From the NCBI GenBank assembly GCA_902766975.1, contig CACXFH010000099.1:1-50366 (forward strand): a stretch of 50,366 nucleotides of DNA, in the 5' to 3' direction. This DNA comes from an uncultured bacterium. Its GTDB lineage: Bacteria; Cyanobacteriota; Vampirovibrionia; Gastranaerophilales; Gastranaerophilaceae. The position numbers were made by a program, and so were the translations under genes. Positions 1 through 50,366 of the stretch are shown piece after piece. The notes beneath the pieces are model-generated. The model saw nothing but the letters and a program-made list of their open reading frames with translations. It made no database searches and was not told the origin of the DNA. Numbering within the stretch: position 1 is the first letter of the stretch; each line of letters begins with the position of its first letter.

Positions 1-20
1 TACCGCTGCGCCACAGGCCC
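1..20 (-). tRNA. 5' end of a tRNA gene truncated by the window edge (isotype not determinable)
   Basis: Reverse complement of 1-20 reads GGGCCTG TG GCGC AGCGGTA. That gives a 7-nt acceptor arm, U8-G9, the start of a GCGC D-stem and an AGCGGTA D-loop with A14 and G18G19. The rest of the gene lies outside the window. Confidence 0.4.
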
Positions 21-55
21 GTGACGACTTATTATACCTATTAAATTTTCAATTT
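19..55 (-). promoter_or_regulatory. Copy A of a duplicated ~37-nt block directly 5' of the tRNA (minus strand), containing a TATAAT hexamer
   Basis: 19-55 and 144-181 share ccgtgacgacttattata-NN-tattaaattttcaa (32 identical positions). On the minus strand this reads TTGAAAATTTAATA-NN-TATAATAAGTCGTCACGG, with TATAAT ending 10 nt before the RNA 5' end. There is no well-spaced -35, so promoter status is inferred. Confidence 0.4.
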
Positions 56-143
56 TTGCGCCCGGCTTGCGGTAGCTGCGCTACCTTTCCTCTCCTCGGA
101 CGTGACATTTAGTCACCTCCTCGTCGGCAGAGTGCCACACTCA
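56..143 (-). ncRNA. Unclassified small structured RNA candidate (~85-90 nt)
   Basis: No ORF is present. The region sits behind block B exactly as the tRNA sits behind block A. The minus-strand sequence forms three local hairpins: GGCA-CTC-TGCC (126-136), GGAGGTGAC-TAAAT-GTCACGTCC (98-120) and GGTAGC-GCA-GCTACC (71-85). Purine-rich GGA-containing linkers separate them. It has no acceptor pairing and no T-loop, so it is not a tRNA. It is also not one long hairpin, so it is not SRP-like. Confidence 0.3.
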
Positions 144-181
144 CCGTGACGACTTATTATAAGTATTAAATTTTCAAATTT
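144..181 (-). promoter_or_regulatory. Copy B of the duplicated TATAAT-containing block, 5' of the small RNA candidate
   Basis: Near-identical to 19-55; see copy A. Confidence 0.4.
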
Positions 182-245
182 AATTTGCTATGACAATTAT
201 TACCATTGCCACCCAATCTCAAGTTATCATTAAAATATTAAAAAA

Positions 246-896
246 TCAAGACTCAATGAAAAGTTTTATTATATCTTCTTTGCTTATTGTAGGATTTATC
301 TCCTTTATGCACGTTATTTCTTCTGTTGAAATTTCTTCCCCGAAAATTTTTTCTAAAAGTTTTTTGTCGTAATCATATAATATCGACCCATGTTGTAATA
401 TATATCCATGTTTCCTGCATTGTGCCGAGCCGATAAGTTTTTTACCTTTATAGCATAAGTCGGCTCCCGTAGAAATCAACATACAATAATCAAATCCTGT
501 TTTTATCTGTTTTTGTGAACCAAAATCGATATCTATTCCTATTTGACTGAATTTATTGATGAAAATCCCGCAGATTTCTTTATATGAAGACACCACATGC
601 TCACCATGTTCAAGATATGAAACCGGACAGATATAGCTGTATGTAATTTCATTATCATGCAAAAGAGCTCGCCCGCCGGTTAATCGTCTTACAACATCAA
701 TCCCGCAATGTCGTAAAAGTTTATAATCCAAAAATTTATCGTCTTGATTTCTGCCAAGCGAAACACATGCGGGGCTCCATCCATATAACCGAAATATTGG
801 TTCGGATAATTTGTTATTAATTGCGTAATCTAACAAATCCGAATCAATATTCATATTCTGTTTGCCGGTTTTTATCTCATAAGGTATAAATTCCAT
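246..896 (-). CDS. Lipoate-protein ligase / octanoyltransferase family protein (BPL/LPL catalytic domain only)
   Basis: 216-aa ORF. It carries LYGWSPACVSLGRNQ and the VVRRLTGGRALLHDNEITYS motif typical of LplA/LipM-type catalytic domains. It is too short for a full LplA. Confidence 0.7.
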   Translation of the reverse strand: MEFIPYEIKTGKQNMNIDSDLLDYAINNKLSEPIFRLYGWSPACVSLGRNQDDKFLDYKLLRHCGIDVVRRLTGGRALLHDNEITYSYICPVSYLEHGEHVVSSYKEICGIFINKFSQIGIDIDFGSQKQIKTGFDYCMLISTGADLCYKGKKLIGSAQCRKHGYILQHGSILYDYDKKLLEKIFGEEISTEEITCIKEINPTISKEDIIKLFIES

Positions 897-901
897 TTTT
901 A

Positions 902-2485
902 TTATCTCTCAAAAATTGAGTAACCGTTCGGTTTTAAATCAGGAACCTTAATATCGTCTAACGGTAAAAGTTCTACCCCGTGAAAATTTGGGGCTTTTGG
1001 TTTGTTATCCGCAGGTGCAAGTATTTCTGCTTTATCCATTTTTTCTATTTTTTGTGTTTCTTCTTGCAGCATCTTTGCTTCTTTTTTCTGTTGTTTTTTT
1101 GTTTTCTTTTTTTCTTTTGTTTGTGTCGGCGCAACTTGAGTTGAAGCAGTATCTGTGTAGTTATTCATATCCGGTTGTTTATCGTGCAAGAAGATAAAAC
1201 CTTTGGTATCGTATGGGTCTCTTTTTACCTTTTGTGGTTTTTCTTCTTTAGTCTTTTCTTTTTTTATTTTTTCAGACTTTTCTTTTTTAGTTTTTTTATC
1301 TTTTTTAAACAATTTCTTTGATTTTGATTTTGTTTCCTGTGTAATCTCGTCTGCGTCTTTTGCAAGTTCTTGTGCTTGTTCATCAAGCTGTTGTTCGACT
1401 TTTTGTTCTTGTTCAAGCGGCGTCGGTTCTATCGGGGGGAGTTTTGATAAATTAGGATCTTCTTCTTCCCCGACATAACCTACTCCTGCAAGGCTCGCCG
1501 TTTTGTTTTCTAAATTATTTGTGTATTTTTCAACATCTGATATAGTTTTGTTGTAATCTTCCTTTGTGCTTACGTCATTCCCGTTTTGGGAATTCTCACG
1601 CTGGGCAAGTTCTTGTTCAAATTGTGTGAATGCTTCGTTCCCGACAAATTGTTCCAGTGCTGCGCGCTTAGATAAAAACTCTGACTGTGCGGTTTTCTGT
1701 TTATCAACTGCCGTTCTGTAGTATGAATCTGTTATAACGATAATTTCTCTTGCCACATTATTTTTTTGTGCAAGTTCGAATCTGTTTTTGCGTTCCTGTG
1801 CAAGTTTTGCCGTTTGAGTTAATTGTTCTTTTGCATTTATATAATCGTAATATAAATCGACGGTTTTTTGCTGCAGATCTTCAATTTTCCGTATAAGAAT
1901 AATCATATCGGCATCGGTAACTTTGGAATATTTATAGTTAAGAGCTTTTGTATCCTGTCCCATTATGCCAAGTACGTTCGCTCCGATAAGTGAGGTCCCC
2001 GCAAGAAGCGGATTTGACATCCCCGCACCTACAAGGGTAGACATGCTTGCAACGGTTTTTAACATATTTTTTACAGTGCTTTTATTTGGTTTATCCGCAT
2101 CCGGATTCGCCAATTTATACAGTGCAAAATTTATTGTGTCACTTTGCGTTGCCGCGCCCTGCCAAAGTAAGGATAAATCGGAAATCATGTCCTGTTCTTC
2201 GCATTCAAGATCATAAGCAATTTCTTTTGACAAATTTTTAATGCTCAGCTCTCCGTATGAAATTTCATGTGGTGCCTGACTCATTGTTGTCTTTCTTTGA
2301 ATTAATTCTTCCAAAGAATCGGATTGTTCTTTTTGAACATACGGATTCTCTGGAACTTCTGATATCCCTACTCTGTATGCGGGAGCTTTTGGTGTGACCA
2401 TATCTGTTAGTGCTAAATTCGCATTTGCACACGTAAAACCGCTTATACATAAGATTGCCGCTGCTAATAATATTTTATTTTTCAT
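902..2485 (-). CDS. Secreted Lys/Glu-rich coiled-coil protein of unknown function (paralog of 2475..3308)
   Basis: 527-aa ORF with an N-terminal signal peptide (MKNKILLAAAILCISGFTCANA). It shares blocks with the upstream gene (LWQGAATQ..INFALYKLANP; ITDADMIILIRKIEDLQQK..LYYDYINAKE). The C-terminal half is very K/E-rich. Confidence 0.6.
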   Translation of the reverse strand: MKNKILLAAAILCISGFTCANANLALTDMVTPKAPAYRVGISEVPENPYVQKEQSDSLEELIQRKTTMSQAPHEISYGELSIKNLSKEIAYDLECEEQDMISDLSLLWQGAATQSDTINFALYKLANPDADKPNKSTVKNMLKTVASMSTLVGAGMSNPLLAGTSLIGANVLGIMGQDTKALNYKYSKVTDADMIILIRKIEDLQQKTVDLYYDYINAKEQLTQTAKLAQERKNRFELAQKNNVAREIIVITDSYYRTAVDKQKTAQSEFLSKRAALEQFVGNEAFTQFEQELAQRENSQNGNDVSTKEDYNKTISDVEKYTNNLENKTASLAGVGYVGEEEDPNLSKLPPIEPTPLEQEQKVEQQLDEQAQELAKDADEITQETKSKSKKLFKKDKKTKKEKSEKIKKEKTKEEKPQKVKRDPYDTKGFIFLHDKQPDMNNYTDTASTQVAPTQTKEKKKTKKQQKKEAKMLQEETQKIEKMDKAEILAPADNKPKAPNFHGVELLPLDDIKVPDLKPNGYSIFER

Positions 2486-3308
2486 TTTTTACCCCGTTTC
2501 CTACAAGAGTTGAATCATAGTCATATTGATATAAATTCAAATCGTCTACTACCTTTTTGCCCGCAAGTCGCTGCAATTCAAGGTGATATTTTTTACATAG
2601 CTGAATGTATTTTTCTTCTTCCAATTGCATATCCTGATACAAAGTCGATTGAATTGCGATTTCCAAAAAATCTTCATCATCCATCGCTTTTGCATAGTTT
2701 TTACTGTAAAGTATTTCTCTTGAACGTATTTCTTTCAATAGTGCAAGACTGTTTTTATAATTATAGTATGCACTGATAATCTTATCTTGTAAATTTTCAA
2801 TAAGTCCCGCAAGTTCAATAAGCTCTGTATCGGTTAGCGGAATTTCTTTAGGTATGTTTTTGCGGTTTAAAAGATTTTGCGCAATTCGCCCCGCACCGTA
2901 AGTCGCTGATTGAATCATATAATTTTGTCCCATTAGGGTTGGGGCTAGTGATGCACCTGAAATAATTGCTGAAAGTGTCTTTGCCATTAATGATGAATGT
3001 ATTCTTCTTTGGCTTTCCGGAGTTGCAAGTTTTTTTAGCGCAAACCCGATAACCTGATTGTTTGAAACAGTACCTTTCCAAAGATTATCTATATCTTCAA
3101 GGTCTTTTTCCCTTTGAAGTTTTACAATTTGTTCAAGAATTTCATCATCACTTGTTAAAAGGGTGTCTGTTTTTTTGTAATCTTGTTTGGGTAATTCAAT
3201 TTTCGGCTTCTCAACCCCTCTTAATTGAACGGTATCATCAGCCATGACCGGCAAAAACGATTGCACTAAAAAGCATGTTATCCCTAATAACAAAATTATC
3301 TTCTTCAT
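2475..3308 (-). CDS. Secreted coiled-coil protein of unknown function (shorter paralog of 902..2485)
   Basis: 277-aa ORF with signal peptide MKKIILLLGITCFLVQSFLPVMA. Shared blocks are LWKGTVSNNQVIGFALKKLATP and LTDTELIELAGLIENLQDKIISAYYNYKNS. Its stop overlaps the next start within ATGAAAAATAA. Confidence 0.6.
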   Translation of the reverse strand: MKKIILLLGITCFLVQSFLPVMADDTVQLRGVEKPKIELPKQDYKKTDTLLTSDDEILEQIVKLQREKDLEDIDNLWKGTVSNNQVIGFALKKLATPESQRRIHSSLMAKTLSAIISGASLAPTLMGQNYMIQSATYGAGRIAQNLLNRKNIPKEIPLTDTELIELAGLIENLQDKIISAYYNYKNSLALLKEIRSREILYSKNYAKAMDDEDFLEIAIQSTLYQDMQLEEEKYIQLCKKYHLELQRLAGKKVVDDLNLYQYDYDSTLVGNGVKNEK

Positions 3309-3409
3309 AATAAATTTATAGCATTAATATGCGAATAAATCTAATGGTTGATTAATCTTTACATCAAATGGTGGTTATTCTCGTTTGAGAAAAATTTTAG
3401 AATAGTAAT

Positions 3410-3505
3410 GTGAGTGGGTTCCCTCACCCGAATTTCAAACTTTCGCATACTGCTCAAGTTGAAATTCTACCCTCTCCCACCAAAATGACGCTGCGGCGAG
3501 GGAAG
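3410..3505 (+). repeat. Composite copy of the GC-rich palindromic mini-element, carrying a nested AT-rich hairpin
   Basis: The parts are gtgag..ctcac (3410-3427), ccctcaccc (3421-3429) and the inner inverted repeat gaatttcaaactt/aagttgaaattc (3430-3467). These are followed by ccctctccc (3470-3478), a 17-nt loop and gcgagggaag (3496-3505). The same arms occur in the compact copy at 40817-40853. Confidence 0.6.
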
Positions 3506-3519
3506 CAGGAGAATAAGAG

Positions 3520-4272
3520 TTGAGTAAAGATATTACAAAATCAGAATATATGACGGCTCCGTTTAAAGTTATGAAAAAGAAAACGGATTTATGTAATCAG
3601 GCTGACATTTTTAAATCCAAAAAATCTTTCAAAGAAGCTATTTGCTGTTATCTTAATTCCGTTTTGCTAGACAGAAACAATCCGGATACCTACTTAAATT
3701 TAGGAGTATGTTACAAAAACTTGGGCAAAATTAAAAAAGCAATTAATTCATTGGAAAAGGCTGCGCTCCTTGATAAAGATAATTTTGATACGTTTTATGA
3801 ACTCGGACTTTGTCATTTGGAAGATGAAACCCCTTGTAAGGCTATAAAATGTTTTATTCATGCGGTAGAACTTGAACCTGATAACGCGGATGCAATCTAT
3901 CAGCTTGGTTTGGCGCATGAAAAGTGCGATGAGCAGGATATGGCGATGATGATTTATCAAAAATTGATTGAAAATACCCCGACATATATAAACGCCTATA
4001 TCAGGAAATCAACTTTATTGATGAAAATGGAATTATATAATTCCGCACTTGATTTATATAAACAGATTTTAAAAATTAATCCGGATTATGCAAAAGGATA
4101 TTATGACATTGCTTTTTGCCTTGACAAACTTGGCAAGCAAAGAGAAGCAAAGCGCTATTATCACAAATTTTTGGAATATAACCCTGATGATAAAAATGCA
4201 AATTTTGCAATGCAGAGAATGGAAAAGTTAAAAAAAATATCCAATTCCCGGATAAAATTATCTCTTGTTTAA
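3520..4272 (+). CDS. Tetratricopeptide (TPR) repeat protein
   Basis: 250-aa ORF made of serial 34-aa TPR-like units (..AI.CY..A..LDP.N.DA.Y.LG...). A TTG start at 3520 is preceded by AGGAG at 3506-3510. An alternative ATG at 3550 has no SD. Confidence 0.7.
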   Translation: MSKDITKSEYMTAPFKVMKKKTDLCNQADIFKSKKSFKEAICCYLNSVLLDRNNPDTYLNLGVCYKNLGKIKKAINSLEKAALLDKDNFDTFYELGLCHLEDETPCKAIKCFIHAVELEPDNADAIYQLGLAHEKCDEQDMAMMIYQKLIENTPTYINAYIRKSTLLMKMELYNSALDLYKQILKINPDYAKGYYDIAFCLDKLGKQREAKRYYHKFLEYNPDDKNANFAMQRMEKLKKISNSRIKLSLV

Positions 4273-5685
4273 ATTTTTCACAAATTCAACTGCCTGTGGT
4301 TTGTTTGTGATGTCACCGTTTAACTGGGCTTCGTGAAGTTCGTTTAAAATTTTGCCCAACTGCGGCGACGGTTTGATATTTAATAATTCCATAATGTCAT
4401 TCCCGTCCAATAATTTTGGCAAAGGTTTTATTGTTTCAAGGCTGTCAATGTAAAACTTGAGAAGTTTATCAAGCATAGTGAGATTTTCTTCAATCATTTG
4501 TTGTGTTATTTCAGGTCCTAAAGCCGATAATCTGTCAGCTTTTCCGATAATTATTGCATCAATTGAGTCGTCTTCCATCTTTCGAACATAGCGCATCATA
4601 ATCTTATCTGATAATTCCGGCGAACAAACCACCATAGTTGCATACATGTGATTTTTAATCATTTTTTGTATGTATTTAATCTGTTTATTGGAAAAAGCAA
4701 GATGCCGCAATATTTCCGGTGCCATTTTTGAACCGACATCATCATGCTTATAAAATCTGTGACGTCCTGTATTTCCCTCAATAAACCATGTTGAAAATTT
4801 ACCTATATCGTGCATAAATGCTGCCAACTTTAAATGCGCAAGTCGTGAAAAGCCCCCAAAATCAACTTTATGCAAATGTTCTTTTACTATATCCGTTGAA
4901 TTTTCATACAAAATTTGAATTTGTTTAACCGTTTCAATGCTGTGATGGAATAAATCCAAATGATGGTGTGCGTTTGGTGGTACTTGTTTTAATTCATCAA
5001 CAAAAGGAAAAATTAATTCTAAAATTCCGCATTCATCCATTTTCAAAAGGGCGCCATCCGCATATTCCCCGTCAAATAGTTTCATTAATTCGTATTCTAC
5101 TCGTTCTTTTGCCGGCTTACTAAGCAAAGTAGCATGCTTTTTTGCAATTTTCATCAAATCTTGAGAAATCTTAAATCCCAAAGTCGAATGAAATCTGAAA
5201 ATGCGCAAAAGTCTTAAAGGGTCATCAGTAAAATTTTCCTCTCTTATCTCGTTTAAAATTTTATTCTCAAAATCTTTTAGCCCGTTTGTCGGGTCAAAAA
5301 TTTCGCCGTTTTTTATGTTTATTGCGATTGCATTAACGCTTAAATCACGTCTGTAGATGTCTTTTTCAAGTGAATTTTCAATCGGATTTGTAATATCAAG
5401 ATAATTTTTTTTATCATTTAATACAACCCTGTAAATTTTATTTCCCTCATCAAGCGGAATGAATTTTTCATCAAAAAATTTTGCAATCTTCATTGAAATT
5501 TTTTTTGCATCGCAATCGGTTACAATCAAATCTCTGTCAGTGATTTCTTTATCAAGCAAAATATCACGTACAGCTCCGCCAACAAGCCAGATATCATTAT
5601 CAAAAAAGCTTGCCAAATTATTTAAGATTTCATCGTTTTGTATTCTATTTTTTATAGTTTGAGTATTCATAAATAATATTTCCAA
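4258..5685 (-). CDS. cca: CCA-adding enzyme / tRNA nucleotidyltransferase with HD domain
   Basis: 475-aa ORF. Motifs include the PolyA_pol head (WLVGGAVRDILL, DRDL, RRDLSVNAIA), RLLRIFRF, and the HD domain (HHHLDLFHHS ... FMHDIGK). The start may instead be the internal MNTQT. Confidence 0.85.
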   Translation of the reverse strand: MEILFMNTQTIKNRIQNDEILNNLASFFDNDIWLVGGAVRDILLDKEITDRDLIVTDCDAKKISMKIAKFFDEKFIPLDEGNKIYRVVLNDKKNYLDITNPIENSLEKDIYRRDLSVNAIAINIKNGEIFDPTNGLKDFENKILNEIREENFTDDPLRLLRIFRFHSTLGFKISQDLMKIAKKHATLLSKPAKERVEYELMKLFDGEYADGALLKMDECGILELIFPFVDELKQVPPNAHHHLDLFHHSIETVKQIQILYENSTDIVKEHLHKVDFGGFSRLAHLKLAAFMHDIGKFSTWFIEGNTGRHRFYKHDDVGSKMAPEILRHLAFSNKQIKYIQKMIKNHMYATMVVCSPELSDKIMMRYVRKMEDDSIDAIIIGKADRLSALGPEITQQMIEENLTMLDKLLKFYIDSLETIKPLPKLLDGNDIMELLNIKPSPQLGKILNELHEAQLNGDITNKPQAVEFVKNLNKR

Positions 5686-6427
5686 GTGCTACTGTTGTTG
5701 CTGTTTCAGCTCTTAGTATCATATCGCCCAGTGTGAGCATTTCAATAGTATTTTCCCTTCCTCCTTGGGGGAGAGGGAGTAGGGCTGAGGGGTTGTTAAA
5801 CCACTCAAATTCCTTTTGTGAAAATCCTCCTTCAGGTCCGATAATTACAAGAACTTTATCCCCTTTTTTTATCGGATTTTGTTCAAAAGATTCTCTTATA
5901 GTTTTTGTTGCAATTCTTTCGCAAAAAACAATTATTTTGTCAAAATGGTCTTCGGCTAAAAGTTTTTTGATTGTTGTGCGGGGATAACATTTCGGAATGT
6001 CTGCTCTTTCGCACTGTTTTGAACTCTCATACATAATTTTTTGCCACTTATCAATTTTTTTATCCGTCATTTCGTTGTTCAGGGCGCAATTATCGGTTTT
6101 GACAGGATAAACCCCGCTTACACCAAGTTCCGTAGCTTTTTCAATCAAGAGATTTTGCGCATCGCTTCGCAAAGGGCTTTGGGCAAGATAAAGTTCAAAA
6201 TTTAAAAACCTTTTTGAAGGGTAAAATTTGTTAATTCCTGTCGTAATTTTATCATTAGTAATGGCTTCAATAACGGTTTCATACTGTATTTTGTTTTCAT
6301 CAATAAGCAAAAGTTTTTCGCCTGTTCTTGCACGTAAAGAGCGTGCAATGTGAAAATAATTCTCCTTGTCAGATATTATAATTTTGTTGTCGTTGACTTG
6401 ATTTGATTTTATAAAAAAATGCGGCAT
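5645..6427 (-). CDS. rsmE: 16S rRNA (uracil1498-N3)-methyltransferase RsmE, carrying a 13-aa insertion
   Basis: 260-aa ORF. It has the MPHFFI start typical of RsmE, and GPEGGFS ... LGDMILRAETA at the C-terminus. The spacing between these two motifs is 29 aa, against 16 aa as I recall the E. coli and B. subtilis proteins. Confidence 0.85.
   Translation of the reverse strand: MPHFFIKSNQVNDNKIIISDKENYFHIARSLRARTGEKLLLIDENKIQYETVIEAITNDKITTGINKFYPSKRFLNFELYLAQSPLRSDAQNLLIEKATELGVSGVYPVKTDNCALNNEMTDKKIDKWQKIMYESSKQCERADIPKCYPRTTIKKLLAEDHFDKIIVFCERIATKTIRESFEQNPIKKGDKVLVIIGPEGGFSQKEFEWFNNPSALLPLPQGGRENTIEMLTLGDMILRAETATTVALGNIIYEYSNYKK
5753..5791 (-). repeat. GC-rich palindromic mini-element inserted in frame inside rsmE (encodes PSALLPLPQGGRE)
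   Basis: The minus strand reads cccctcagccctactccctctcccccaaggaggaaggg. This aligns with the intergenic copy cccctcacctgccctctccccgaaggggcgagg. It is a 39-nt GC-rich island inside an AT-rich gene. Confidence 0.7.
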
Positions 6428-6484
6428 ATTTTAGTCCTTCTGTCAGTATAGTAATTCTGACCTGCTTTTTTCATTATAGCATAA

Positions 6485-7996
6485 TCAATCTATTATAATT
6501 TCTTTTTCGTTTTTGTATGTGACATAGCCCAAATTCGCTTTAGGCGGTTTTCGCAGGTATTTGCGTTTTGTGTAAATTACTCCTATTTTTGAGGAATTTT
6601 TTCCTTGAGAATTTTCTTTTGCTAATTTTGCGCATTCCAGAATTAATTCATCCGTTAAATTTTGAGTTTTGAGCAAAACATGAGAGCCGGGGCAATCTTT
6701 GGTGTGAAACCACAAATCCTCATCTGATGCGAGTTTCGAAATTATATAGTCGTTTTGTTTATTGTTTTTGCCGATATAAATTCTTGTTTGATTCTGTTTT
6801 TCAATGCAAGTAATACCCTTTCCCGAATTTCTGATATTCATATTTTGCTTTGAAATTCTGCCATTTTTCATAGGTTGAGGAATTATAAGTTCGTTCTCTA
6901 TTTCTTTTAATTCTTCAATATTATTTGTAATTTCAATTGAATACAAAACACTTTCAAGGTATTGTTTATTCTGTTTGCTTTCTTCAATCAGTTCATTTAA
7001 TTTTATCCCTGCGTTTTTGCATTTATTATATTTTTTATAATATTCATTGGCGTTTTCTTTGACGGTTTTTGTATCTTTAAGCAAAATCGTGATTCCTTGA
7101 TTGTTTTCGTAATCAAATACTTTTGCTTCTTTTATGTAATCTTTGAGATTGTACAGGTTTGCCATTAGTAAATCTCCGTAAAGACGGTATTTGTCAAAAT
7201 TGTTGCTGCGATTTAATTGGGAAAGCATTTCGTTTAAGGATTTTTCGCATTTTTTTAATTTTTGGTTAGTCAAAGTAAGGTATTTCGATTTCAATGCTTT
7301 AAATTTCGCTTTATATGTCAATGTTGCATAGTAATTATCTATGAGAGAATTGACATTTTTAAACATAATATCGGGATGGATTGTTTCGCTTTGCTCGCAA
7401 TGGCATAGTTCCTTTTGTTTAAAATAACTAAATAAAAATGCATATCGTTCTTCAATAAAATATTTTGAGGAATGTTCGGGAGGATAGGTATAAGGGATTT
7501 GCCCGTAAACTTCCCTTACCTGGCTTTTGTCTGCTCCAACATTATGCGCACAACCTAAAATAATGTTTGTATCGGTATTATATAAAACTACGTTTGAATA
7601 TTTCCCCATAAGTTCAACAGCCAAACAAAGATAAATTTTATCCCCTATTTCGTTGTATGTTTCGACATAAAGTTCTAAAATTCTATCCCCGTCCGGTTGT
7701 TCAATTTTTGCGATGCGGGAGTTGTTGAGATATTTGCGCAAAAGCATACAAAACATCGGAGGTTTTGAGGGAATCTCTATAAGTCTTTTTCTTGAGTTTT
7801 GTTCAGACATAAAGCAAACATGATACATTTCCGGATTAATATTTATATAAAATTTCCGTGTTTGTCCGTTATTGCGCATAGAAAATATAAGTTCTCTGCG
7901 CGTTGGTTGTTGAATTTTATTAATTCTCGCATTGCAAATGAACTCTTTATTCTCTTCAATAAATTCTTTTAGAATCAAACTGTCAAATGAAATCAT
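6485..7996 (-). CDS. rqcH: NFACT-family ribosome quality-control protein (RqcH / FbpA-like)
   Basis: 503-aa ORF. It has an NFACT-N-like N-terminus (MISFDSL...INKIQQPTRRELIFSM), a central coiled coil, and the C-terminal DUF814/NFACT-R1 motif DLWFHTKDCPGSHVLLK. Confidence 0.75.
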   Translation of the reverse strand: MISFDSLILKEFIEENKEFICNARINKIQQPTRRELIFSMRNNGQTRKFYININPEMYHVCFMSEQNSRKRLIEIPSKPPMFCMLLRKYLNNSRIAKIEQPDGDRILELYVETYNEIGDKIYLCLAVELMGKYSNVVLYNTDTNIILGCAHNVGADKSQVREVYGQIPYTYPPEHSSKYFIEERYAFLFSYFKQKELCHCEQSETIHPDIMFKNVNSLIDNYYATLTYKAKFKALKSKYLTLTNQKLKKCEKSLNEMLSQLNRSNNFDKYRLYGDLLMANLYNLKDYIKEAKVFDYENNQGITILLKDTKTVKENANEYYKKYNKCKNAGIKLNELIEESKQNKQYLESVLYSIEITNNIEELKEIENELIIPQPMKNGRISKQNMNIRNSGKGITCIEKQNQTRIYIGKNNKQNDYIISKLASDEDLWFHTKDCPGSHVLLKTQNLTDELILECAKLAKENSQGKNSSKIGVIYTKRKYLRKPPKANLGYVTYKNEKEIIID

Positions 7997-8062
7997 AAAG
8001 AAAATTTACCAAAAAGGCATGATATTGTCTAATATTTTCCTTTTTTGTGTTATCATTTTATT

Positions 8063-8135
8063 GTTATTCCGAATTTATTTCAGATTTCATCTATTTAGTT
8101 TTTATAGGTTGATTCTGAAACAAGTACAGGATGAC
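8063..8135. repeat. Two head-to-head copies of a small palindromic repeat (gtcatcctg..tttcagaatc type) in the aspS leader
   Basis: The left copy is gttattccgaatttatttcagatttc (8063-8088). The right copy is gattctgaaacaagtacaggatgac (8111-8135), whose reverse complement is gtcatcctgtacttgtttcagaatc. They are separated by ~22 nt. The overlapping spurious ORF translates it as ILKQVQDDM. Confidence 0.5.
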
Positions 8136-8197
8136 ATGGTATCCGTTATTGAAATAGCAGGCAATTATAATGCCGTTAACAGAAGGAATATAAAGAC

Positions 8198-9982
8198 ATG
8201 ATTAAAACAGAATTTAAAGACCACGAGTGTGGGAAATTAAGACTTGATGATATTGACAAAACAGTTACGCTGTCAGGTTGGGTCGCAACTGTTCGCGATT
8301 TGGGCGGTATTTTGTTTATTGAATTACGTGACAGAAGCGGAGTTTTTCAACTTGTTGCAAATCCGCAAATCAATCCGCAGGTACATGAAGTTTTCGGTAA
8401 AGTAAGAAGCGAGTACGTTATAAAAGTTTCAGGTAAGATTACTAAAAGGCCTCCTGAAACTTATAACGAAAAATATCCCACAGGACAGGTCGAAATGTAT
8501 CCTGAAACTGTTGAAATTCTTTCAGAATCCAAGGTGTTGCCATTTGTTTTGGATGATGAAAATGTATCTGAAGATATTCGTTTGAAATACAGATATTTGG
8601 ATTTAAGACGTGAATCAATGCTTTCAAAACTTGTTTTACGTCATAATATAGTTACGGCAATAAGAAATTATATGAATAGTTTAGATTTTTTGGAAGTCGA
8701 AACTCCAATTTTGATTAAAACTACTCCGGAAGGGGCAAGAGATTATCTTGTTCCGTCAAGAGTTCAGGAAGGCAAGTTCTTTGCGCTCCCTCAATCTCCT
8801 CAAATATTTAAACAACTTTTGATGGTCGGCGGTATTGAAAGATATTATCAAATAGCAAGATGCTTTAGAGATGAAGATTTGCGTGCTGACAGACAACCTG
8901 AATTTACCCAAGTTGATATTGAAATGTCATTTGTAAAACAACAGGATGTAATTAGAGTTGTTGAAGGTTTGATTGTTGATGCGTTTAAAGCTGCGGGAGT
9001 TGAAGTGAAACCTCCGTTTACTCAGATTTCTTGGCAAGAAGCTATGGACAGATTCGGTTCAGATAAACCTGATACAAGATTTGGTTTGGAGTTGTTTGAT
9101 ATCGGTGATATTATTATGCAATCAGAATTCCAGATTGTTAAAAACACATTGCAGCAGGGTGGTATTGTCCGAGGTATAAGAATTCCTGGCGGCGCTAAAT
9201 TCTCAAGAAAAGAAATTGATGATATTACAAAAATTGCCGTTTCTTTTGGCGCAAAAGCTTTGGCTAATATTATTTATCAAGAAGACGGTACTCCAAAATC
9301 TCCGGTACTTAAATTCGTAACGGATGAACAAGCAAGAGCTATTCAAGAAAGAGCGGGCGCTCAAGCCGGTGATATAATCTTCTTCCTTGCAGACAGACCA
9401 AAGCTTGTTTATGATATTATGGGAAGATTAAGATTGCATTTTGGGAAAATGCTTAATCTTATTGATGAATCAAAGCATGCTCTGTTATGGGTTGTTGATT
9501 TCCCAATGTTTGAATGGAGTGATGAGGAACAAAGATTCATGGCTATGCACCATCCGTTCACATCTCCAAACTTAGAAGATATGGATAAACTGAAATCCGG
9601 TGATTTGGGTAATGTAAAATCAATAGCTTACGATATTGTTTATAACGGAACAGAGCTTGGCGGCGGTTCTGTCAGAATTCACTCATCCGAAGTTCAACAG
9701 GAAATCTTTAAGGCTTTGGGTTTAACTCAGGAAGAAGCCGAAGAAAAATTTGGATTTATGGTTAATGCTTTGCAGTATGGTACCCCGCCTCATGCAGGTT
9801 TGGCTATCGGTTTGGACAGACTTGTTGCATTGCTTGCAAGAACTGATTCAATTCGTGATGTTATTGCATTTCCTAAAAATGCAGGAGCAAAATGTTTGAT
9901 GTCCGGTGCTCCGGGAGAAGCATCTTTGCAGCAGCTCAGAGAATTGCATATAAAAAGCACTGTTCAACCGCAAAATAAATAA
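8198..9982 (+). CDS. aspS: Aspartate--tRNA ligase
   Basis: 594-aa ORF with class IIb motifs FRDEDLRADRQPEFTQVDIEMSF, GGGSVRIH and GLAIGLDRLVALL. An N-terminal OB fold is present, and AGGAA lies upstream of the ATG. Confidence 0.95.
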   Translation: MIKTEFKDHECGKLRLDDIDKTVTLSGWVATVRDLGGILFIELRDRSGVFQLVANPQINPQVHEVFGKVRSEYVIKVSGKITKRPPETYNEKYPTGQVEMYPETVEILSESKVLPFVLDDENVSEDIRLKYRYLDLRRESMLSKLVLRHNIVTAIRNYMNSLDFLEVETPILIKTTPEGARDYLVPSRVQEGKFFALPQSPQIFKQLLMVGGIERYYQIARCFRDEDLRADRQPEFTQVDIEMSFVKQQDVIRVVEGLIVDAFKAAGVEVKPPFTQISWQEAMDRFGSDKPDTRFGLELFDIGDIIMQSEFQIVKNTLQQGGIVRGIRIPGGAKFSRKEIDDITKIAVSFGAKALANIIYQEDGTPKSPVLKFVTDEQARAIQERAGAQAGDIIFFLADRPKLVYDIMGRLRLHFGKMLNLIDESKHALLWVVDFPMFEWSDEEQRFMAMHHPFTSPNLEDMDKLKSGDLGNVKSIAYDIVYNGTELGGGSVRIHSSEVQQEIFKALGLTQEEAEEKFGFMVNALQYGTPPHAGLAIGLDRLVALLARTDSIRDVIAFPKNAGAKCLMSGAPGEASLQQLRELHIKSTVQPQNK

Positions 9983-10019
9983 TTTATTATATTGCTTAAA
10001 AATATGTGAATATAAAAAG

Positions 10020-10062
10020 AAACCCTAAAACTGACTTTTAACTTTATCAAGTTTTAGGGTTT
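10020..10062. terminator. Bidirectional stem-loop between convergent aspS and the first TpsA-like gene
   Basis: aaaccctaaaac (10020-10031) pairs with gttttagggttt (10051-10062) around a 19-nt loop. A-rich sequence lies upstream and T-rich sequence downstream. Confidence 0.6.
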
Positions 10063-10095
10063 TCCTTTTATATGTTTGGAGTGTTACTTTTCAAA

Positions 10096-13000
10096 TTATT
10101 TAGTGGCTTCTTCTAAGTAACTATTCCCAAATCTTACGTTTATTGATGTTGTTTTGTTGTCTTTTTCATCTTTGTTAACGATAGTGGGGGTTTTACCTAT
10201 TTCACCGTTAACTACTTTAACATAGGCATCATTTCCGGCATTTATCAAGGTCTTCTTAGTTCCAAAATTCTTAATGCTACCGTCAACAACTTTGATATTT
10301 ACATCGTGTTTCGCTGAGATATAATTATCATTTTGATTTTGATTTGAACCAATCAAAACATTACCGCCATTTGCATTAATTTTTACATCATTTTCGGCTT
10401 TTATCTGACCTGCTGCAAAAACACCTCCAACAGAACTGTCATCGATATTTATATCGTGGTCTGAATTCACTGATGCATTTGTGTTTACAATTGTAGCATC
10501 TTTACCTTTGTTGGTAATATTTACATCATTTATTGAATTAACTTTACCGTCAATGTGAACGCCGTTAGTGCCTGTATTTACCATATTAACATTTTCAGCG
10601 GTTACAACACCTGTTCTGATAATGTTAGTTCCTTGAGCTCCTGTATTGTCTAAAATAACATTACCGTCAGATGTAACATTACCACTGATATTTATTTGAG
10701 AACCGGTATTTTTAATTGTAGCATCTTGGCTATTTTTGAATGTTCCAAGGATACTTACAGGTCCGTTGTCATTTATCAATGTTGCAGTACCATAGTTATT
10801 CAATTTACCTGCAACTACTAAACCGTGTTGACCTTTATTTGTTATATTAAGATTTCCATTATTATTAACAACTCCTGATTCGTGGATTTTCACCCAACCT
10901 TGGTTATTAACAATGTCCATCGTTCCTTTATTATTTACAATACCTTTTATGTGGGTACCATTTGTACCGTTATTTGTCATTTTTAGATTATTTGTATTTA
11001 TGCTGCCACCTTGTCTGACATTGATACCAATCATTCCGTCATTGGAAATATTTAAATTCCCTCTTTCGGTTGTGACATTTCCGTAAACATTTACACCATT
11101 TCTGGCATTTGCACCGCTGTTTATATCAACATCATTGTAGCTGTGAACCCTTCCTCTGACATTCAAACCATAGTATCCGTCATTTTCAAGTACCAGTTTC
11201 CCTGCAGGAACAGTAGAATCAACATTCCCGTGTTCAATATTGCCGTAAACATTCAAGCCGTTTGTTCCTGTATTTTTGATATTCCCTGATGTCCCTATAA
11301 CAGTTGTTCCGTACAAGTTTATTCCGTTTTTGCCTGAGTTTGTCATTGAAACATTATCAGCCATTATTAAACCGTTTTTATCTTGGTTTATACCTATTTC
11401 GCCACTGTTTATCATTGCAATGGCACTGCCTGAATTGCGTGTTTCTCCATATACATTCAAACCGCCGGCTTCATTTTTAAAGGTTGCGCTGCCGTTTGAA
11501 GTATTTGCTTTACCGTATACTTTTAGCCCGTTTGCACCGCTATTTTTGTATTGTGCGTTGCCTGATGCGTTGACTTCGCCTCTTATAACCAGTCCGCCGG
11601 CACCGGTGTTATCCATTACAAGGCTGTCTTTATTCAAATTGTTGGAAGTTACTTTCCCGCCTTTAAAGACTTCTAATCCGCCTCCGCCGTAATTTTTTAC
11701 GACTAACTCTCCGTTATTGTTTTCCTGAATACCTGCAATCTTAATCCCTTCGGTGGTATTCCCTGAATTGATTATTTCTCCATAGCCGGTGTTGGACATT
11801 CTACCGTACATCTTAATCCCTGCTGCCCCTTGGTTTTGAGCACTTAATCCTTTTGATTTAACATTTCCGGTAGCAACAATATTTAAACCTTTGTCTCCAT
11901 AATTGTTGAGTGTCAGTTTACCGTCATTATCTATAGTCCCTGAAACATTAATCTGAGTACCGTTGTTTGTGAATGAAGATTCTCCTGCATTTGTAAATTT
12001 ACCCGGAATACTTATAGAGCCTGAATGGTTACGTGCAACGGTTGTTCCTTCATTCGCCACTTCACCTGCAAATATTAAGCCGTAATTACCTTTATTTTCA
12101 TATGTAGCTGTCCCGCCTTTATTTGACATATAGCCTGTTTCATAAACCTTTAAAGCTCCGGCATTGTTTGAGTATGCACCATTCCCGTTATTTAAGACCT
12201 TACCGTGGATGTTCATACCGTTTGCACCGCTATTTGTCATGCTTAAACCTTGAGCATCAATTACTCCGTTTTTAGAAACGTTTAGTCCGTATTCGCCGGA
12301 ATTACTCATTGCTAATTGACCGTTTTTATTAGTAAGTGTGCCTGTTACGTTCAATCCGCCCTTTTCCGAATTTATAAATTCTGCATTTCCATTGTTATTA
12401 AATGAACCTTGGACAAATACACCTTTTACGCCTTGAGGAGCATTTGAGACAAGAGCCGTTCCTGCATTATTTACTTTTCCGCCAAGAACAATACCTTGTT
12501 TGCCGGTATTTTTAATTTCTATACCCTGAGAATTGATTTCAGAAGCTGCTGTTTGGTATATCCATTTGTCGCCGCTGTTATCTAAAGTTAATTTGCCGTT
12601 TGAATTTGTAATGTTGCCGGAAACGGTGAGTTGAGTACCACTGTTTTGAATAGTTGTATTTCCGTTGTTTTTAAAATTCCCGCCAATTGTTACTACTCCG
12701 GATTTATTATCAACGACAGATGTCCCGTTACTGCTTACATTTGCATCTATAACTGCACCTTTAGCTCCTGTATTAGATATATACAAATTCTTGTCGCTTA
12801 TTATTTGAGAGTCTTTTACAAAATACATACCGCTGCCTGTATTTACTATTCTTAAATCGCCGCCGTGGTTTTCTACTTTTGCAGTATTAGCTCCAAAAAC
12901 TCCGCCTGCGTTATTAGTAATATTCAAATTCCCTTTATGATTTACAACATTTCCGAATATATGAGTACCTACATCCCCGTAATTTGTTATACTTGTATTT

Positions 13001-13779
13001 CCTGTTCCGACATTTTGAACATTGCCGGATATTTCGCTTCCTCTGGTTGAAGTAAATGAAATATTACCGTTTCTGGTTGAAATTTGATTTGCGTAATTTA
13101 TATTTGAAGTGTTTACTAATGTATCAAACAATTGGTCTGCTCTGCTATTTCTGCCGAATGCTGAATTGATACCTGTTCCTGCGGCAACTTTACCCGGAAC
13201 TTGAATTAAAGATGAAACAACATCAACATCATTAGCTGCAAATACATGACCGTCAATTTTTACGGCTCCATTTCCTACATTCTCTTTGCTTTTAAGCGCA
13301 CTTAAATCACTGCTCGGGTTATTCTTAAAGCGATTATATGTATCGGTATTAGGAGTATAAACACCTAAAGATCCTACATTCAAAACCCCTGAAGCGCCTA
13401 CTACCATGCCGTTTGGAGAAACAAATATTGCTCTGCCGTTGTAGAAATTCCCATCTCTCATTGTATTTACGATACCGTTAATTTTGATTGTATTATCGAC
13501 TAAGTTAACAAATGAGTTTATATTCTTATCCCCGTATTTATATATTAAGTTTGCAATATCTCCGGCACTTAAATCAAAATTATTATATTTTCTTAAACCT
13601 ATATCCGTATTTTTGATAATGGCTGTCGGGTCAATGTTGTAAACTCCGTTATTTCCTGTAACATTTGTAATATTTGTAGCCATTGCGGAAACAAATACAG
13701 ATTGCTGTATTATAAATGCTGCCGTTAAAACTGCACAAATTACTCGTTTTGAATTCTTTAGATTAGTTTTCATTTCCAT
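10096..13779 (-). CDS. Filamentous-haemagglutinin-like TPS-domain beta-helix exoprotein (short form, without spacer or PilZ)
   Basis: 1227-aa ORF. A signal peptide is followed by a TPS/haemagglutination-activity domain (GVYNIDPT..., [43 protein letters not shown]). The remaining ~900 aa are Asn/Gly-rich ~20-aa coils (N.G..G..V.G.V.N.G.A...N) organised in ~230-aa super-repeats. The GAAAGGA SD favours the second ATG at 13773. Confidence 0.85.
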   Translation of the reverse strand: MEMKTNLKNSKRVICAVLTAAFIIQQSVFVSAMATNITNVTGNNGVYNIDPTAIIKNTDIGLRKYNNFDLSAGDIANLIYKYGDKNINSFVNLVDNTIKINGIVNTMRDGNFYNGRAIFVSPNGMVVGASGVLNVGSLGVYTPNTDTYNRFKNNPSSDLSALKSKENVGNGAVKIDGHVFAANDVDVVSSLIQVPGKVAAGTGINSAFGRNSRADQLFDTLVNTSNINYANQISTRNGNISFTSTRGSEISGNVQNVGTGNTSITNYGDVGTHIFGNVVNHKGNLNITNNAGGVFGANTAKVENHGGDLRIVNTGSGMYFVKDSQIISDKNLYISNTGAKGAVIDANVSSNGTSVVDNKSGVVTIGGNFKNNGNTTIQNSGTQLTVSGNITNSNGKLTLDNSGDKWIYQTAASEINSQGIEIKNTGKQGIVLGGKVNNAGTALVSNAPQGVKGVFVQGSFNNNGNAEFINSEKGGLNVTGTLTNKNGQLAMSNSGEYGLNVSKNGVIDAQGLSMTNSGANGMNIHGKVLNNGNGAYSNNAGALKVYETGYMSNKGGTATYENKGNYGLIFAGEVANEGTTVARNHSGSISIPGKFTNAGESSFTNNGTQINVSGTIDNDGKLTLNNYGDKGLNIVATGNVKSKGLSAQNQGAAGIKMYGRMSNTGYGEIINSGNTTEGIKIAGIQENNNGELVVKNYGGGGLEVFKGGKVTSNNLNKDSLVMDNTGAGGLVIRGEVNASGNAQYKNSGANGLKVYGKANTSNGSATFKNEAGGLNVYGETRNSGSAIAMINSGEIGINQDKNGLIMADNVSMTNSGKNGINLYGTTVIGTSGNIKNTGTNGLNVYGNIEHGNVDSTVPAGKLVLENDGYYGLNVRGRVHSYNDVDINSGANARNGVNVYGNVTTERGNLNISNDGMIGINVRQGGSINTNNLKMTNNGTNGTHIKGIVNNKGTMDIVNNQGWVKIHESGVVNNNGNLNITNKGQHGLVVAGKLNNYGTATLINDNGPVSILGTFKNSQDATIKNTGSQINISGNVTSDGNVILDNTGAQGTNIIRTGVVTAENVNMVNTGTNGVHIDGKVNSINDVNITNKGKDATIVNTNASVNSDHDINIDDSSVGGVFAAGQIKAENDVKINANGGNVLIGSNQNQNDNYISAKHDVNIKVVDGSIKNFGTKKTLINAGNDAYVKVVNGEIGKTPTIVNKDEKDNKTTSINVRFGNSYLEEATK

Positions 13780-14026
13780 ATCCTTTCATATATAAATCCG
13801 GTAATTACATTTTTAATATCATGCCATGCAGACATGGCACATACATAAATAAAACTTGTAAAAAAATAATTTGCTAGTTTAATTATTATCGTTTTTTATA
13901 TAATTGAGCGTAGCACTAAAATCCTTGTATAACAAGGTGTTTTACAAATATGAATCAAAGAATTTATGTATTTGACGCAAAATTGTTACATTCCTTAATT
14001 GTATATATAAATCTTATATAAAAAAA

Positions 14027-14058
14027 GACCTTACACATTTTGTGTAAGGTCTTTTTTT
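14027..14058 (-). terminator. Rho-independent terminator after the second TpsA-like gene
   Basis: A perfect 11-bp stem, gaccttacaca/tgtgtaaggtc, has a 3-nt loop. It is flanked by A6 (14021-14026) and T7 (14052-14058), so it could work in both directions. Confidence 0.8.
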
Positions 14059-14071
14059 GTCTTTTTAAGAC

Positions 14072-17000
14072 TTATTTGAATGATATATTTTGATTGCTGT
14101 CTAACAGCATATTCAAATATAACAATTGATTTGCTGTTGCCTGATCAAGATTTACGAATCTTGCTCCTGCTCTTGACGTTGTTGAAGTTACGACTTCCGC
14201 ATTTGCTCTGATGTCAAGATTACCATACTGTAAGTGGATTGGTACGATATCACCGTTTTTCAGAGTATTGTTATGTTTAAGAGCGACACCGCCTCTTGAT
14301 ACGTCTATTAAGCTGTCAACATTATCTGTTCTTTCCATTGATACAGGAATTGCGGTATTATTTACATTGTATCTTACATATTGACGTTTATCGATTGTAT
14401 CTAAGTTATCTTCATCAATTCTGTTTTTGTACAACAATCTTGTATCATCATCCGGCGGAGCGATTGTCGGTTCCGGAGTTGGTTCCGGTGTCGGCTCAGG
14501 AGTCGGTTCCGGTGTTGGTTCCGGCGTTGGCTCAGGAGTCGGAGATTCTGTCGGTTCCGGAGTTGGCTGAGGAGTCGGAGGTTCCGTTGGCTCCGGCGTT
14601 GGTTCCGGAGTCGGTTCCGGTGTTGGCTCAGGAGTTGGTTCCGGTGTTGGCTCAGGAGTCGGTTCCGGTGTTGGCTCAGGAGTCGGCTCAGGCGTTGGTT
14701 CAGGAGTTGGCTCAGGAGTTGGTTCCGGAGTTGGCTCAGGAGTTGGTTCCGGCGTTGGCTCAGGAGTTGGTTCAGGAGTCGGTTCCGGTGTTGGCTCAGG
14801 AGTTGGTTCCGGTGTTGGCTCAGGAGTTGGTTCCGGAGTTGGCTCCGGCGTTGGTTCCGGTGTTGGCTCAGGAGTCGGTTCCGGAGTTGGCTCAGGAGTC
14901 GGTTCATCAGGCATTTCTAACGGAGTTGCGTCTACAATGCCATCATCGTCATCAACATGAGACTGTTCTCCGTCAAATATTCCATCACCTGTTCCTTCAG
15001 GATAATAGTAATTTCTTTCATGCTCATCACGACCTGTATCTTCCACATCGCCTGGTCTTACTGCATGACCTGTTGGGATATCAGGACCATCATCAACATG
15101 AACACCTACAACTTTATTTGTAGAAGGATTAACTGATTTTGAAAATCCGTCTCTGTTAATATGTGATTCAATACCGTTTGCATAAATATTATCTGCTGTT
15201 ATATCTAAAGTTCCATTATCAAGCACGGCATTATCAACTTTTACTGTTGAGCCTGCCCAAGCTTCGTGCCCGCCGTCAACAAGTTCTTCTGTCGGTCTGA
15301 TATTATGGTTAATATCCAAAGCTTTTACTACTGCATGATTTGGTAATGCTTCATCTCGATAATCTGCTCCTGTATATCCGCCATCTTGCTGACCGTAATT
15401 TCTTGGTCCGAGATAATCATTCGGAATTACAGATTCATCAGTAATGTGACCGAGATTCTTAATTTCTAAATTCTTACCGCGGGTAACAACTTTTAAATCA
15501 CCCTCTGCTGTTATATTATCAATTGTTGTATTACCTGCAAATTCAATATTTGCATCGCCTTTTCTTGCAATAATCGTACAAGCCTTATTTGTTTTAACTT
15601 CATTTGCACGACCATAGTTTGAATCATTGAAACTGTTTTCTTTTAGGTTAATATTGTTTTCTGCAAGTACATCCATGCTATAACCTTGTTCTGCACCTGT
15701 TTGAATAAAGGTAACAGCTTTATCGGCTGCTCCGATATTGCCGTTTGAAATCAAGGATATGCCTGTACCTTCAATGTTGGTATCAGAATTATTGGTTCTT
15801 GCATTGACCATATTATAGCGTTTTGCACCCGTGTTATTGTAACCGTAATCATCATCAACAGTTAAGATAACACGTCCGTCAGCCTTAATCGTATCAATGT
15901 TCATATCAGAATCAATTGCTGCGTAGTTGATTACCAAATCTTCCGGTTTTGTAACTTTATTTGTTTCAGCTTTAACTTTACCTTTGATATTTGCATTAAC
16001 AGATTTTGTAAAGTCACGTGAACCTTCGGCTTTTGGTCCGATACCTGTACAACCTGAGCCTGTGCATGCAGCCTGCTGAACAGGAAGCCCGATTGTACCG
16101 TCGGTAACTTTCATTGTCAAATCACCGCCTGCATTCAATAAGACTTTTTCAACACCGTAGTTCAAGATGCTTCCGTTATCCACAGTGATTGCAATATCAT
16201 TACCTGCTTTTACGTAATTGTTATTTGATGTATTATCCCCGATAACAACGTTACCGCCACCTTTTTGATTAATAGTGGTATCGTTCTTACTGTTGGTAAG
16301 ACCTTGGATTCTTGTTCCACCTGCTGAATTATCATTTATAAGAATGTTATTTTCAGCATTTACTCTTGCATTTGACGCAATTAACGTACCTGCAGCACCT
16401 GTATTATTCATTTCAACATTATTTGCATGAATGTTACCTGATTGTATTACATTTAAACCGCCTGCTCCGTTGTTAGTAAACTTAGCATTACCCCCAACAT
16501 TTACTGCGCCGGAGACATTCATACCGTCAATACCATCAACTGTATTTAAGAATTCGGCATTGCCGTCTGTCGTAAACGTACCGCCGACATTCATTGCAGC
16601 TGTTGTATTTTTAGATCTGCCGTTGGCATAACCGTTTTCAACATAAGAATCTCCGTGAGTAAGCATATTTCCGGAGAGATTCATACCGTTTTTACCTTTG
16701 TTACGAACGGTTAATTTGCCGTTTGTCTCAACTTTACCTGTTACATTCAATGCTGTTTCGGTATTGCCTTGTGCAGGAACATTGAAAATATCAGTATTCC
16801 CGCCATTTTTTACGGTGCCGGAAATCAACAAATCGCCTTCGTTATTATTAATTAATACTCGTCCGTTTGCGTTTGATACATTACCGCTGATAGTTAATCC
16901 TTTTGCTGCATCGTCAAAGTTTCTGATTTCTAATGAACTGCCTGTTCCGACTGCAAAGTTTTTAACTGTACCTGCGATATTTGCACCATTATCATTTGGA

Positions 17001-17749
17001 GATCCGGTTCCGTTTCCTTCGGCTGAAATTATAATATGCCCGTTCCCATCACTTGCAAAAGTATTTGCTGTATTTAAATTGTCCGCATTTACAAGGTTAT
17101 TAAATAAAGCATTTGCCATTGCCTGAGAATCCATTTTTACCATCTTATTGGCATTAACTCCGCCGACAACAACAGCATCTTTTGCAATGTCAACGGTTGA
17201 TGCTTTCAATTCCACATCGCCTGCTGTTACGATTTTACCGTTAACTTTAATTGCTCCGCCTGAATTTACGTCATAGTCTTTTAAAGCTGCTAAGCCTTCA
17301 GCGGTTTGATTACGTTTAATTTGGTTATATCCGTATGAATCAGGAGCATAAACACCCAATGAACCGACGTTTAGCACCCCGGATGCGCCTACAACCATTC
17401 CGTTCGGAGATACAAATACTGCATTCCCGTTGTAAAAAGCGTTACCTCTTACGGAATTTACGATACCATTAATGTTAATTTGATTATCTACCAAGTTTAC
17501 AAAAGTATTGATATCGGCAAAATTCAAGTTTGCGATATCTCCTTGGGTTAAATTAAATTTTTCGTAGTGGCGGAAACCCGTTCCTCCGTCTACTTTTGTC
17601 GGGTCAATGTTGAACACTCCACTTGTTTGATTAAAACCCGAAATCTCACTGGCAACGACACTCAGTGCCATCGTTTGTTGAAGCATAAACACACCTGTCA
17701 TGAGAGATGCGATTATTCTTCTTTGAGTTTTCCTACTCTTTCTCATCAT
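14072..17749 (-). CDS. TPS-domain beta-helix exoprotein with (TPEP)n spacer and C-terminal PilZ domain
   Basis: 1225-aa ORF. The signal peptide is [33 protein letters not shown]. The TPS domain carries [16 protein letters not shown] and [27 protein letters not shown]. Beta-helix coils follow, then ~150 aa of TPEP repeats, then a terminal PilZ-like domain. GAAAGGA lies 8 nt before the ATG. Confidence 0.85.
14075..14400 (-). other. PilZ-like domain (C-terminus of 14072..17749)
   Basis: The sequence is [10 protein letters not shown]..(22 aa)..[39 protein letters not shown]...AGARFVNLD. The RxxxR motif lies at 14373-14387 and the DxSxxG motif at 14288-14305. Confidence 0.7.
14452..14911 (-). repeat. 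Coding tandem repeat: 12-nt unit encoding (TPEP)n, ~150 aa
   Basis: ggttccggtgtt / ggctcaggagtc-type units are reiterated with synonymous variation. The array is markedly GC-richer than its surroundings. It creates long stop-free artefact ORFs in other frames. Confidence 0.9.
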
Positions 17750-17939
17750 GTTCCGAATCCTTTCATTTTATGATTACTTGTAATAACATTTTGAGTTCTG
17801 CCTGCTATATGGCTTTTTGAAGCACACACAGCCATGAGCATGACATTATTATTTTTCTATAAATATATAAACGTATTGTTATATGTAAATATTTACTTTT
17901 TTTTGGTAAATGTTAATAAAAATTTACATTTAATTTATA

Positions 17940-17973
17940 AAAGGGTATAAGTTTTAATTACTAATACCCTTTT
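17940..17973 (-). terminator. Possible terminator after the third TpsA-like gene
   Basis: aaagggtat (17940-17948) pairs with ataccctttt (17964-17973) around a 15-nt loop. On the minus strand it is followed by a T-rich tract. The loop is long, so support is moderate. Confidence 0.45.
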
Positions 17974-17988
17974 ACAACATTTATATAT

Positions 17989-20900
17989 CTATTTCAGTGA
18001 GATTTTATTTACTTCATCAAGTACCATATTCAAATATAGTAATTGGTTTGCAGTTGCCTGATCAAGATTTACAAATTCTGCTCCTGCCCTGCTGTTGGTT
18101 GCGGAAACAACTTTTGCATTTGCCTTGATGTCTAATGAACCATACTTCATATGAATTGGAATAATATCTCCGACTTTGAGGTTATGGTCGTGTCTTACTG
18201 CTACACCGCCCCTCGAAACATCAAGCAATGTATCTACAGAATCATTTCTTTCCAATGATATCGGATTTTTGTTACTCGAAACAGTATATCTTACATATTG
18301 ACGTTTATCTATTGTATCAAGATTATCTTCATCGATTCTGTTTTTGTACAAAAGCTTGGTATCATTATCCGGCCCGACAGTTGGACCTTGAGTCGGTTCG
18401 GTTGTCGGAGCTGTAGTTGGTTCAGTTGTCGGAGTTGTAGTCGGTTCGGTTGTCGGAGTTGTAGTTGGTTCGGTTGTCGGAACTGTTGTTGGTTCGGTTG
18501 TCGGAACCGTTGTTGGTTCGGTTGTCGGAACCGTTGTTGGTTCAGTTGTCGGAACTGTTGTTGGTTCTGTTGTCGGAACCGTTGTCGGTTCTGTTGTTGG
18601 TTCGGTTGTCGGAACCGGAGTTGGCTCAGATGTCGGAACCGTAGTTGGTTGTTCTGTTGGTTCCAAAGTTGGTTCAACAGTCGGTGGCTCCGTTGGTTCA
18701 GGAGTTGGTTCAGTTGTCGGATCGGTAGTCGGATCCGAAGTCGGTTCTGAAGTTGGTTCTGCTGTCGGAGGTTCAGTCGGTTGAGGAGTTGGTTCAACCG
18801 TCGGCTCTACTGATGGTTCAACAGTCGGCTCTGCAGTTGGCTCTACTGTCGGTACCGGAGTTGGTTCAGGAGTCGGAGCATCGGTGATTTCCAACGGAGT
18901 AGCGTCAACAATTCCGTCTTTTGGTTCGTCAACATGTGATTGTTCCTCTCCAAATACGCCATCTCCATCTCCCGGGTTATAATAATAATTTCTTTCATGT
19001 TCATCTCTGCCAATGCCTGTAACATCTTCAGGTCTGACTGCGTGCCCTGTAGGGATATCAGGACCGTTTGAAACAGATATACCTTCTATTTTATTTGTTG
19101 AGGGATCAGGTTCTTTTGAAAATCCGTCTTTACCTAAATGTGTCGCAACTCCATTTGCATAAATGTTATCTGCAACCACATCCAATTGTCCTTTATCCAA
19201 TTTCCCGTCATTGATTCTTACAACGGAATCGGCATAGCCGTAATAACCGCCATCCACGTCAGTTCCGTTCGGTCTGACGGTTTTGTTTATATCAAGTGCT
19301 TTAACAGTTGCATTATTGGGGATTGAATCTGTTTCTCCGACACCTGTATAACCGCCGTTTGGCAAATTCGGATTATCTGCAAGACCGTTTGTTCTTGGTC
19401 CGAAATAATCAACAGGAGTTCTTGGAACTGTCCCCAAATGATTAATTTCTAATGATTTACCTCTTGCAATGATGTTCATATCTTTTTCTGCAGTAACTTC
19501 GTCTATGTACGTATTTCCGGCAAATTCGGCATTCAATTCGCCTTCTCTTGAAATCATTGAACAAACATTATTGACAGAATATTTATCATCTAAGCCTTTA
19601 ATATTAATATTTTCATTGGCTAAAACATCCATCCCGTATCCTTTGCTCGGGACAGGGGCACTCTTTGTTGCTAACACTCCGGGTTGAGTTTGGTTGAATG
19701 TTAATGGTGCATTCTCAGTGCCTATATTTTTACTTGCAATTAATGATAAACCATACCCTTGAACATTGGGTTTAGCCGCATTTTTTGATGCGTTATTAAT
19801 ATTGTATCTTGTAATGCCGTCGTTCTGATTATAATCAGTTGTGAGAATTACACGACCGTCTGCATCAATATTGTCTATGTTCATATCGGAATTTACGGCA
19901 GCATAATTTATTACAAAGTTATTTTGTTTAACCGCGGTTGAATCTGTTGTTTTTGCTGTAACAGCACCGTTAATATGTCCGTTTATTGATTTTGCATAAT
20001 CTCTTGTAGTTTCGGCATTTGAAATTCCCGTACAATACCCGCCTGTGCAGTTATCCCCAACATTGAGGCCGATTGTACCGTCAGTGACATCCATATTCAA
20101 ATCGCCGCCTGCCTTTAATAATGTTTTAGCAGCATTTATGTGCATAATTCGAGCATCAGCCTGTTGGCTTTCATAATTCAAAATGCTGCCATTTTTTACA
20201 TTTATATCAATATTTTTTCCTGCGGTAATATAATTATTGTTTGATGTTCTGTCACCTATTACAACATTACCGCCGTTTTCTTTAATGTAAACATTATTAT
20301 CAGCATTTGTTAAACCTTTATGAGCAATACCGGAAACGGATGTATCATTCATTAAAACATCTTGGTTAGAGTCAACTTTACCTGAAGATGCTATTAAAAT
20401 ACCGTCACTTCCTCTGTTCGTAAGTTCAACATTGCCGTTTGAACCGATATTACCGCTTAATATAATTCCTCTTGTTGATAAATTATTTACGGATGTAACT
20501 CCTTTGCCGTGGTTCATAACGGAGCCTGAAACGTCTGTCCCGTTTACGGATGTAAATGTGATTGCCCCGCCATTTTTACTCATATTTTTGGCAGATTTCA
20601 TGCTGCTTGTATTTACAAGTTGTTCAAATACGTTATCATCAAAAGTACTCACAACTCCCGTACCGTTTGCAATCATTTTGCCCGGCACATTAATTTTAGA
20701 TGAAACAATGTCTATATCCTGAGCCGCAAGAACTTTACCATCAATTTTTACAATACCGTCCCCTGCGTTATTAGGATTTTTTAATGCCGACAAATTAGAA
20801 CTTGGGTTATTTTTATAGTGTTCATAAACAGTACTGTTTGGAGTGTATACCCCCAAAGAACCGACATTTAAAACCCCTGAAGCTCCGACTATCATCCCGT

Positions 20901-21273
20901 TTGGAGAAACAAATATAGCCCTTCCGTTATAAAAATTGTTATCTCGCATTGTATTTACAACCCCGTTGATTTTTATTTGGTTATCAACCAGGTTAACAAA
21001 TGAATTAATATTTTTATCGCCATATTTAAAAATTAAATTAGCAATATCTCCTTGACTCAGTTCAAAATCATGATATTTTCTTAAACCGATATCTGTATCT
21101 TTGATTACCGCAGTAGGATCTATAGTATAAACTCCATTCTGTCCCGTAATCTGTATACCTGTCGGATTGGTTATATTTGTTGCAAAAGCTGAAATCATCA
21201 TCGTCTGGTTTAGTAGAAATAATGAGGTCAATGCAGCAGAAATAAGTCTGGTTGTTCTTTTTCGGCTATTCAT
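17989..21273 (-). CDS. TPS-domain beta-helix exoprotein with Pro/Thr/Glu spacer and C-terminal PilZ domain
   Basis: 1094-aa ORF. The signal peptide and TPS domain are roughly 80% identical by eye to those of 10096..13779. The C-terminal half is collinear with 14072..17749 ([51 protein letters not shown]). It then has a TEPT/TVPT spacer and a PilZ-like end. Confidence 0.85.
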   Translation of the reverse strand: MNSRKRTTRLISAALTSLFLLNQTMMISAFATNITNPTGIQITGQNGVYTIDPTAVIKDTDIGLRKYHDFELSQGDIANLIFKYGDKNINSFVNLVDNQIKINGVVNTMRDNNFYNGRAIFVSPNGMIVGASGVLNVGSLGVYTPNSTVYEHYKNNPSSNLSALKNPNNAGDGIVKIDGKVLAAQDIDIVSSKINVPGKMIANGTGVVSTFDDNVFEQLVNTSSMKSAKNMSKNGGAITFTSVNGTDVSGSVMNHGKGVTSVNNLSTRGIILSGNIGSNGNVELTNRGSDGILIASSGKVDSNQDVLMNDTSVSGIAHKGLTNADNNVYIKENGGNVVIGDRTSNNNYITAGKNIDINVKNGSILNYESQQADARIMHINAAKTLLKAGGDLNMDVTDGTIGLNVGDNCTGGYCTGISNAETTRDYAKSINGHINGAVTAKTTDSTAVKQNNFVINYAAVNSDMNIDNIDADGRVILTTDYNQNDGITRYNINNASKNAAKPNVQGYGLSLIASKNIGTENAPLTFNQTQPGVLATKSAPVPSKGYGMDVLANENINIKGLDDKYSVNNVCSMISREGELNAEFAGNTYIDEVTAEKDMNIIARGKSLEINHLGTVPRTPVDYFGPRTNGLADNPNLPNGGYTGVGETDSIPNNATVKALDINKTVRPNGTDVDGGYYGYADSVVRINDGKLDKGQLDVVADNIYANGVATHLGKDGFSKEPDPSTNKIEGISVSNGPDIPTGHAVRPEDVTGIGRDEHERNYYYNPGDGDGVFGEEQSHVDEPKDGIVDATPLEITDAPTPEPTPVPTVEPTAEPTVEPSVEPTVEPTPQPTEPPTAEPTSEPTSDPTTDPTTEPTPEPTEPPTVEPTLEPTEQPTTVPTSEPTPVPTTEPTTEPTTVPTTEPTTVPTTEPTTVPTTEPTTVPTTEPTTVPTTEPTTTPTTEPTTTPTTEPTTAPTTEPTQGPTVGPDNDTKLLYKNRIDEDNLDTIDKRQYVRYTVSSNKNPISLERNDSVDTLLDVSRGGVAVRHDHNLKVGDIIPIHMKYGSLDIKANAKVVSATNSRAGAEFVNLDQATANQLLYLNMVLDEVNKISLK
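17992..18320 (-). other. PilZ-like domain (C-terminus of 17989..21273)
   Basis: The sequence is [12 protein letters not shown]...[39 protein letters not shown]...AGAEFVNLD. The RxxxR motif lies at 18289-18303 and the DxSxxG motif at 18205-18222. Confidence 0.7.
18368..18880 (-). repeat. Coding tandem repeat encoding a heterogeneous (T/V/E/P)4 spacer, ~170 aa
   Basis: The units are TPEP, TVEP and TEPT. The array includes five consecutive TEPTTVPT units (24-nt period, ggttcggttgtcggaaccgttgtt type). Confidence 0.9.
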
Positions 21274-21451
21274 TGTTTTATCCTTTCGTATATCTTTTTA
21301 TAAATCTGATTGTATATCTTATATTCTATCAAGCGCATAACGGATAATCTTAAAATGTTACCTTTTTTTAAGCACAATCATGCCTTGAAACATGTATTTT
21401 AAGTTCCTAAAGATTATATTTTGCTAGTTTAAACAAAATTATTAAGATTTG

Positions 21452-22909
21452 TTAATCGGAGGTTTTATAAACAAATAATTTTAGTATTCCGTAGGCACAG
21501 TAAAAAACTGTTAATGTCGCAAAGAATTGAATTGTTCCGGAAACTCCAACAGCCCCTGATTTGAATAAAAAGAACAAACCGGTTGCAGGTATAGCGGAGA
21601 TTAAAATTCTAAACAACGTGTTCTTTGGTATATTTAAACGGAAATTCGGCAAAACAACGATTACAGACAATATAAAATACAAGAAATTTGCGCTGAAAGT
21701 TGCAATACCGACCCCTATTAATCCGATTTTAGGAATAAGTAAAATATTTAGGATTACTCCAATAATACCTGATATCAACTTGATTATAAATTCAATGTGT
21801 GTCCTGTTTGCAAGGTGATATTGCAAAGTTGTATAATCAGTCAATCCCAGGAAAAATACCCCAAAAGAAAAATAAGGTATCAAAGAGCATGCTTCATAAA
21901 ATTTTTCATTGGTCTTTAATAGGATAGTGTAATCCATGCTATATAATGACATAATAGCAACTAAAGGCAATGCAAGCAGTATGTAATATCCAATAAACTT
22001 TGAAATAATAGGTCTTACATCAATTTTAGCTTCAAACATATTGATAACTCTGGGGATAACTGCCACTGTAAGCATTGCAAACAAAGGCATTAAAATCGGC
22101 AATGTTAAACTGTAACCTACACCTACAAATGCAGCCTTTGTAAATCCGCTTATGCCGCCCATAATGATTTTATTACTCTGAGTAATAATCCATGCACTTA
22201 ATGATGTAGCCATAAGAGGCAGTCCGTATTTTACAATCGGAAGTATAAATTTCCACTCGACCTTTTGGAATTTGAAAACTTTCATAATATCACACTGAAC
22301 AAACAATAAAACGTCTATCAATGATATAGCTACTCCCATCCCTAATAATATAGAAGCCGCGCCAAGATTAAAGAATTTTGCAAAAAATACGGTTAATCCG
22401 ATGGTAACAAATTGATTCAGTATTGTAGTAAAAGAATAAGATACTGATTTTAGCTGAGCACGCAGAATTTGCTGTAATAATGCCCTTATTGCCACAGGAA
22501 TAATCAGAACCAGAACAGCCATAAAATATTTCAGTGGCACATGGAAGAACGAATACATAGCATCTTTAAGCAAAAATGACAACCCGAACATCAAACACAT
22601 ATTAATAGCCAAAATTGAAACAATCATTGTCATATATTTCGGTAAATCATTTTCAATCTGGTGAGCTCTGAAAAATCTCAACCCAGACAAACCGACCCAA
22701 TCGGAAAATATAATACACAGAAAAGACAACATTGCAATTGAAACGGAATATAAACCGTATTGCTCCGTTGAAAACAAATTTGTATATATCGGAACTGTAA
22801 TTACATTCCCAAACATTCCGCATAACTTTGACGGAGCATATTTAAGCATATCCGTAAATATTGCCCGAGTTTCTTTTTCTTCCAATTCCTTATTTACAAC
22901 GTATTCCAT
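21452..22909 (-). CDS. Polysaccharide/oligosaccharide flippase (Wzx / MOP superfamily)
   Basis: 485-aa ORF that is polytopic (about 12-14 hydrophobic segments). The N-terminal LKYAPSKL..GN.ITVPIYTN.FS..EYG pattern is typical of Polysacc_synt-family flippases. Confidence 0.65.
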   Translation of the reverse strand: MEYVVNKELEEKETRAIFTDMLKYAPSKLCGMFGNVITVPIYTNLFSTEQYGLYSVSIAMLSFLCIIFSDWVGLSGLRFFRAHQIENDLPKYMTMIVSILAINMCLMFGLSFLLKDAMYSFFHVPLKYFMAVLVLIIPVAIRALLQQILRAQLKSVSYSFTTILNQFVTIGLTVFFAKFFNLGAASILLGMGVAISLIDVLLFVQCDIMKVFKFQKVEWKFILPIVKYGLPLMATSLSAWIITQSNKIIMGGISGFTKAAFVGVGYSLTLPILMPLFAMLTVAVIPRVINMFEAKIDVRPIISKFIGYYILLALPLVAIMSLYSMDYTILLKTNEKFYEACSLIPYFSFGVFFLGLTDYTTLQYHLANRTHIEFIIKLISGIIGVILNILLIPKIGLIGVGIATFSANFLYFILSVIVVLPNFRLNIPKNTLFRILISAIPATGLFFLFKSGAVGVSGTIQFFATLTVFYCAYGILKLFVYKTSD

Positions 22910-22921
22910 ACTTCTTATTCC

Positions 22922-24223
22922 TTATAAAATTTTACCATATAAATCATATTCATCAGCATCAGTTATTAATATGTTTTCTATATCACCCGGAACAACCTGT
23001 TTATCCGTCACAGCATAAACAAGCCCGTCGACTTCAGGAGCATCATGCTCAGAACGCGAAATTACCGTGCCTTCGTCAGTGTATCCCTCGACTATGCATT
23101 TTATGCTTTTATTTATATATTTCTTGTTGTTATTCAATGAAATTTCCCTTTGAAGCTCCATTAATTTTTTATACCGTTGATGCTTTATTTTTGCGCTGAT
23201 TTGAGGTTTTAAAGTATCTGAATATGTACCTTTTTCGCGAGAATATTCAAAAGCGCCCATTCTGTCAAATTTTACGTTCTTTACAAAATTATACAGATGC
23301 TCAAATTCTTCTTCAGTTTCTCCCGGATAACCGACAATTAAAGATGTTCTTACTGTTACTCCCGGGATTTTTTGTCTGAAATTTTCTACAAGTTTTCCAT
23401 AATCCATAACCGGACGTTTCATGGATTTTAAAACCCTCGGATGTGAATGTTGCAACGGAATATCAATATATTTTACGACTTTATCAAGTGTTGCAATCGC
23501 ATTTATCAACTCGTCTGTCATTTGAGTAGGATATGCATACATTATGCGTATCCAACTCAAATTTTCTATTTTGTTTAATTCCTTTAAAAGTTCAGGCAGT
23601 GCTTGATGACCATATAAATCAATACCGTATGATGAGGTGTCCTGAGCAATTAAAACAATTTCATTAACGCCTTTATCAGCTAATTTTTGCGCTTCTGCAA
23701 CAATATTTTCAATGGACCTTGATACATATTTCCCCCTAAGTTTTGGGATAATGCAGTATCCGCACTCATAATTACAACCGTCCCCAATTTTAATATATGA
23801 ACTAGCACCTACAGTAATTTGCTGTCTTTCAACATCTTCCGGATATGAATATATTGGATTCTCCTGAATTATATCTGTTTTATTATCATTTTCAATTTCT
23901 TTTAAAATTTTTATAATATCGGCAGGATTTGTAGCTCCTATCATGCCATCAATTTCAGGTATAGCCTTTTTTAATTCCTCTTTATGCTTTTGAGGCAAAC
24001 ATCCTGTTACAATAATCTTTTTTCCGGTTTGCGCCATCTCAAGAATGCTGTCAACAGATTCTTTTTCGGCGTCGTGAATGAAAGAGCAGGTATTTATTAT
24101 AACTACATCTGCTTCATTTTCATCTAGTGTAATTTGATAGCCGTTTTTATCAAGCAGACCCAGCATTAATTCGGAATCTACAAGATTTTTAGCGCAACCA
24201 TGGTTTATAAGAGCTATTTTCAT
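22922..24223 (-). CDS. rimO: Ribosomal protein S12 methylthiotransferase RimO
   Basis: 433-aa ORF. It has the N-terminal MKIALINHGCAKNLVDSE (UPF0004), a radical-SAM CNYECGYC cluster motif, and a C-terminal TRAM-like domain. Its size fits RimO rather than MiaB. Confidence 0.85.
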   Translation of the reverse strand: MKIALINHGCAKNLVDSELMLGLLDKNGYQITLDENEADVVIINTCSFIHDAEKESVDSILEMAQTGKKIIVTGCLPQKHKEELKKAIPEIDGMIGATNPADIIKILKEIENDNKTDIIQENPIYSYPEDVERQQITVGASSYIKIGDGCNYECGYCIIPKLRGKYVSRSIENIVAEAQKLADKGVNEIVLIAQDTSSYGIDLYGHQALPELLKELNKIENLSWIRIMYAYPTQMTDELINAIATLDKVVKYIDIPLQHSHPRVLKSMKRPVMDYGKLVENFRQKIPGVTVRTSLIVGYPGETEEEFEHLYNFVKNVKFDRMGAFEYSREKGTYSDTLKPQISAKIKHQRYKKLMELQREISLNNNKKYINKSIKCIVEGYTDEGTVISRSEHDAPEVDGLVYAVTDKQVVPGDIENILITDADEYDLYGKIL

Positions 24224-24301
24224 AAATCTATTTTATCATTAAAACATTTTAAACCTTACAAATATTACGATAAATTTATAATTTTGTAGTAATATATCCC
24301 T

Positions 24302-26086
24302 ATGGATAAAGTTGAATTATTAGCTCCGGCAAAAAATTTAGAAACAGCGATTGCTGCAATAAATAGCGGTGCAGATGCTATTTATATCGGAGCGAGTGAT
24401 TTTGGGGCAAGAGTAAATGCTTCAAATGAGCTTGAAAGTATTGAAAAACTTGTAAATTATGCCCATAAGTTTTATGTGCGAGTCCACGTAACCATTAATA
24501 CAATTCTTAATAATAATGAGTTAGAAAAAGCTATCGAATTGATTAAAAAGTTATATATAATTGGAGTTGACGCAATTATTGTTCAGGATATGGGAATTAT
24601 AAAAGCTGCTATAGACGGTAAGATTCCTCCGATACAAATTCATGCAAGTACCCAATGTAACAACAGAACAAAAGATAAAGTAATGTTCTTTGACAAAATG
24701 GGTATTCCCAGAGTTATTTTAGCAAGAGAACTAAGTTTGGAGACTATAAAAGAAATATGTCAAAGTGCAAATTGTGAAATAGAAACATTTATACATGGTG
24801 CATTATGTGTGTCATATAGCGGACAATGTTATATGTCTTATGCTAACGGAGGACGCAGTGCAAACAGAGGCGAATGCGCGCAGCCCTGCAGAAAAAAATA
24901 TTCTCTGGTTGACCAAAGCGGGCAAAAATATATTGAAAATAAATATTTACTTTCATTAAAAGATTTCAACGCATCTAATCACTTGGAAAAGTTAATTGAG
25001 TCCGGTGTAAAATCATTCAAAATCGAAGGCAGGCTGAAAGATATTGATTATGTAAAAAACGTTACTCTTTATTACAACAACCTTATTGCCAAGTATGCCG
25101 ATAAAAGTTCTTCAGGTAAAGTGTTTAGCGATTTCATTCCAAATCTAAATAAAACATTCAATCGTTTATATACAGATTATTTTTTGAGAGAACGAAGTGA
25201 TTGCTACAATTTTCTGACTCCGAAATCAATTGGAGAATATATTGGCAAAGTAACAAAAGTTCATAAAAAATTTATAGAAACTGATTCCAAAGTGAAATTA
25301 AACCCGCAAGATGGTATCTGTTATGATGATTTCGGCAGTATTGGCGGTTTTAAAATTAATCGAGCTGAAGGGGGAAAAATTTATCCGAATAAAGTGGTTG
25401 ATATCCCGATAGGAAGTATACTTTACAGAAATTACGATTTCGAATTCTTCAAAAAATTGTCATCTTCAAAAATAGTGCGAAAAATAGGAGTAAATATTAA
25501 AATTTGTGACAAGGTAATATCAGTCAAAGATGAAGATTTTAATATGGTTTACGTCAATATCGAAAATTGTGAAATTGCCCAAAACCAAGATAAGGCAAAG
25601 GATAATTTAATAAAACAGTTTCAAAAAACAGGTGATAGCGAATTTTACGTTCAATCTATCGTTGTAAAATCAAATAATGTACCATTTTTGCCTCTATCAA
25701 AAATTAATGAACTTCGCAGAAATTTGTTACAAAAGTTAATGAATGAGAGATTAAATAACTATCCCAAAATAGTTCAAAAACCTATTTCTTATGCTAAATA
25801 CAGCGATAAAAATCTTGATTATCGAACAAACATTTTTAATGACGAAGCTTGCGAATTTTATAAAAATTCCGGCAGCCAAATATTTAATAAAGCCTTAGAA
25901 TGCAGTAAAAATATTCCTAAAAGTATAGAGCTAATGCGTTGTAAACATTGTCTTAGATATGCTGTCGGGCTTTGCTCAAAGGATAACAAGTTTAATAAGC
26001 AATTATACTTACAGGATGAAAACGGTAAACTTTATCCTTTAAAATTTGATTGTAAAAACTGTGAAATGATTGTAATAAATCCATAA
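24302..26086 (+). CDS. Peptidase U32 family protein with long C-terminal extension
   Basis: 594-aa ORF. The N-terminus ELLAPAKNLETAIAAINSGADAIYIG and the ...E.F.HGALCVSYSGQC.. core are typical of the U32 family (collagenase-like, RlhA/TrhP-type). Confidence 0.8.
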   Translation: MDKVELLAPAKNLETAIAAINSGADAIYIGASDFGARVNASNELESIEKLVNYAHKFYVRVHVTINTILNNNELEKAIELIKKLYIIGVDAIIVQDMGIIKAAIDGKIPPIQIHASTQCNNRTKDKVMFFDKMGIPRVILARELSLETIKEICQSANCEIETFIHGALCVSYSGQCYMSYANGGRSANRGECAQPCRKKYSLVDQSGQKYIENKYLLSLKDFNASNHLEKLIESGVKSFKIEGRLKDIDYVKNVTLYYNNLIAKYADKSSSGKVFSDFIPNLNKTFNRLYTDYFLRERSDCYNFLTPKSIGEYIGKVTKVHKKFIETDSKVKLNPQDGICYDDFGSIGGFKINRAEGGKIYPNKVVDIPIGSILYRNYDFEFFKKLSSSKIVRKIGVNIKICDKVISVKDEDFNMVYVNIENCEIAQNQDKAKDNLIKQFQKTGDSEFYVQSIVVKSNNVPFLPLSKINELRRNLLQKLMNERLNNYPKIVQKPISYAKYSDKNLDYRTNIFNDEACEFYKNSGSQIFNKALECSKNIPKSIELMRCKHCLRYAVGLCSKDNKFNKQLYLQDENGKLYPLKFDCKNCEMIVINP

Positions 26087-26089
26087 AAT

Positions 26090-27307
26090 CTATGAATTAG
26101 CGTTCTTTCTAAATTCATTATACAGTTTTTTCAGGTACTTAGACAATAATTTTTCGTTAACTGAATTAAGAGCAATAACTTCTTTCATATTTTCGCAAGT
26201 ATCCAGTCCGTTATGTTTAATTTCAAAAGTTAATTTAGCAAAACCGTCATATCTGATAATTAATTCACTATGTAGCGATTCACAGCGAATACTAAACACA
26301 CTTTCAATTTTATTTGTATATTGGCTTACAAAAGAATTAGGAAGTTTTTGAGCTAATTCTTTTTCATATCTGAAGAACAATGGTTCGATGACATTTGACA
26401 ACTTCTTGTCATATACTTTTTCAAATAGTTTAAAATGTTTATCTTTTCTTTGAATATCATTCCATTCATCATATATGCTGCCTTCTCCAAGAAACGCAAA
26501 CAACTTATCGTCGGTTATAGCTGAAATCAAACTGTCATTTGCTCTCTTTTCCAATTCATTAAAAATTGTAATTCCAACTTTAGTTAGCCCTGCGTGGATT
26601 TTTATATCGTTCCCCATAGAAGCTGAGATTTTTTCAACAACATTTTCAGCTCCTTGGATATTAGTATCCGGCAGCAATAAATAATATTTATCTGTTGAAT
26701 GGATTAAAATATCAGTCTGACGTAATATCTTTTTCATATTTAGCGCCAAGCGATTCATAGAAACTTTTGTTTTAAATTCAGGATTAATTGTAAGAGCAAT
26801 ATATATGCCGTTTTTAATAGAATCAAACTCAATCAAATTATTAAATGCTTCGACAAAAGCTTTATGTGTAAAAAATCCGGTTTTGAAATTTTGCACATTC
26901 GTGATGTTTATAAATGCAGATAATATGTTTAATTTAGTTTCCAATGATATAATTTTAAAGTAATTCATAATACGAATATCAAAAATTTCAGTTTCTATGG
27001 CGGGATTTAAAATATCTAACACCCCGCAATAAGCGCATTTCCCAACAACCCCCCTATCATTTTTAGCAGTCATTACAATTATTTTACAGTCAGATACCTT
27101 TTTTACATATTCAATTGCTGATAATATCTCATTTGTGGTGTATTCATCGGCATTAAAAAAGATAATCGAAGTATCTGCATCAATAAATGACTTTATATCT
27201 TTTAGAGATACCACTACTGTGTTTTCCCTTTTCAGTGTGGTGACCGAAGAAAAGAAAAAATCCGAATTATGTTTATCTTCGCTTATAATTAATACTTTTT
27301 TACTCAT
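26090..27307 (-). CDS. Receiver-like domain protein with a degenerate GGDEF-like domain
   Basis: 405-aa ORF. The N-terminus follows a CheY-like pattern (KKVLIISED..., IIFFNADEY, KIIVMTAK) but lacks the conserved Lys (NP in place of KP). The middle resembles a GGDEF fold (TGFFTHKAFVEAF...IYIALTINPEFKT...LRQTDILIHSTDKYYLLLPDT...ANDSLISAI), with STDKY where GGDEF/GGEEF would sit. Confidence 0.45.
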   Translation of the reverse strand: MSKKVLIISEDKHNSDFFFSSVTTLKRENTVVVSLKDIKSFIDADTSIIFFNADEYTTNEILSAIEYVKKVSDCKIIVMTAKNDRGVVGKCAYCGVLDILNPAIETEIFDIRIMNYFKIISLETKLNILSAFINITNVQNFKTGFFTHKAFVEAFNNLIEFDSIKNGIYIALTINPEFKTKVSMNRLALNMKKILRQTDILIHSTDKYYLLLPDTNIQGAENVVEKISASMGNDIKIHAGLTKVGITIFNELEKRANDSLISAITDDKLFAFLGEGSIYDEWNDIQRKDKHFKLFEKVYDKKLSNVIEPLFFRYEKELAQKLPNSFVSQYTNKIESVFSIRCESLHSELIIRYDGFAKLTFEIKHNGLDTCENMKEVIALNSVNEKLLSKYLKKLYNEFRKNANS

Positions 27308-27316
27308 ATTTGCGAA

Positions 27317-28216
27317 TTAGACCTGTAAGTGTTTTTTAATACACCAATAGCTGCCAATAGCCCCGAAAAGAATACTCATAGTAAACATTACAAGAATTAC
27401 TAAATTTTGCGCGTAAGGGGGAGAGGGAATCATAAAGAATTTATGAACATTATTCAGACCGTTTTGAATATAATTTAGCGGAACAACAGCTAATAACGAA
27501 CCGGTAAACCCGTAAAATGCCCCCTGCATAATAAACGGAAATCTTATATACCAATTATTCACACCCATTAAACGCATAATTTCGATTTCTTCTTTGCGTG
27601 ACTGAATTACAAGTTGAACAGTGTTGTTAATAATGGTTACAGTTAATAATGCCATAATTAATATAACTACAAAAGTTATTGTCTTTACCACGTGATTTAC
27701 AAGCTCAATTTTTGCCGCTAAATCTTTGGCATAGCTCATATCTTCAACAGATTTAATTGTTTTTATATTATCAAAAACTTCTTGCAAATTTTCAGGATTA
27801 TCAACCTTGACATGCAAAGTATCAGGTAAAGGATTGTCGATATTTGGCAATCTCATTTCGTTTTTTAATTTATCCCAAGAAACAGATTTTGGAATAGTTG
27901 TTATTTCTACAACATGCTCAAATCTTGAAATCTCTGACTTTGCTTCTTTAATATCGGAAGAACTTTTTAGATAAACAGATATTTCTAAAGCATTCCCAAG
28001 TTCTTTTGAAAAAGAGGAAATTGAAAGGGCAGTTCTGAAGCATGCTCCAAATATCATCAGGATTGCGGCCATAGTTGTAATAATAACCAGATTCACCAAT
28101 CCGGTTCTTTTAATATCACTAACTGTTTGAATTCCTAATCTGTACAAAATACGTAATTCGCACAGCCAATCTTTTGGTATATGTTTTTTTACATTTGATT
28201 TTAAATTATTATTCAT
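27317..28216 (-). CDS. ftsX: Cell-division ABC transporter permease FtsX
   Basis: 299-aa ORF with 4 TM segments and a large first extracytoplasmic loop. It overlaps ftsE by 8 nt. Confidence 0.85.
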   Translation of the reverse strand: MNNNLKSNVKKHIPKDWLCELRILYRLGIQTVSDIKRTGLVNLVIITTMAAILMIFGACFRTALSISSFSKELGNALEISVYLKSSSDIKEAKSEISRFEHVVEITTIPKSVSWDKLKNEMRLPNIDNPLPDTLHVKVDNPENLQEVFDNIKTIKSVEDMSYAKDLAAKIELVNHVVKTITFVVILIMALLTVTIINNTVQLVIQSRKEEIEIMRLMGVNNWYIRFPFIMQGAFYGFTGSLLAVVPLNYIQNGLNNVHKFFMIPSPPYAQNLVILVMFTMSILFGAIGSYWCIKKHLQV

Positions 28217-28886
28217 AGGTACCTGCTTGCATGTCTTTTACAATTTCACCGTGATCGAGTTTTATTACACGTTTTCTGAAATAATCAACCATATTATTGT
28301 CATGAGTTGACACAATAACAGTAATTCCTCTTTGATTAATTTGATTAAGGATTTGCATTATTTCCATAGAATTTTGCGGGTCTAAATTGCCCGTAGGTTC
28401 ATCAGCTATTAACAATGGCGGTCCGTTTACAATAGCTCTTGCAATTCCGACCCTTTGTTGTTCCCCGCCTGAAAGTTCCGCAGGAGTAGCATACATTTTT
28501 TCATATAAACCTACAATTTTCAGAGCTCCCTTAACTCTGTCATTTATTTCTTTGCTGCTGATACCGAGAGTCCGTATAACATAAGCTACATTATCAAATA
28601 CTGTTTGATTTTGCAATAATTTGTAATCCTGAAATACAATACCCATACAACGGCGTAAATTGGGGATTTTATTACTTTTAATATTGGCAATATTTATTCC
28701 GCCGATAGAAACTATGCCGCTTGTTGGTTTTTCTTCACTATATAGTAATTTCATCAAGGTCGACTTTCCTGCCCCCGATGAACCTACAACGAATACAAAC
28801 TCTCCTGAATTTATTTCCAAATCGATATTCCGCAGAGCATAATGGTCATTTTTATATTTTTTAGTCACATTTTTAAGTCGTATCAT
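28209..28886 (-). CDS. ftsE: Cell-division ABC transporter ATPase FtsE
   Basis: 225-aa ORF with Walker A GSSGAGKST, signature LSGGEQQRVGIARA and Walker B LLIADEPTGNLD. Confidence 0.9.
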   Translation of the reverse strand: MIRLKNVTKKYKNDHYALRNIDLEINSGEFVFVVGSSGAGKSTLMKLLYSEEKPTSGIVSIGGINIANIKSNKIPNLRRCMGIVFQDYKLLQNQTVFDNVAYVIRTLGISSKEINDRVKGALKIVGLYEKMYATPAELSGGEQQRVGIARAIVNGPPLLIADEPTGNLDPQNSMEIMQILNQINQRGITVIVSTHDNNMVDYFRKRVIKLDHGEIVKDMQAGTYE

Positions 28887-29842
28887 GCAATAACTTCCTT
28901 TTTGTACATGCTCAATATTCTTTTTACTAATGATTCAGAGTCCAAGCCATAATACCTAATCAATTCATCAGATTTTCCGCTTTGACCGAATTCATCATGG
29001 ATACCTATCCTATATACTTTTGCAGGATAATTCCCACATACAACTTCACAAACTGCAGATCCCAGCCCGCCGGTTGTTGAGTGATTTTCAACGGTAATAA
29101 GGAATTTTGTTTCTTTGGCACAATTAACAATTGTCTTTTTATCTATAGGTTTTACTACCGGCACATGTACTACTCTTACAGAAATCCCATGCTCTTTTAA
29201 TTTGTGAGATGCCAAAATACATTCGCATAATAGCTCTCCATTTGTAAAAATGGTTATGTCAGAGCCTTCTTCTACTGTCACTGCTTTGTGTATATTAAAA
29301 TGGTAACTTTCATCAAATATATCAGGAACATTACATCTTGAAAGTCTGATATACATGGGACCTTTGTGTAAGGCGGCATATTTGATAACTTCTTCGCATT
29401 CTCTGGCATCTGCAGGAACAATTACTGTCATATGCGGAATTTCACGCATCAGTGCGATATCTTCAAGAGCCTGATGGGTCGCCCCATCTTCTCCTACTGT
29501 TATACCGCCGTGGGTTCCGATAATTTTTACATCCAAATCTGAGTAGCATACTCCGTTGCGGATTTGATCATAAGTTCTGCCTGTTGCAAACATAGCAAAG
29601 GTAGAGGCAAACGGAATTTTCCCCTGAGTAGCCAGCCCGGCTGCAGTTGCAATCATATTTTGTTCTGCTATACCGCAATTATAAAATCTCTCAGGAAACT
29701 TGTCGGCAAATATTTTTGTTTGAGTGGAGCATGACAAATCTGCGTCAAGAACAACCACATTAGGATTTAGCTCCCCAATCTTAGCCAATGTATTTCCAAA
29801 TACCTTGCGAATTGACCTAGTAACATTCTTATCTATATTCAT
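28883..29842 (-). CDS. Transketolase, C-terminal (pyrimidine-binding plus C-terminal domain) subunit
   Basis: 319-aa ORF carrying FPERFYNCGIAEQNMIATAAGLA and GEDGATHQALEDIALMR. Its stop overlaps the ftsE start (ATGA). No N-terminal subunit gene lies upstream. Confidence 0.85.
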   Translation of the reverse strand: MNIDKNVTRSIRKVFGNTLAKIGELNPNVVVLDADLSCSTQTKIFADKFPERFYNCGIAEQNMIATAAGLATQGKIPFASTFAMFATGRTYDQIRNGVCYSDLDVKIIGTHGGITVGEDGATHQALEDIALMREIPHMTVIVPADARECEEVIKYAALHKGPMYIRLSRCNVPDIFDESYHFNIHKAVTVEEGSDITIFTNGELLCECILASHKLKEHGISVRVVHVPVVKPIDKKTIVNCAKETKFLITVENHSTTGGLGSAVCEVVCGNYPAKVYRIGIHDEFGQSGKSDELIRYYGLDSESLVKRILSMYKKEVIA

Positions 29843-30077
29843 TGTGCCCTCTAAATATTTCTACTAAAAAAATCCCCTTTACTCAATAGTATCACAAAAA
29901 TATTTATCAAACCACGTAAATAAAAATATTTTTTACAATATATAATATGTTGAATTTTACAATAATTGTAAAGTTTTATTAAAATCGTATATAAGATTTA
30001 GCAATTATTCATGTTTACAAACATTTAATAGGTAGAATGGTAGTAGACTTAATTTTTATGTAGGAAAGGAAGAATTT

Positions 30078-31136
30078 ATGAATCAAATCCCAATGATGCA
30101 ACCGATATATCCGGTGCAGGGTGCAAATTACGCACTACCCCAACAACCAAGTTATAATGCAGTAAAAATTGATATTCATAATCCGTCCGTAGGGACTCCC
30201 GGCATGGCTCCATGCCAACCGCAATATCAACCTCAATATGCTCCGGTAAATGCTCCGATATACAATTATCCGCAGTATCCGGTATATTGTCCGCAACCGC
30301 AAATTCCGGCAGAGCCTGTAGCGCAAGCTCCTGTTTATTACCCCGGACAACCTTTGCCGCAACCGGTACAATATCCGACTCAGCCGGCTGTAGTAAATCA
30401 ACAAAATGTAAATTATCCGCCTGCAGCTCCTCAACCTGTACCTGCTCAGGTACCGGCACAGGTTCCGGCTCCTCAGGTTTCAAATGCTCCGGCAGTAGAG
30501 CCACCAAAACCGGCAGAACCGGCTCTTGACCTTAACGGATTTATTTCAAGACTTACTAATCCAAACTTCGAAGGGCAAGCTGCAGCAATGGAAGAAATTG
30601 TAGATGTTGTAAACAAACAGCCTGAAAAAGCTCCGGAATTAGTTGATAAACAAGTATTTAAAGCTTTGAATGATATTATATCTTTTGATTCCTCAAAAAT
30701 TGAAGGACCTTCTCAAAAACAGTTAGAAATCAGACAAAAAATTATTCAAGGCGAACAAGTAAGCCCTGAAGATAGAGCATTGGCTGACAAATATTCGCCA
30801 AAAGAAATGGCAGAAACAAACAAAAGCTATGCGCTGTTCTCAATTGCATTATTAGATAAAATTTACGCTCAAGAAATCAAAAAAATATCTAATAACACTG
30901 TTCCGTTAACTGATCTGCCAAGCGTAGTTAATGTGGTAAATCAATTAAAAGACAATCCTAATCCTATGGTAAGAGTGTCTGCAATTGAAGCATTAAGCTA
31001 CATTCAAGATCAAGTTAAAGAACCTGAGTACAAGAAAGATTTAACAACTCTATTCACGGTTGCTAAAAATGATCAGGATGCAAGCGTCGCAAGTGCAGCT
31101 CAGGCAGCTTTAGATAAATTAAATAATGCGGCATAA
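30078..31136 (+). CDS. Pro/Gln/Tyr-rich low-complexity protein with C-terminal HEAT-like repeats
   Basis: 352-aa ORF with GGAAAGGAAG upstream of the ATG. The first ~150 aa are P/Q/Y/A/V-rich, and no signal peptide is visible. The C-terminus has helical repeats (NPNPMVRVSAIEALSYI, DQDASVASAAQAALDKL). Confidence 0.6.
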   Translation: MNQIPMMQPIYPVQGANYALPQQPSYNAVKIDIHNPSVGTPGMAPCQPQYQPQYAPVNAPIYNYPQYPVYCPQPQIPAEPVAQAPVYYPGQPLPQPVQYPTQPAVVNQQNVNYPPAAPQPVPAQVPAQVPAPQVSNAPAVEPPKPAEPALDLNGFISRLTNPNFEGQAAAMEEIVDVVNKQPEKAPELVDKQVFKALNDIISFDSSKIEGPSQKQLEIRQKIIQGEQVSPEDRALADKYSPKEMAETNKSYALFSIALLDKIYAQEIKKISNNTVPLTDLPSVVNVVNQLKDNPNPMVRVSAIEALSYIQDQVKEPEYKKDLTTLFTVAKNDQDASVASAAQAALDKLNNAA

Positions 31137-31176
31137 GAAAGAGCTTAAAAAATCATAAATTTCCTTTCTTTAATAA

Positions 31177-31200
31177 AAGCCCCTGAAATAGGGGCTTTTT
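31177..31200. terminator. Bidirectional terminator between convergent genes
   Basis: agcccct / aggggct forms a 7-bp stem with loop gaaat. T5 follows downstream and an A-run lies upstream. Confidence 0.75.
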
Positions 31201-31201
31201 A

Positions 31202-31921
31202 TTATGAATTTATATTTTGTTTTTCTGTGCTCGACTCCGGTTTTGGAACACAATTTTCATAGTCTGCCATTTCTGCTATTTGCTGTGCCCACTTATAGAT
31301 AATTTCTTCATGAGATAACTTGTATGATATAGGTTTCCCTATTTTAATTATTACATGCTGCCGTCTAAAAGGGAATATCGGTAAAACTTTTAAATATCCC
31401 GTCCATTCTGATATCGCAACCGGTACGATATCTGCTTTTGCTACTTTTGCGATTTCTGCAAACCCTTTTTTTATTCCTTCAAGTTTGCCATAAGGTTTAA
31501 CCGTTCCTTGAGGGAAAATTCCCAAAGACCAATTAGTGGTTAATATATCTCTTACTGTTTTAAATGTCGCAATTTCAGGCTTTGTACGGTCTACAGCAAA
31601 AGCGCCCAGCCTTTTTACAAGCCAATTTATTTTACAATCAGGTTCAAACAACTCTTTTTTTGCCATAAATGCAATAGGGCATTGAGTTCCCATTACTACC
31701 ATCGGGGGGTCAAGTTGAGAAACATGGTTTGCAGCATATATGTACTTGCCGCGTTTTGCCATTTCTGACGGAAGATTTTCACGCCCGAGAACTTTGTAAT
31801 CGTAATATAAATTGTATATAGGATATACGATTAAATACAAAAACGATAAATAAAAAACAGTTCTAAACCAATGATATTCGTTTGCGTATCTTCTGTTAAA
31901 ATTTCTTGTTTCTTTCGCCAT
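31202..31921 (-). CDS. 1-acyl-sn-glycerol-3-phosphate acyltransferase family protein
   Basis: 239-aa ORF with an N-terminal TM, the HxxxxD motif (NHVSQLD), and FPQGT. Confidence 0.75.
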   Translation of the reverse strand: MAKETRNFNRRYANEYHWFRTVFYLSFLYLIVYPIYNLYYDYKVLGRENLPSEMAKRGKYIYAANHVSQLDPPMVVMGTQCPIAFMAKKELFEPDCKINWLVKRLGAFAVDRTKPEIATFKTVRDILTTNWSLGIFPQGTVKPYGKLEGIKKGFAEIAKVAKADIVPVAISEWTGYLKVLPIFPFRRQHVIIKIGKPISYKLSHEEIIYKWAQQIAEMADYENCVPKPESSTEKQNINS

Positions 31922-32590
31922 CTATTCTGCACCCCCGTCAGCGGAAGATTCTTCAACATATTTAAACCCCGTAAGTTCTTGGATTTGCTCTATCCATTTA
32001 TTTTTCACGGATTCCAAATCTTTATCATAAGGAATAATCTTACCTATTTTCACTATAATTTTGCCTGAAAACGGCATCCATTTTGCTTCATTTGTTCCGG
32101 TAATTCCAACCGGCAGCACATCACATTTTGTTAATCTTGCCAGTCCGGCAAAGCCTTTTGTAACTCCTTTAATTTCTCCAGGAACACCTCTTGTTCCCTG
32201 AGGGAATATACCTAAAACCCATTTGCTGTCATATATGGCTTCAACAGTTTTTACTGTCGATGGACTCAAATTTTCTCTGTCCACTGAAAATGCCCCAAGC
32301 CAGTCAAGCCACCAACGTAACAATCTTATATTAAATAATTCTTTTTTTGCCATAAAGGAAACATTCCTCGGCATTATTGCAACTATCATTGGAGGATCAA
32401 GTGTTGACAGGTGATTTGGGCAAATAAGGTATCTGTTGTTTTTAGGGATATTTTCATATCCGTGAACTTCAATTCTGTAAATAAGTTTTAACCTTGCCAT
32501 ATAAATACATTTGCAGACTATAAACTGCCACATAGCTCTAAACCAATTAAATTGAGAGGATTTTCTCTTTGAATATTCTTTTTTAGCCAT
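31922..32590 (-). CDS. 1-acyl-sn-glycerol-3-phosphate acyltransferase family protein (tandem paralog)
   Basis: 222-aa ORF with NHLSTLD and FPQGTRG. It abuts the downstream paralog with no gap. Confidence 0.75.
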   Translation of the reverse strand: MAKKEYSKRKSSQFNWFRAMWQFIVCKCIYMARLKLIYRIEVHGYENIPKNNRYLICPNHLSTLDPPMIVAIMPRNVSFMAKKELFNIRLLRWWLDWLGAFSVDRENLSPSTVKTVEAIYDSKWVLGIFPQGTRGVPGEIKGVTKGFAGLARLTKCDVLPVGITGTNEAKWMPFSGKIIVKIGKIIPYDKDLESVKNKWIEQIQELTGFKYVEESSADGGAE

Positions 32591-32701
32591 ACATCCCTCC
32601 TAATCAATAAAAGTATTATACACAAAAATAACTTTACATTCCACACTCAAAAACTTTTTTAGTGTATTATCAAAATATGAATTAATAAACAGGAGGCTTA
32701 T

Positions 32702-34969
32702 ATGTTAATAAAATCAGAAAATCCGTTAGAAAATGAGTTATTCAAAAGTGTATATGAAAAGACACCGGATTATATTAAGAATTTGAAATTGATGGATTTT
32801 TCAAATAATAATGATTTTACTTTTACATTAAAAAAAGAGCATCTTAAGCCTTATGATGAAAAAACAAATCCTCAAGGGTTAAATTTAGAAGAATGGTTTG
32901 CCGGATATGCTAAAGAAGCTAAAGTTTCAACTGCAGGAATAAGAGGCCCGCAAAATATTCTCAATCCTCAGGACACCAGATTCCCGATAAATTTAGTTGG
33001 TATTGTTCTTGCGACACTGGCAAAGGCTCTTGTTGCAAAAGAAAAGTATCCGAATAAAAGAATAGTAAAAGTTGCAGGATGTGAAGTGAGATATAATTCT
33101 CAATTGTTTCTTGATGCGATTGCAAGAATTCAGGCTGCACAGGGTATAGAAACACTTGTTCCTCAAAACAGAAAAACAATTCCTATATGGCTTGCTTCGT
33201 TTTTGGCTTTTAAATTAGATTTATTGGGCGGAGAATACATTACATCAAGTCATGGGATTTCTGTTAAAAATGCAACAAAAGATTTAAATTCTCAAGGTAG
33301 CCAGTATTTGCCCGAGGAATCGATGGAATTTGTAAATAAGATACAGGAAATTTTTGACAAAACGAATAAAAATGGGGTTTACGAAATAAAAATTTCTGCA
33401 AAAGATAATCCGCTGATTAATGAAAAAGCAATGGCAAATATTGAGGATGGGGTAAATCTTTATGTCGACTACTTGAAATCAGGGGTTGCGCAAGATGTCA
33501 ACCTTGATTTAATTAAAAACTATAATTCAAAAATTATTGTCGAATGTGTTGGAGGAAGCGCATATAGAACACTATCGAGAGTTTTGGATAAATTGGGTAT
33601 ATTGAATAAATTTGATTGGTCAAATACTGCTGAAACACCATTTTTTCATGGTATCGGGAAATATGACCATACTCCAAAAGGCGAAAAAGCCTTTTACGAT
33701 TATTCGGTTGATGCAACTGTCGTTGCTCAAAAACATGATGGCACAAAATATTTTCCTGTAATAGAAACAATGCATTATGACAAAAAATTATGCAATTATC
33801 CTGTCGGAACGTCTGTTTTAATTACTGACCCTGACCATGACAGACTTACAGTTACTCAAATAGAATACGCAGAAAGAATGGAGGAACTAAACAGTCTGGG
33901 GTTAGATTATGTGAAATTGGATAATGACAGGATTCTGACTGTATTCACGGCAAATCAGGCATTTTTGATGATTATGGATTTCTGGGCTAAGCAATTAAAA
34001 GCAAAAGGAGCATGGAACAATCATCCGCGTTTTATGATAAAAACAACTGCATCTGCTCTAAGTTGGGATGAATGGGGTAAAAATAACGGAGTTAAAGTTA
34101 TTAATGTTCCAGTTGGATTTAAAGAAATTGCGAATATAATGAAAAAAGTTGAATTAAAGTTAAAAAACCAACCTGATAAGGATATAATCATTGATGATGT
34201 ATTAGGTAATCTGATAAATCTCGGTGTTAATCCAAGATTAGTCTTTGGCGGCGAAGAATCAGGCGGTATGATTATGGGTACTGAAGAACTCATCAAATCC
34301 GAGCATGGACGTCTTGCGGTCGCAATGAGAGAAAAAAGCGCAACGGAAGCCATAATTGTTACTTCAGCACTAATTGCAAAACTTAAAGACAAACCGTTAT
34401 CTCAGTACCTAAAAGACGTTTTTGAAGAAAATAATATTATCGGCAGATACGATACCAGGGTCGATATTGCATATTACAATGAATCAGAACCCGATATAAA
34501 TAAATTAAAAGCCGAAAAAATCGCAGGAGAAGAAAAACGCACGCTTAACGATAAATTTTATCTTTCAATGGCAATTGCATTAAAAAAAGATGATATTAAA
34601 CTAGAAGATATAAAAAATATACTCAATGACAAATTCAATTCAACAGGGCTAAATTTTGATAATCTAAAATCGGTAAAATTTGTTGGAGACGGTACATATT
34701 TTGAATTTGAAGATAAATATATAGAAATTCGCCCCTCAGGAACCGATGCAAAAACCAAAGCCTATGGCGGGGGATTGAATAAAGACGATATTCAAAAATA
34801 TGCAACGGTATTAGGCAATTATTCCGGCGAAAGAACAGAATTGCACAAAAAATACATCAGCCAAAATATTTATGACAACTGTAAAGATTTAGCAATGGAG
34901 TATTATCTTGCTTTTGTTGATAAAGATGCTAATAATGAGCCGTTCGAGATCCCGCAGTATAATTTTTAG
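32702..34969 (+). CDS. Alpha-D-phosphohexomutase superfamily protein (divergent, 755 aa)
   Basis: It has a metal loop ITDPDHDRL, a sugar loop GGEESGG and a phosphate loop IRPSGTDAKTKAY. The catalytic-Ser loop reads ITSSHGIS rather than the usual T(A/S)SHNP. AGGAGG lies upstream of the ATG. Confidence 0.65.
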   Translation: MLIKSENPLENELFKSVYEKTPDYIKNLKLMDFSNNNDFTFTLKKEHLKPYDEKTNPQGLNLEEWFAGYAKEAKVSTAGIRGPQNILNPQDTRFPINLVGIVLATLAKALVAKEKYPNKRIVKVAGCEVRYNSQLFLDAIARIQAAQGIETLVPQNRKTIPIWLASFLAFKLDLLGGEYITSSHGISVKNATKDLNSQGSQYLPEESMEFVNKIQEIFDKTNKNGVYEIKISAKDNPLINEKAMANIEDGVNLYVDYLKSGVAQDVNLDLIKNYNSKIIVECVGGSAYRTLSRVLDKLGILNKFDWSNTAETPFFHGIGKYDHTPKGEKAFYDYSVDATVVAQKHDGTKYFPVIETMHYDKKLCNYPVGTSVLITDPDHDRLTVTQIEYAERMEELNSLGLDYVKLDNDRILTVFTANQAFLMIMDFWAKQLKAKGAWNNHPRFMIKTTASALSWDEWGKNNGVKVINVPVGFKEIANIMKKVELKLKNQPDKDIIIDDVLGNLINLGVNPRLVFGGEESGGMIMGTEELIKSEHGRLAVAMREKSATEAIIVTSALIAKLKDKPLSQYLKDVFEENNIIGRYDTRVDIAYYNESEPDINKLKAEKIAGEEKRTLNDKFYLSMAIALKKDDIKLEDIKNILNDKFNSTGLNFDNLKSVKFVGDGTYFEFEDKYIEIRPSGTDAKTKAYGGGLNKDDIQKYATVLGNYSGERTELHKKYISQNIYDNCKDLAMEYYLAFVDKDANNEPFEIPQYNF

Positions 34970-35090
34970 AAAATTATTACTGTTGTGAGAATGGCATAAC
35001 TTGTCTTTGTTTATTGTATAATATGTATACGGGTCGGCATTACTATGTCGATAAACAGTTCAGTATTGTATTGCCGACAAAATTATATAA

Positions 35091-36842
35091 ATGAGGAAAG
35101 ATATGTTAAGAGATTATTTTTTAAATAAAGTTGAAGATGCTTTAATTAATGCAATTGCAGCCGGTAAAGTCGGGCAAATGAGTGAATATACAAAAGGTTC
35201 TTTAATAGTTGAAAAACCTAAAAATCCTGATTTTGGTGATTTCGCAATAAATATATCTTCCCTTGCTCGCAGTGCAAAAATTGCCCCTCCAATGATAGCG
35301 AATGCGATTGTAGAATTTATTGACAAAGAAGATAATGAATACACGGTTGTTGCAGGATTTATAAATTTTAAGGCAGGCGAAACACTTTTAATAAATCTTG
35401 TAAAAGAAATAATTGATAAAAAAGAAAATTTCGGGCGCCCTGAAAATGTTGAAGTTGAAAAAATAATATTGGAATATATATCCGCAAATCCGACCGGTCC
35501 GTTTCATATAGGTCATGGAAGATGGGCGGCAATGGGCAGTGCCTTGGCAAATTTATTGAAATTTTACGGGCATGAAGTTTATCAGGAATTTTATATAAAT
35601 GATGCAGGTTCACAAATTCAAAAGCTTGGCAATTCTCTAAAAATTCGTGTGCGTCAGGAGCTTGGTGAAAATGTTGATTTCCCGACCAATGAAGAAGAAA
35701 GAAAAAATTATTATCCCGGGGACTATTTAATTCCTGTTGCGAAGGCTTTTATTGCTAAACATGAGGATATTCTGCGTTCTGTTAATAATGACGTTGATAA
35801 AATAGACTTATCAATATATTGTGATTTTGCAAAAGAGTACGAAGAAAAGGTTCAGCGTGATTTATTGGATAAATTACATGTAGAATTTGATAATTTTTAT
35901 TCGGAATTAACTTTGCATAATTCCGGAAAAGTTGCCCGCTACGTTGAAAAGTTAAAAGACTCAGGAAAAATTTATGAAAAAGATGGCGCAACGTGGTTCA
36001 AATCTTCTGATTATGGAGATGATCAAGATAGGGTTATTAAAAAAGTTGACGGCTCAAACACTTATTTGACTGCTGATATTGCCTATCATGCCGACAAACT
36101 AGAACGCGGTTTTGACAGAATGATAGATATTTGGGGTGCCGATCATCACGGATATATCCCGAGAGTCAAGGCATCTCTGGAAGCATTGGGATATGACCCG
36201 AATAAACTTGAAGTTCTTTTAGGTCAGCTTGTTAATTTGGTTATTGACGGAAATGAAGTACGTATGGGTAAGCGTAAAAATATGGTAACTTTAGAGGATT
36301 TGGTTGACGAAGTCGGGGTTGATGCCACAAGATTTTGGATGACAATGCGAAATATTGACACCACTCTTGATTTTGATATTGAACTTGCCAAAAAATCAAC
36401 GGATGAAAACCCTGTATTTTATGTCCAATATGCACATGCAAGAGCTTGTTCAATCATAAGAAATGCAACATTGCCAAAAACTGACACAGAAAGCGGAAAG
36501 GTAATTGCACCGATTATAACGGAAAATGATTTCACGAACCTGCTTGCGAATTTTGATAAAAATATCATTAAATTGACGCTTAATGAAGCAAGAAAGCTTA
36601 TTTTAAAACTTGAAGAATTTAAACACTTGATTATAACATCAGCTCGTGACAGGCAAGTTTATACTATTTGCCGTTATGTTCAGGATTTGGCTGCGGAATT
36701 CCATTCATTCTATAATTCAACAAGGGTAATTACAGATGATAATGAAATGACTAAAGCAAGATTATCGCTTGTATATGCATTCAAAACGGTACTGTATAAT
36801 GCTCTCAAAATTATTGCAGTATCTGCTCCTGAAAGAATGTAG
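35091..36842 (+). CDS. argS: Arginine--tRNA ligase
   Basis: 583-aa ORF with SANPTGPFHIGHGR (HIGH), GADHHGYI, the anticodon-binding DALR C-terminus, and the terminal M typical of ArgS. Confidence 0.95.
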   Translation: MRKDMLRDYFLNKVEDALINAIAAGKVGQMSEYTKGSLIVEKPKNPDFGDFAINISSLARSAKIAPPMIANAIVEFIDKEDNEYTVVAGFINFKAGETLLINLVKEIIDKKENFGRPENVEVEKIILEYISANPTGPFHIGHGRWAAMGSALANLLKFYGHEVYQEFYINDAGSQIQKLGNSLKIRVRQELGENVDFPTNEEERKNYYPGDYLIPVAKAFIAKHEDILRSVNNDVDKIDLSIYCDFAKEYEEKVQRDLLDKLHVEFDNFYSELTLHNSGKVARYVEKLKDSGKIYEKDGATWFKSSDYGDDQDRVIKKVDGSNTYLTADIAYHADKLERGFDRMIDIWGADHHGYIPRVKASLEALGYDPNKLEVLLGQLVNLVIDGNEVRMGKRKNMVTLEDLVDEVGVDATRFWMTMRNIDTTLDFDIELAKKSTDENPVFYVQYAHARACSIIRNATLPKTDTESGKVIAPIITENDFTNLLANFDKNIIKLTLNEARKLILKLEEFKHLIITSARDRQVYTICRYVQDLAAEFHSFYNSTRVITDDNEMTKARLSLVYAFKTVLYNALKIIAVSAPERM

Positions 36843-36906
36843 ATATAAAAGTTGAAATAATGTAAAGATGCTGTTAAGGCGTTTATTACGCAAGTTTGTC
36901 GAAAGT

Positions 36907-38142
36907 TTATTTGAAAAGTGCTTCAAAGATTCCTTCCGAATATGTCGGATGTGGAAAGCATGTTTCTTTTAATTTATCCGTGCTTATATCGTTTTGTATG
37001 GCAATTGTCAGCTGTTGAATCAGTGAGGATGCTTCAGTACAAACAATATGGGCTCCGATTATTTTGTTATTTTGAGAAAGTATTTTTATAAAGCCGTCAG
37101 TATTCCCGTCGCAATGAGCCTTTCCAAGAGAAGAAATGAGTACTGTAGACTTTTTATAGCTCCCTTCTTCTAAATCCTGTTCTCGTTTGCCTACCCATGC
37201 AATCTCAGGTGAACCGTACACAACCGACGGGGTTAAATCCTTTCTGAATTCTGTTCCGTCAATAAATTCTATTGCTTGCTTTATACCATAGTGCGCAAGT
37301 TGAATTTCACCTGATACATCCCCAATATATGAGATTCCGTCAATTTGTTCTTTTATATTTGGGGTTCTGCCAACGGCAACCAATACAATTTCCGGTTCTG
37401 TTTCGATTGAATTTGACAGTGAAATTTTTTTGTTTTGAATATTTGTTATATATGTTCCTGTATAAAAATTTATTTTTTCGGATTTAAAAATTCGCTCAAG
37501 TCTTTTTGATACTTCCGTATCTGCAATTGGCAGCAGGTGTGGTGCCAGTTCAACAACGGTTGTTTTAACTCCGAAATTATTAAATATCCTCCCCCATTCG
37601 GTTCCGATTGCTCCCGAACCGACAATTAAAATGCTTTTTGGTAATTTTTCAAGATTTAATATGTCATCGGATGATAATATAAATTTGTGATCAAACTCAA
37701 GCCCTTTTATAATTTTGGGGCTTGAACCTGTTGCACAGATGATTTTTGTGCAGTTAAAAGAAACATTATCACAAAATATCGTATTTTTATCTTGTATTTT
37801 CGCCTCTCCATGTATAATTGTAACTTTTGCATTCTTTAGTGCAAGTTCGATTCCTTTGTGTAATGTTTCAACTGTTTTATTTTTTCTTTCAATAACTTTT
37901 GAATAATCAAGAGTAACATTGTTCGCAGTAATACCAAACTTGTCCCCGTTCAAAGTCTGCTTATAGATTTCAGATGAATGGAGGATGGATTTTGTCGGAA
38001 TACAACCTTTATTTAAACAAACTCCGCCAATTTTGTCTTTTTCAAAAAGGACTACGGACTTCCCTTGAACGCTTGCATGCAGTGCAGCCGTATAACCTGC
38101 AGGACCTGCGCCTATTATTCCTATATCAAATTTGTTATCCAT
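36907..38142 (-). CDS. Dihydrolipoyl dehydrogenase-like pyridine nucleotide-disulfide oxidoreductase
   Basis: 411-aa ORF with GAGPAGY, the redox-active GGVCLNKGCIPTK, a second Rossmann motif GSGAIGTE, and the C-terminal HPTYSE dimerisation motif. It is shorter than typical Lpd proteins (~460 aa). Confidence 0.7.
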   Translation of the reverse strand: MDNKFDIGIIGAGPAGYTAALHASVQGKSVVLFEKDKIGGVCLNKGCIPTKSILHSSEIYKQTLNGDKFGITANNVTLDYSKVIERKNKTVETLHKGIELALKNAKVTIIHGEAKIQDKNTIFCDNVSFNCTKIICATGSSPKIIKGLEFDHKFILSSDDILNLEKLPKSILIVGSGAIGTEWGRIFNNFGVKTTVVELAPHLLPIADTEVSKRLERIFKSEKINFYTGTYITNIQNKKISLSNSIETEPEIVLVAVGRTPNIKEQIDGISYIGDVSGEIQLAHYGIKQAIEFIDGTEFRKDLTPSVVYGSPEIAWVGKREQDLEEGSYKKSTVLISSLGKAHCDGNTDGFIKILSQNNKIIGAHIVCTEASSLIQQLTIAIQNDISTDKLKETCFPHPTYSEGIFEALFK

Positions 38143-38149
38143 AAAATCT

Positions 38150-38187
38150 TACCTCTTATCTTAACCTCTCCCAACAAGGGCAAGGAA
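38150..38187 (+). repeat. Degenerate copy of the GC-rich palindromic mini-element (between alr and the lpd-like gene)
   Basis: tacctcttatcttaacctctcccaacaagggcaaggaa aligns with cccctcacctgccctctccccgaaggggcgaggaa. Its minus-strand complement provides AAGAGGTAAG 5-9 nt before the ATG at 38142. Confidence 0.5.
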
Positions 38188-38190
38188 TAA

Positions 38191-39315
38191 TTAGCGTGTA
38201 TAAACCCTTGGCAATCTTACTTTTAAACGGCAAGTCAATTCATAATTGATTGTCTTGAGTATTTTTGCCCATTCATCAATTGATTTGCTTTCGTCAAGCA
38301 AAGTTATTACATCTCCGCATTTGCAATCAACCCCTGTCACGTCAAACATTATCTGATCCATAGTGATATTCCCAACCTGTGGAACTTCAACTCCGTTTAG
38401 CGTGCCTGTTATCTTATTTGAAAGTTTTCTTGGCAAACCGTCGGCATACCCTATTGGAACCGTTGCGATTGTTCTCTCCCCTTTTGCGGTATATGTATGG
38501 CAATAGCTTATTCCTTCGCCGTCTTTTGCTTTGTGAATATTTACAATGCGCCCTTTTAATGAAATCAACTGCTTTAATTTTGGCATTCTAAACTCAATCC
38601 CTTGCGGGAAATCAGGATATAACCCGTAGAGAGAAATCCCGATTCTGCACATATTTGAATTAGGCTTTTTATAGCAAATTGTACCTGCGGTATTGAGAAT
38701 ATGTAATAACAGACCGTCTGTATTGATATTGTCAATTACGCTATCCCATTTTGCGAACTGTTCTTTAGTTTTATCAAGTTCTTCCGCTGCCGCAAGATGC
38801 GTGAATATTCCTCTAAAATTGAGGTAATCAGCTTTTTGAACTTCCTTTATAAAATTGATTGCTTCATCGGCACGTACTCCGATTCTGTTCATTCCGGTGT
38901 CAATTTTTACATGAACTTTTGGTTTTACCCCTGTTCTTTCATAAATTTCTTTACAGGCTTTTAAGTGTTCTTCTGTAAAAATTGAAATACTGATATCATT
39001 TTGTATAGCGGTTTCTAATGCCCAAACAGGGACCGCCCCAAGTACTAAGATATCACATTTAATTTTTGCCTGCCTTAAATCCACCCCTTCATCAATAGAT
39101 GCAACACCAAGAATATCAACTCCGCTTGCAAGTATTGTCGGTGCAAGCATAATTGAACCATGACCGTATGCATCAGCTTTCACAACACCTAATAACTTCA
39201 TATCGGGTGCAATATTTTTTCTGATTTCTTTAATATTATGTTCAAGATTACCTATGTTTATTTCAACCCAAGCATCTCTGTGAATATTTATGTTTGTTTG
39301 TCTTGTATTACTCAT
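38191..39315 (-). CDS. alr: Alanine racemase
   Basis: 374-aa ORF with the PLP-lysine motif VVKADAYGHG and the C-terminal beta domain (PIGYADG). Confidence 0.9.
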   Translation of the reverse strand: MSNTRQTNINIHRDAWVEINIGNLEHNIKEIRKNIAPDMKLLGVVKADAYGHGSIMLAPTILASGVDILGVASIDEGVDLRQAKIKCDILVLGAVPVWALETAIQNDISISIFTEEHLKACKEIYERTGVKPKVHVKIDTGMNRIGVRADEAINFIKEVQKADYLNFRGIFTHLAAAEELDKTKEQFAKWDSVIDNINTDGLLLHILNTAGTICYKKPNSNMCRIGISLYGLYPDFPQGIEFRMPKLKQLISLKGRIVNIHKAKDGEGISYCHTYTAKGERTIATVPIGYADGLPRKLSNKITGTLNGVEVPQVGNITMDQIMFDVTGVDCKCGDVITLLDESKSIDEWAKILKTINYELTCRLKVRLPRVYTR

Positions 39316-39344
39316 AAATCAATTATAAGACAAAATAGCAAAAT

Positions 39345-40811
39345 TTATAATAATTCTCTCAGTTCTTTTTCTACTTCTTCAAACACGCTGTTCCAATCGC
39401 CGTTTTGTGGTTGTCTAAATAGTTTTATGCTGTCATACCAATCTGATTTAGAAAGATCATTGTGCCAGCGCCAATTATATACATGTGGCAGTAAAACCCA
39501 GCAGGGTTTGCACATTGCACCCGCAAGATGGGCAAGCGATGTATCGTTACAAATTATCAAATCCAAATTTTCAACAGCTCCTGCCGTCCACGAAAAATCC
39601 TTAAATGTATGCGCTAAATCAATTACATTATATTTATCTTTAATTTTCCCAAACTTTTCCGCCCCCTCAAATGTCTGGCAAGAATAAAATTGAGTATTTG
39701 GCAGTTCAAACAGTCTGAAAAAATCTTCAACATGTAAAATTCTGTCCTTATCATAATATGAATTTCCCTGCCATTTTATCCCGATTTTTAATTTATCGTT
39801 ATTGAAATAATTGTCTTTATAAAATTTCACTTTTCCTTCATCAGGTTTTAAATAGCCGTCATCATGGTGAATAAACATAGCATCTCCTGATTTCCCCAAA
39901 ACATAAGGCAGGCTCAAAAACGGCAGGTGGTAATCAAAATCCATATCCGCTTCATTTTTAAACATTCCCATAATCTCTGCACCATAAGAATTTTGTTCAA
40001 ACAACGGTTTTAATTCCTCTTGGGGTTTAAAAATAACTTTTTTACATCTTGAAACAAGTTCGCTCATAAAGCGGTAAAGCATAATAACATCCCCAAAGCC
40101 GGCTTCATAGTATGTATAAAGAGTTTTACCGGATAAATCTTCCTCCCCTGTCCAAATCGGTTTTTGTTTCATTAAATTGGGGTAAGTTTTTTCTTGAGAT
40201 ACAATTGCACTTTGTTTGCAAAGCCTTTGTTCAAAACATTTTAATCCGTCTTTATAATTTTTATCCTGCATATAAGCAAGCGACAAAAAATATGTCGTTT
40301 CCCAATCGTCAGGATGGATTTCCAAAACTTTTTTATAACATTCAATTGCTCCTTTTGTGTCGTTTTCGTTAAAACATAAATATGCAAGATTAAAATAAGA
40401 GTCAGAGCTGTCAGGCTTTAATTTTATCGCCTTATAATATGCTTCTTTTGCCTTGTCATATTGTGAGTTGTTTTTATATGCCATAGCAAGATTGAATGTA
40501 TTTTCATAGTTATCAGGATTGTTTTTTATAAGTATTTCATACAATTCAACTGCATTTTGGTAGTCTTCTTTTTGAAAATACATTTTTGCCAGATTTTCAA
40601 CATAAAAAGGCAATGGTTTTAAATCAATTGCTTTTTGTAAACATTCCAGCGCCTTATCAAACTGTCTTGCTTGAGTATATAATATTCCCAATAAATCCCA
40701 AACTTCGTGATTCTCTGGTTCCTCCGAAACGATTTGCTCATACAAATCTCTGGCTTGAGTTAACTGCCCTTTTTGGTGATATTCAAATGCCTGATTAAAT
40801 TTGTTTTGCAT
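39345..40811 (-). CDS. TPR-repeat protein fused to a glycosyltransferase family 9 (heptosyltransferase-like) domain
   Basis: 488-aa ORF with N-terminal TPRs. The C-terminus carries IGIKWQGN... and CNDTSLAHLAGAMCKPCWVLL, which resembles the GT9 nDsGpmHlAaAlg.P motif. Confidence 0.6.
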   Translation of the reverse strand: MQNKFNQAFEYHQKGQLTQARDLYEQIVSEEPENHEVWDLLGILYTQARQFDKALECLQKAIDLKPLPFYVENLAKMYFQKEDYQNAVELYEILIKNNPDNYENTFNLAMAYKNNSQYDKAKEAYYKAIKLKPDSSDSYFNLAYLCFNENDTKGAIECYKKVLEIHPDDWETTYFLSLAYMQDKNYKDGLKCFEQRLCKQSAIVSQEKTYPNLMKQKPIWTGEEDLSGKTLYTYYEAGFGDVIMLYRFMSELVSRCKKVIFKPQEELKPLFEQNSYGAEIMGMFKNEADMDFDYHLPFLSLPYVLGKSGDAMFIHHDDGYLKPDEGKVKFYKDNYFNNDKLKIGIKWQGNSYYDKDRILHVEDFFRLFELPNTQFYSCQTFEGAEKFGKIKDKYNVIDLAHTFKDFSWTAGAVENLDLIICNDTSLAHLAGAMCKPCWVLLPHVYNWRWHNDLSKSDWYDSIKLFRQPQNGDWNSVFEEVEKELRELL

Positions 40812-40816
40812 GTAAA

Positions 40817-40853
40817 GCCCCTCACCTGCCCTCTCCCCGAAGGGGCGAGGAAA
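40817..40853 (+). repeat. Compact reference copy of the GC-rich palindromic mini-element
   Basis: The sequence is gcccctcacctgccctctccccgaaggggcgaggaaa. The arms cctctcccc/ggggcgagg pair at 8 of 9 positions around the loop gaa. The minus-strand complement places GGTGAGGGG 6 nt before the ATG at 40811. Confidence 0.7.
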
Positions 40854-40863
40854 TTTAATATGC

Positions 40864-41844
40864 TTATATTTTTATTCCGATGGAGGAGAATAATCCGTTT
40901 ATATTAAATACATTATACTGAAAGATTAAACCTAAAATTGTGCCGACCAGTACAAGTATTCCTAAAATTATTAATGTATCTTTTTTGTCCCCGTTTTTGC
41001 GAAGCAAGACTAAAATTCCGAGTCCACCTGAGGTACACAAGCCCGCAATCAATGAGCCGAAACTGATTGTATTTTTAACAAACAACATTGTCAGCATAAC
41101 AGATATTGCACAATTCGGGATTAACCCTACAAGCGAAACCAAAAACGGCTGCAGCGGTGAATTCATCAGACAATATTTTGCCATAACTTCTTCTGAGCCT
41201 GCTCTTGAAAGTATAAAAGCCAAAACAACAGAAATCAAAAATATAAATACAAAAATATTTAGTGTATGTTTCAGCGGATGAATCCAAAAATCTCTTTTCC
41301 TTGTTGCATGTATCAGATGGTGATGGCAGCAACCCTCAATATCCTCCTGATGCGCATGCTCCAATACCGGCTCTTTTGCATTATATGTAATCAGCCAATC
41401 GACTATATATCCGATAAGTATGGCTACAATAATTTTTATTCCGATAATAGGCAAAATCAAAGGTGCTTTTTGCGGATATGTTAATAATACCGGAATTGCC
41501 TCATCGGAAGTAGCCAAATACACCGCTACTAACGTCCCGCGACTCAATAATCTGCGTGTGTAAACCGTACTTGCAATAACAGAAAAGCCGCACTGAGGAA
41601 TTGACGCAAATAATGAACCAAACAACGGTCCGACCTTCTTTATCCAAAATACAAACAGGTGACGTTTTTTTGCGTAATATCTTTCAATGACTTCTATAAG
41701 AACAAATATCAGGAATAAAAACGGAATCAAACCAACGCTGTCAATCAGAGCATCTTTTAAAAAATCAGGAATAAATTCAATCGGTTCTATAAGTTCTTCC
41801 GGCATATTCCATATAAATTTTAAAACTTCAACAATAGAGTTCAT
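40864..41844 (-). CDS. Polytopic membrane protein, putative 10-TM metal exporter (ArsP_2/DUF2899-like)
   Basis: 326-aa ORF with about 10 hydrophobic segments. It carries IPQCGFSVIAS, ATSDEAIP and a Cys/His-rich loop HAHQEDIEGCCHHHLIH. The family assignment is from memory. Confidence 0.45.
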   Translation of the reverse strand: MNSIVEVLKFIWNMPEELIEPIEFIPDFLKDALIDSVGLIPFLFLIFVLIEVIERYYAKKRHLFVFWIKKVGPLFGSLFASIPQCGFSVIASTVYTRRLLSRGTLVAVYLATSDEAIPVLLTYPQKAPLILPIIGIKIIVAILIGYIVDWLITYNAKEPVLEHAHQEDIEGCCHHHLIHATRKRDFWIHPLKHTLNIFVFIFLISVVLAFILSRAGSEEVMAKYCLMNSPLQPFLVSLVGLIPNCAISVMLTMLFVKNTISFGSLIAGLCTSGGLGILVLLRKNGDKKDTLIILGILVLVGTILGLIFQYNVFNINGLFSSIGIKI

Positions 41845-41854
41845 TTACATTTTC

Positions 41855-44812
41855 CTATAATTTAATATTGTTTTGAGAACAAAAATCATTTAATTTTTCT
41901 TTTTCAAAATTTAACAAATCTTTAATACACTGATTTTGAGTTTCTTTTACAATTAGTTCCATAGATTTTTCAAACATTACGGCTGCACCTCGTAAATACT
42001 CAATTTGATTTTGCGTTGCGACTTTACCTATATCCATATAGTATTTACCGTACAATAGATATAATCTTGAAAGAACATCATACATTTTACATTTTTTTGC
42101 AAGTTTCAAGCTTTCTTCAATATTTATTTTTGCGCTTGTATAATCAGCAATATTCATATAAGCTTTTGCAAGCACCAACCTTAAATTAACCGCAAAGAAA
42201 TAATTTTCAATATTGGGGTTTAGCGAAATTTCAAGAGCCTGTGAGGCTATATCAATTGCACTTTTAGAGTTTTCGGTAATAATTGTTGCATCCGCAATCA
42301 AATACCATGCAAGTAATGCCCCTAAAGCCATTTTTTCTTTAGCAAAATATGTTACCTGCTCATTGTATATCTCCAATGCATGCTGAGCTTTATTTTCATC
42401 TCTAAATACTTTCCCAAGAAGGGTCTTTAATATATTTTTGGTGAAATTATCGCCTGCGTTATTCGCAAAAGTGACAGCTTCAAACAAGTCGTTTTTTAAA
42501 TCGGTTTTATCATTTGTCAAAAATTTGTTTATTATATAAACCAAATTTAAGCGAGAAACAGAAATCTCATCCATAAAATTATCACGATAATGTGAATCAA
42601 TATCTTGTAACTGTTTCATTGATGCAGGTATATTCCCTCGCATAGTGTAAGCATAAGCCTGTACGATTTTTGCTTTTGCAATCAGTTGTTTATCATTAAT
42701 TTTATGTTTATCTATAATTGCAAATAAATTTTTTAATACCTCAAATGCTCTTTCATTCCCTTGCAAAGCCAATGCCGTTGCAAGTACAAGATAAACTTTT
42801 AGCCACGTATCAAATAACAACCCGAGCGGAAATAATTTATTCAATCTTGGCTTTGAAAGGTATTGATTTAAAACGGGTAATACATCATTATCAGCAAGTG
42901 ATATTACTTCTCCGCAATTCCCTATATCAAGGAGTGCTTGAAGTTTTGCGCTTATAATCATCGCTTTTTCAAGTTCTTGACCTTCTTTTAATTTCTTCAA
43001 TACATTATCTGCGCACTCAACATTGCCAAAGTAATTTCCTATTTTCGAACAGCATAATGCAAGGTACCCCAAAAGTTCTATTTCCTTGACTTCATCATTG
43101 TTTGCTCTTGCGTTGGAAATTGCATCCGGCAAAAATTCCAAAGCTTCATCAGGATCATATTCAGATAAAAGCTTACCTAATTTTTCGCTTATATTATATC
43201 TTATTTTTATTGTTTCAGCTTCATTAAACTCATTAAGCAAAGCTAAACACTGTTTTTGAGCAATTACATATAAATTTATATCTCCAATATATGCTGCAAG
43301 TCGTGTTGTTTTTGTCCAAATATCAAATGACATCCTTGTTTGGTGTAAATTATGGGCAATCATCGCCATTGTTGCATTTGTGTTTAAATTGAAAACGCTG
43401 ATTGCTTTGCCGATTTTTATGTTTATATCGTCAAATTCAGAATCTCTTGTAATATTTTTAAGCACTGTTTCCCACAACAGCAGATTATTAAACTCATAAT
43501 AAATATCATCAAATTTTCGAATAAATTTCGATATTTCCAAATAGTTTATAACGTCATAAAATTCGGATTCATTAAATGCAAGAATTTCCCTGATAAGATT
43601 TATATTAATTTTATCTCCTAAAATCGCAGATGTACATAAAACTTTATATGCTGTTTTATTGGATTTTTTTAGAATTCCCAACCGCTCTTTAACTAATTGC
43701 GAAAAGTCTTCGGACAATATAAAAGCCTTATCCGTAATTTTACAATCAAAGGCATAACTGATTGCTTGCTGTATGTATGCGAGGTTCCCTTTGGATTTTT
43801 CCAAAATCAGTTCCCGTTCTCTTTCGGAAATTTCAATATCTTGGTTTATGTTAAACTTAACATCTTTTTCGAATTCGGATTCCGTAACTGATTTTAAATT
43901 TATATCAACAAATGAACCTAAATTTTTATTATCCAGACCAAATAATCCGCATACAGGTTTTGGCTTGTTGTATAGAATTACAAATTTAAGATTGCTCCAG
44001 TTCTTCTCTTTTCTAATTACATTAGTGATAAATTCGGCACTGAAGCCGTCAATAAAATCAAAATTATCTATGACAAATATAAATCTTCCGCTTGAGATAA
44101 ATGCGTCAAATATTTTACCTAAAATGGAGTATGTACGCTTTTTATTAATTATGATATCTTCGTAATTGCCGTCACTAAAAGAATACATGAAATTTATTAA
44201 ATCTGATATTTCAGGCGGTTGCAGGAATTTAAATTCTTTTGAGAAAAACTCATTTGCCTGTTTTTTTAATTCGGGGGTATCAATCCCGAAATTAGGTAAA
44301 CTGAAAAGATTTAAAAGCATATCCTGAATAACTCCGCCCGGAGTTAGCTGGGTTAACGGAGTGCATTTACCAAAGCATATATTTTTATCTTCAATTTTTT
44401 TTATCCCAGAATATAAAACGGAAGTTTTACCACAACCCTTTTCTCCTGCAATTGAAATTATTTTAACATTTTTGTTTGAAAGAGCGCTTGTCAAAGTTTC
44501 TAACCCGTTTTTAAATGAGCAGAATGTTGGGGTGAAAATTAGTGAGTTACTTTTGTTTTTTGGTTTATCTTTTTTATTTTCGGCAATTCCAAAATCGGCT
44601 CCGCATTTTCTGCATTTTAGAGCTGTCGGGAAATTTACTCCATTGCATTTTTTACAAATTTTCAGTAATTCTTGACCGCATTGAGAGCATTTTAACTGCC
44701 CGACAGGATTTACATGTTTGCAATTTGTACATAAAACCCCTGTTCTTGTTTTGCAATACGGACATTTTAACGCATCATGAGCTATATTATTTTTACATAC
44801 GGGACATTTCAT
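41855..44812 (-). CDS. Triple zinc-ribbon / P-loop NTPase / helical-repeat (STAND-like) protein
   Basis: 985-aa ORF. Residues 1-72 carry three CxxC...CxxC ribbons. Walker A GEKGCGKTS lies at 44420-44446 and a Walker B-like FIFVIDNFD follows. The last ~600 aa form a helical TPR-like region. Confidence 0.7.
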   Translation of the reverse strand: MKCPVCKNNIAHDALKCPYCKTRTGVLCTNCKHVNPVGQLKCSQCGQELLKICKKCNGVNFPTALKCRKCGADFGIAENKKDKPKNKSNSLIFTPTFCSFKNGLETLTSALSNKNVKIISIAGEKGCGKTSVLYSGIKKIEDKNICFGKCTPLTQLTPGGVIQDMLLNLFSLPNFGIDTPELKKQANEFFSKEFKFLQPPEISDLINFMYSFSDGNYEDIIINKKRTYSILGKIFDAFISSGRFIFVIDNFDFIDGFSAEFITNVIRKEKNWSNLKFVILYNKPKPVCGLFGLDNKNLGSFVDINLKSVTESEFEKDVKFNINQDIEISERERELILEKSKGNLAYIQQAISYAFDCKITDKAFILSEDFSQLVKERLGILKKSNKTAYKVLCTSAILGDKININLIREILAFNESEFYDVINYLEISKFIRKFDDIYYEFNNLLLWETVLKNITRDSEFDDINIKIGKAISVFNLNTNATMAMIAHNLHQTRMSFDIWTKTTRLAAYIGDINLYVIAQKQCLALLNEFNEAETIKIRYNISEKLGKLLSEYDPDEALEFLPDAISNARANNDEVKEIELLGYLALCCSKIGNYFGNVECADNVLKKLKEGQELEKAMIISAKLQALLDIGNCGEVISLADNDVLPVLNQYLSKPRLNKLFPLGLLFDTWLKVYLVLATALALQGNERAFEVLKNLFAIIDKHKINDKQLIAKAKIVQAYAYTMRGNIPASMKQLQDIDSHYRDNFMDEISVSRLNLVYIINKFLTNDKTDLKNDLFEAVTFANNAGDNFTKNILKTLLGKVFRDENKAQHALEIYNEQVTYFAKEKMALGALLAWYLIADATIITENSKSAIDIASQALEISLNPNIENYFFAVNLRLVLAKAYMNIADYTSAKINIEESLKLAKKCKMYDVLSRLYLLYGKYYMDIGKVATQNQIEYLRGAAVMFEKSMELIVKETQNQCIKDLLNFEKEKLNDFCSQNNIKL

Positions 44813-44820
44813 AATAACAC

Positions 44821-45438
44821 TTATTGTTCATTGAGAACATTTTTTACTTTTTCAATCAAACTATATATTCTTTTTGAAACTTCGGATTGTGAAATTCCCA
44901 ATTCATGAGCAATTTCTTTCTGGGTTAATCCTTTATCATAACGAAGAATGAATATATCCATATAGCGTTCATTTGGTGCTTCCTGATTAACGCGTTCGAT
45001 TGTGTCTGCTACAAAATCTATTATTTCATTGTGAATAGCGTTTTCTTCAGGATCTATAGATATATCTAAATCTTCATATCCGATTTTTACGATACTTAAA
45101 TCAATTAGCGACGAAGGTGCAGGTGTCGGTGCAACTGTCAATTCCGCAACAGGAGCGACTGTTTCAAGCGGGACTTCGGTTGTAGTCATGTAGCCTGTTT
45201 TTGTTCTTCTTAACCTGCCGGAATCTTTCAAAACACTGAGAATAGACGTTGTTACAACTTTTCTCAAATATGCTTCCAGTGTTGCATCATTTTCTATCAC
45301 CCCAATTATAGAAGTGGAGCGACGGCATGTTTCATTCAAAAAATCATCGAACAAATCTTCATTATTTGCAAATTTGCGATCACTTTTTATTATTTTAGCT
45401 ATTAAATCTATCTTCTCTTGTGTAATTTCCACAAACAT
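44821..45438 (-). CDS. Sigma-70 family (ECF-like) sigma factor with a long inter-domain insert
   Basis: 205-aa ORF. It has a region-2-like N-terminus (EDLFDDFLNETCRR...LEAYLRKVVTTSILSVLKD) and a region-4 HTH (LTQKEIAHELGISQSEVSKRIYSLIEKV). A ~70-aa linker, including VAPVAELTVAPTPAPSS, separates them. Confidence 0.6.
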   Translation of the reverse strand: MFVEITQEKIDLIAKIIKSDRKFANNEDLFDDFLNETCRRSTSIIGVIENDATLEAYLRKVVTTSILSVLKDSGRLRRTKTGYMTTTEVPLETVAPVAELTVAPTPAPSSLIDLSIVKIGYEDLDISIDPEENAIHNEIIDFVADTIERVNQEAPNERYMDIFILRYDKGLTQKEIAHELGISQSEVSKRIYSLIEKVKNVLNEQ

Positions 45439-45467
45439 ATCCCTTTGTCATGGAAATTATATCATAT

Positions 45468-48400
45468 TTACAGATAAATTTTAAGTATCACCGTTGTACT
45501 TTCGTCATTTCCCAGACTACTAGGGGCTTTCAACACTTTCAATGTTTGGTTAACAGATTGTAACACTATGTTGTCTACTTGCGATGAGCCGCTTGATAAA
45601 AGGATTTTTGTATTTTTTAGTCCGCCGCTTTGGTCAAAAGTAATACTTAACCGAATTTGGTCGGAATACGCATAGTCTGTTGCAAGTAGTAAATCACTGG
45701 ATAGACCTGCTTTCAGGCTTTTACCTGCAGATTGGAAGTATTGTTTGAAGTTGTTGTCAAGAGAAATATAATCAGGAACTTCCCAACTTAATTTTCTTAC
45801 TGACATGAATGCAGTGTCAGGTATTTGCTTTAAATTATCCTTATTTGGTTGAACTGCCGGTTCTTGTTGCAGTTTATTTCTTCTCATTTCAAAATCTTGA
45901 TTGGAATTGTTCATTGCTATATTGCTGTTATTATTTATATTCATCTCAGGAACATTCCCGCCCATGTTATTTTGAATATCCATATTCCCTGCAATATCAT
46001 TATTTGTATTTTGTTGCGGGCTCATAAATTTGGCAATTGAAAAAATTATCAGTCCTGCTAATATTATGAATACCGTCAACCCTCCTGCCAGTGCGACAAC
46101 AGGAACGGATTTCCCCTTCTCATTTATGATTCGAACATCATTATTAAGAGCCGAATTTTCGTTTAACACGTTTTCGTTGTTATATAGTTCTTCAAGATGC
46201 TGATTTTCGACCGAAAAATCAAGTTCGGAATCGTTTTTGTTTATATCAATTATAATTTCTCCGGGAGTTTGATTTTTGTCGCTTATGATTGTTGAGTTTT
46301 CTTTTACCGTATTGACAGGAGTAATTTCCGGAGAATTCAAATCGAAATCATCAATAGATGTATAATCTGCGTCGTTGTTTGTAAAATTAACTTCAACATT
46401 TGAAATGTTTTCATCCTGACTTTCGGTCAATTCTGAAAGATCAATTAATTCATAATCATTATTATCCTCTGCAGGAATTTCAGCTGCTTCGGTAGGAATT
46501 TGGTCAAAATCCAACGTATTTTCAAATGGTTTTGCTTCTGTCTGATAGTCAGGTAATACAAATGTCGAATCCTCCATATCAATATTTATCGGATCAAGAG
46601 TTTTCAAATCTCCATTTTCAAATATTTGATTTTTATTGGATTCTTCTGATTCTTCGGGTTCTTCTGATTTTTCTATTTCATTCAATGAAATAAAATTATC
46701 ATTCTGTTCCGTTTCTGTCAGGTTGTTTATATTGTTAATATTGTCATTGTTTTCAAGTTCATCAAAATTAATTAATAGATTATCCTCTTGGTCAAGATTG
46801 ATAGTAAAATCTTCTTGAGTTTCATCATCTTCTTTTTTTGTTTCTTCATCTGAGATGAATTTTTCTTGTGTTGAATCGTCCGGCAATAAATCTTCACTAT
46901 CACTTTTGCTTACTTTTTCATCCGTAACGTTATCATCCTCTCGCTTAGACTCCTGTTCGGTAACTAAGGTTTCAGTAGTATTATTATTTTCTTCTTCAAA
47001 TTTATCAGAAATTGATTCGTCAAATATATCGTCAAAATCGCTATCAAAGTCTATTTGTATATCATCGTCAGTTTCGGTATCTGCCTTGTCAATTATTTGA
47101 TTACTTTCGTTAATGGAATCTTCTTCTATTTCTTCATTGGCATTTGTTTCTATCAATTCAGAATCTTGTAAGGTATCGTTTTGTTCTTCTTCGTTGAAAT
47201 CTATAAAATCTTCTGAAGCTTGCAATTCCATGTCTTCTTCAAAATCTTTAAATGTTGTATCTTTATCTTCATTTATGTCCGTTTCGAATTCCAAATTATC
47301 ATCAAATTCATCATTATCTTTTTCGGGTTCAGGTTCTGCTGAAATTTGGGTTTCTTCGTTTATATCGATATCGTACAGGTCAGATTCTAAATCTTGATTT
47401 TCGGTTTGTTCAATTTCTGACCGGTTATCTTCAAAATTTATGTCTATATCTTCATTGATATCTTCATTTAAATTCGGAAAATCTTGTTCTTCCAAGTTAT
47501 CTGTTATGTTTAGATTAATATCGTCTTTGATTAAATTGTCATGGTTGATGTTATTGTCTGAAATATCGTTATTTATGTCTGTATTATTATCATCGTTATT
47601 TAAATCTTTGTTCGCAATTGCTTCCCCCGCAAGAGCCGCAAGTTCTATTGCTTCACCCGTTGCAGCGCTTTGAACAATATTTTGTGCGCCTGCTGCCACC
47701 TCAAGACCTGCGGCAGCTGTTGCGCCTGCAATTTTAACAGCATCTGCGATATTATCAACCTCTTTATTATTTTCTGTATCTTTGAGGTTGTAGGTTTGTT
47801 CGTTGGTGACATTGTCTTCAAGCATATCATCGCCGTTATAATCTTCAAGTTTTTCATTATCATCATCATTCTTATCTGTATTATTATCTTCTTCTGATGA
47901 TTCATCCATATCTATGAAATCATCAAAATCTACGACTGTATTTTGCACGGTATTTTGTTCTTTTTTATTTATACGCAGTGCAATTGCTACATTTGATGCT
48001 AATGTTTCAAAATTATCATATTCTAAAACCGAAGCTCTCAGTATTTTACTCTTTACAAGTAATTGCATAAAATCTTTAAATTCGGCATCGCTGATATCAT
48101 GATCTGCAACTTTTATTGATAATTCTCTCCCTTTGAGTATTTCTTCCTGTGAAATACTTTTTTCGGTAGCACCGTTATAGTTATTTATATAGTCCAACAT
48201 ATCAAATGGGGATTTAAACATCTCTGCATCAACAAAGTAATATTCATCATTTGCATTGTGCAATTGTACTTTTGAAGGCTCAAAAAATCCGATTAGATTA
48301 ATCTTTTCAAAATTATTATCATATTTTAAAACTGCATAGATGTCAGGAACAATAGATAGTTCAAAGTGAGATTTTGGGATGAATACCCCTGATTTATCGA

Positions 48401-48665
48401 ATGCAACTCGTACATCTATGTGTATGTTGTCCAGTATAATATCAGATATATCAATTTTTTCAACAATACGTTTTATGGAATGGATATTTGCTAAATTTGA
48501 AATATCTCTGCCTAAATTTCCTAAATAGTTTATTACGCTTTCAGCCGCAATCGCATCAAAGAATATGCGATTTTGCAATTTTTTATTAATAAAATTTGCG
48601 GCCATAAATTGTGCCTCAGCAATGTTATCTTTAGTTATTTCCAATAATTCTACATCAAAACTCAT
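45468..48665 (-). CDS. Giant hyper-acidic single-pass membrane protein with a TonB-C-like C-terminal domain
   Basis: I place the start at MSFDVELLEI (ATG 48663-48665), with GAGGGGAG 10 nt upstream. The track ORF extends 36 codons further to 48773. The protein has a ~230-aa globular N-domain and a ~640-aa D/E/N-rich low-complexity region. A single TM (VPVVALAGGLTVFIILAGLIIFSIA, ~46024-46105) follows, then an N/Q/M-rich spacer. The tail is IRLSITFDQSGGLKNTKILLSSGSSQVDNIVLQSV. Confidence 0.65.
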   Translation of the reverse strand: MSFDVELLEITKDNIAEAQFMAANFINKKLQNRIFFDAIAAESVINYLGNLGRDISNLANIHSIKRIVEKIDISDIILDNIHIDVRVAFDKSGVFIPKSHFELSIVPDIYAVLKYDNNFEKINLIGFFEPSKVQLHNANDEYYFVDAEMFKSPFDMLDYINNYNGATEKSISQEEILKGRELSIKVADHDISDAEFKDFMQLLVKSKILRASVLEYDNFETLASNVAIALRINKKEQNTVQNTVVDFDDFIDMDESSEEDNNTDKNDDDNEKLEDYNGDDMLEDNVTNEQTYNLKDTENNKEVDNIADAVKIAGATAAAGLEVAAGAQNIVQSAATGEAIELAALAGEAIANKDLNNDDNNTDINNDISDNNINHDNLIKDDINLNITDNLEEQDFPNLNEDINEDIDINFEDNRSEIEQTENQDLESDLYDIDINEETQISAEPEPEKDNDEFDDNLEFETDINEDKDTTFKDFEEDMELQASEDFIDFNEEEQNDTLQDSELIETNANEEIEEDSINESNQIIDKADTETDDDIQIDFDSDFDDIFDESISDKFEEENNNTTETLVTEQESKREDDNVTDEKVSKSDSEDLLPDDSTQEKFISDEETKKEDDETQEDFTINLDQEDNLLINFDELENNDNINNINNLTETEQNDNFISLNEIEKSEEPEESEESNKNQIFENGDLKTLDPINIDMEDSTFVLPDYQTEAKPFENTLDFDQIPTEAAEIPAEDNNDYELIDLSELTESQDENISNVEVNFTNNDADYTSIDDFDLNSPEITPVNTVKENSTIISDKNQTPGEIIIDINKNDSELDFSVENQHLEELYNNENVLNENSALNNDVRIINEKGKSVPVVALAGGLTVFIILAGLIIFSIAKFMSPQQNTNNDIAGNMDIQNNMGGNVPEMNINNNSNIAMNNSNQDFEMRRNKLQQEPAVQPNKDNLKQIPDTAFMSVRKLSWEVPDYISLDNNFKQYFQSAGKSLKAGLSSDLLLATDYAYSDQIRLSITFDQSGGLKNTKILLSSGSSQVDNIVLQSVNQTLKVLKAPSSLGNDESTTVILKIYL

Positions 48666-48743
48666 GATTATAATCTCCCCTCTATTTATTAAGAGAACGC
48701 CTTTTATAAAAATATTCCAAAATTTATGTAAATTTTTGTAACA

Positions 48744-48773
48744 ATAATAGTAAAACTTGATTTTTTTTGTCAA
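48744..48773 (-). promoter_or_regulatory. Sigma-70-type promoter for the 48665->40864 gene string
   Basis: On the minus strand, TTGACA (48768-48773) is followed by an 18-nt spacer and TATTAT (48744-48749), about 80 nt upstream of the preferred start. Confidence 0.5.
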
Positions 48774-48834
48774 AATTAGTCTGGTGGTTGTTTTTACTAT
48801 TATGTGAAGTAAATGTGTTTAAGGAGGTTTTCCT

Positions 48835-49260
48835 ATGTCATTAATGGTTAATCCTGTTTCAAATGTAAGTTTTAGTGCTCAAGACGCGGTAGCAGAGCAT
48901 AAATTAACTCCGGAAGAAATTTTGAGCAGACCGGGTGCTTTTGCTAAACCAGAACCGCAGGTTGCAAATAAACCGCCTAAAAAACATAAAGCTCTAAAAA
49001 CTTTCCTGGGGATACTTGTTGGGGCTGCTGTTGTGGCCGGAACTTTGGTTGCTTTAAAACATTCTTTCAAAGATACGTTTAAAATTGTAGAAAATATTAA
49101 AGATCTTAATTTACAAGGTCCTAAAAAATATAAAACTTATTTGACATCAGGGATTGCTAAAGGCGCTGAGTATGTGGAGGCTGGTGCAGGTTGGCTGACA
49201 AAACAATGCACTGATATGTATGATAAACTTCTGAAATCTTTAAAAATCAGAAAGGCATAA
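48835..49260 (+). CDS. Small single-pass membrane protein, function unknown
   Basis: 141-aa ORF with AAGGAGG 7 nt before the ATG. It has one TM (FLGILVGAAVVAGTLVAL) and is followed by a terminator. Confidence 0.55.
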   Translation: MSLMVNPVSNVSFSAQDAVAEHKLTPEEILSRPGAFAKPEPQVANKPPKKHKALKTFLGILVGAAVVAGTLVALKHSFKDTFKIVENIKDLNLQGPKKYKTYLTSGIAKGAEYVEAGAGWLTKQCTDMYDKLLKSLKIRKA

Positions 49261-49267
49261 ATAAATG

Positions 49268-49298
49268 AAAGAAACTCTTTATGAGTTTCTTTTTTTTA
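49268..49298 (+). terminator. Rho-independent terminator
   Basis: aaagaaactc / gagtttcttt forms the stem with loop tttat, followed by a T-run. Confidence 0.8.
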
Positions 49299-49301
49299 CT
49301 G

Positions 49302-49331
49302 TTGGTAAATTCCATTATCCGATGATATAAT
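49302..49331 (+). promoter_or_regulatory. Candidate promoter of the tail-fibre-like gene
   Basis: TTGGTA (49302-49307) is followed by an 18-nt spacer and an extended -10 TGATATAAT (49323-49331). Confidence 0.45.
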
Positions 49332-49388
49332 ATAATTAGTACTTTATTTCATTTAATTGAACTTGTGAAGTCTGAAAGAAAGGACTTT

Positions 49389-50366
49389 ATGAGTTATACG
49401 ATACCCTATACATTTGTCCCCGGGACAAAGGCACGAGCCCAGGAGGTTAATGCCAATTTTTCATCAATAATTGATTCTTTTGATGATTTAGACAGTAAAA
49501 AAGTTAATTTAGATTTGTCAAATATTTCTGAACAAGGTATTGATGTCATTAAAAATAGTGCTATCGCAAGGAATATAGGCGAAATTGTCTATAGCCCGTT
49601 GCCGCTTACTGATTCCGGCATCCATTTGTTGGATGGAGCACTTATTAATAACGATGGTATATATGTAGAATTTATAAAATACATTCGAAATTTGTATACA
49701 CAAAATTCGAGTGCAGATTATTTTTGTACCGAAGCGCAATGGCAAAGTTCTGTTACTCAATACGGAGTATGCGGTAAGTTTGTATATAACAGTACAAATA
49801 ATACAGTAAGATTACCCAAAATAGGGAATCAATTATATAGTACCAAAACAAGTTTTACTACGGCACCTGTTTCTGTACGTGGTAATGGTATGACATTAGG
49901 TGTCCAAGGCTCTTGGGGGTATGGCGGACTTGCTCAACTTGGTAACGACAGCGCATTAACTCCATACCAAGGTAATTATGGAAATCCTTTGGGGCAAAAT
50001 CGCTCAGGTACTCATTATGCTTCTACAAATTCCGTCGGTTTAACTACTGATGCATCTAAATCCGGTATCGTAGGTACCGCAGATTTATCAGGTGTTAAGA
50101 TTGTTTCTACGGACGTATTTTACTACATCGTCGTAGCAACATCTGCAAAAACTGATATTCAAGTCGATATTGATAACATTGCAGCTGATTTGAATGGGAA
50201 AGCAGATACAGACTTAACCAACGTAACTAATAGCGCAAAAGTTATGATGTCAGGAATGGGAATGCCGTCAAGTAAATACATCAACTTGACTCTTGGTTCA
50301 AGTGGTTCAACTTATACCGCTCCTGCGAATGGGTACTACAATATTGCCAGAACAGTATCTAGTCAA
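49389..50366 (+). CDS. Phage tail-fibre-like protein (5' part; ORF open to the window end)
   Basis: This ORF is not in the ORF track because no stop is reached. I translated it by hand from the ATG at 49389, which has an AAGAAAGGA SD: MSYTIPYTFVPGTKARAQEVNANFSSIIDSFDDLDSKKVNLDLSNIS... The N-terminal Y..PYTF..GT.A.A.EVNANF motif is one I associate with phage or prophage tail-fibre proteins. A later Gly/Ser/Thr-rich region follows. 326 codons are open. Confidence 0.55.
   Translation, partial: MSYTIPYTFVPGTKARAQEVNANFSSIIDSFDDLDSKKVNLDLSNISEQGIDVIKNSAIARNIGEIVYSPLPLTDSGIHLLDGALINNDGIYVEFIKYIRNLYTQNSSADYFCTEAQWQSSVTQYGVCGKFVYNSTNNTVRLPKIGNQLYSTKTSFTTAPVSVRGNGMTLGVQGSWGYGGLAQLGNDSALTPYQGNYGNPLGQNRSGTHYASTNSVGLTTDASKSGIVGTADLSGVKIVSTDVFYYIVVATSAKTDIQVDIDNIAADLNGKADTDLTNVTNSAKVMMSGMGMPSSKYINLTLGSSGSTYTAPANGYYNIARTVSSQ

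What the first reader, a model, noticed from the sequence alone, without database searches (positions are those of the whole stretch)
5753..5791. GC-rich palindromic mini-element inserted in frame within rsmE
Seen: inside the AT-rich rsmE gene lies a 39-nt GC-rich block. On the minus strand it reads cccctcagccctactccctctcccccaaggaggaaggg, and it aligns with intergenic repeat copies at 40817-40853, 38150-38187 and 3421-3505. It encodes PSALLPLPQGGRE. It lengthens the segment between GPEGGFS and LG..ILRAET from 16 aa to 29 aa; the 16-aa figure is my recollection of E. coli RsmE and B. subtilis YqeU. The reading frame stays open.

Established knowledge: Rickettsia palindromic elements are a precedent for selfish palindromic repeats that insert in frame into essential genes and are tolerated as surface loops.

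Inference: the same phenomenon is occurring in this lineage, close to the SPOUT-fold C-terminus.
Basis: partly seen in the sequence, partly recalled or inferred. Interest (0 to 1): 0.65.

Follow-up and report, generated by a model that had tools for sequence, protein, structure and literature searches.

The report
BoxC-type repeat translated inside rsmE
A 38-base G+C-rich repeat of the family known in E. coli as BoxC/TMECO sits in frame inside the rRNA methyltransferase gene rsmE of a rumen Gastranaerophilales bacterium and adds a 13-residue floppy loop, at a spot where related species carry no insert or quite different mini-repeats.

Summary
ORF 5645..6427(-) is RsmE (Pfam, Foldseek TM 0.79-0.85). 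It carries 13 extra codons (5753-5791) in the loop between GPEGGFS and LG..ILRAET: 29 aa against 16 aa in about 60 species of the same order and in solved RsmE structures.

The insert is a decayed copy of a three-box repeat (CCCCTCACC / CCCTCTCCCC / GGGGCGAGGG). This is the BoxC / PIT / TMECO "intrastrand triplex motif" described in E. coli (PMC4666352). The E. coli consensus scores 37 at 5755-5792 and 46 at the intergenic copy 40818-40850, against 21±2 in shuffles. The better-preserved orthologous insert in a relative matches E. coli copies at up to 90.7%.

The insert is real: the identical protein lies on at least 10 contigs, and contigs of four runs carry it without a gap. AlphaFold places it in a low-confidence loop.

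In close relatives the same four-codon window is empty, or holds the same repeat in either orientation, or holds at least five unrelated mini-repeats, some nested. A second rsmE loop and the neighbouring NFACT gene behave likewise.

How the repeat inserts remains unknown. Its DNA is better conserved than synonymous sites, which is unexplained.

The parts
5645..6427 (-). rsmE, 16S rRNA m3U1498 methyltransferase (PUA-like domain plus SPOUT domain), 260 aa. It is the host gene of the insert. Its 3' end overlaps the start of the ORF listed for the CCA-adding enzyme gene.
   Evidence: Pfam PF04452 at 3e-37 and PF20260. phmmer to the RsmE structures 1VHK, 5O95 and 4E8B. AlphaFold model with pLDDT 83.7; Foldseek TM 0.79-0.85 to RsmE structures.
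5755..5792 (-). Decayed BoxC/TMECO-type three-box repeat, with the C-rich strand as the coding strand. Box 1 is CCCCTCAGCC (5792-5783), spacer CTACT (5782-5778), box 2 CCCTCTCCCCC (5777-5767), loop AA (5766-5765), box 2' GGAGGAAGGG (5764-5755).
   Evidence: Sequence. Three-box pattern hit with 0 hits in 200 shuffles. The E. coli TMECO-A consensus scores 37 here against 21±2 (max 26) in shuffles. 30/38 identical to the orthologous copies in L002 and L082. It matches the published TMECO pattern only with up to 2 substitutions per block and a 4-nt second loop.
5753..5791 (-). The 13 inserted codons, PSALLPLPQGGRE (residues 213-225). They are read through as a loop between helix 204-211 and strand 228-231.
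   Evidence: empty site...gaatttgcagagaaaaaaattgaa.... pLDDT is below 50 at residues 217-225. 13-residue gap in the alignment to 1VHK.
40816..40853 (+). Best-preserved copy of the same repeat in the window. It is intergenic, between ORFs 39345..40811(-) and 40864..41844(-), so the G-rich strand lies in the sense of those genes.
   Evidence: I9; score 46. It matches 4889 of 5426 complete E. coli genomes, median 6 places each, at 85-87% over 37-40 nt, in unannotated DNA.
3421..3503 (+). Composite copy, intergenic. Box 1 (3421-3429), nested 38-nt hairpin element gaatttcaa...ttgaaattc (3430-3467), box 2 (3470-3478), an enlarged 16-nt loop, then box 2' GGCGAGGGA (3495-3503).
   Evidence: Sequence. 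3421-3473 is 90.6% identical over 53 nt to part of the rsmE insert of L093. The same composite is nested in the N-terminal rsmE insert of L095.
38150..38187 (+). Possible strongly decayed copy (CCTCTCCC plus a weak hairpin) in the 48-nt spacer between two minus-strand genes. It is not significant on its own.
   Evidence: Alignment scores of 19-23 lie within the shuffle range.
7364..7417 (-). A second in-frame mini-repeat of another family, in the neighbouring NFACT/RqcH-like gene (6485..7996, -). It encodes QKELCHCEQSETIHPDIM.
   Evidence: Present in the window, L001, L002, L003, L081 and L092. Absent from L005, L006, L008, L010, L021, L065 and L083. L007 carries a different element at the same place. 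Coordinates.
8115..8135 (+). Intergenic copy of a widespread hairpin mini-repeat (cTGAAACAAGTaCAGgatgac). The same repeat forms part of the 159-nt rsmE insert of L093.
   Evidence: blastn-short gives 95% over 21 nt; the same element occurs in more than 12 related loci.

Best explanation
The block is a copy of the BoxC / PIT / TMECO repeat. This is a roughly 36-nt motif of one C-rich block and two G-rich blocks, or the reverse on the other strand. It was first described in E. coli.

Shown:
- The copy lies in a four-codon window of rsmE that codes for the loop joining the helix after the GPEGG motif to the strand before LG..ILRAETA.
- It is 39 nt long. At least its consensus has five of six frames free of stops (read by hand), so the reading frame survives.
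- The repeat family is dispersed within these genomes and far beyond them.
- Empty sites exist in relatives.
- The repeat occurs at this site in both orientations, and the reverse-orientation copy arose inside a clade of empty-site alleles, so insertion was de novo.
- The insert lies in a low-confidence loop of an otherwise confident RsmE fold model.
- The insert is fixed in this species.

Inferred:
- It is translated as a 13-residue Pro/Leu/Gly-rich disordered loop that RsmE tolerates.
- It does nothing useful for RsmE. The peptide diverges faster than the rest of the protein, and in this window the pairing and triplex potential has already eroded.
- The same window and a second rsmE loop have taken up at least six unrelated mini-repeat families. 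This is mainly because these are the few places in a compact knotted enzyme where extra residues are harmless, and because a structured repeat, once present, makes the spot prone to further insertion, replacement or deletion.
- The way the repeat copies itself is not known. No terminal inverted repeats, target duplication or transposase were found. I favour a structure-dependent, trans-acting or repair-linked copying of single-stranded hairpin/triplex DNA, with low confidence.
For: Host gene and insert:
- Identity of the gene and position of the insert.
- The loop segment from GPEGGF to (M)LTLG is 14 aa (16 aa between GPEGGFS and LG) in about 60 species of the order; inserts occur only in the closest rumen clade.

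Identity of the repeat:
- Published pattern and the list of E. coli copies.
- The E. coli consensus against the window scores 46 and 37, against 21±2 in shuffles.
- The window's intergenic copy matches 4889 E. coli genomes.
- The orthologous rsmE insert of L082 matches 4616 E. coli genomes at up to 90.7% over 43 nt, E = 4e-6.
- The reverse-orientation rsmE insert of L095 meets the published pattern with at most 1 mismatch per block.
- An exact three-box pattern occurs in more than 120 viral-collection contigs of 36-74% G+C.

The insert is real and fixed:
- The identical protein lies on at least 10 contigs from several samples.
- Contigs of 4 runs from 4 studies cover the insert with no gap or joint.

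Insertion events:
- DNA of 17 alleles at the site.
- Each insert type has dispersed copies elsewhere.
- Bootstrapped tree: the reverse-orientation copy is nested in an empty-site clade (88-97%), and sister alleles carry different inserts (100%).

Tolerance:
- Model with pLDDT 83.7, and below 50 at residues 217-225.
- TM 0.79-0.85 to RsmE structures.
- All catalytic motifs are invariant in insert-bearing alleles.
- No truncated allele among the best 120 homologues.
- Peptide identity is 31-62% in the insert against 82-94% elsewhere in five of six pairs.

Generality:
- In-frame mini-repeats in the NFACT gene and at the rsmE N-terminal loop.
Against: - The window copy itself fails the strict published definition. 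It needs 2 substitutions per block and a 4-nt second loop, and it gives no BLAST hit to E. coli. Family assignment therefore rests on local-alignment statistics and on orthology with better-preserved copies.
- Translation of the insert is inferred from the open frame only. No RNA run was available and no proteomic data were used.
- The insert's DNA is more conserved between species than neutral sites. It is 92% against 43% at four-fold sites for L002/L082, with flanks about 70% by my reading of the alignment. This does not fit a purely neutral passenger inherited from one old insertion.
- No mobilising enzyme, terminal repeat or target duplication was found, so 'mobile' rests on presence/absence patterns.
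- Allelic recombination between species could produce part of the patchy pattern.
Confidence: 0.8

Rival explanations
1. Site-specific targeting. The repeats, this family and the others, are aimed at this exact DNA position by an integration mechanism that recognises the local sequence or structure, for example the A-tract GAGAAAAAAATT of the empty site. The same element would then have entered the same nucleotide position several times independently. Selection for harmless loops would be secondary.
For: - The same family lies at the identical nucleotide position in the window, L001, L002 and L082, and in reverse in L091 and L095.
- The insert is 92% identical between L002 and L082, while four-fold sites are 43% identical and the flanks about 70% by my reading of the alignment. 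Young independent insertions would explain this.
- Five other families lie in the same four-codon window.
- In the NFACT gene, one site carries two different families and the other at least two.
Against: - No conserved target motif or duplication is visible across about 25 copies of the family.
- An exact-pattern scan for the L082/L002 subfamily found only another rsmE copy, so no abundant source copy was seen.
- The window copy and L001 are clearly decayed, which fits age rather than youth.
Confidence: 0.3
2. The insert has been put to use. Its DNA or RNA structure, or the extra loop, is kept by selection. It might act as a pause or structure in the mRNA just upstream of the overlapping cca start, or as a local generator of variation, or as a modified RsmE surface.
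For: - DNA-level conservation is above the neutral expectation, including at synonymous third positions of the insert: 11/13, read by hand from the sequences, against 43% at four-fold sites.
- The insert is retained across species that differ at 14-18% of residues elsewhere.
- In the window copy the right arm reads AAGGAGGAA, which is like a ribosome-binding site.
Against: - Many close relatives do well with an empty site or with unrelated inserts.
- The peptide sequence is poorly conserved.
- L001 and the window copy have lost pairing.
- The AGGAGG lies 19 nt from the next ATG, too far to serve it.
- In E. coli the family showed no promoter or terminator activity (PMC4666352).
Confidence: 0.1
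3. The insert is not translated. It is bypassed by the ribosome or removed from the RNA, as reported for GC-cluster 'byp' elements in a yeast mitochondrion.
For: There is a precedent in PMC8811140. No RNA or protein data were available here.
Against: - All 17 alleles examined at the DNA level, with inserts of 27 to 159 nt from at least six families, keep the frame and have no stop.
- No truncated allele appears among the 120 best homologues. This is what selection on read-through predicts, and bypass would not need it.
Confidence: 0.03
4. There was no insertion. The segment is an ancestral or locally expanded low-complexity loop, or an assembly artefact.
For: None beyond the proline-rich look of the peptide.
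Against: - About 60 species and the solved structures have the short loop.
- The DNA matches a dispersed repeat known from E. coli.
- The insert is 39 nt, which I expect to be shorter than a read, and appears in independent assemblies made with different assemblers.
Confidence: 0.01

Closest known systems
BoxC / PIT / TMECO G/C-rich intrastrand triplex motif of E. coli and other Proteobacteria (Holder et al. 2015, PMC4666352; Hoyne & Maher 2000 and 2002, as cited there)
   Same: - Same three-block architecture and nearly the same sequence. The window's intergenic copy is 85-87% identical to E. coli copies, and the L082 rsmE insert is up to 90.7% identical.
- Dispersed copies in either orientation.
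- Associated with local small-scale instability, which here appears as nested insertions, replacement and loss at one site.
   Different: - In E. coli MG1655 the motif is 'always located intergenically', and it was not found on phages, plasmids or transposons. Here a copy is inside a coding sequence and read in frame.
- The host here is a Gastranaerophilales bacterium with 35% G+C.
- The three-box pattern occurs on more than 120 contigs of a viral collection.
- The window copy is decayed and fails the strict pattern.
- Gain at an empty site gives direct evidence of new insertion. I found no such evidence in the parts of that paper I read.
Rickettsia palindromic elements (RPE; Ogata et al. 2000, as summarised in PMC10969869)
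   Same: Selfish repeats inserted in frame into conserved housekeeping genes, compatible with the fold and function of the host protein. Several families occur in one lineage.
   Different: - RPEs are about 100-150 bp and restricted to Rickettsia. This element is 38 nt with an unrelated sequence, and its family spans phyla.
- Here several unrelated families pile up at one codon window.
G+C clusters of yeast mitochondrial DNA (var1 in-frame insertions; PMC8811140)
   Same: - Short G+C-rich structured repeats in an A+T-rich genome.
- Mostly intergenic, but inserted in frame in a gene of the translation apparatus, giving protein length polymorphism.
- They merge, nest and shuffle.
- Their mechanism is unknown.
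   Different: - The setting is a different domain of life.
- Yeast clusters have terminal AG/TAG repeats read as target duplications; none is seen here.
- Some yeast elements are bypassed in translation, for which there is no sign here.
REP/REPIN elements mobilised by RAYT transposases, and MITEs
   Same: Small non-autonomous structured repeats, 20-40 bp in the case of REPs, present in many copies.
   Different: - No GTAG/CGTC tag, no terminal inverted repeats and no target duplication were found.
- No RAYT or transposase was linked to the repeat, and none was looked for genome-wide.

Membership tests
BoxC / PIT / TMECO triplex motif | Pattern 5'-CCCTCNCCC N3-6 GGGNGAGGG N3 GGGNGAGGG-3', with at most one mismatched position in the stems (PMC4666352) | tested here: not met
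   - The window copy 5755-5791(+) matches only with up to 2 substitutions per block and a 4-nt second loop. The same holds for 40819-40851. These are the only two hits in the window, with 0 hits in 100 shuffles.
- The rsmE insert of L095 meets the pattern with at most 1 substitution per block.
- L082, L002 and L001 meet it except for a longer second loop (a 2-5 nt range had to be allowed).
- L046, from the same order, meets it exactly.
BoxC / PIT / TMECO triplex motif | Significant sequence similarity to the E. coli copies | tested here: met
   - The E. coli type A consensus against the window scores 37 at 5755-5792 and 46 at 40818-40850, against 21±2.0 (max 26) in shuffles.
- BLAST of 40806-40862 hits 4889 E. 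coli genomes.
- BLAST of the orthologous L082 insert hits 4616 genomes, best 90.7% over 43 nt, E = 4e-6.
- BLAST of the window's rsmE copy gives no hit.
BoxC / PIT / TMECO triplex motif | Dispersed in several copies in the genome | tested here: inconclusive
   Only 50 kb of this genome is held. It contains two significant copies, one composite copy and one doubtful copy. Related genomes carry up to 12 or more copies in 2 kb (L017). No whole-genome census was possible.
BoxC / PIT / TMECO triplex motif | The isolated strand folds into an intrastrand triplex | not testable with these tools
   This needs CD or NMR on the oligonucleotide. The hairpin part of the window copy is weak (-5.9 kcal/mol, z = -0.64), so triplex formation is doubtful for this copy.
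Rickettsia palindromic elements | Element of about 100-150 bp belonging to one of the RPE sequence families of Rickettsia | tested here: not met
   The element is 38 nt and lies in a Gastranaerophilales genome. Its sequence family is BoxC/TMECO. Only the behaviour, in-frame insertion in conserved genes, is shared.
MITE | Terminal inverted repeats and a target-site duplication | tested here: not met
   The ends CCCCTCA... and ...GAGGG are not inverted repeats of each other beyond the internal box 2/2' pairing. Comparison of filled sites with the closest empty sites (L216, L083) shows no duplication longer than about 1 nt.
REP / REPIN (RAYT-mobilised) | GTAG or CGTC tag at one end, and an associated RAYT gene | tested here: inconclusive
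   No GTAG or CGTC tag is seen in the copies listed. The presence of a RAYT gene could not be examined without whole genomes.
RsmE (host gene) | PUA-like N-terminal domain plus SPOUT domain with the GPEGG and LGxxILRxETA loops | tested here: met
   Pfam PF20260 and PF04452. The motifs are invariant in 34 aligned relatives. Foldseek TM 0.79-0.85 to 1VHK, 5O95 and 4E8B.

The most novel reading that the evidence does not exclude
BoxC/TMECO-type motifs, so far treated as static intergenic oddities of Proteobacteria, would be an actively copying, cross-phylum class of about 36-nt elements. They would be maintained near one consensus from E. coli to Gastranaerophilales and enter specific DNA positions repeatedly, including coding sequences. 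The rsmE site would then be a true integration hotspot shared with other mini-repeat families, implying an unknown, widely conserved host or phage-borne copying machinery.
Probability: 0.2. Interest if true: 0.8.

Novelty: new variant of a known kind. Interest (0 to 1): 0.55.

Why it matters
BoxC/PIT/TMECO motifs have been known for about thirty years without a function or a known way of spreading. In the 2015 survey's analysis of E. coli MG1655 they were intergenic and not found on mobile elements.

This locus offers a natural experiment. Closely related genomes carry an empty site, the motif in either orientation, nested derivatives, or unrelated mini-repeats, all at one four-codon window of a conserved enzyme.

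That gives direct evidence that the motif enters new sites. It extends the family to the sister lineage of the Cyanobacteria. It adds a bacterial parallel to Rickettsia RPEs and yeast mitochondrial GC clusters.

It also shows that a loop inside the knotted SPOUT domain accepts inserts of 9 to 53 extra residues in intact, conserved alleles.

For genome annotation, it warns that such G+C-rich peptides (PSPLPPLP.., GERG.., CHCEQSEAI..) inside proteins of A+T-rich gut bacteria are repeat-derived.

Tried and rejected
- An nhmmer profile built only from non-rsmE copies, dominated by one L017 subfamily, ranked 5752-5797 and 40813-40852 first. Its E-values were only 0.4-1.5 and its scores were barely above shuffles. 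The model was too heterogeneous and was replaced by pattern and local-alignment tests.
- An earlier profile included window copies, so it was circular and was not used as evidence.
- Rfam found nothing in the window at gathering scores, and nothing in 1-400 at E ≤ 1.
- No RNA-seq run holds the gene, so transcription through the insert could not be checked.
- BLAST of the window's own rsmE copy against E. coli gave nothing.
- No target-site duplication or shared flanking motif was found.
- Stop-to-stop frames suggested other copies 'inside ORFs' in L017, L032, L062 and L021. These proved to be repeat arrays upstream of pilin-like genes, not coding insertions.
- A hit in the NFACT gene of L008 was ordinary sequence.
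- A literature search for repeats in Melainabacteria found nothing relevant.
- A look-up of the DNA for the empty allele P0016 failed because the file was too large.
- ARAGORN found no tRNA in the G+C-rich block at the window start.
Full report
**1. The observation**

The window is 35% G+C. ORF 5645..6427 on the minus strand encodes a 260-aa protein. It matches the RsmE family (PF04452, 3e-37, split into two stretches) and the PUA_4 domain.

Within the ORF, the minus strand at 5792-5755 reads CCCCTCAGCCCTACTCCCTCTCCCCCAAGGAGGAAGGG. The 13 codons at 5791-5753 give PSALLPLPQGGRE.

This is one of two short G+C islands of this sequence type in the window. The other is at 40815-40852. The octamer CCTCTCCC occurs 5 times, against 0.41 expected.

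**2. It is an insertion**

The closest homologues are 74-87% identical but vary from 245 to 298 aa. Aligned, the length differences fall at two points. The main one is exactly here.

A scan of one genome per species placed the window in the Gastranaerophilales (Melainabacteria/Vampirovibrionia) of rumen and gut. In about 60 species the stretch from GPEGGF to (M)LTLG is 14 aa. Only the closest rumen clade has more.

B. subtilis YqeU (1VHK) also has 16, and HMMER opens a 13-residue gap opposite the insert.

**3. It is real and fixed**

The identical protein is on at least 10 contigs from several samples and assemblers. Contigs of four runs from four studies (bovine, sheep and other gut samples) cover the site without a gap or joint, with a few SNPs.

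**4. What the element is**

Copies from related genomes show a three-box design:
- box 1: CCCCTC(A/T)CC
- a short spacer
- box 2: CCCTCTCCC(C)
- a 3-5-nt loop
- box 2': GGGG(A/C)GAGGG, complementary to box 2.

A pattern built only from non-window copies hits the window at 5756-5791(-) and 40819-40851(+) and nowhere else. It gives no hit in 200 dinucleotide shuffles. The rsmE copy of another genome (L082) scores 46 and 38 at these places, against 21±2.1 in shuffles.

Their G+C ranges from 36 to 74%, median 64%. The family is therefore not peculiar to A+T-rich genomes.

A search of the literature for the box sequences led to Holder et al. 2015 (PMC4666352). The motif is their 'TMECO', earlier called BoxC or PIT: 5'-CCCTCNCCC N3-6 GGGNGAGGG N3 GGGNGAGGG-3'. 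They report the following:
- 23 copies in E. coli MG1655 and 3610 copies in 262 proteobacterial genomes.
- The motif forms a triplex as an isolated strand in vitro but not detectably in vivo.
- It has no promoter or terminator activity.
- In MG1655 it is 'always located intergenically'.
- It is associated with small local rearrangements.

I checked the identification directly:
- The window's intergenic copy matches 4889 of 5426 complete E. coli genomes, median 6 places each, at 85-87% over 37-40 nt, in unannotated DNA.
- The L082 rsmE insert matches 4616 genomes at up to 90.7% over 43 nt, E = 4e-6.
- The E. coli type A consensus, reverse-complemented, scores 46 at 40818-40850 and 37 at 5755-5792, against 21±2.0 (max 26) in shuffles.

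The window's rsmE copy is decayed. It fits the published pattern only with two substitutions per block and a 4-nt second loop. It gives no BLAST hit to E. coli by itself. Its hairpin is no better than shuffles.

- 3421-3503 is a true relative split by a nested 38-nt hairpin element. 3421-3473 is 90.6% identical over 53 nt to part of L093's rsmE insert.
- 38150-38187 is not significant alone.

**5. The site in relatives**

DNA of 17 alleles was compared.

| State at the site | Alleles | Extra length |
|---|---|---|
| Empty (...GAATTTGCAGAGAAAAAAATTGAA...) | L083, L005, L216 | 0 |
| This repeat, forward | window, L082 (best preserved), L002, L001 (decayed) | 39 nt |
| Forward, with another element nested inside it | L081, L094 | +54 nt, +39 nt |
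| The same repeat, reverse orientation | L091, L095 | 27 nt, 36 nt |
| Unrelated elements | L092 and L021; L090; L008; L003; L093 | 39, 66, 75, 117, 159 nt |

Every insert type has dispersed copies elsewhere in related genomes.

A bootstrapped codon tree with the inserts removed gives these groupings:
- The reverse-orientation alleles lie inside a clade of empty alleles (88-97%). This is a de novo gain.
- L008 and L090, which carry different elements, are sisters (100%).
- The empty L216 and L092 are sisters (100%).
- L002, L081, L003 and L093, which together show three states, form one clade (99%).

The site therefore gains, swaps and probably loses inserts. Allelic recombination may contribute.

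A second hotspot near the N-terminus holds a 24-nt hairpin (TCGGCGTTGCCACGCCGA) in several species. In L095 a composite copy of this same repeat is nested within it.

The neighbouring NFACT/RqcH-like gene also carries in-frame mini-repeats at two sites. One is in this window, at 7364-7417, encoding QKELCHCEQSETIHPDIM. The other shared genes for which blocks were scanned (the CCA-adding enzyme and the lipoate-ligase-like gene among them) show no G+C-rich insert, and aspS hardly varies in length (592-594 aa).

**6. Effect on the protein**

The AlphaFold model (pLDDT 83.7) has the RsmE fold, with TM 0.79-0.85 to 1VHK, 5O95 and 4E8B. Residues 213-225 lie in the loop between helix 204-211 and strand 228-231. 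pLDDT is below 50 at residues 217-225.

The catalytic motifs are invariant in all insert-bearing alleles. No truncated allele appears among the best 120 homologues.

The insert's peptide is less conserved than the rest of the protein (31-62% against 82-94% identity in five of six pairs).

These points fit a tolerated passenger that is read through. Direct proof of translation is lacking, because no RNA run was available.

**7. What does not fit neatly**

At the DNA level the insert is better conserved than neutral sites of the same gene. For L002 against L082 it is 36/39 identical. Four-fold sites are 43% identical, and the 30-nt flanks about 70% by my reading of the alignment.

An exact scan of a metagenome collection for that subfamily found only one more rsmE copy, so no abundant source copy is in sight.

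Three readings remain open: constraint on the DNA itself, gene conversion from other copies, or repeated site-specific insertion. The near-identity of the family from E. coli to this lineage poses the same question on a larger scale.

**8. Mechanism**

The following are shown:
- in-frame presence of the insert;
- the identity of the repeat family;
- empty sites in relatives;
- de novo gain at an empty site;
- several families at the same site;
- loop location in the model.

The following are inferred:
- read-through translation;
- neutrality for RsmE;
- the view that the hotspot reflects permissive loops plus repeat-induced local instability, in line with the instability reported for E. coli.

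The copying mechanism is unknown. No terminal inverted repeats, target duplication or GTAG tag were found, and no enzyme has been identified.

**9. Comparison and novelty**

In behaviour this is the RPE phenomenon (PMC10969869). Still closer is the yeast mitochondrial GC-cluster/var1 case (PMC8811140).

In identity it is a BoxC/TMECO-family element. What is new:
- a coding, in-frame copy;
- the host lineage;
- direct evidence of insertion;
- a multi-family hotspot inside a knotted SPOUT domain.

I rate it a new variant of a known kind, of moderate interest.

Noticed in passing
window 7364-7417 (-), inside ORF 6485..7996: The NFACT/RqcH-like gene next to rsmE carries an in-frame mini-repeat of another family (QKELCHCEQSETIHPDIM). 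It is absent from seven related species, and L007 has a different element at the same place. A second site of the same gene carries two further repeat families in relatives.
   Followed up: partly
L005, L007, L021, L094 and L095: rsmE codons about 19-27: This is a second insertion hotspot in rsmE, in the PUA-like domain. It holds a 24-nt perfect hairpin (aggTCGGCGTTGCCACGCCGAcaaaat, encoding RSALPRRQ). In L095 a BoxC/TMECO copy that itself contains the gaatttcaa...ttgaaattc hairpin is nested in its loop.
   Followed up: partly
L017 8177-9949 and 16100-16500; L032 6640-6730 and 13540-13585; L030 9474-9919: Dense arrays of several G+C-rich mini-repeat families, including 12 or more BoxC/TMECO-like copies in L017, lie upstream of genes with a prepilin-type N-terminus (AFTLAEVLITL...). 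They create long spurious open frames.
   Followed up: partly
L021 9153-9230; L003 10643-10750; L008 10643-10709: One mini-repeat family has complementary blocks in interleaved order (a-b-c-a'-b'-c') rather than nested hairpins. Simple nesting of palindromes would not give this arrangement.
   Followed up: no
L002 10632-10676 against L082 2041-2085: The rsmE insert is 92% identical between two species whose four-fold degenerate sites are 43% identical, while the flanks are about 70% identical by my reading of the alignment. The repeat's DNA is kept, or renewed, far beyond neutral expectation.
   Followed up: partly
Viral-contig loci L096-L215: The exact three-box pattern occurs on more than 120 contigs of the viral collection, with G+C of 36-74% and several copies on some contigs. 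The 2015 survey reported no association of the motif with phages, plasmids or transposons. Whether these contigs are true phages or prophage-flanking host DNA was not examined.
   Followed up: no
window 1-170: A G+C-rich block of about 90 nt (64-155) is flanked by a direct repeat, GTGACGACTTATTATA..TATTAAATTTTCAA. Similar short matches occur in three related loci. It matches no tRNA and no Rfam family.
   Followed up: partly
window 10096..13779, 14072..17749 and 17989..21273 (-): Three paralogous genes encode proteins of about 1100-1230 aa with no Pfam hit. Two of them contain long arrays of 12-nt tandem repeats (14442-14992 and 18344-18700) that raise the local G+C to 45-47%.
   Followed up: no
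L011 about 10600-10760: The rsmE of the species representative RUG14818 carries the 75-nt insert and also lacks about 20 codons, including LG..ILRAETA (...NDIQLEMLTLEYSNYKK). It is either a degraded gene or an assembly error.
   Followed up: no
window 5645-5685: The rsmE stop lies 41 nt inside the listed ORF of the CCA-adding enzyme gene (4258..5685, TTG start). The called gene in sister contigs starts later, with a 26-nt overlap. The two genes appear tightly coupled.
   Followed up: no

What the first reader, a model, noticed from the sequence alone, without database searches (positions are those of the whole stretch)
41855..48773. Candidate signalling module: giant acidic membrane protein, insert-bearing sigma factor and zinc-ribbon STAND NTPase in one transcription unit
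Seen: the minus-strand genes 48665->45468, 45438->44821 and 44812->41855 are separated by only 29 and 8 nt, and the 41844->40864 membrane protein follows after 10 nt. A TTGACA-N18-TATTAT promoter lies at 48744-48773. The three core products are:
1. a ~1065-aa protein with a large cytoplasmic N-part, one TM and a TonB-C-like periplasmic tail;
2. a 205-aa sigma-70-family protein with sigma-2-like and sigma-4 regions split by a ~70-aa insert;
3. a 985-aa protein with three N-terminal zinc ribbons, a Walker A/B NTPase and ~600 aa of TPR-like helices.

Established knowledge: ECF-type sigma factors are usually co-transcribed with their membrane anti-sigma partner. STAND NTPases are ligand-triggered switches, common in conflict and defence or signalling systems.

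Inference: this looks like a three-component switch, with a transmembrane sensor or anti-sigma-like tether, a sigma factor and a STAND regulator. I cannot map it to a described system. The N-domain of the giant protein reminds me of the cyanobacterial DUF1822 family, but that is from memory only.
Basis: partly seen in the sequence, partly recalled or inferred. Interest (0 to 1): 0.7.

Follow-up and report, generated by a model that had tools for sequence, protein, structure and literature searches.

The report
Conserved sigma-factor signalling operon in Gastranaerophilales
A tightly packed gene set, kept in the same order across gut and rumen Gastranaerophilales (non-photosynthetic relatives of cyanobacteria), encodes a small sigma factor, a giant acidic membrane protein and a large ATP-driven switch protein; it is probably an uncharacterised way of controlling a sigma factor, but its signal and targets are unknown.

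Summary
- The 205-aa protein is an ECF-like sigma factor.
- The 985-aa protein has three zinc ribbons, a MalT-type STAND NTPase and a TPR array.
- The 1065-aa protein has a DUF1822-like N-domain, a 627-aa acidic linker, one TM helix and a TonB_C-like tail.

The order giant, sigma, STAND is kept wherever the contig extends far enough: 79 of 85 related loci carry giant and sigma, and all but two of those, cut at the contig end, also carry the STAND. Flanking genes differ between lineages. The N-domain scan found relatives in 190 species genomes.

- a divergent small membrane-protein gene, present in 83 of 86 loci;
- an intergenic region more conserved than the coding DNA, including TTGGAATATTTT-N8-GTGTCATCT just upstream of the giant gene.

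The ArsP_2 gene is not part of the core. The sigma "insert" is a variable linker of about 27 aa relative to RpoE, not 70.

A related pairing (DUF1822 + ECF sigma + CHAT protease) was noted in cyanobacteria by Kaur et al. 2021, so this is a new variant, not a new kind. The best reading is a chromosomal sigma-control module. The mechanism is inferred, not shown.

The parts
48835..49260 (+). Divergently transcribed small single-pass membrane protein (141 aa). It has the N-terminal motif VSFR..(D/N)ILSRPGAF, a KKH/KKKS basic patch, a TM helix and an amphipathic tail. No Pfam family. Probable fourth member of the conserved unit.
   Evidence: A divergent ORF of 115-250 aa starts about 165-190 nt (range 122-244) from the giant gene in 83 of 86 loci, and all are homologous by jackhmmer. 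No Pfam or NCBIfam hit.
48666..48834 (.). Shared intergenic control region, more conserved than the coding DNA across the order.
   Evidence: In an alignment of 84 non-redundant upstream regions, the blocks AAAAC.acT.A, ATTTTGaC, TTGTTACAAAAaTTTACA, TTGGAATATTTT and GTGTCATCT are at least 90% identical. No Rfam family matches.
48744..48773 (-). The -35 lies in the conserved block ATTTTGAC.
   Evidence: In most orthologs the same DNA also reads on the other strand as TTGAAA-N17-TGtCAAAAT, facing the divergent gene. That reading is my own.
48727..48741 (-). TTACAAAAATTTACA: a direct repeat of TTACA with a 10-bp period. Nearly invariant in orthologs. Candidate operator.
   Evidence: GTTACAAAnnTTTACA occurs at 75 own sites and only once elsewhere in 1.5 Mb.
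48692..48720 (-). Bipartite element TTGGAATATTTT-N8-GCGTTCTCT (ortholog consensus GTGTCATCT). Candidate ECF-type autoregulated promoter, about 25-35 nt before the ribosome-binding site.
   Evidence: The spacing is exactly 8 nt in 59 of 59 matched loci. The element is the only site in the 50-kb window and occurs once per locus. No shuffle reached the score threshold of 12, against 26.2 for the window site.
45468..48665 (-). Giant protein, 1065 aa: DUF1822-like N-domain, acidic disordered linker, TM helix, N/Q-rich spacer and TonB_C-like domain.
   Evidence: It is a single ORF of 803-1325 aa in 75 of 79 loci.
47961..48665 (-). N-domain (aa 1-235), matching the N-terminal half of DUF1822. It is an alpha/beta domain, possibly of restriction-endonuclease-like fold. 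Invariant residues: N60, E69, D72, D75, H82, D84, R86, K98, H100.
   Evidence: AF2 model with pLDDT 84.9 and pTM 0.81. Foldseek against BFVD gives 9 hits at E<=1e-3, two of them named restriction endonuclease. The PDB search gave nothing significant, but the top hits are NaeI, HincII and AspBHI.
46104..47960 (-). Acidic low-complexity linker (31% D+E and 5% K+R over aa 236-862). Poorly conserved and of variable length.
46029..46103 (-). Single TM helix (aa ~855-879).
   Evidence: Hydrophobic stretch VPVVALAGGLTVFIILAGLIIFSIA, aligned in orthologs.
45471..45818 (-). TonB_C-like C-terminal domain (aa ~950-1065). Together with the core of the N-domain, it is the best conserved part of the protein.
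   Evidence: TonB_2/TonB_C match 13 of 13 orthologs, best E 1.3e-7 and 2.8e-6.
44821..45438 (-). ECF-like sigma-70-family factor (205 aa): a divergent sigma-2, a variable Pro/Ala/Thr linker, and sigma-4.
   Evidence: TIGR02937 at 72.6 bits against a cut-off of 42.9. Sigma70_r4 at 1.9e-9. hhalign to RpoE covers sigma-2 and sigma-4, E 1.2e-4.
44594..44812 (-). Three N-terminal zinc ribbons of the STAND protein (aa 1-73). All 12 Cys are invariant.
   Evidence: DZR at 3.2e-7. Invariant C3, C6, C17, C20, C28, C31, C42, C45, C53, C56, C67, C70.
43433..44515 (-). NTPase/NOD module (aa ~100-460). Walker A is GEKGCGKT. Walker B is VIDNFDFID, with an invariant D249-N250.
   Evidence: Foldseek top hit is 6mfv_A, a STAND-TPR protein, at E 5.5e-10; MalT (8bob_C) gives TMt 0.60.
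41855..43375 (-). TPR-like helical sensor array (aa ~480-985), followed by the stop codon.
   Evidence: All-helical, with pLDDT mostly 80-96. TPR/APC/LGN structural matches.

Best explanation
This is a vertically inherited, order-wide regulatory module of Gastranaerophilales, built around one ECF-like sigma factor.

The conserved unit has four genes and a shared control region:
- a divergent small membrane protein;
- the giant bitopic protein, with a cytoplasmic DUF1822-like domain, an acidic disordered linker, a TM helix and a periplasmic TonB_C-like domain;
- the sigma factor;
- a cytoplasmic MalT-type STAND NTPase, with three N-terminal zinc ribbons and a C-terminal TPR sensor.

Proposed mechanism (inferred, not shown):
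1. The sigma factor is kept inactive by a protein partner. The most likely partner is the cytoplasmic DUF1822-like domain of the membrane protein, because DUF1822 is the constant neighbour of sigma-like genes in cyanobacteria too. The zinc-ribbon head of the STAND protein is the alternative.
2. A periplasmic or envelope cue read by the TonB_C-like domain releases the sigma factor. A cytoplasmic ligand read by the TPR array could do the same by switching the NTPase and clustering its zinc ribbons.
3. The freed sigma factor transcribes its own operon from the conserved bipartite element next to the giant gene, plus targets elsewhere in the genome that could not be seen here.

It is a distant variant of the cyanobacterial sigma + DUF1822 + CHAT-protease neighbourhoods. 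Here a STAND NTPase replaces the protease, and DUF1822 is fused to a membrane anchor.
For: Shown:
- The gene order giant, sigma, STAND is kept on one strand. Giant gene and sigma are both present in 79 of 85 related loci, and all but two of those (L063 and L074, whose contigs end just after sigma) also carry the STAND.
- From the giant gene's stop to the start of the sigma match is 30-43 nt in those loci.
- The N-domain scan found relatives in 190 species genomes.
- Flanking genes differ between lineages.
- The STAND protein is 43-83% identical over its full length in the loci.
- The sigma factor is ECF-like.
- The STAND/MalT fold is supported.
- DUF1822 and TonB_C assignments hold at family level.
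- The giant gene is one ORF in 75 of 79 loci.
- The divergent small gene is present in 83 of 86 loci.
- The control region is conserved, and its bipartite element has a fixed spacing.
- In cyanobacterial plasmids, DUF1822 lies next to a protein with a sigma-4-like HTH and next to CHAT/CHASE2 proteins. This matches Kaur et al. 2021 (PMC8195603).

Context is housekeeping:
- Neighbours are AspRS, ArgRS, alanine racemase and PGM.
- There are no PADLOC hits.
- There are no relatives in IMG/VR.
Against: - No protein-protein contact was tested. No known anti-sigma domain (ZAS or RskA type) is detectable in any partner.
- The similarity of the N-domain to cyanobacterial DUF1822 is weak. The window protein is below the Pfam cut-off, profile-profile E is 0.023, and only the N-terminal half matches.
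- Only the sigma-4 HTH is shared with the cyanobacterial sigma-like partner.
- The N-domain's invariant acidic, His and Lys residues and its endonuclease-like fold could mean an enzyme, not a sigma-binding domain.
- In the window the second half of the bipartite element has diverged: GCGTTCTCT instead of GTGTCATCT.
- Its half-site spacing (GGAAT-N13-GTGTC, or GGAAT-N15-GTC) is shorter than in typical ECF promoters (established knowledge).
- No second target site was found within +-10 kb of any locus.
Confidence: 0.5

Rival explanations
1. It is an NLR-like conflict or defence system. The STAND protein senses an invader protein. The DUF1822 domain, with its endonuclease-like fold, is the effector. 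The sigma factor switches on a wider response. This is how Kaur et al. frame the cyanobacterial relatives.
For: - STAND NTPase with a TPR sensor.
- Endonuclease-like fold with invariant acidic residues.
- The published framing of DUF1822 + ECF sigma + caspase neighbourhoods as conflict systems.
Against: - The module sits in one fixed arrangement across the order, among housekeeping genes.
- The sensor region is conserved over its full length, at 46-83% identity, and shows no sign of diversification.
- There are no PADLOC matches, no relatives on viral contigs, and no integrase or transposase nearby.
- The invariant residues are not shared with cyanobacterial DUF1822.
Confidence: 0.12
2. The giant protein is the output, not the regulator. 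It would be an envelope-spanning TonB-like or tether protein whose expression is controlled by the sigma factor and the STAND protein, the latter acting like MalT or AfsR as a ligand-gated co-activator of the sigma-RNA polymerase complex.
For: - The TonB_C-like domain is among the best conserved parts of the giant protein.
- MalT is among the closest structural matches.
- The conserved promoter-like element sits directly upstream of the giant gene.
Against: - The TM helix lies at residue ~855, not at the N-terminus.
- It has no conserved His or Ser of the TonB SHLS type.
- No exbB or exbD gene lies next to it.
- The DUF1822-sigma pairing recurs in cyanobacteria without any TonB_C domain.
Confidence: 0.18
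3. The genes are merely neighbours, co-transcribed for convenience, with unrelated functions.
For: No direct functional link has been shown. Operons can hold unrelated genes.
Against: - Order and spacing are kept in every related locus whose contig extends far enough, while the flanks change.
- The true neighbour genes ArsP_2 and TPR488 did move or disappear in the same comparison.
Confidence: 0.05

Closest known systems
Cyanobacterial ECF sigma + DUF1822 + EACC2-caspase (CHAT) neighbourhoods (Kaur, Iyer, Burroughs, Aravind, eLife 2021, PMC8195603)
   Same: - A DUF1822-family gene lies next to a sigma/sigma-4 HTH gene and a large signal-processing protein.
- In the published systems the variable C-terminus of that third protein can be a STAND NTPase.
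- I confirmed the DUF1822 + sigma-4-like + CHAT/CHASE2 layout on Nostoc, Tolypothrix and Acaryochloris plasmids.
   Different: - Here there is no EACC2 or caspase/CHAT domain.
- The third gene is a zinc-ribbon MalT-type STAND.
- DUF1822 is represented only by its N-terminal half and is fused to an acidic linker, a TM helix and a TonB_C-like domain.
- The gene order differs: DUF1822 comes first and sigma second.
- The sigma is a compact 205-aa ECF-like protein, not a 410-490-aa protein.
- The locus is chromosomal, occurs in one fixed arrangement and is order-wide, not plasmid-borne and multi-copy.
- Sequence similarity is marginal.
Classical ECF sigma / membrane anti-sigma pairs (e.g. RpoE-RseA, SigW-RsiW, FecI-FecR)
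   Same: - A small two-domain sigma factor is co-transcribed with a single-pass membrane protein that has a cytoplasmic N-part and an extracytoplasmic C-domain.
- A candidate autoregulated promoter is present.
   Different: - No recognisable anti-sigma domain is present.
- The cytoplasmic part is about 850 aa, with a 627-aa acidic linker.
- The membrane protein gene precedes the sigma gene.
- A STAND NTPase is an obligate third partner.
- No protease gene is encoded in the locus.
MalT / PH0952-type STAND NTPases (AAA_16 + TPR)
   Same: Walker A and B motifs, a NOD module and a TPR sensor array. The best structural match is 6mfv_A, and MalT (8bob_C) is also matched.
   Different: - There is no DNA-binding domain of its own. 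MalT has a LuxR HTH and AfsR a SARP domain.
- Instead it has three N-terminal zinc ribbons and an adjacent sigma-factor gene.
- The Walker B second acid is an invariant Asn.
TonB and TonB_C-bearing signal transducers (from memory: BlaR1/M56-TonB_C proteins of Bacteroidota)
   Same: A periplasmic TonB_C-like domain follows a low-complexity spacer at the C-terminus of a bitopic membrane protein.
   Different: There is no N-terminal anchor with the SHLS motif, no ExbBD partner and no M56 peptidase. The cytoplasmic extension is very large.

Membership tests
ECF-type (group 4) sigma-70 family | Two-domain sigma factor (sigma-2 + sigma-4, no sigma-1.1 or sigma-3) that passes a family model | tested here: met
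   TIGR02937 scores 72.6 bits against a cut-off of 42.9, over residues 12-201. hhalign to E. coli RpoE aligns residues 32-197 to RpoE 48-181. The protein is 205 aa.
ECF-type (group 4) sigma-70 family | Recognisable sigma-2 domain by Pfam (Sigma70_r2) | tested here: inconclusive
   There is no Sigma70_r2 hit at E<=1. A profile search against PDB finds only sigma-4. The motifs EDLxDDFxNE and LEAYLRKVxTTSIxxVLKDxGRLRR fit regions 2.1-2.4 in the RpoE alignment.
ECF-type (group 4) sigma-70 family | Cognate anti-sigma factor and autoregulated promoter | not testable with these tools
   Candidates are the DUF1822-like domain, the zinc ribbons, the divergent small TM protein, and the element TTGGAATATTTT-N8-GTGTCATCT. 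No binding or transcription data are available.
DUF1822 (PF08852) | Match to the Pfam model above the gathering score, over the whole model | tested here: inconclusive
   The window protein scores 23 bits, below the cut-off of 25, at E 5e-5, and matches model positions 1-168 of 370 only. All 15 family members match, best 3.7e-11. Profile-profile E against four cyanobacterial members is 0.023.
ECF sigma + DUF1822 + EACC2-caspase system (Kaur et al. 2021) | DUF1822 gene adjacent to a sigma-factor gene | tested here: met
ECF sigma + DUF1822 + EACC2-caspase system (Kaur et al. 2021) | Constant EACC2 + caspase (CHAT) protein | tested here: not met
   There is no CHAT or peptidase hit in any protein of the locus or among the precomputed domains of the listed orthologs.
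STAND NTPase, MalT/AAA_16 clade | P-loop NTPase with Walker A and B, a helical/winged-helix NOD, and a C-terminal repeat sensor | tested here: met
   GEKGCGKT and VIDNFDFID are invariant. AF2 model pLDDT is 78.8. Foldseek gives 6mfv_A at E 5.5e-10 and 8bob_C (MalT) at TMt 0.60. AAA_16 is only 17.3 bits (cut-off 32.6) in the window protein but is precomputed in most orthologs.
TonB | C-terminal TonB_C domain | tested here: inconclusive
   The window protein is below the cut-offs (17.5 and 15.9 bits). All 13 orthologs match, best 1.3e-7. No structure was predicted for this domain.
TonB | N-terminal TM anchor with a conserved His (SHLS motif) and an ExbB/ExbD partnership | tested here: not met
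   The TM helix is at residue ~855 and has no conserved His or Ser. No exbBD genes are in the loci examined.
Class I / ZAS anti-sigma factors | N-terminal anti-sigma domain (zf-HC2 or RskA type) | tested here: not met
   No such Pfam or NCBIfam hit occurs in the giant protein, the STAND protein or the small divergent protein.
Known anti-phage defence systems (PADLOC, incl. Avs-type STANDs) | Match to a defence-system protein model | tested here: not met
   The giant, STAND and ArsP_2 proteins give no hits. The sigma factor gives only generic HTH hits.
PD-(D/E)xK nuclease fold (for the N-domain) | Restriction-endonuclease-like core with catalytic D...(D/E)xK | tested here: inconclusive
   Foldseek against BFVD gives hits at E 2e-5 to 1e-3, with TM-score 0.5-0.6 normalised by target length, two of them named restriction endonuclease. 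PDB hits (NaeI, HincII) are not significant, at E>=0.04 and TM-score 0.2. No sequence-level hit was found. The catalytic motif was not mapped onto the model.

The most novel reading that the evidence does not exclude
The DUF1822-like domain is a previously unrecognised class of sigma-binding (anti-sigma) domain. A MalT-type STAND NTPase gates its release. This would be an NLR-like, nucleotide-switched sigma/anti-sigma circuit that joins an envelope input (TonB_C-like domain) with a cytoplasmic ligand input (TPR array). It would share ancestry with the cyanobacterial sigma-DUF1822-CHAT systems, in which a protease plays the gating role.
Probability: 0.25. Interest if true: 0.75.

Novelty: new variant of a known kind. 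Interest (0 to 1): 0.55.

Why it matters
- Gastranaerophilales are widespread, uncultured gut and rumen bacteria with small genomes, and almost nothing is known about how they regulate genes.
- A sigma-factor module kept intact across the whole order, with an upstream control region more conserved than its own coding sequence, is likely to be one of their main regulatory circuits.
- If the DUF1822 domain or the zinc-ribbon STAND protein controls the sigma factor, that would add a new mode of sigma regulation. It would also give a function to DUF1822, a family common in cyanobacteria.
- The cis element and the compact sigma factor make this testable in a heterologous host.

Tried and rejected
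- PADLOC scan for defence families: nothing.
- Rfam over the region and the whole window: nothing. No tRNAs.
- tblastn of the N-domain against PLSDB plasmids: no match. IMG/VR scan: no relatives.
- Sequence-profile searches of the STAND protein, the N-domain and the C-domain against PDB gave only eL40 zinc ribbons, noise and a marginal TonB hit. PHROGs gave nothing consistent.
- Search for further copies of the bipartite promoter-like element by regex, PWM and nhmmer, over 1.5 Mb of loci plus the window: no significant site other than the operon's own. The regulon therefore could not be approached.
- A short shared motif (AAAAC.CCT...TTTTG.C...TTACAAAAATTTACA) lies upstream of a PAS histidine-kinase gene about 2 kb beyond the STAND gene in six loci. 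It was not significant by nhmmer, so it remains only a lead.
- The split giant genes in four loci (L001, L002, L004, L073) are treated as assembly frameshifts, because 75 of 79 loci have one ORF.
It was redone with database orthologs.
- Literature searches for sigma + STAND, Melainabacteria sigma factors and PF08852 found nothing specific.
- The metagenome scan was not used. An exact-pattern scan would mostly have returned the operon's own promoter.

Full report
**1. Observation**

The minus-strand ORFs are exactly as reported:
- giant gene 45468..48665 (ATG start, 1065 aa);
- sigma gene 44821..45438 (205 aa);
- STAND gene 41855..44812 (985 aa);
- membrane protein gene 40864..41844 (326 aa).

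The gaps are 29, 8 and 10 nt. The long ORF stays open up to a TTG at 48773. Ortholog N-termini and a GAGGGGAG ribosome-binding site support the ATG at 48665.

TTGACA-N18-TATTAT at 48773..48744 is the best sigma-70-like match in the region (11 of 12). Such matches are not enriched over shuffles (56 found, 54.5 expected). No convincing terminator lies between the genes.

**2. The proteins**

*Sigma factor*
- It passes NCBIfam TIGR02937 (sigma70-ECF) at 72.6 bits against a cut-off of 42.9, over residues 12-201.
- Pfam Sigma70_r4 scores 1.9e-9. Pfam does not detect Sigma70_r2.
- A profile of 16 orthologs aligns to E. coli RpoE across both sigma-2 and sigma-4 (E 1.2e-4). About 27 residues are extra in the linker.
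- In orthologs this Pro/Ala/Thr or acidic linker ranges from none to about 100 residues. The "70-aa insert" is therefore a variable linker.

*STAND protein*
- The DZR zinc-ribbon model is above its cut-off. AAA_16 and NB-ARC are weak in the window protein, but AAA_16 is precomputed for most orthologs.
- All 12 zinc-ribbon cysteines, Walker A (GEKGCGKT) and Walker B (VIDNFDFID, with D249-N250) are invariant.
- The AlphaFold model has pLDDT 78.8. Its best PDB match is 6mfv_A, a STAND-TPR protein, at E 5.5e-10. MalT (8bob_C) gives TMt 0.60.
- It is therefore a MalT/AAA_16-type STAND with no DNA-binding domain of its own.

*Giant protein*
- The N-domain alone hits DUF1822 at E 5e-5 (23 bits, cut-off 25), over model positions 1-168 of 370. 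All 15 family members hit DUF1822, best 3.7e-11.
- The C-terminal ~115 residues hit TonB_2/TonB_C weakly in the window but in 13 of 13 orthologs, best 1.3e-7.
- Between them lie a 627-aa linker (31% D+E, 5% K+R, poorly conserved) and one TM helix at about 855-879.
- The protein has no signal peptide, one TM helix and a TonB_C-type tail. This argues for an N-in, C-out topology (inference).

*N-domain fold*
- The N-domain models well (pLDDT 84.9, pTM 0.81) as an alpha/beta domain.
- Foldseek finds no significant PDB match, but the top hits are PD-(D/E)xK nucleases such as NaeI, HincII and AspBHI.
- Nine BFVD matches reach E<=1e-3, two of them annotated as restriction endonuclease.
- N60, E69, D72, D75, H82, D84, R86, K98 and H100 are invariant.
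- These residues do not appear conserved in cyanobacterial DUF1822, as far as the weak alignments show.
- The endonuclease-like fold is tentative, and catalytic activity is open.

**3. Conservation**

A degenerate-pattern scan of one genome per GTDB species found relatives of the N-domain in 190 genomes. Nearly all of the 80 retrieved loci whose record names a taxon are named Gastranaerophilales, Melainabacteria or cyanobacterium. About half are labelled only "uncultured bacterium", and a handful of bins carry other names.

tblastn of the window proteins against the loci gave:
- N-domain, TonB-like tail and sigma are all present, in the same order on one strand, in 79 of 85 related loci.
- All but two of those 79 (L063 and L074, whose contigs end just after sigma) also carry the STAND gene.
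- The STAND protein is 43-83% identical over all 985 residues. The sigma factor is 49-95% identical.
- From the giant gene's stop to the start of the sigma match is 30-43 nt.
- The giant gene is a single ORF of 803-1325 aa in 75 of 79 loci.

ArsP_2 and the 488-aa TPR protein follow only in the closest relatives. Elsewhere they are absent, upstream or inverted. They are neighbours, not members.

Flanks are housekeeping genes that differ between lineages.

An exhaustive profile search gave 776 cluster representatives at E<=1e-3, of which 731 were at E<=1e-10. The top 150 all carry the domain at the N-terminus and are mostly proteins of about 750-1370 aa. The family is compact and sits only at the edge of DUF1822.

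**4.

*A divergent small gene.* A single-pass membrane protein gene of 115-250 aa (window 48835..49260, +) lies opposite the giant gene in 83 of 86 loci. All copies are homologous.

*A conserved control region.* The ~135 nt before the giant gene are more conserved than the coding DNA. The conserved blocks, in order, are:
- AAAAC.acT.A
- ATTTTGaC
- TTGTTACAAAAaTTTACA
- TTGGAATATTTT
- GTGTCATCT

Details of this region:
- The last two blocks are always exactly 8 nt apart (59 of 59). The element occurs once per locus and once in the window, with none in the shuffles.
- In the window the second block has diverged to GCGTTCTCT.
- I read GGAAT...GTC, located 25-35 nt before the ribosome-binding site, as a candidate ECF-type autoregulated promoter.
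On the other strand it may also serve the divergent gene.
- Both readings are inference.

**5. Comparison with known systems**

Only two papers in the library mention DUF1822. Kaur et al. [quoted passage not shown]

On Nostoc, Tolypothrix and Acaryochloris plasmids I found this layout:
- a 410-490-aa protein that, in a profile of the four homologs, shows a sigma-4-like HTH (an individual Pfam hit only in the Acaryochloris protein);
- then DUF1822;
- then CHAT/CHASE2 proteins.

The pairing of DUF1822 with a sigma-like gene is therefore shared. The present locus differs in these ways:
- it has no CHAT or EACC2 domain;
- it has a zinc-ribbon STAND instead;
- it fuses a half-DUF1822 to a membrane anchor and a TonB_C-like domain;
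- it occurs chromosomally, in one fixed arrangement.

Sequence similarity between the two forms is marginal.

**6. Interpretation**

The best explanation is an order-wide sigma-control module with two inputs, one from the envelope and one from the cytoplasm. Its mechanism is inferred from architecture and analogy.

The defence reading is disfavoured for these reasons:
- the arrangement is fixed and syntenic across the order;
- the sensor is conserved, not diversifying;
- there are no PADLOC or viral matches;
- there are no mobile-element neighbours.

The TonB reading fails on the position of the anchor, the missing SHLS-type residues and the absence of exbBD.

**7. Verdict**

- The locus is a new variant of a known kind (ECF sigma with DUF1822 and a large signalling partner).
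- Interest is moderate to good, limited by the absence of any functional data.

Noticed in passing
window 48666-48834: This intergenic region is more conserved than the flanking coding DNA across 84 non-redundant loci. It holds five blocks at least 90% identical, including TTACAAAAATTTACA and TTGGAATATTTT-N8-GTGTCATCT with a fixed spacing. In the window the last block reads GCGTTCTCT.
   Followed up: yes
window 48835-49260 (+): A small single-pass membrane protein with no known family is transcribed divergently from the giant gene. It is conserved in 83 of 86 loci, so it is a possible fourth component or the true anti-sigma factor.
   Followed up: partly
L018 19410-19560, and the same place in L021, L023, L028, L038 and L048: A short module resembling the left part of the operon's control region (AAAACACCTAAA...TTTTTGCTAC...TTACAAAAATTTACA) lies upstream of a PAS/histidine-kinase-like gene, about 2 kb beyond the STAND gene. 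It was not significant by nhmmer.
   Followed up: partly
window 10096-21273 (-): Three tandem giant genes encode proteins of 1227, 1225 and 1094 aa. Two have PT or acidic repeats and a C-terminal PilZ (c-di-GMP-binding) domain, and the first has no Pfam hit. GC content is raised locally (0.42 against about 0.33).
   Followed up: no
window 39345-41844 (-): An ArsP_2 / 'arsenic efflux' family membrane protein (NF037962, 236 bits) and a 488-aa TPR protein follow the STAND gene at 10 and 52 nt. They keep this position only in the closest relatives and move or invert elsewhere.
   Followed up: yes
window 47607-47750 (giant protein aa 306-352): An Ala/Gly-rich segment (IADAVKIAGATAAAGLEVAAGAQNIVQSAATGEAIELAALAGEAIA) sits inside the otherwise acidic linker. 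Similar segments appear in several orthologs. Its function is unknown.
   Followed up: no
L001, L002, L004, L073: The giant gene is split into two frames within the low-complexity linker in these four contigs, against one ORF in 75 others. These are probably assembly or sequencing frameshifts in repetitive DNA.
   Followed up: partly
STAND protein aa 249-250 (window ~44063-44068): The second acidic residue of Walker B is an invariant Asn (VIDNFD) in all orthologs. This suggests slow or absent NTP hydrolysis (inference only).
   Followed up: no
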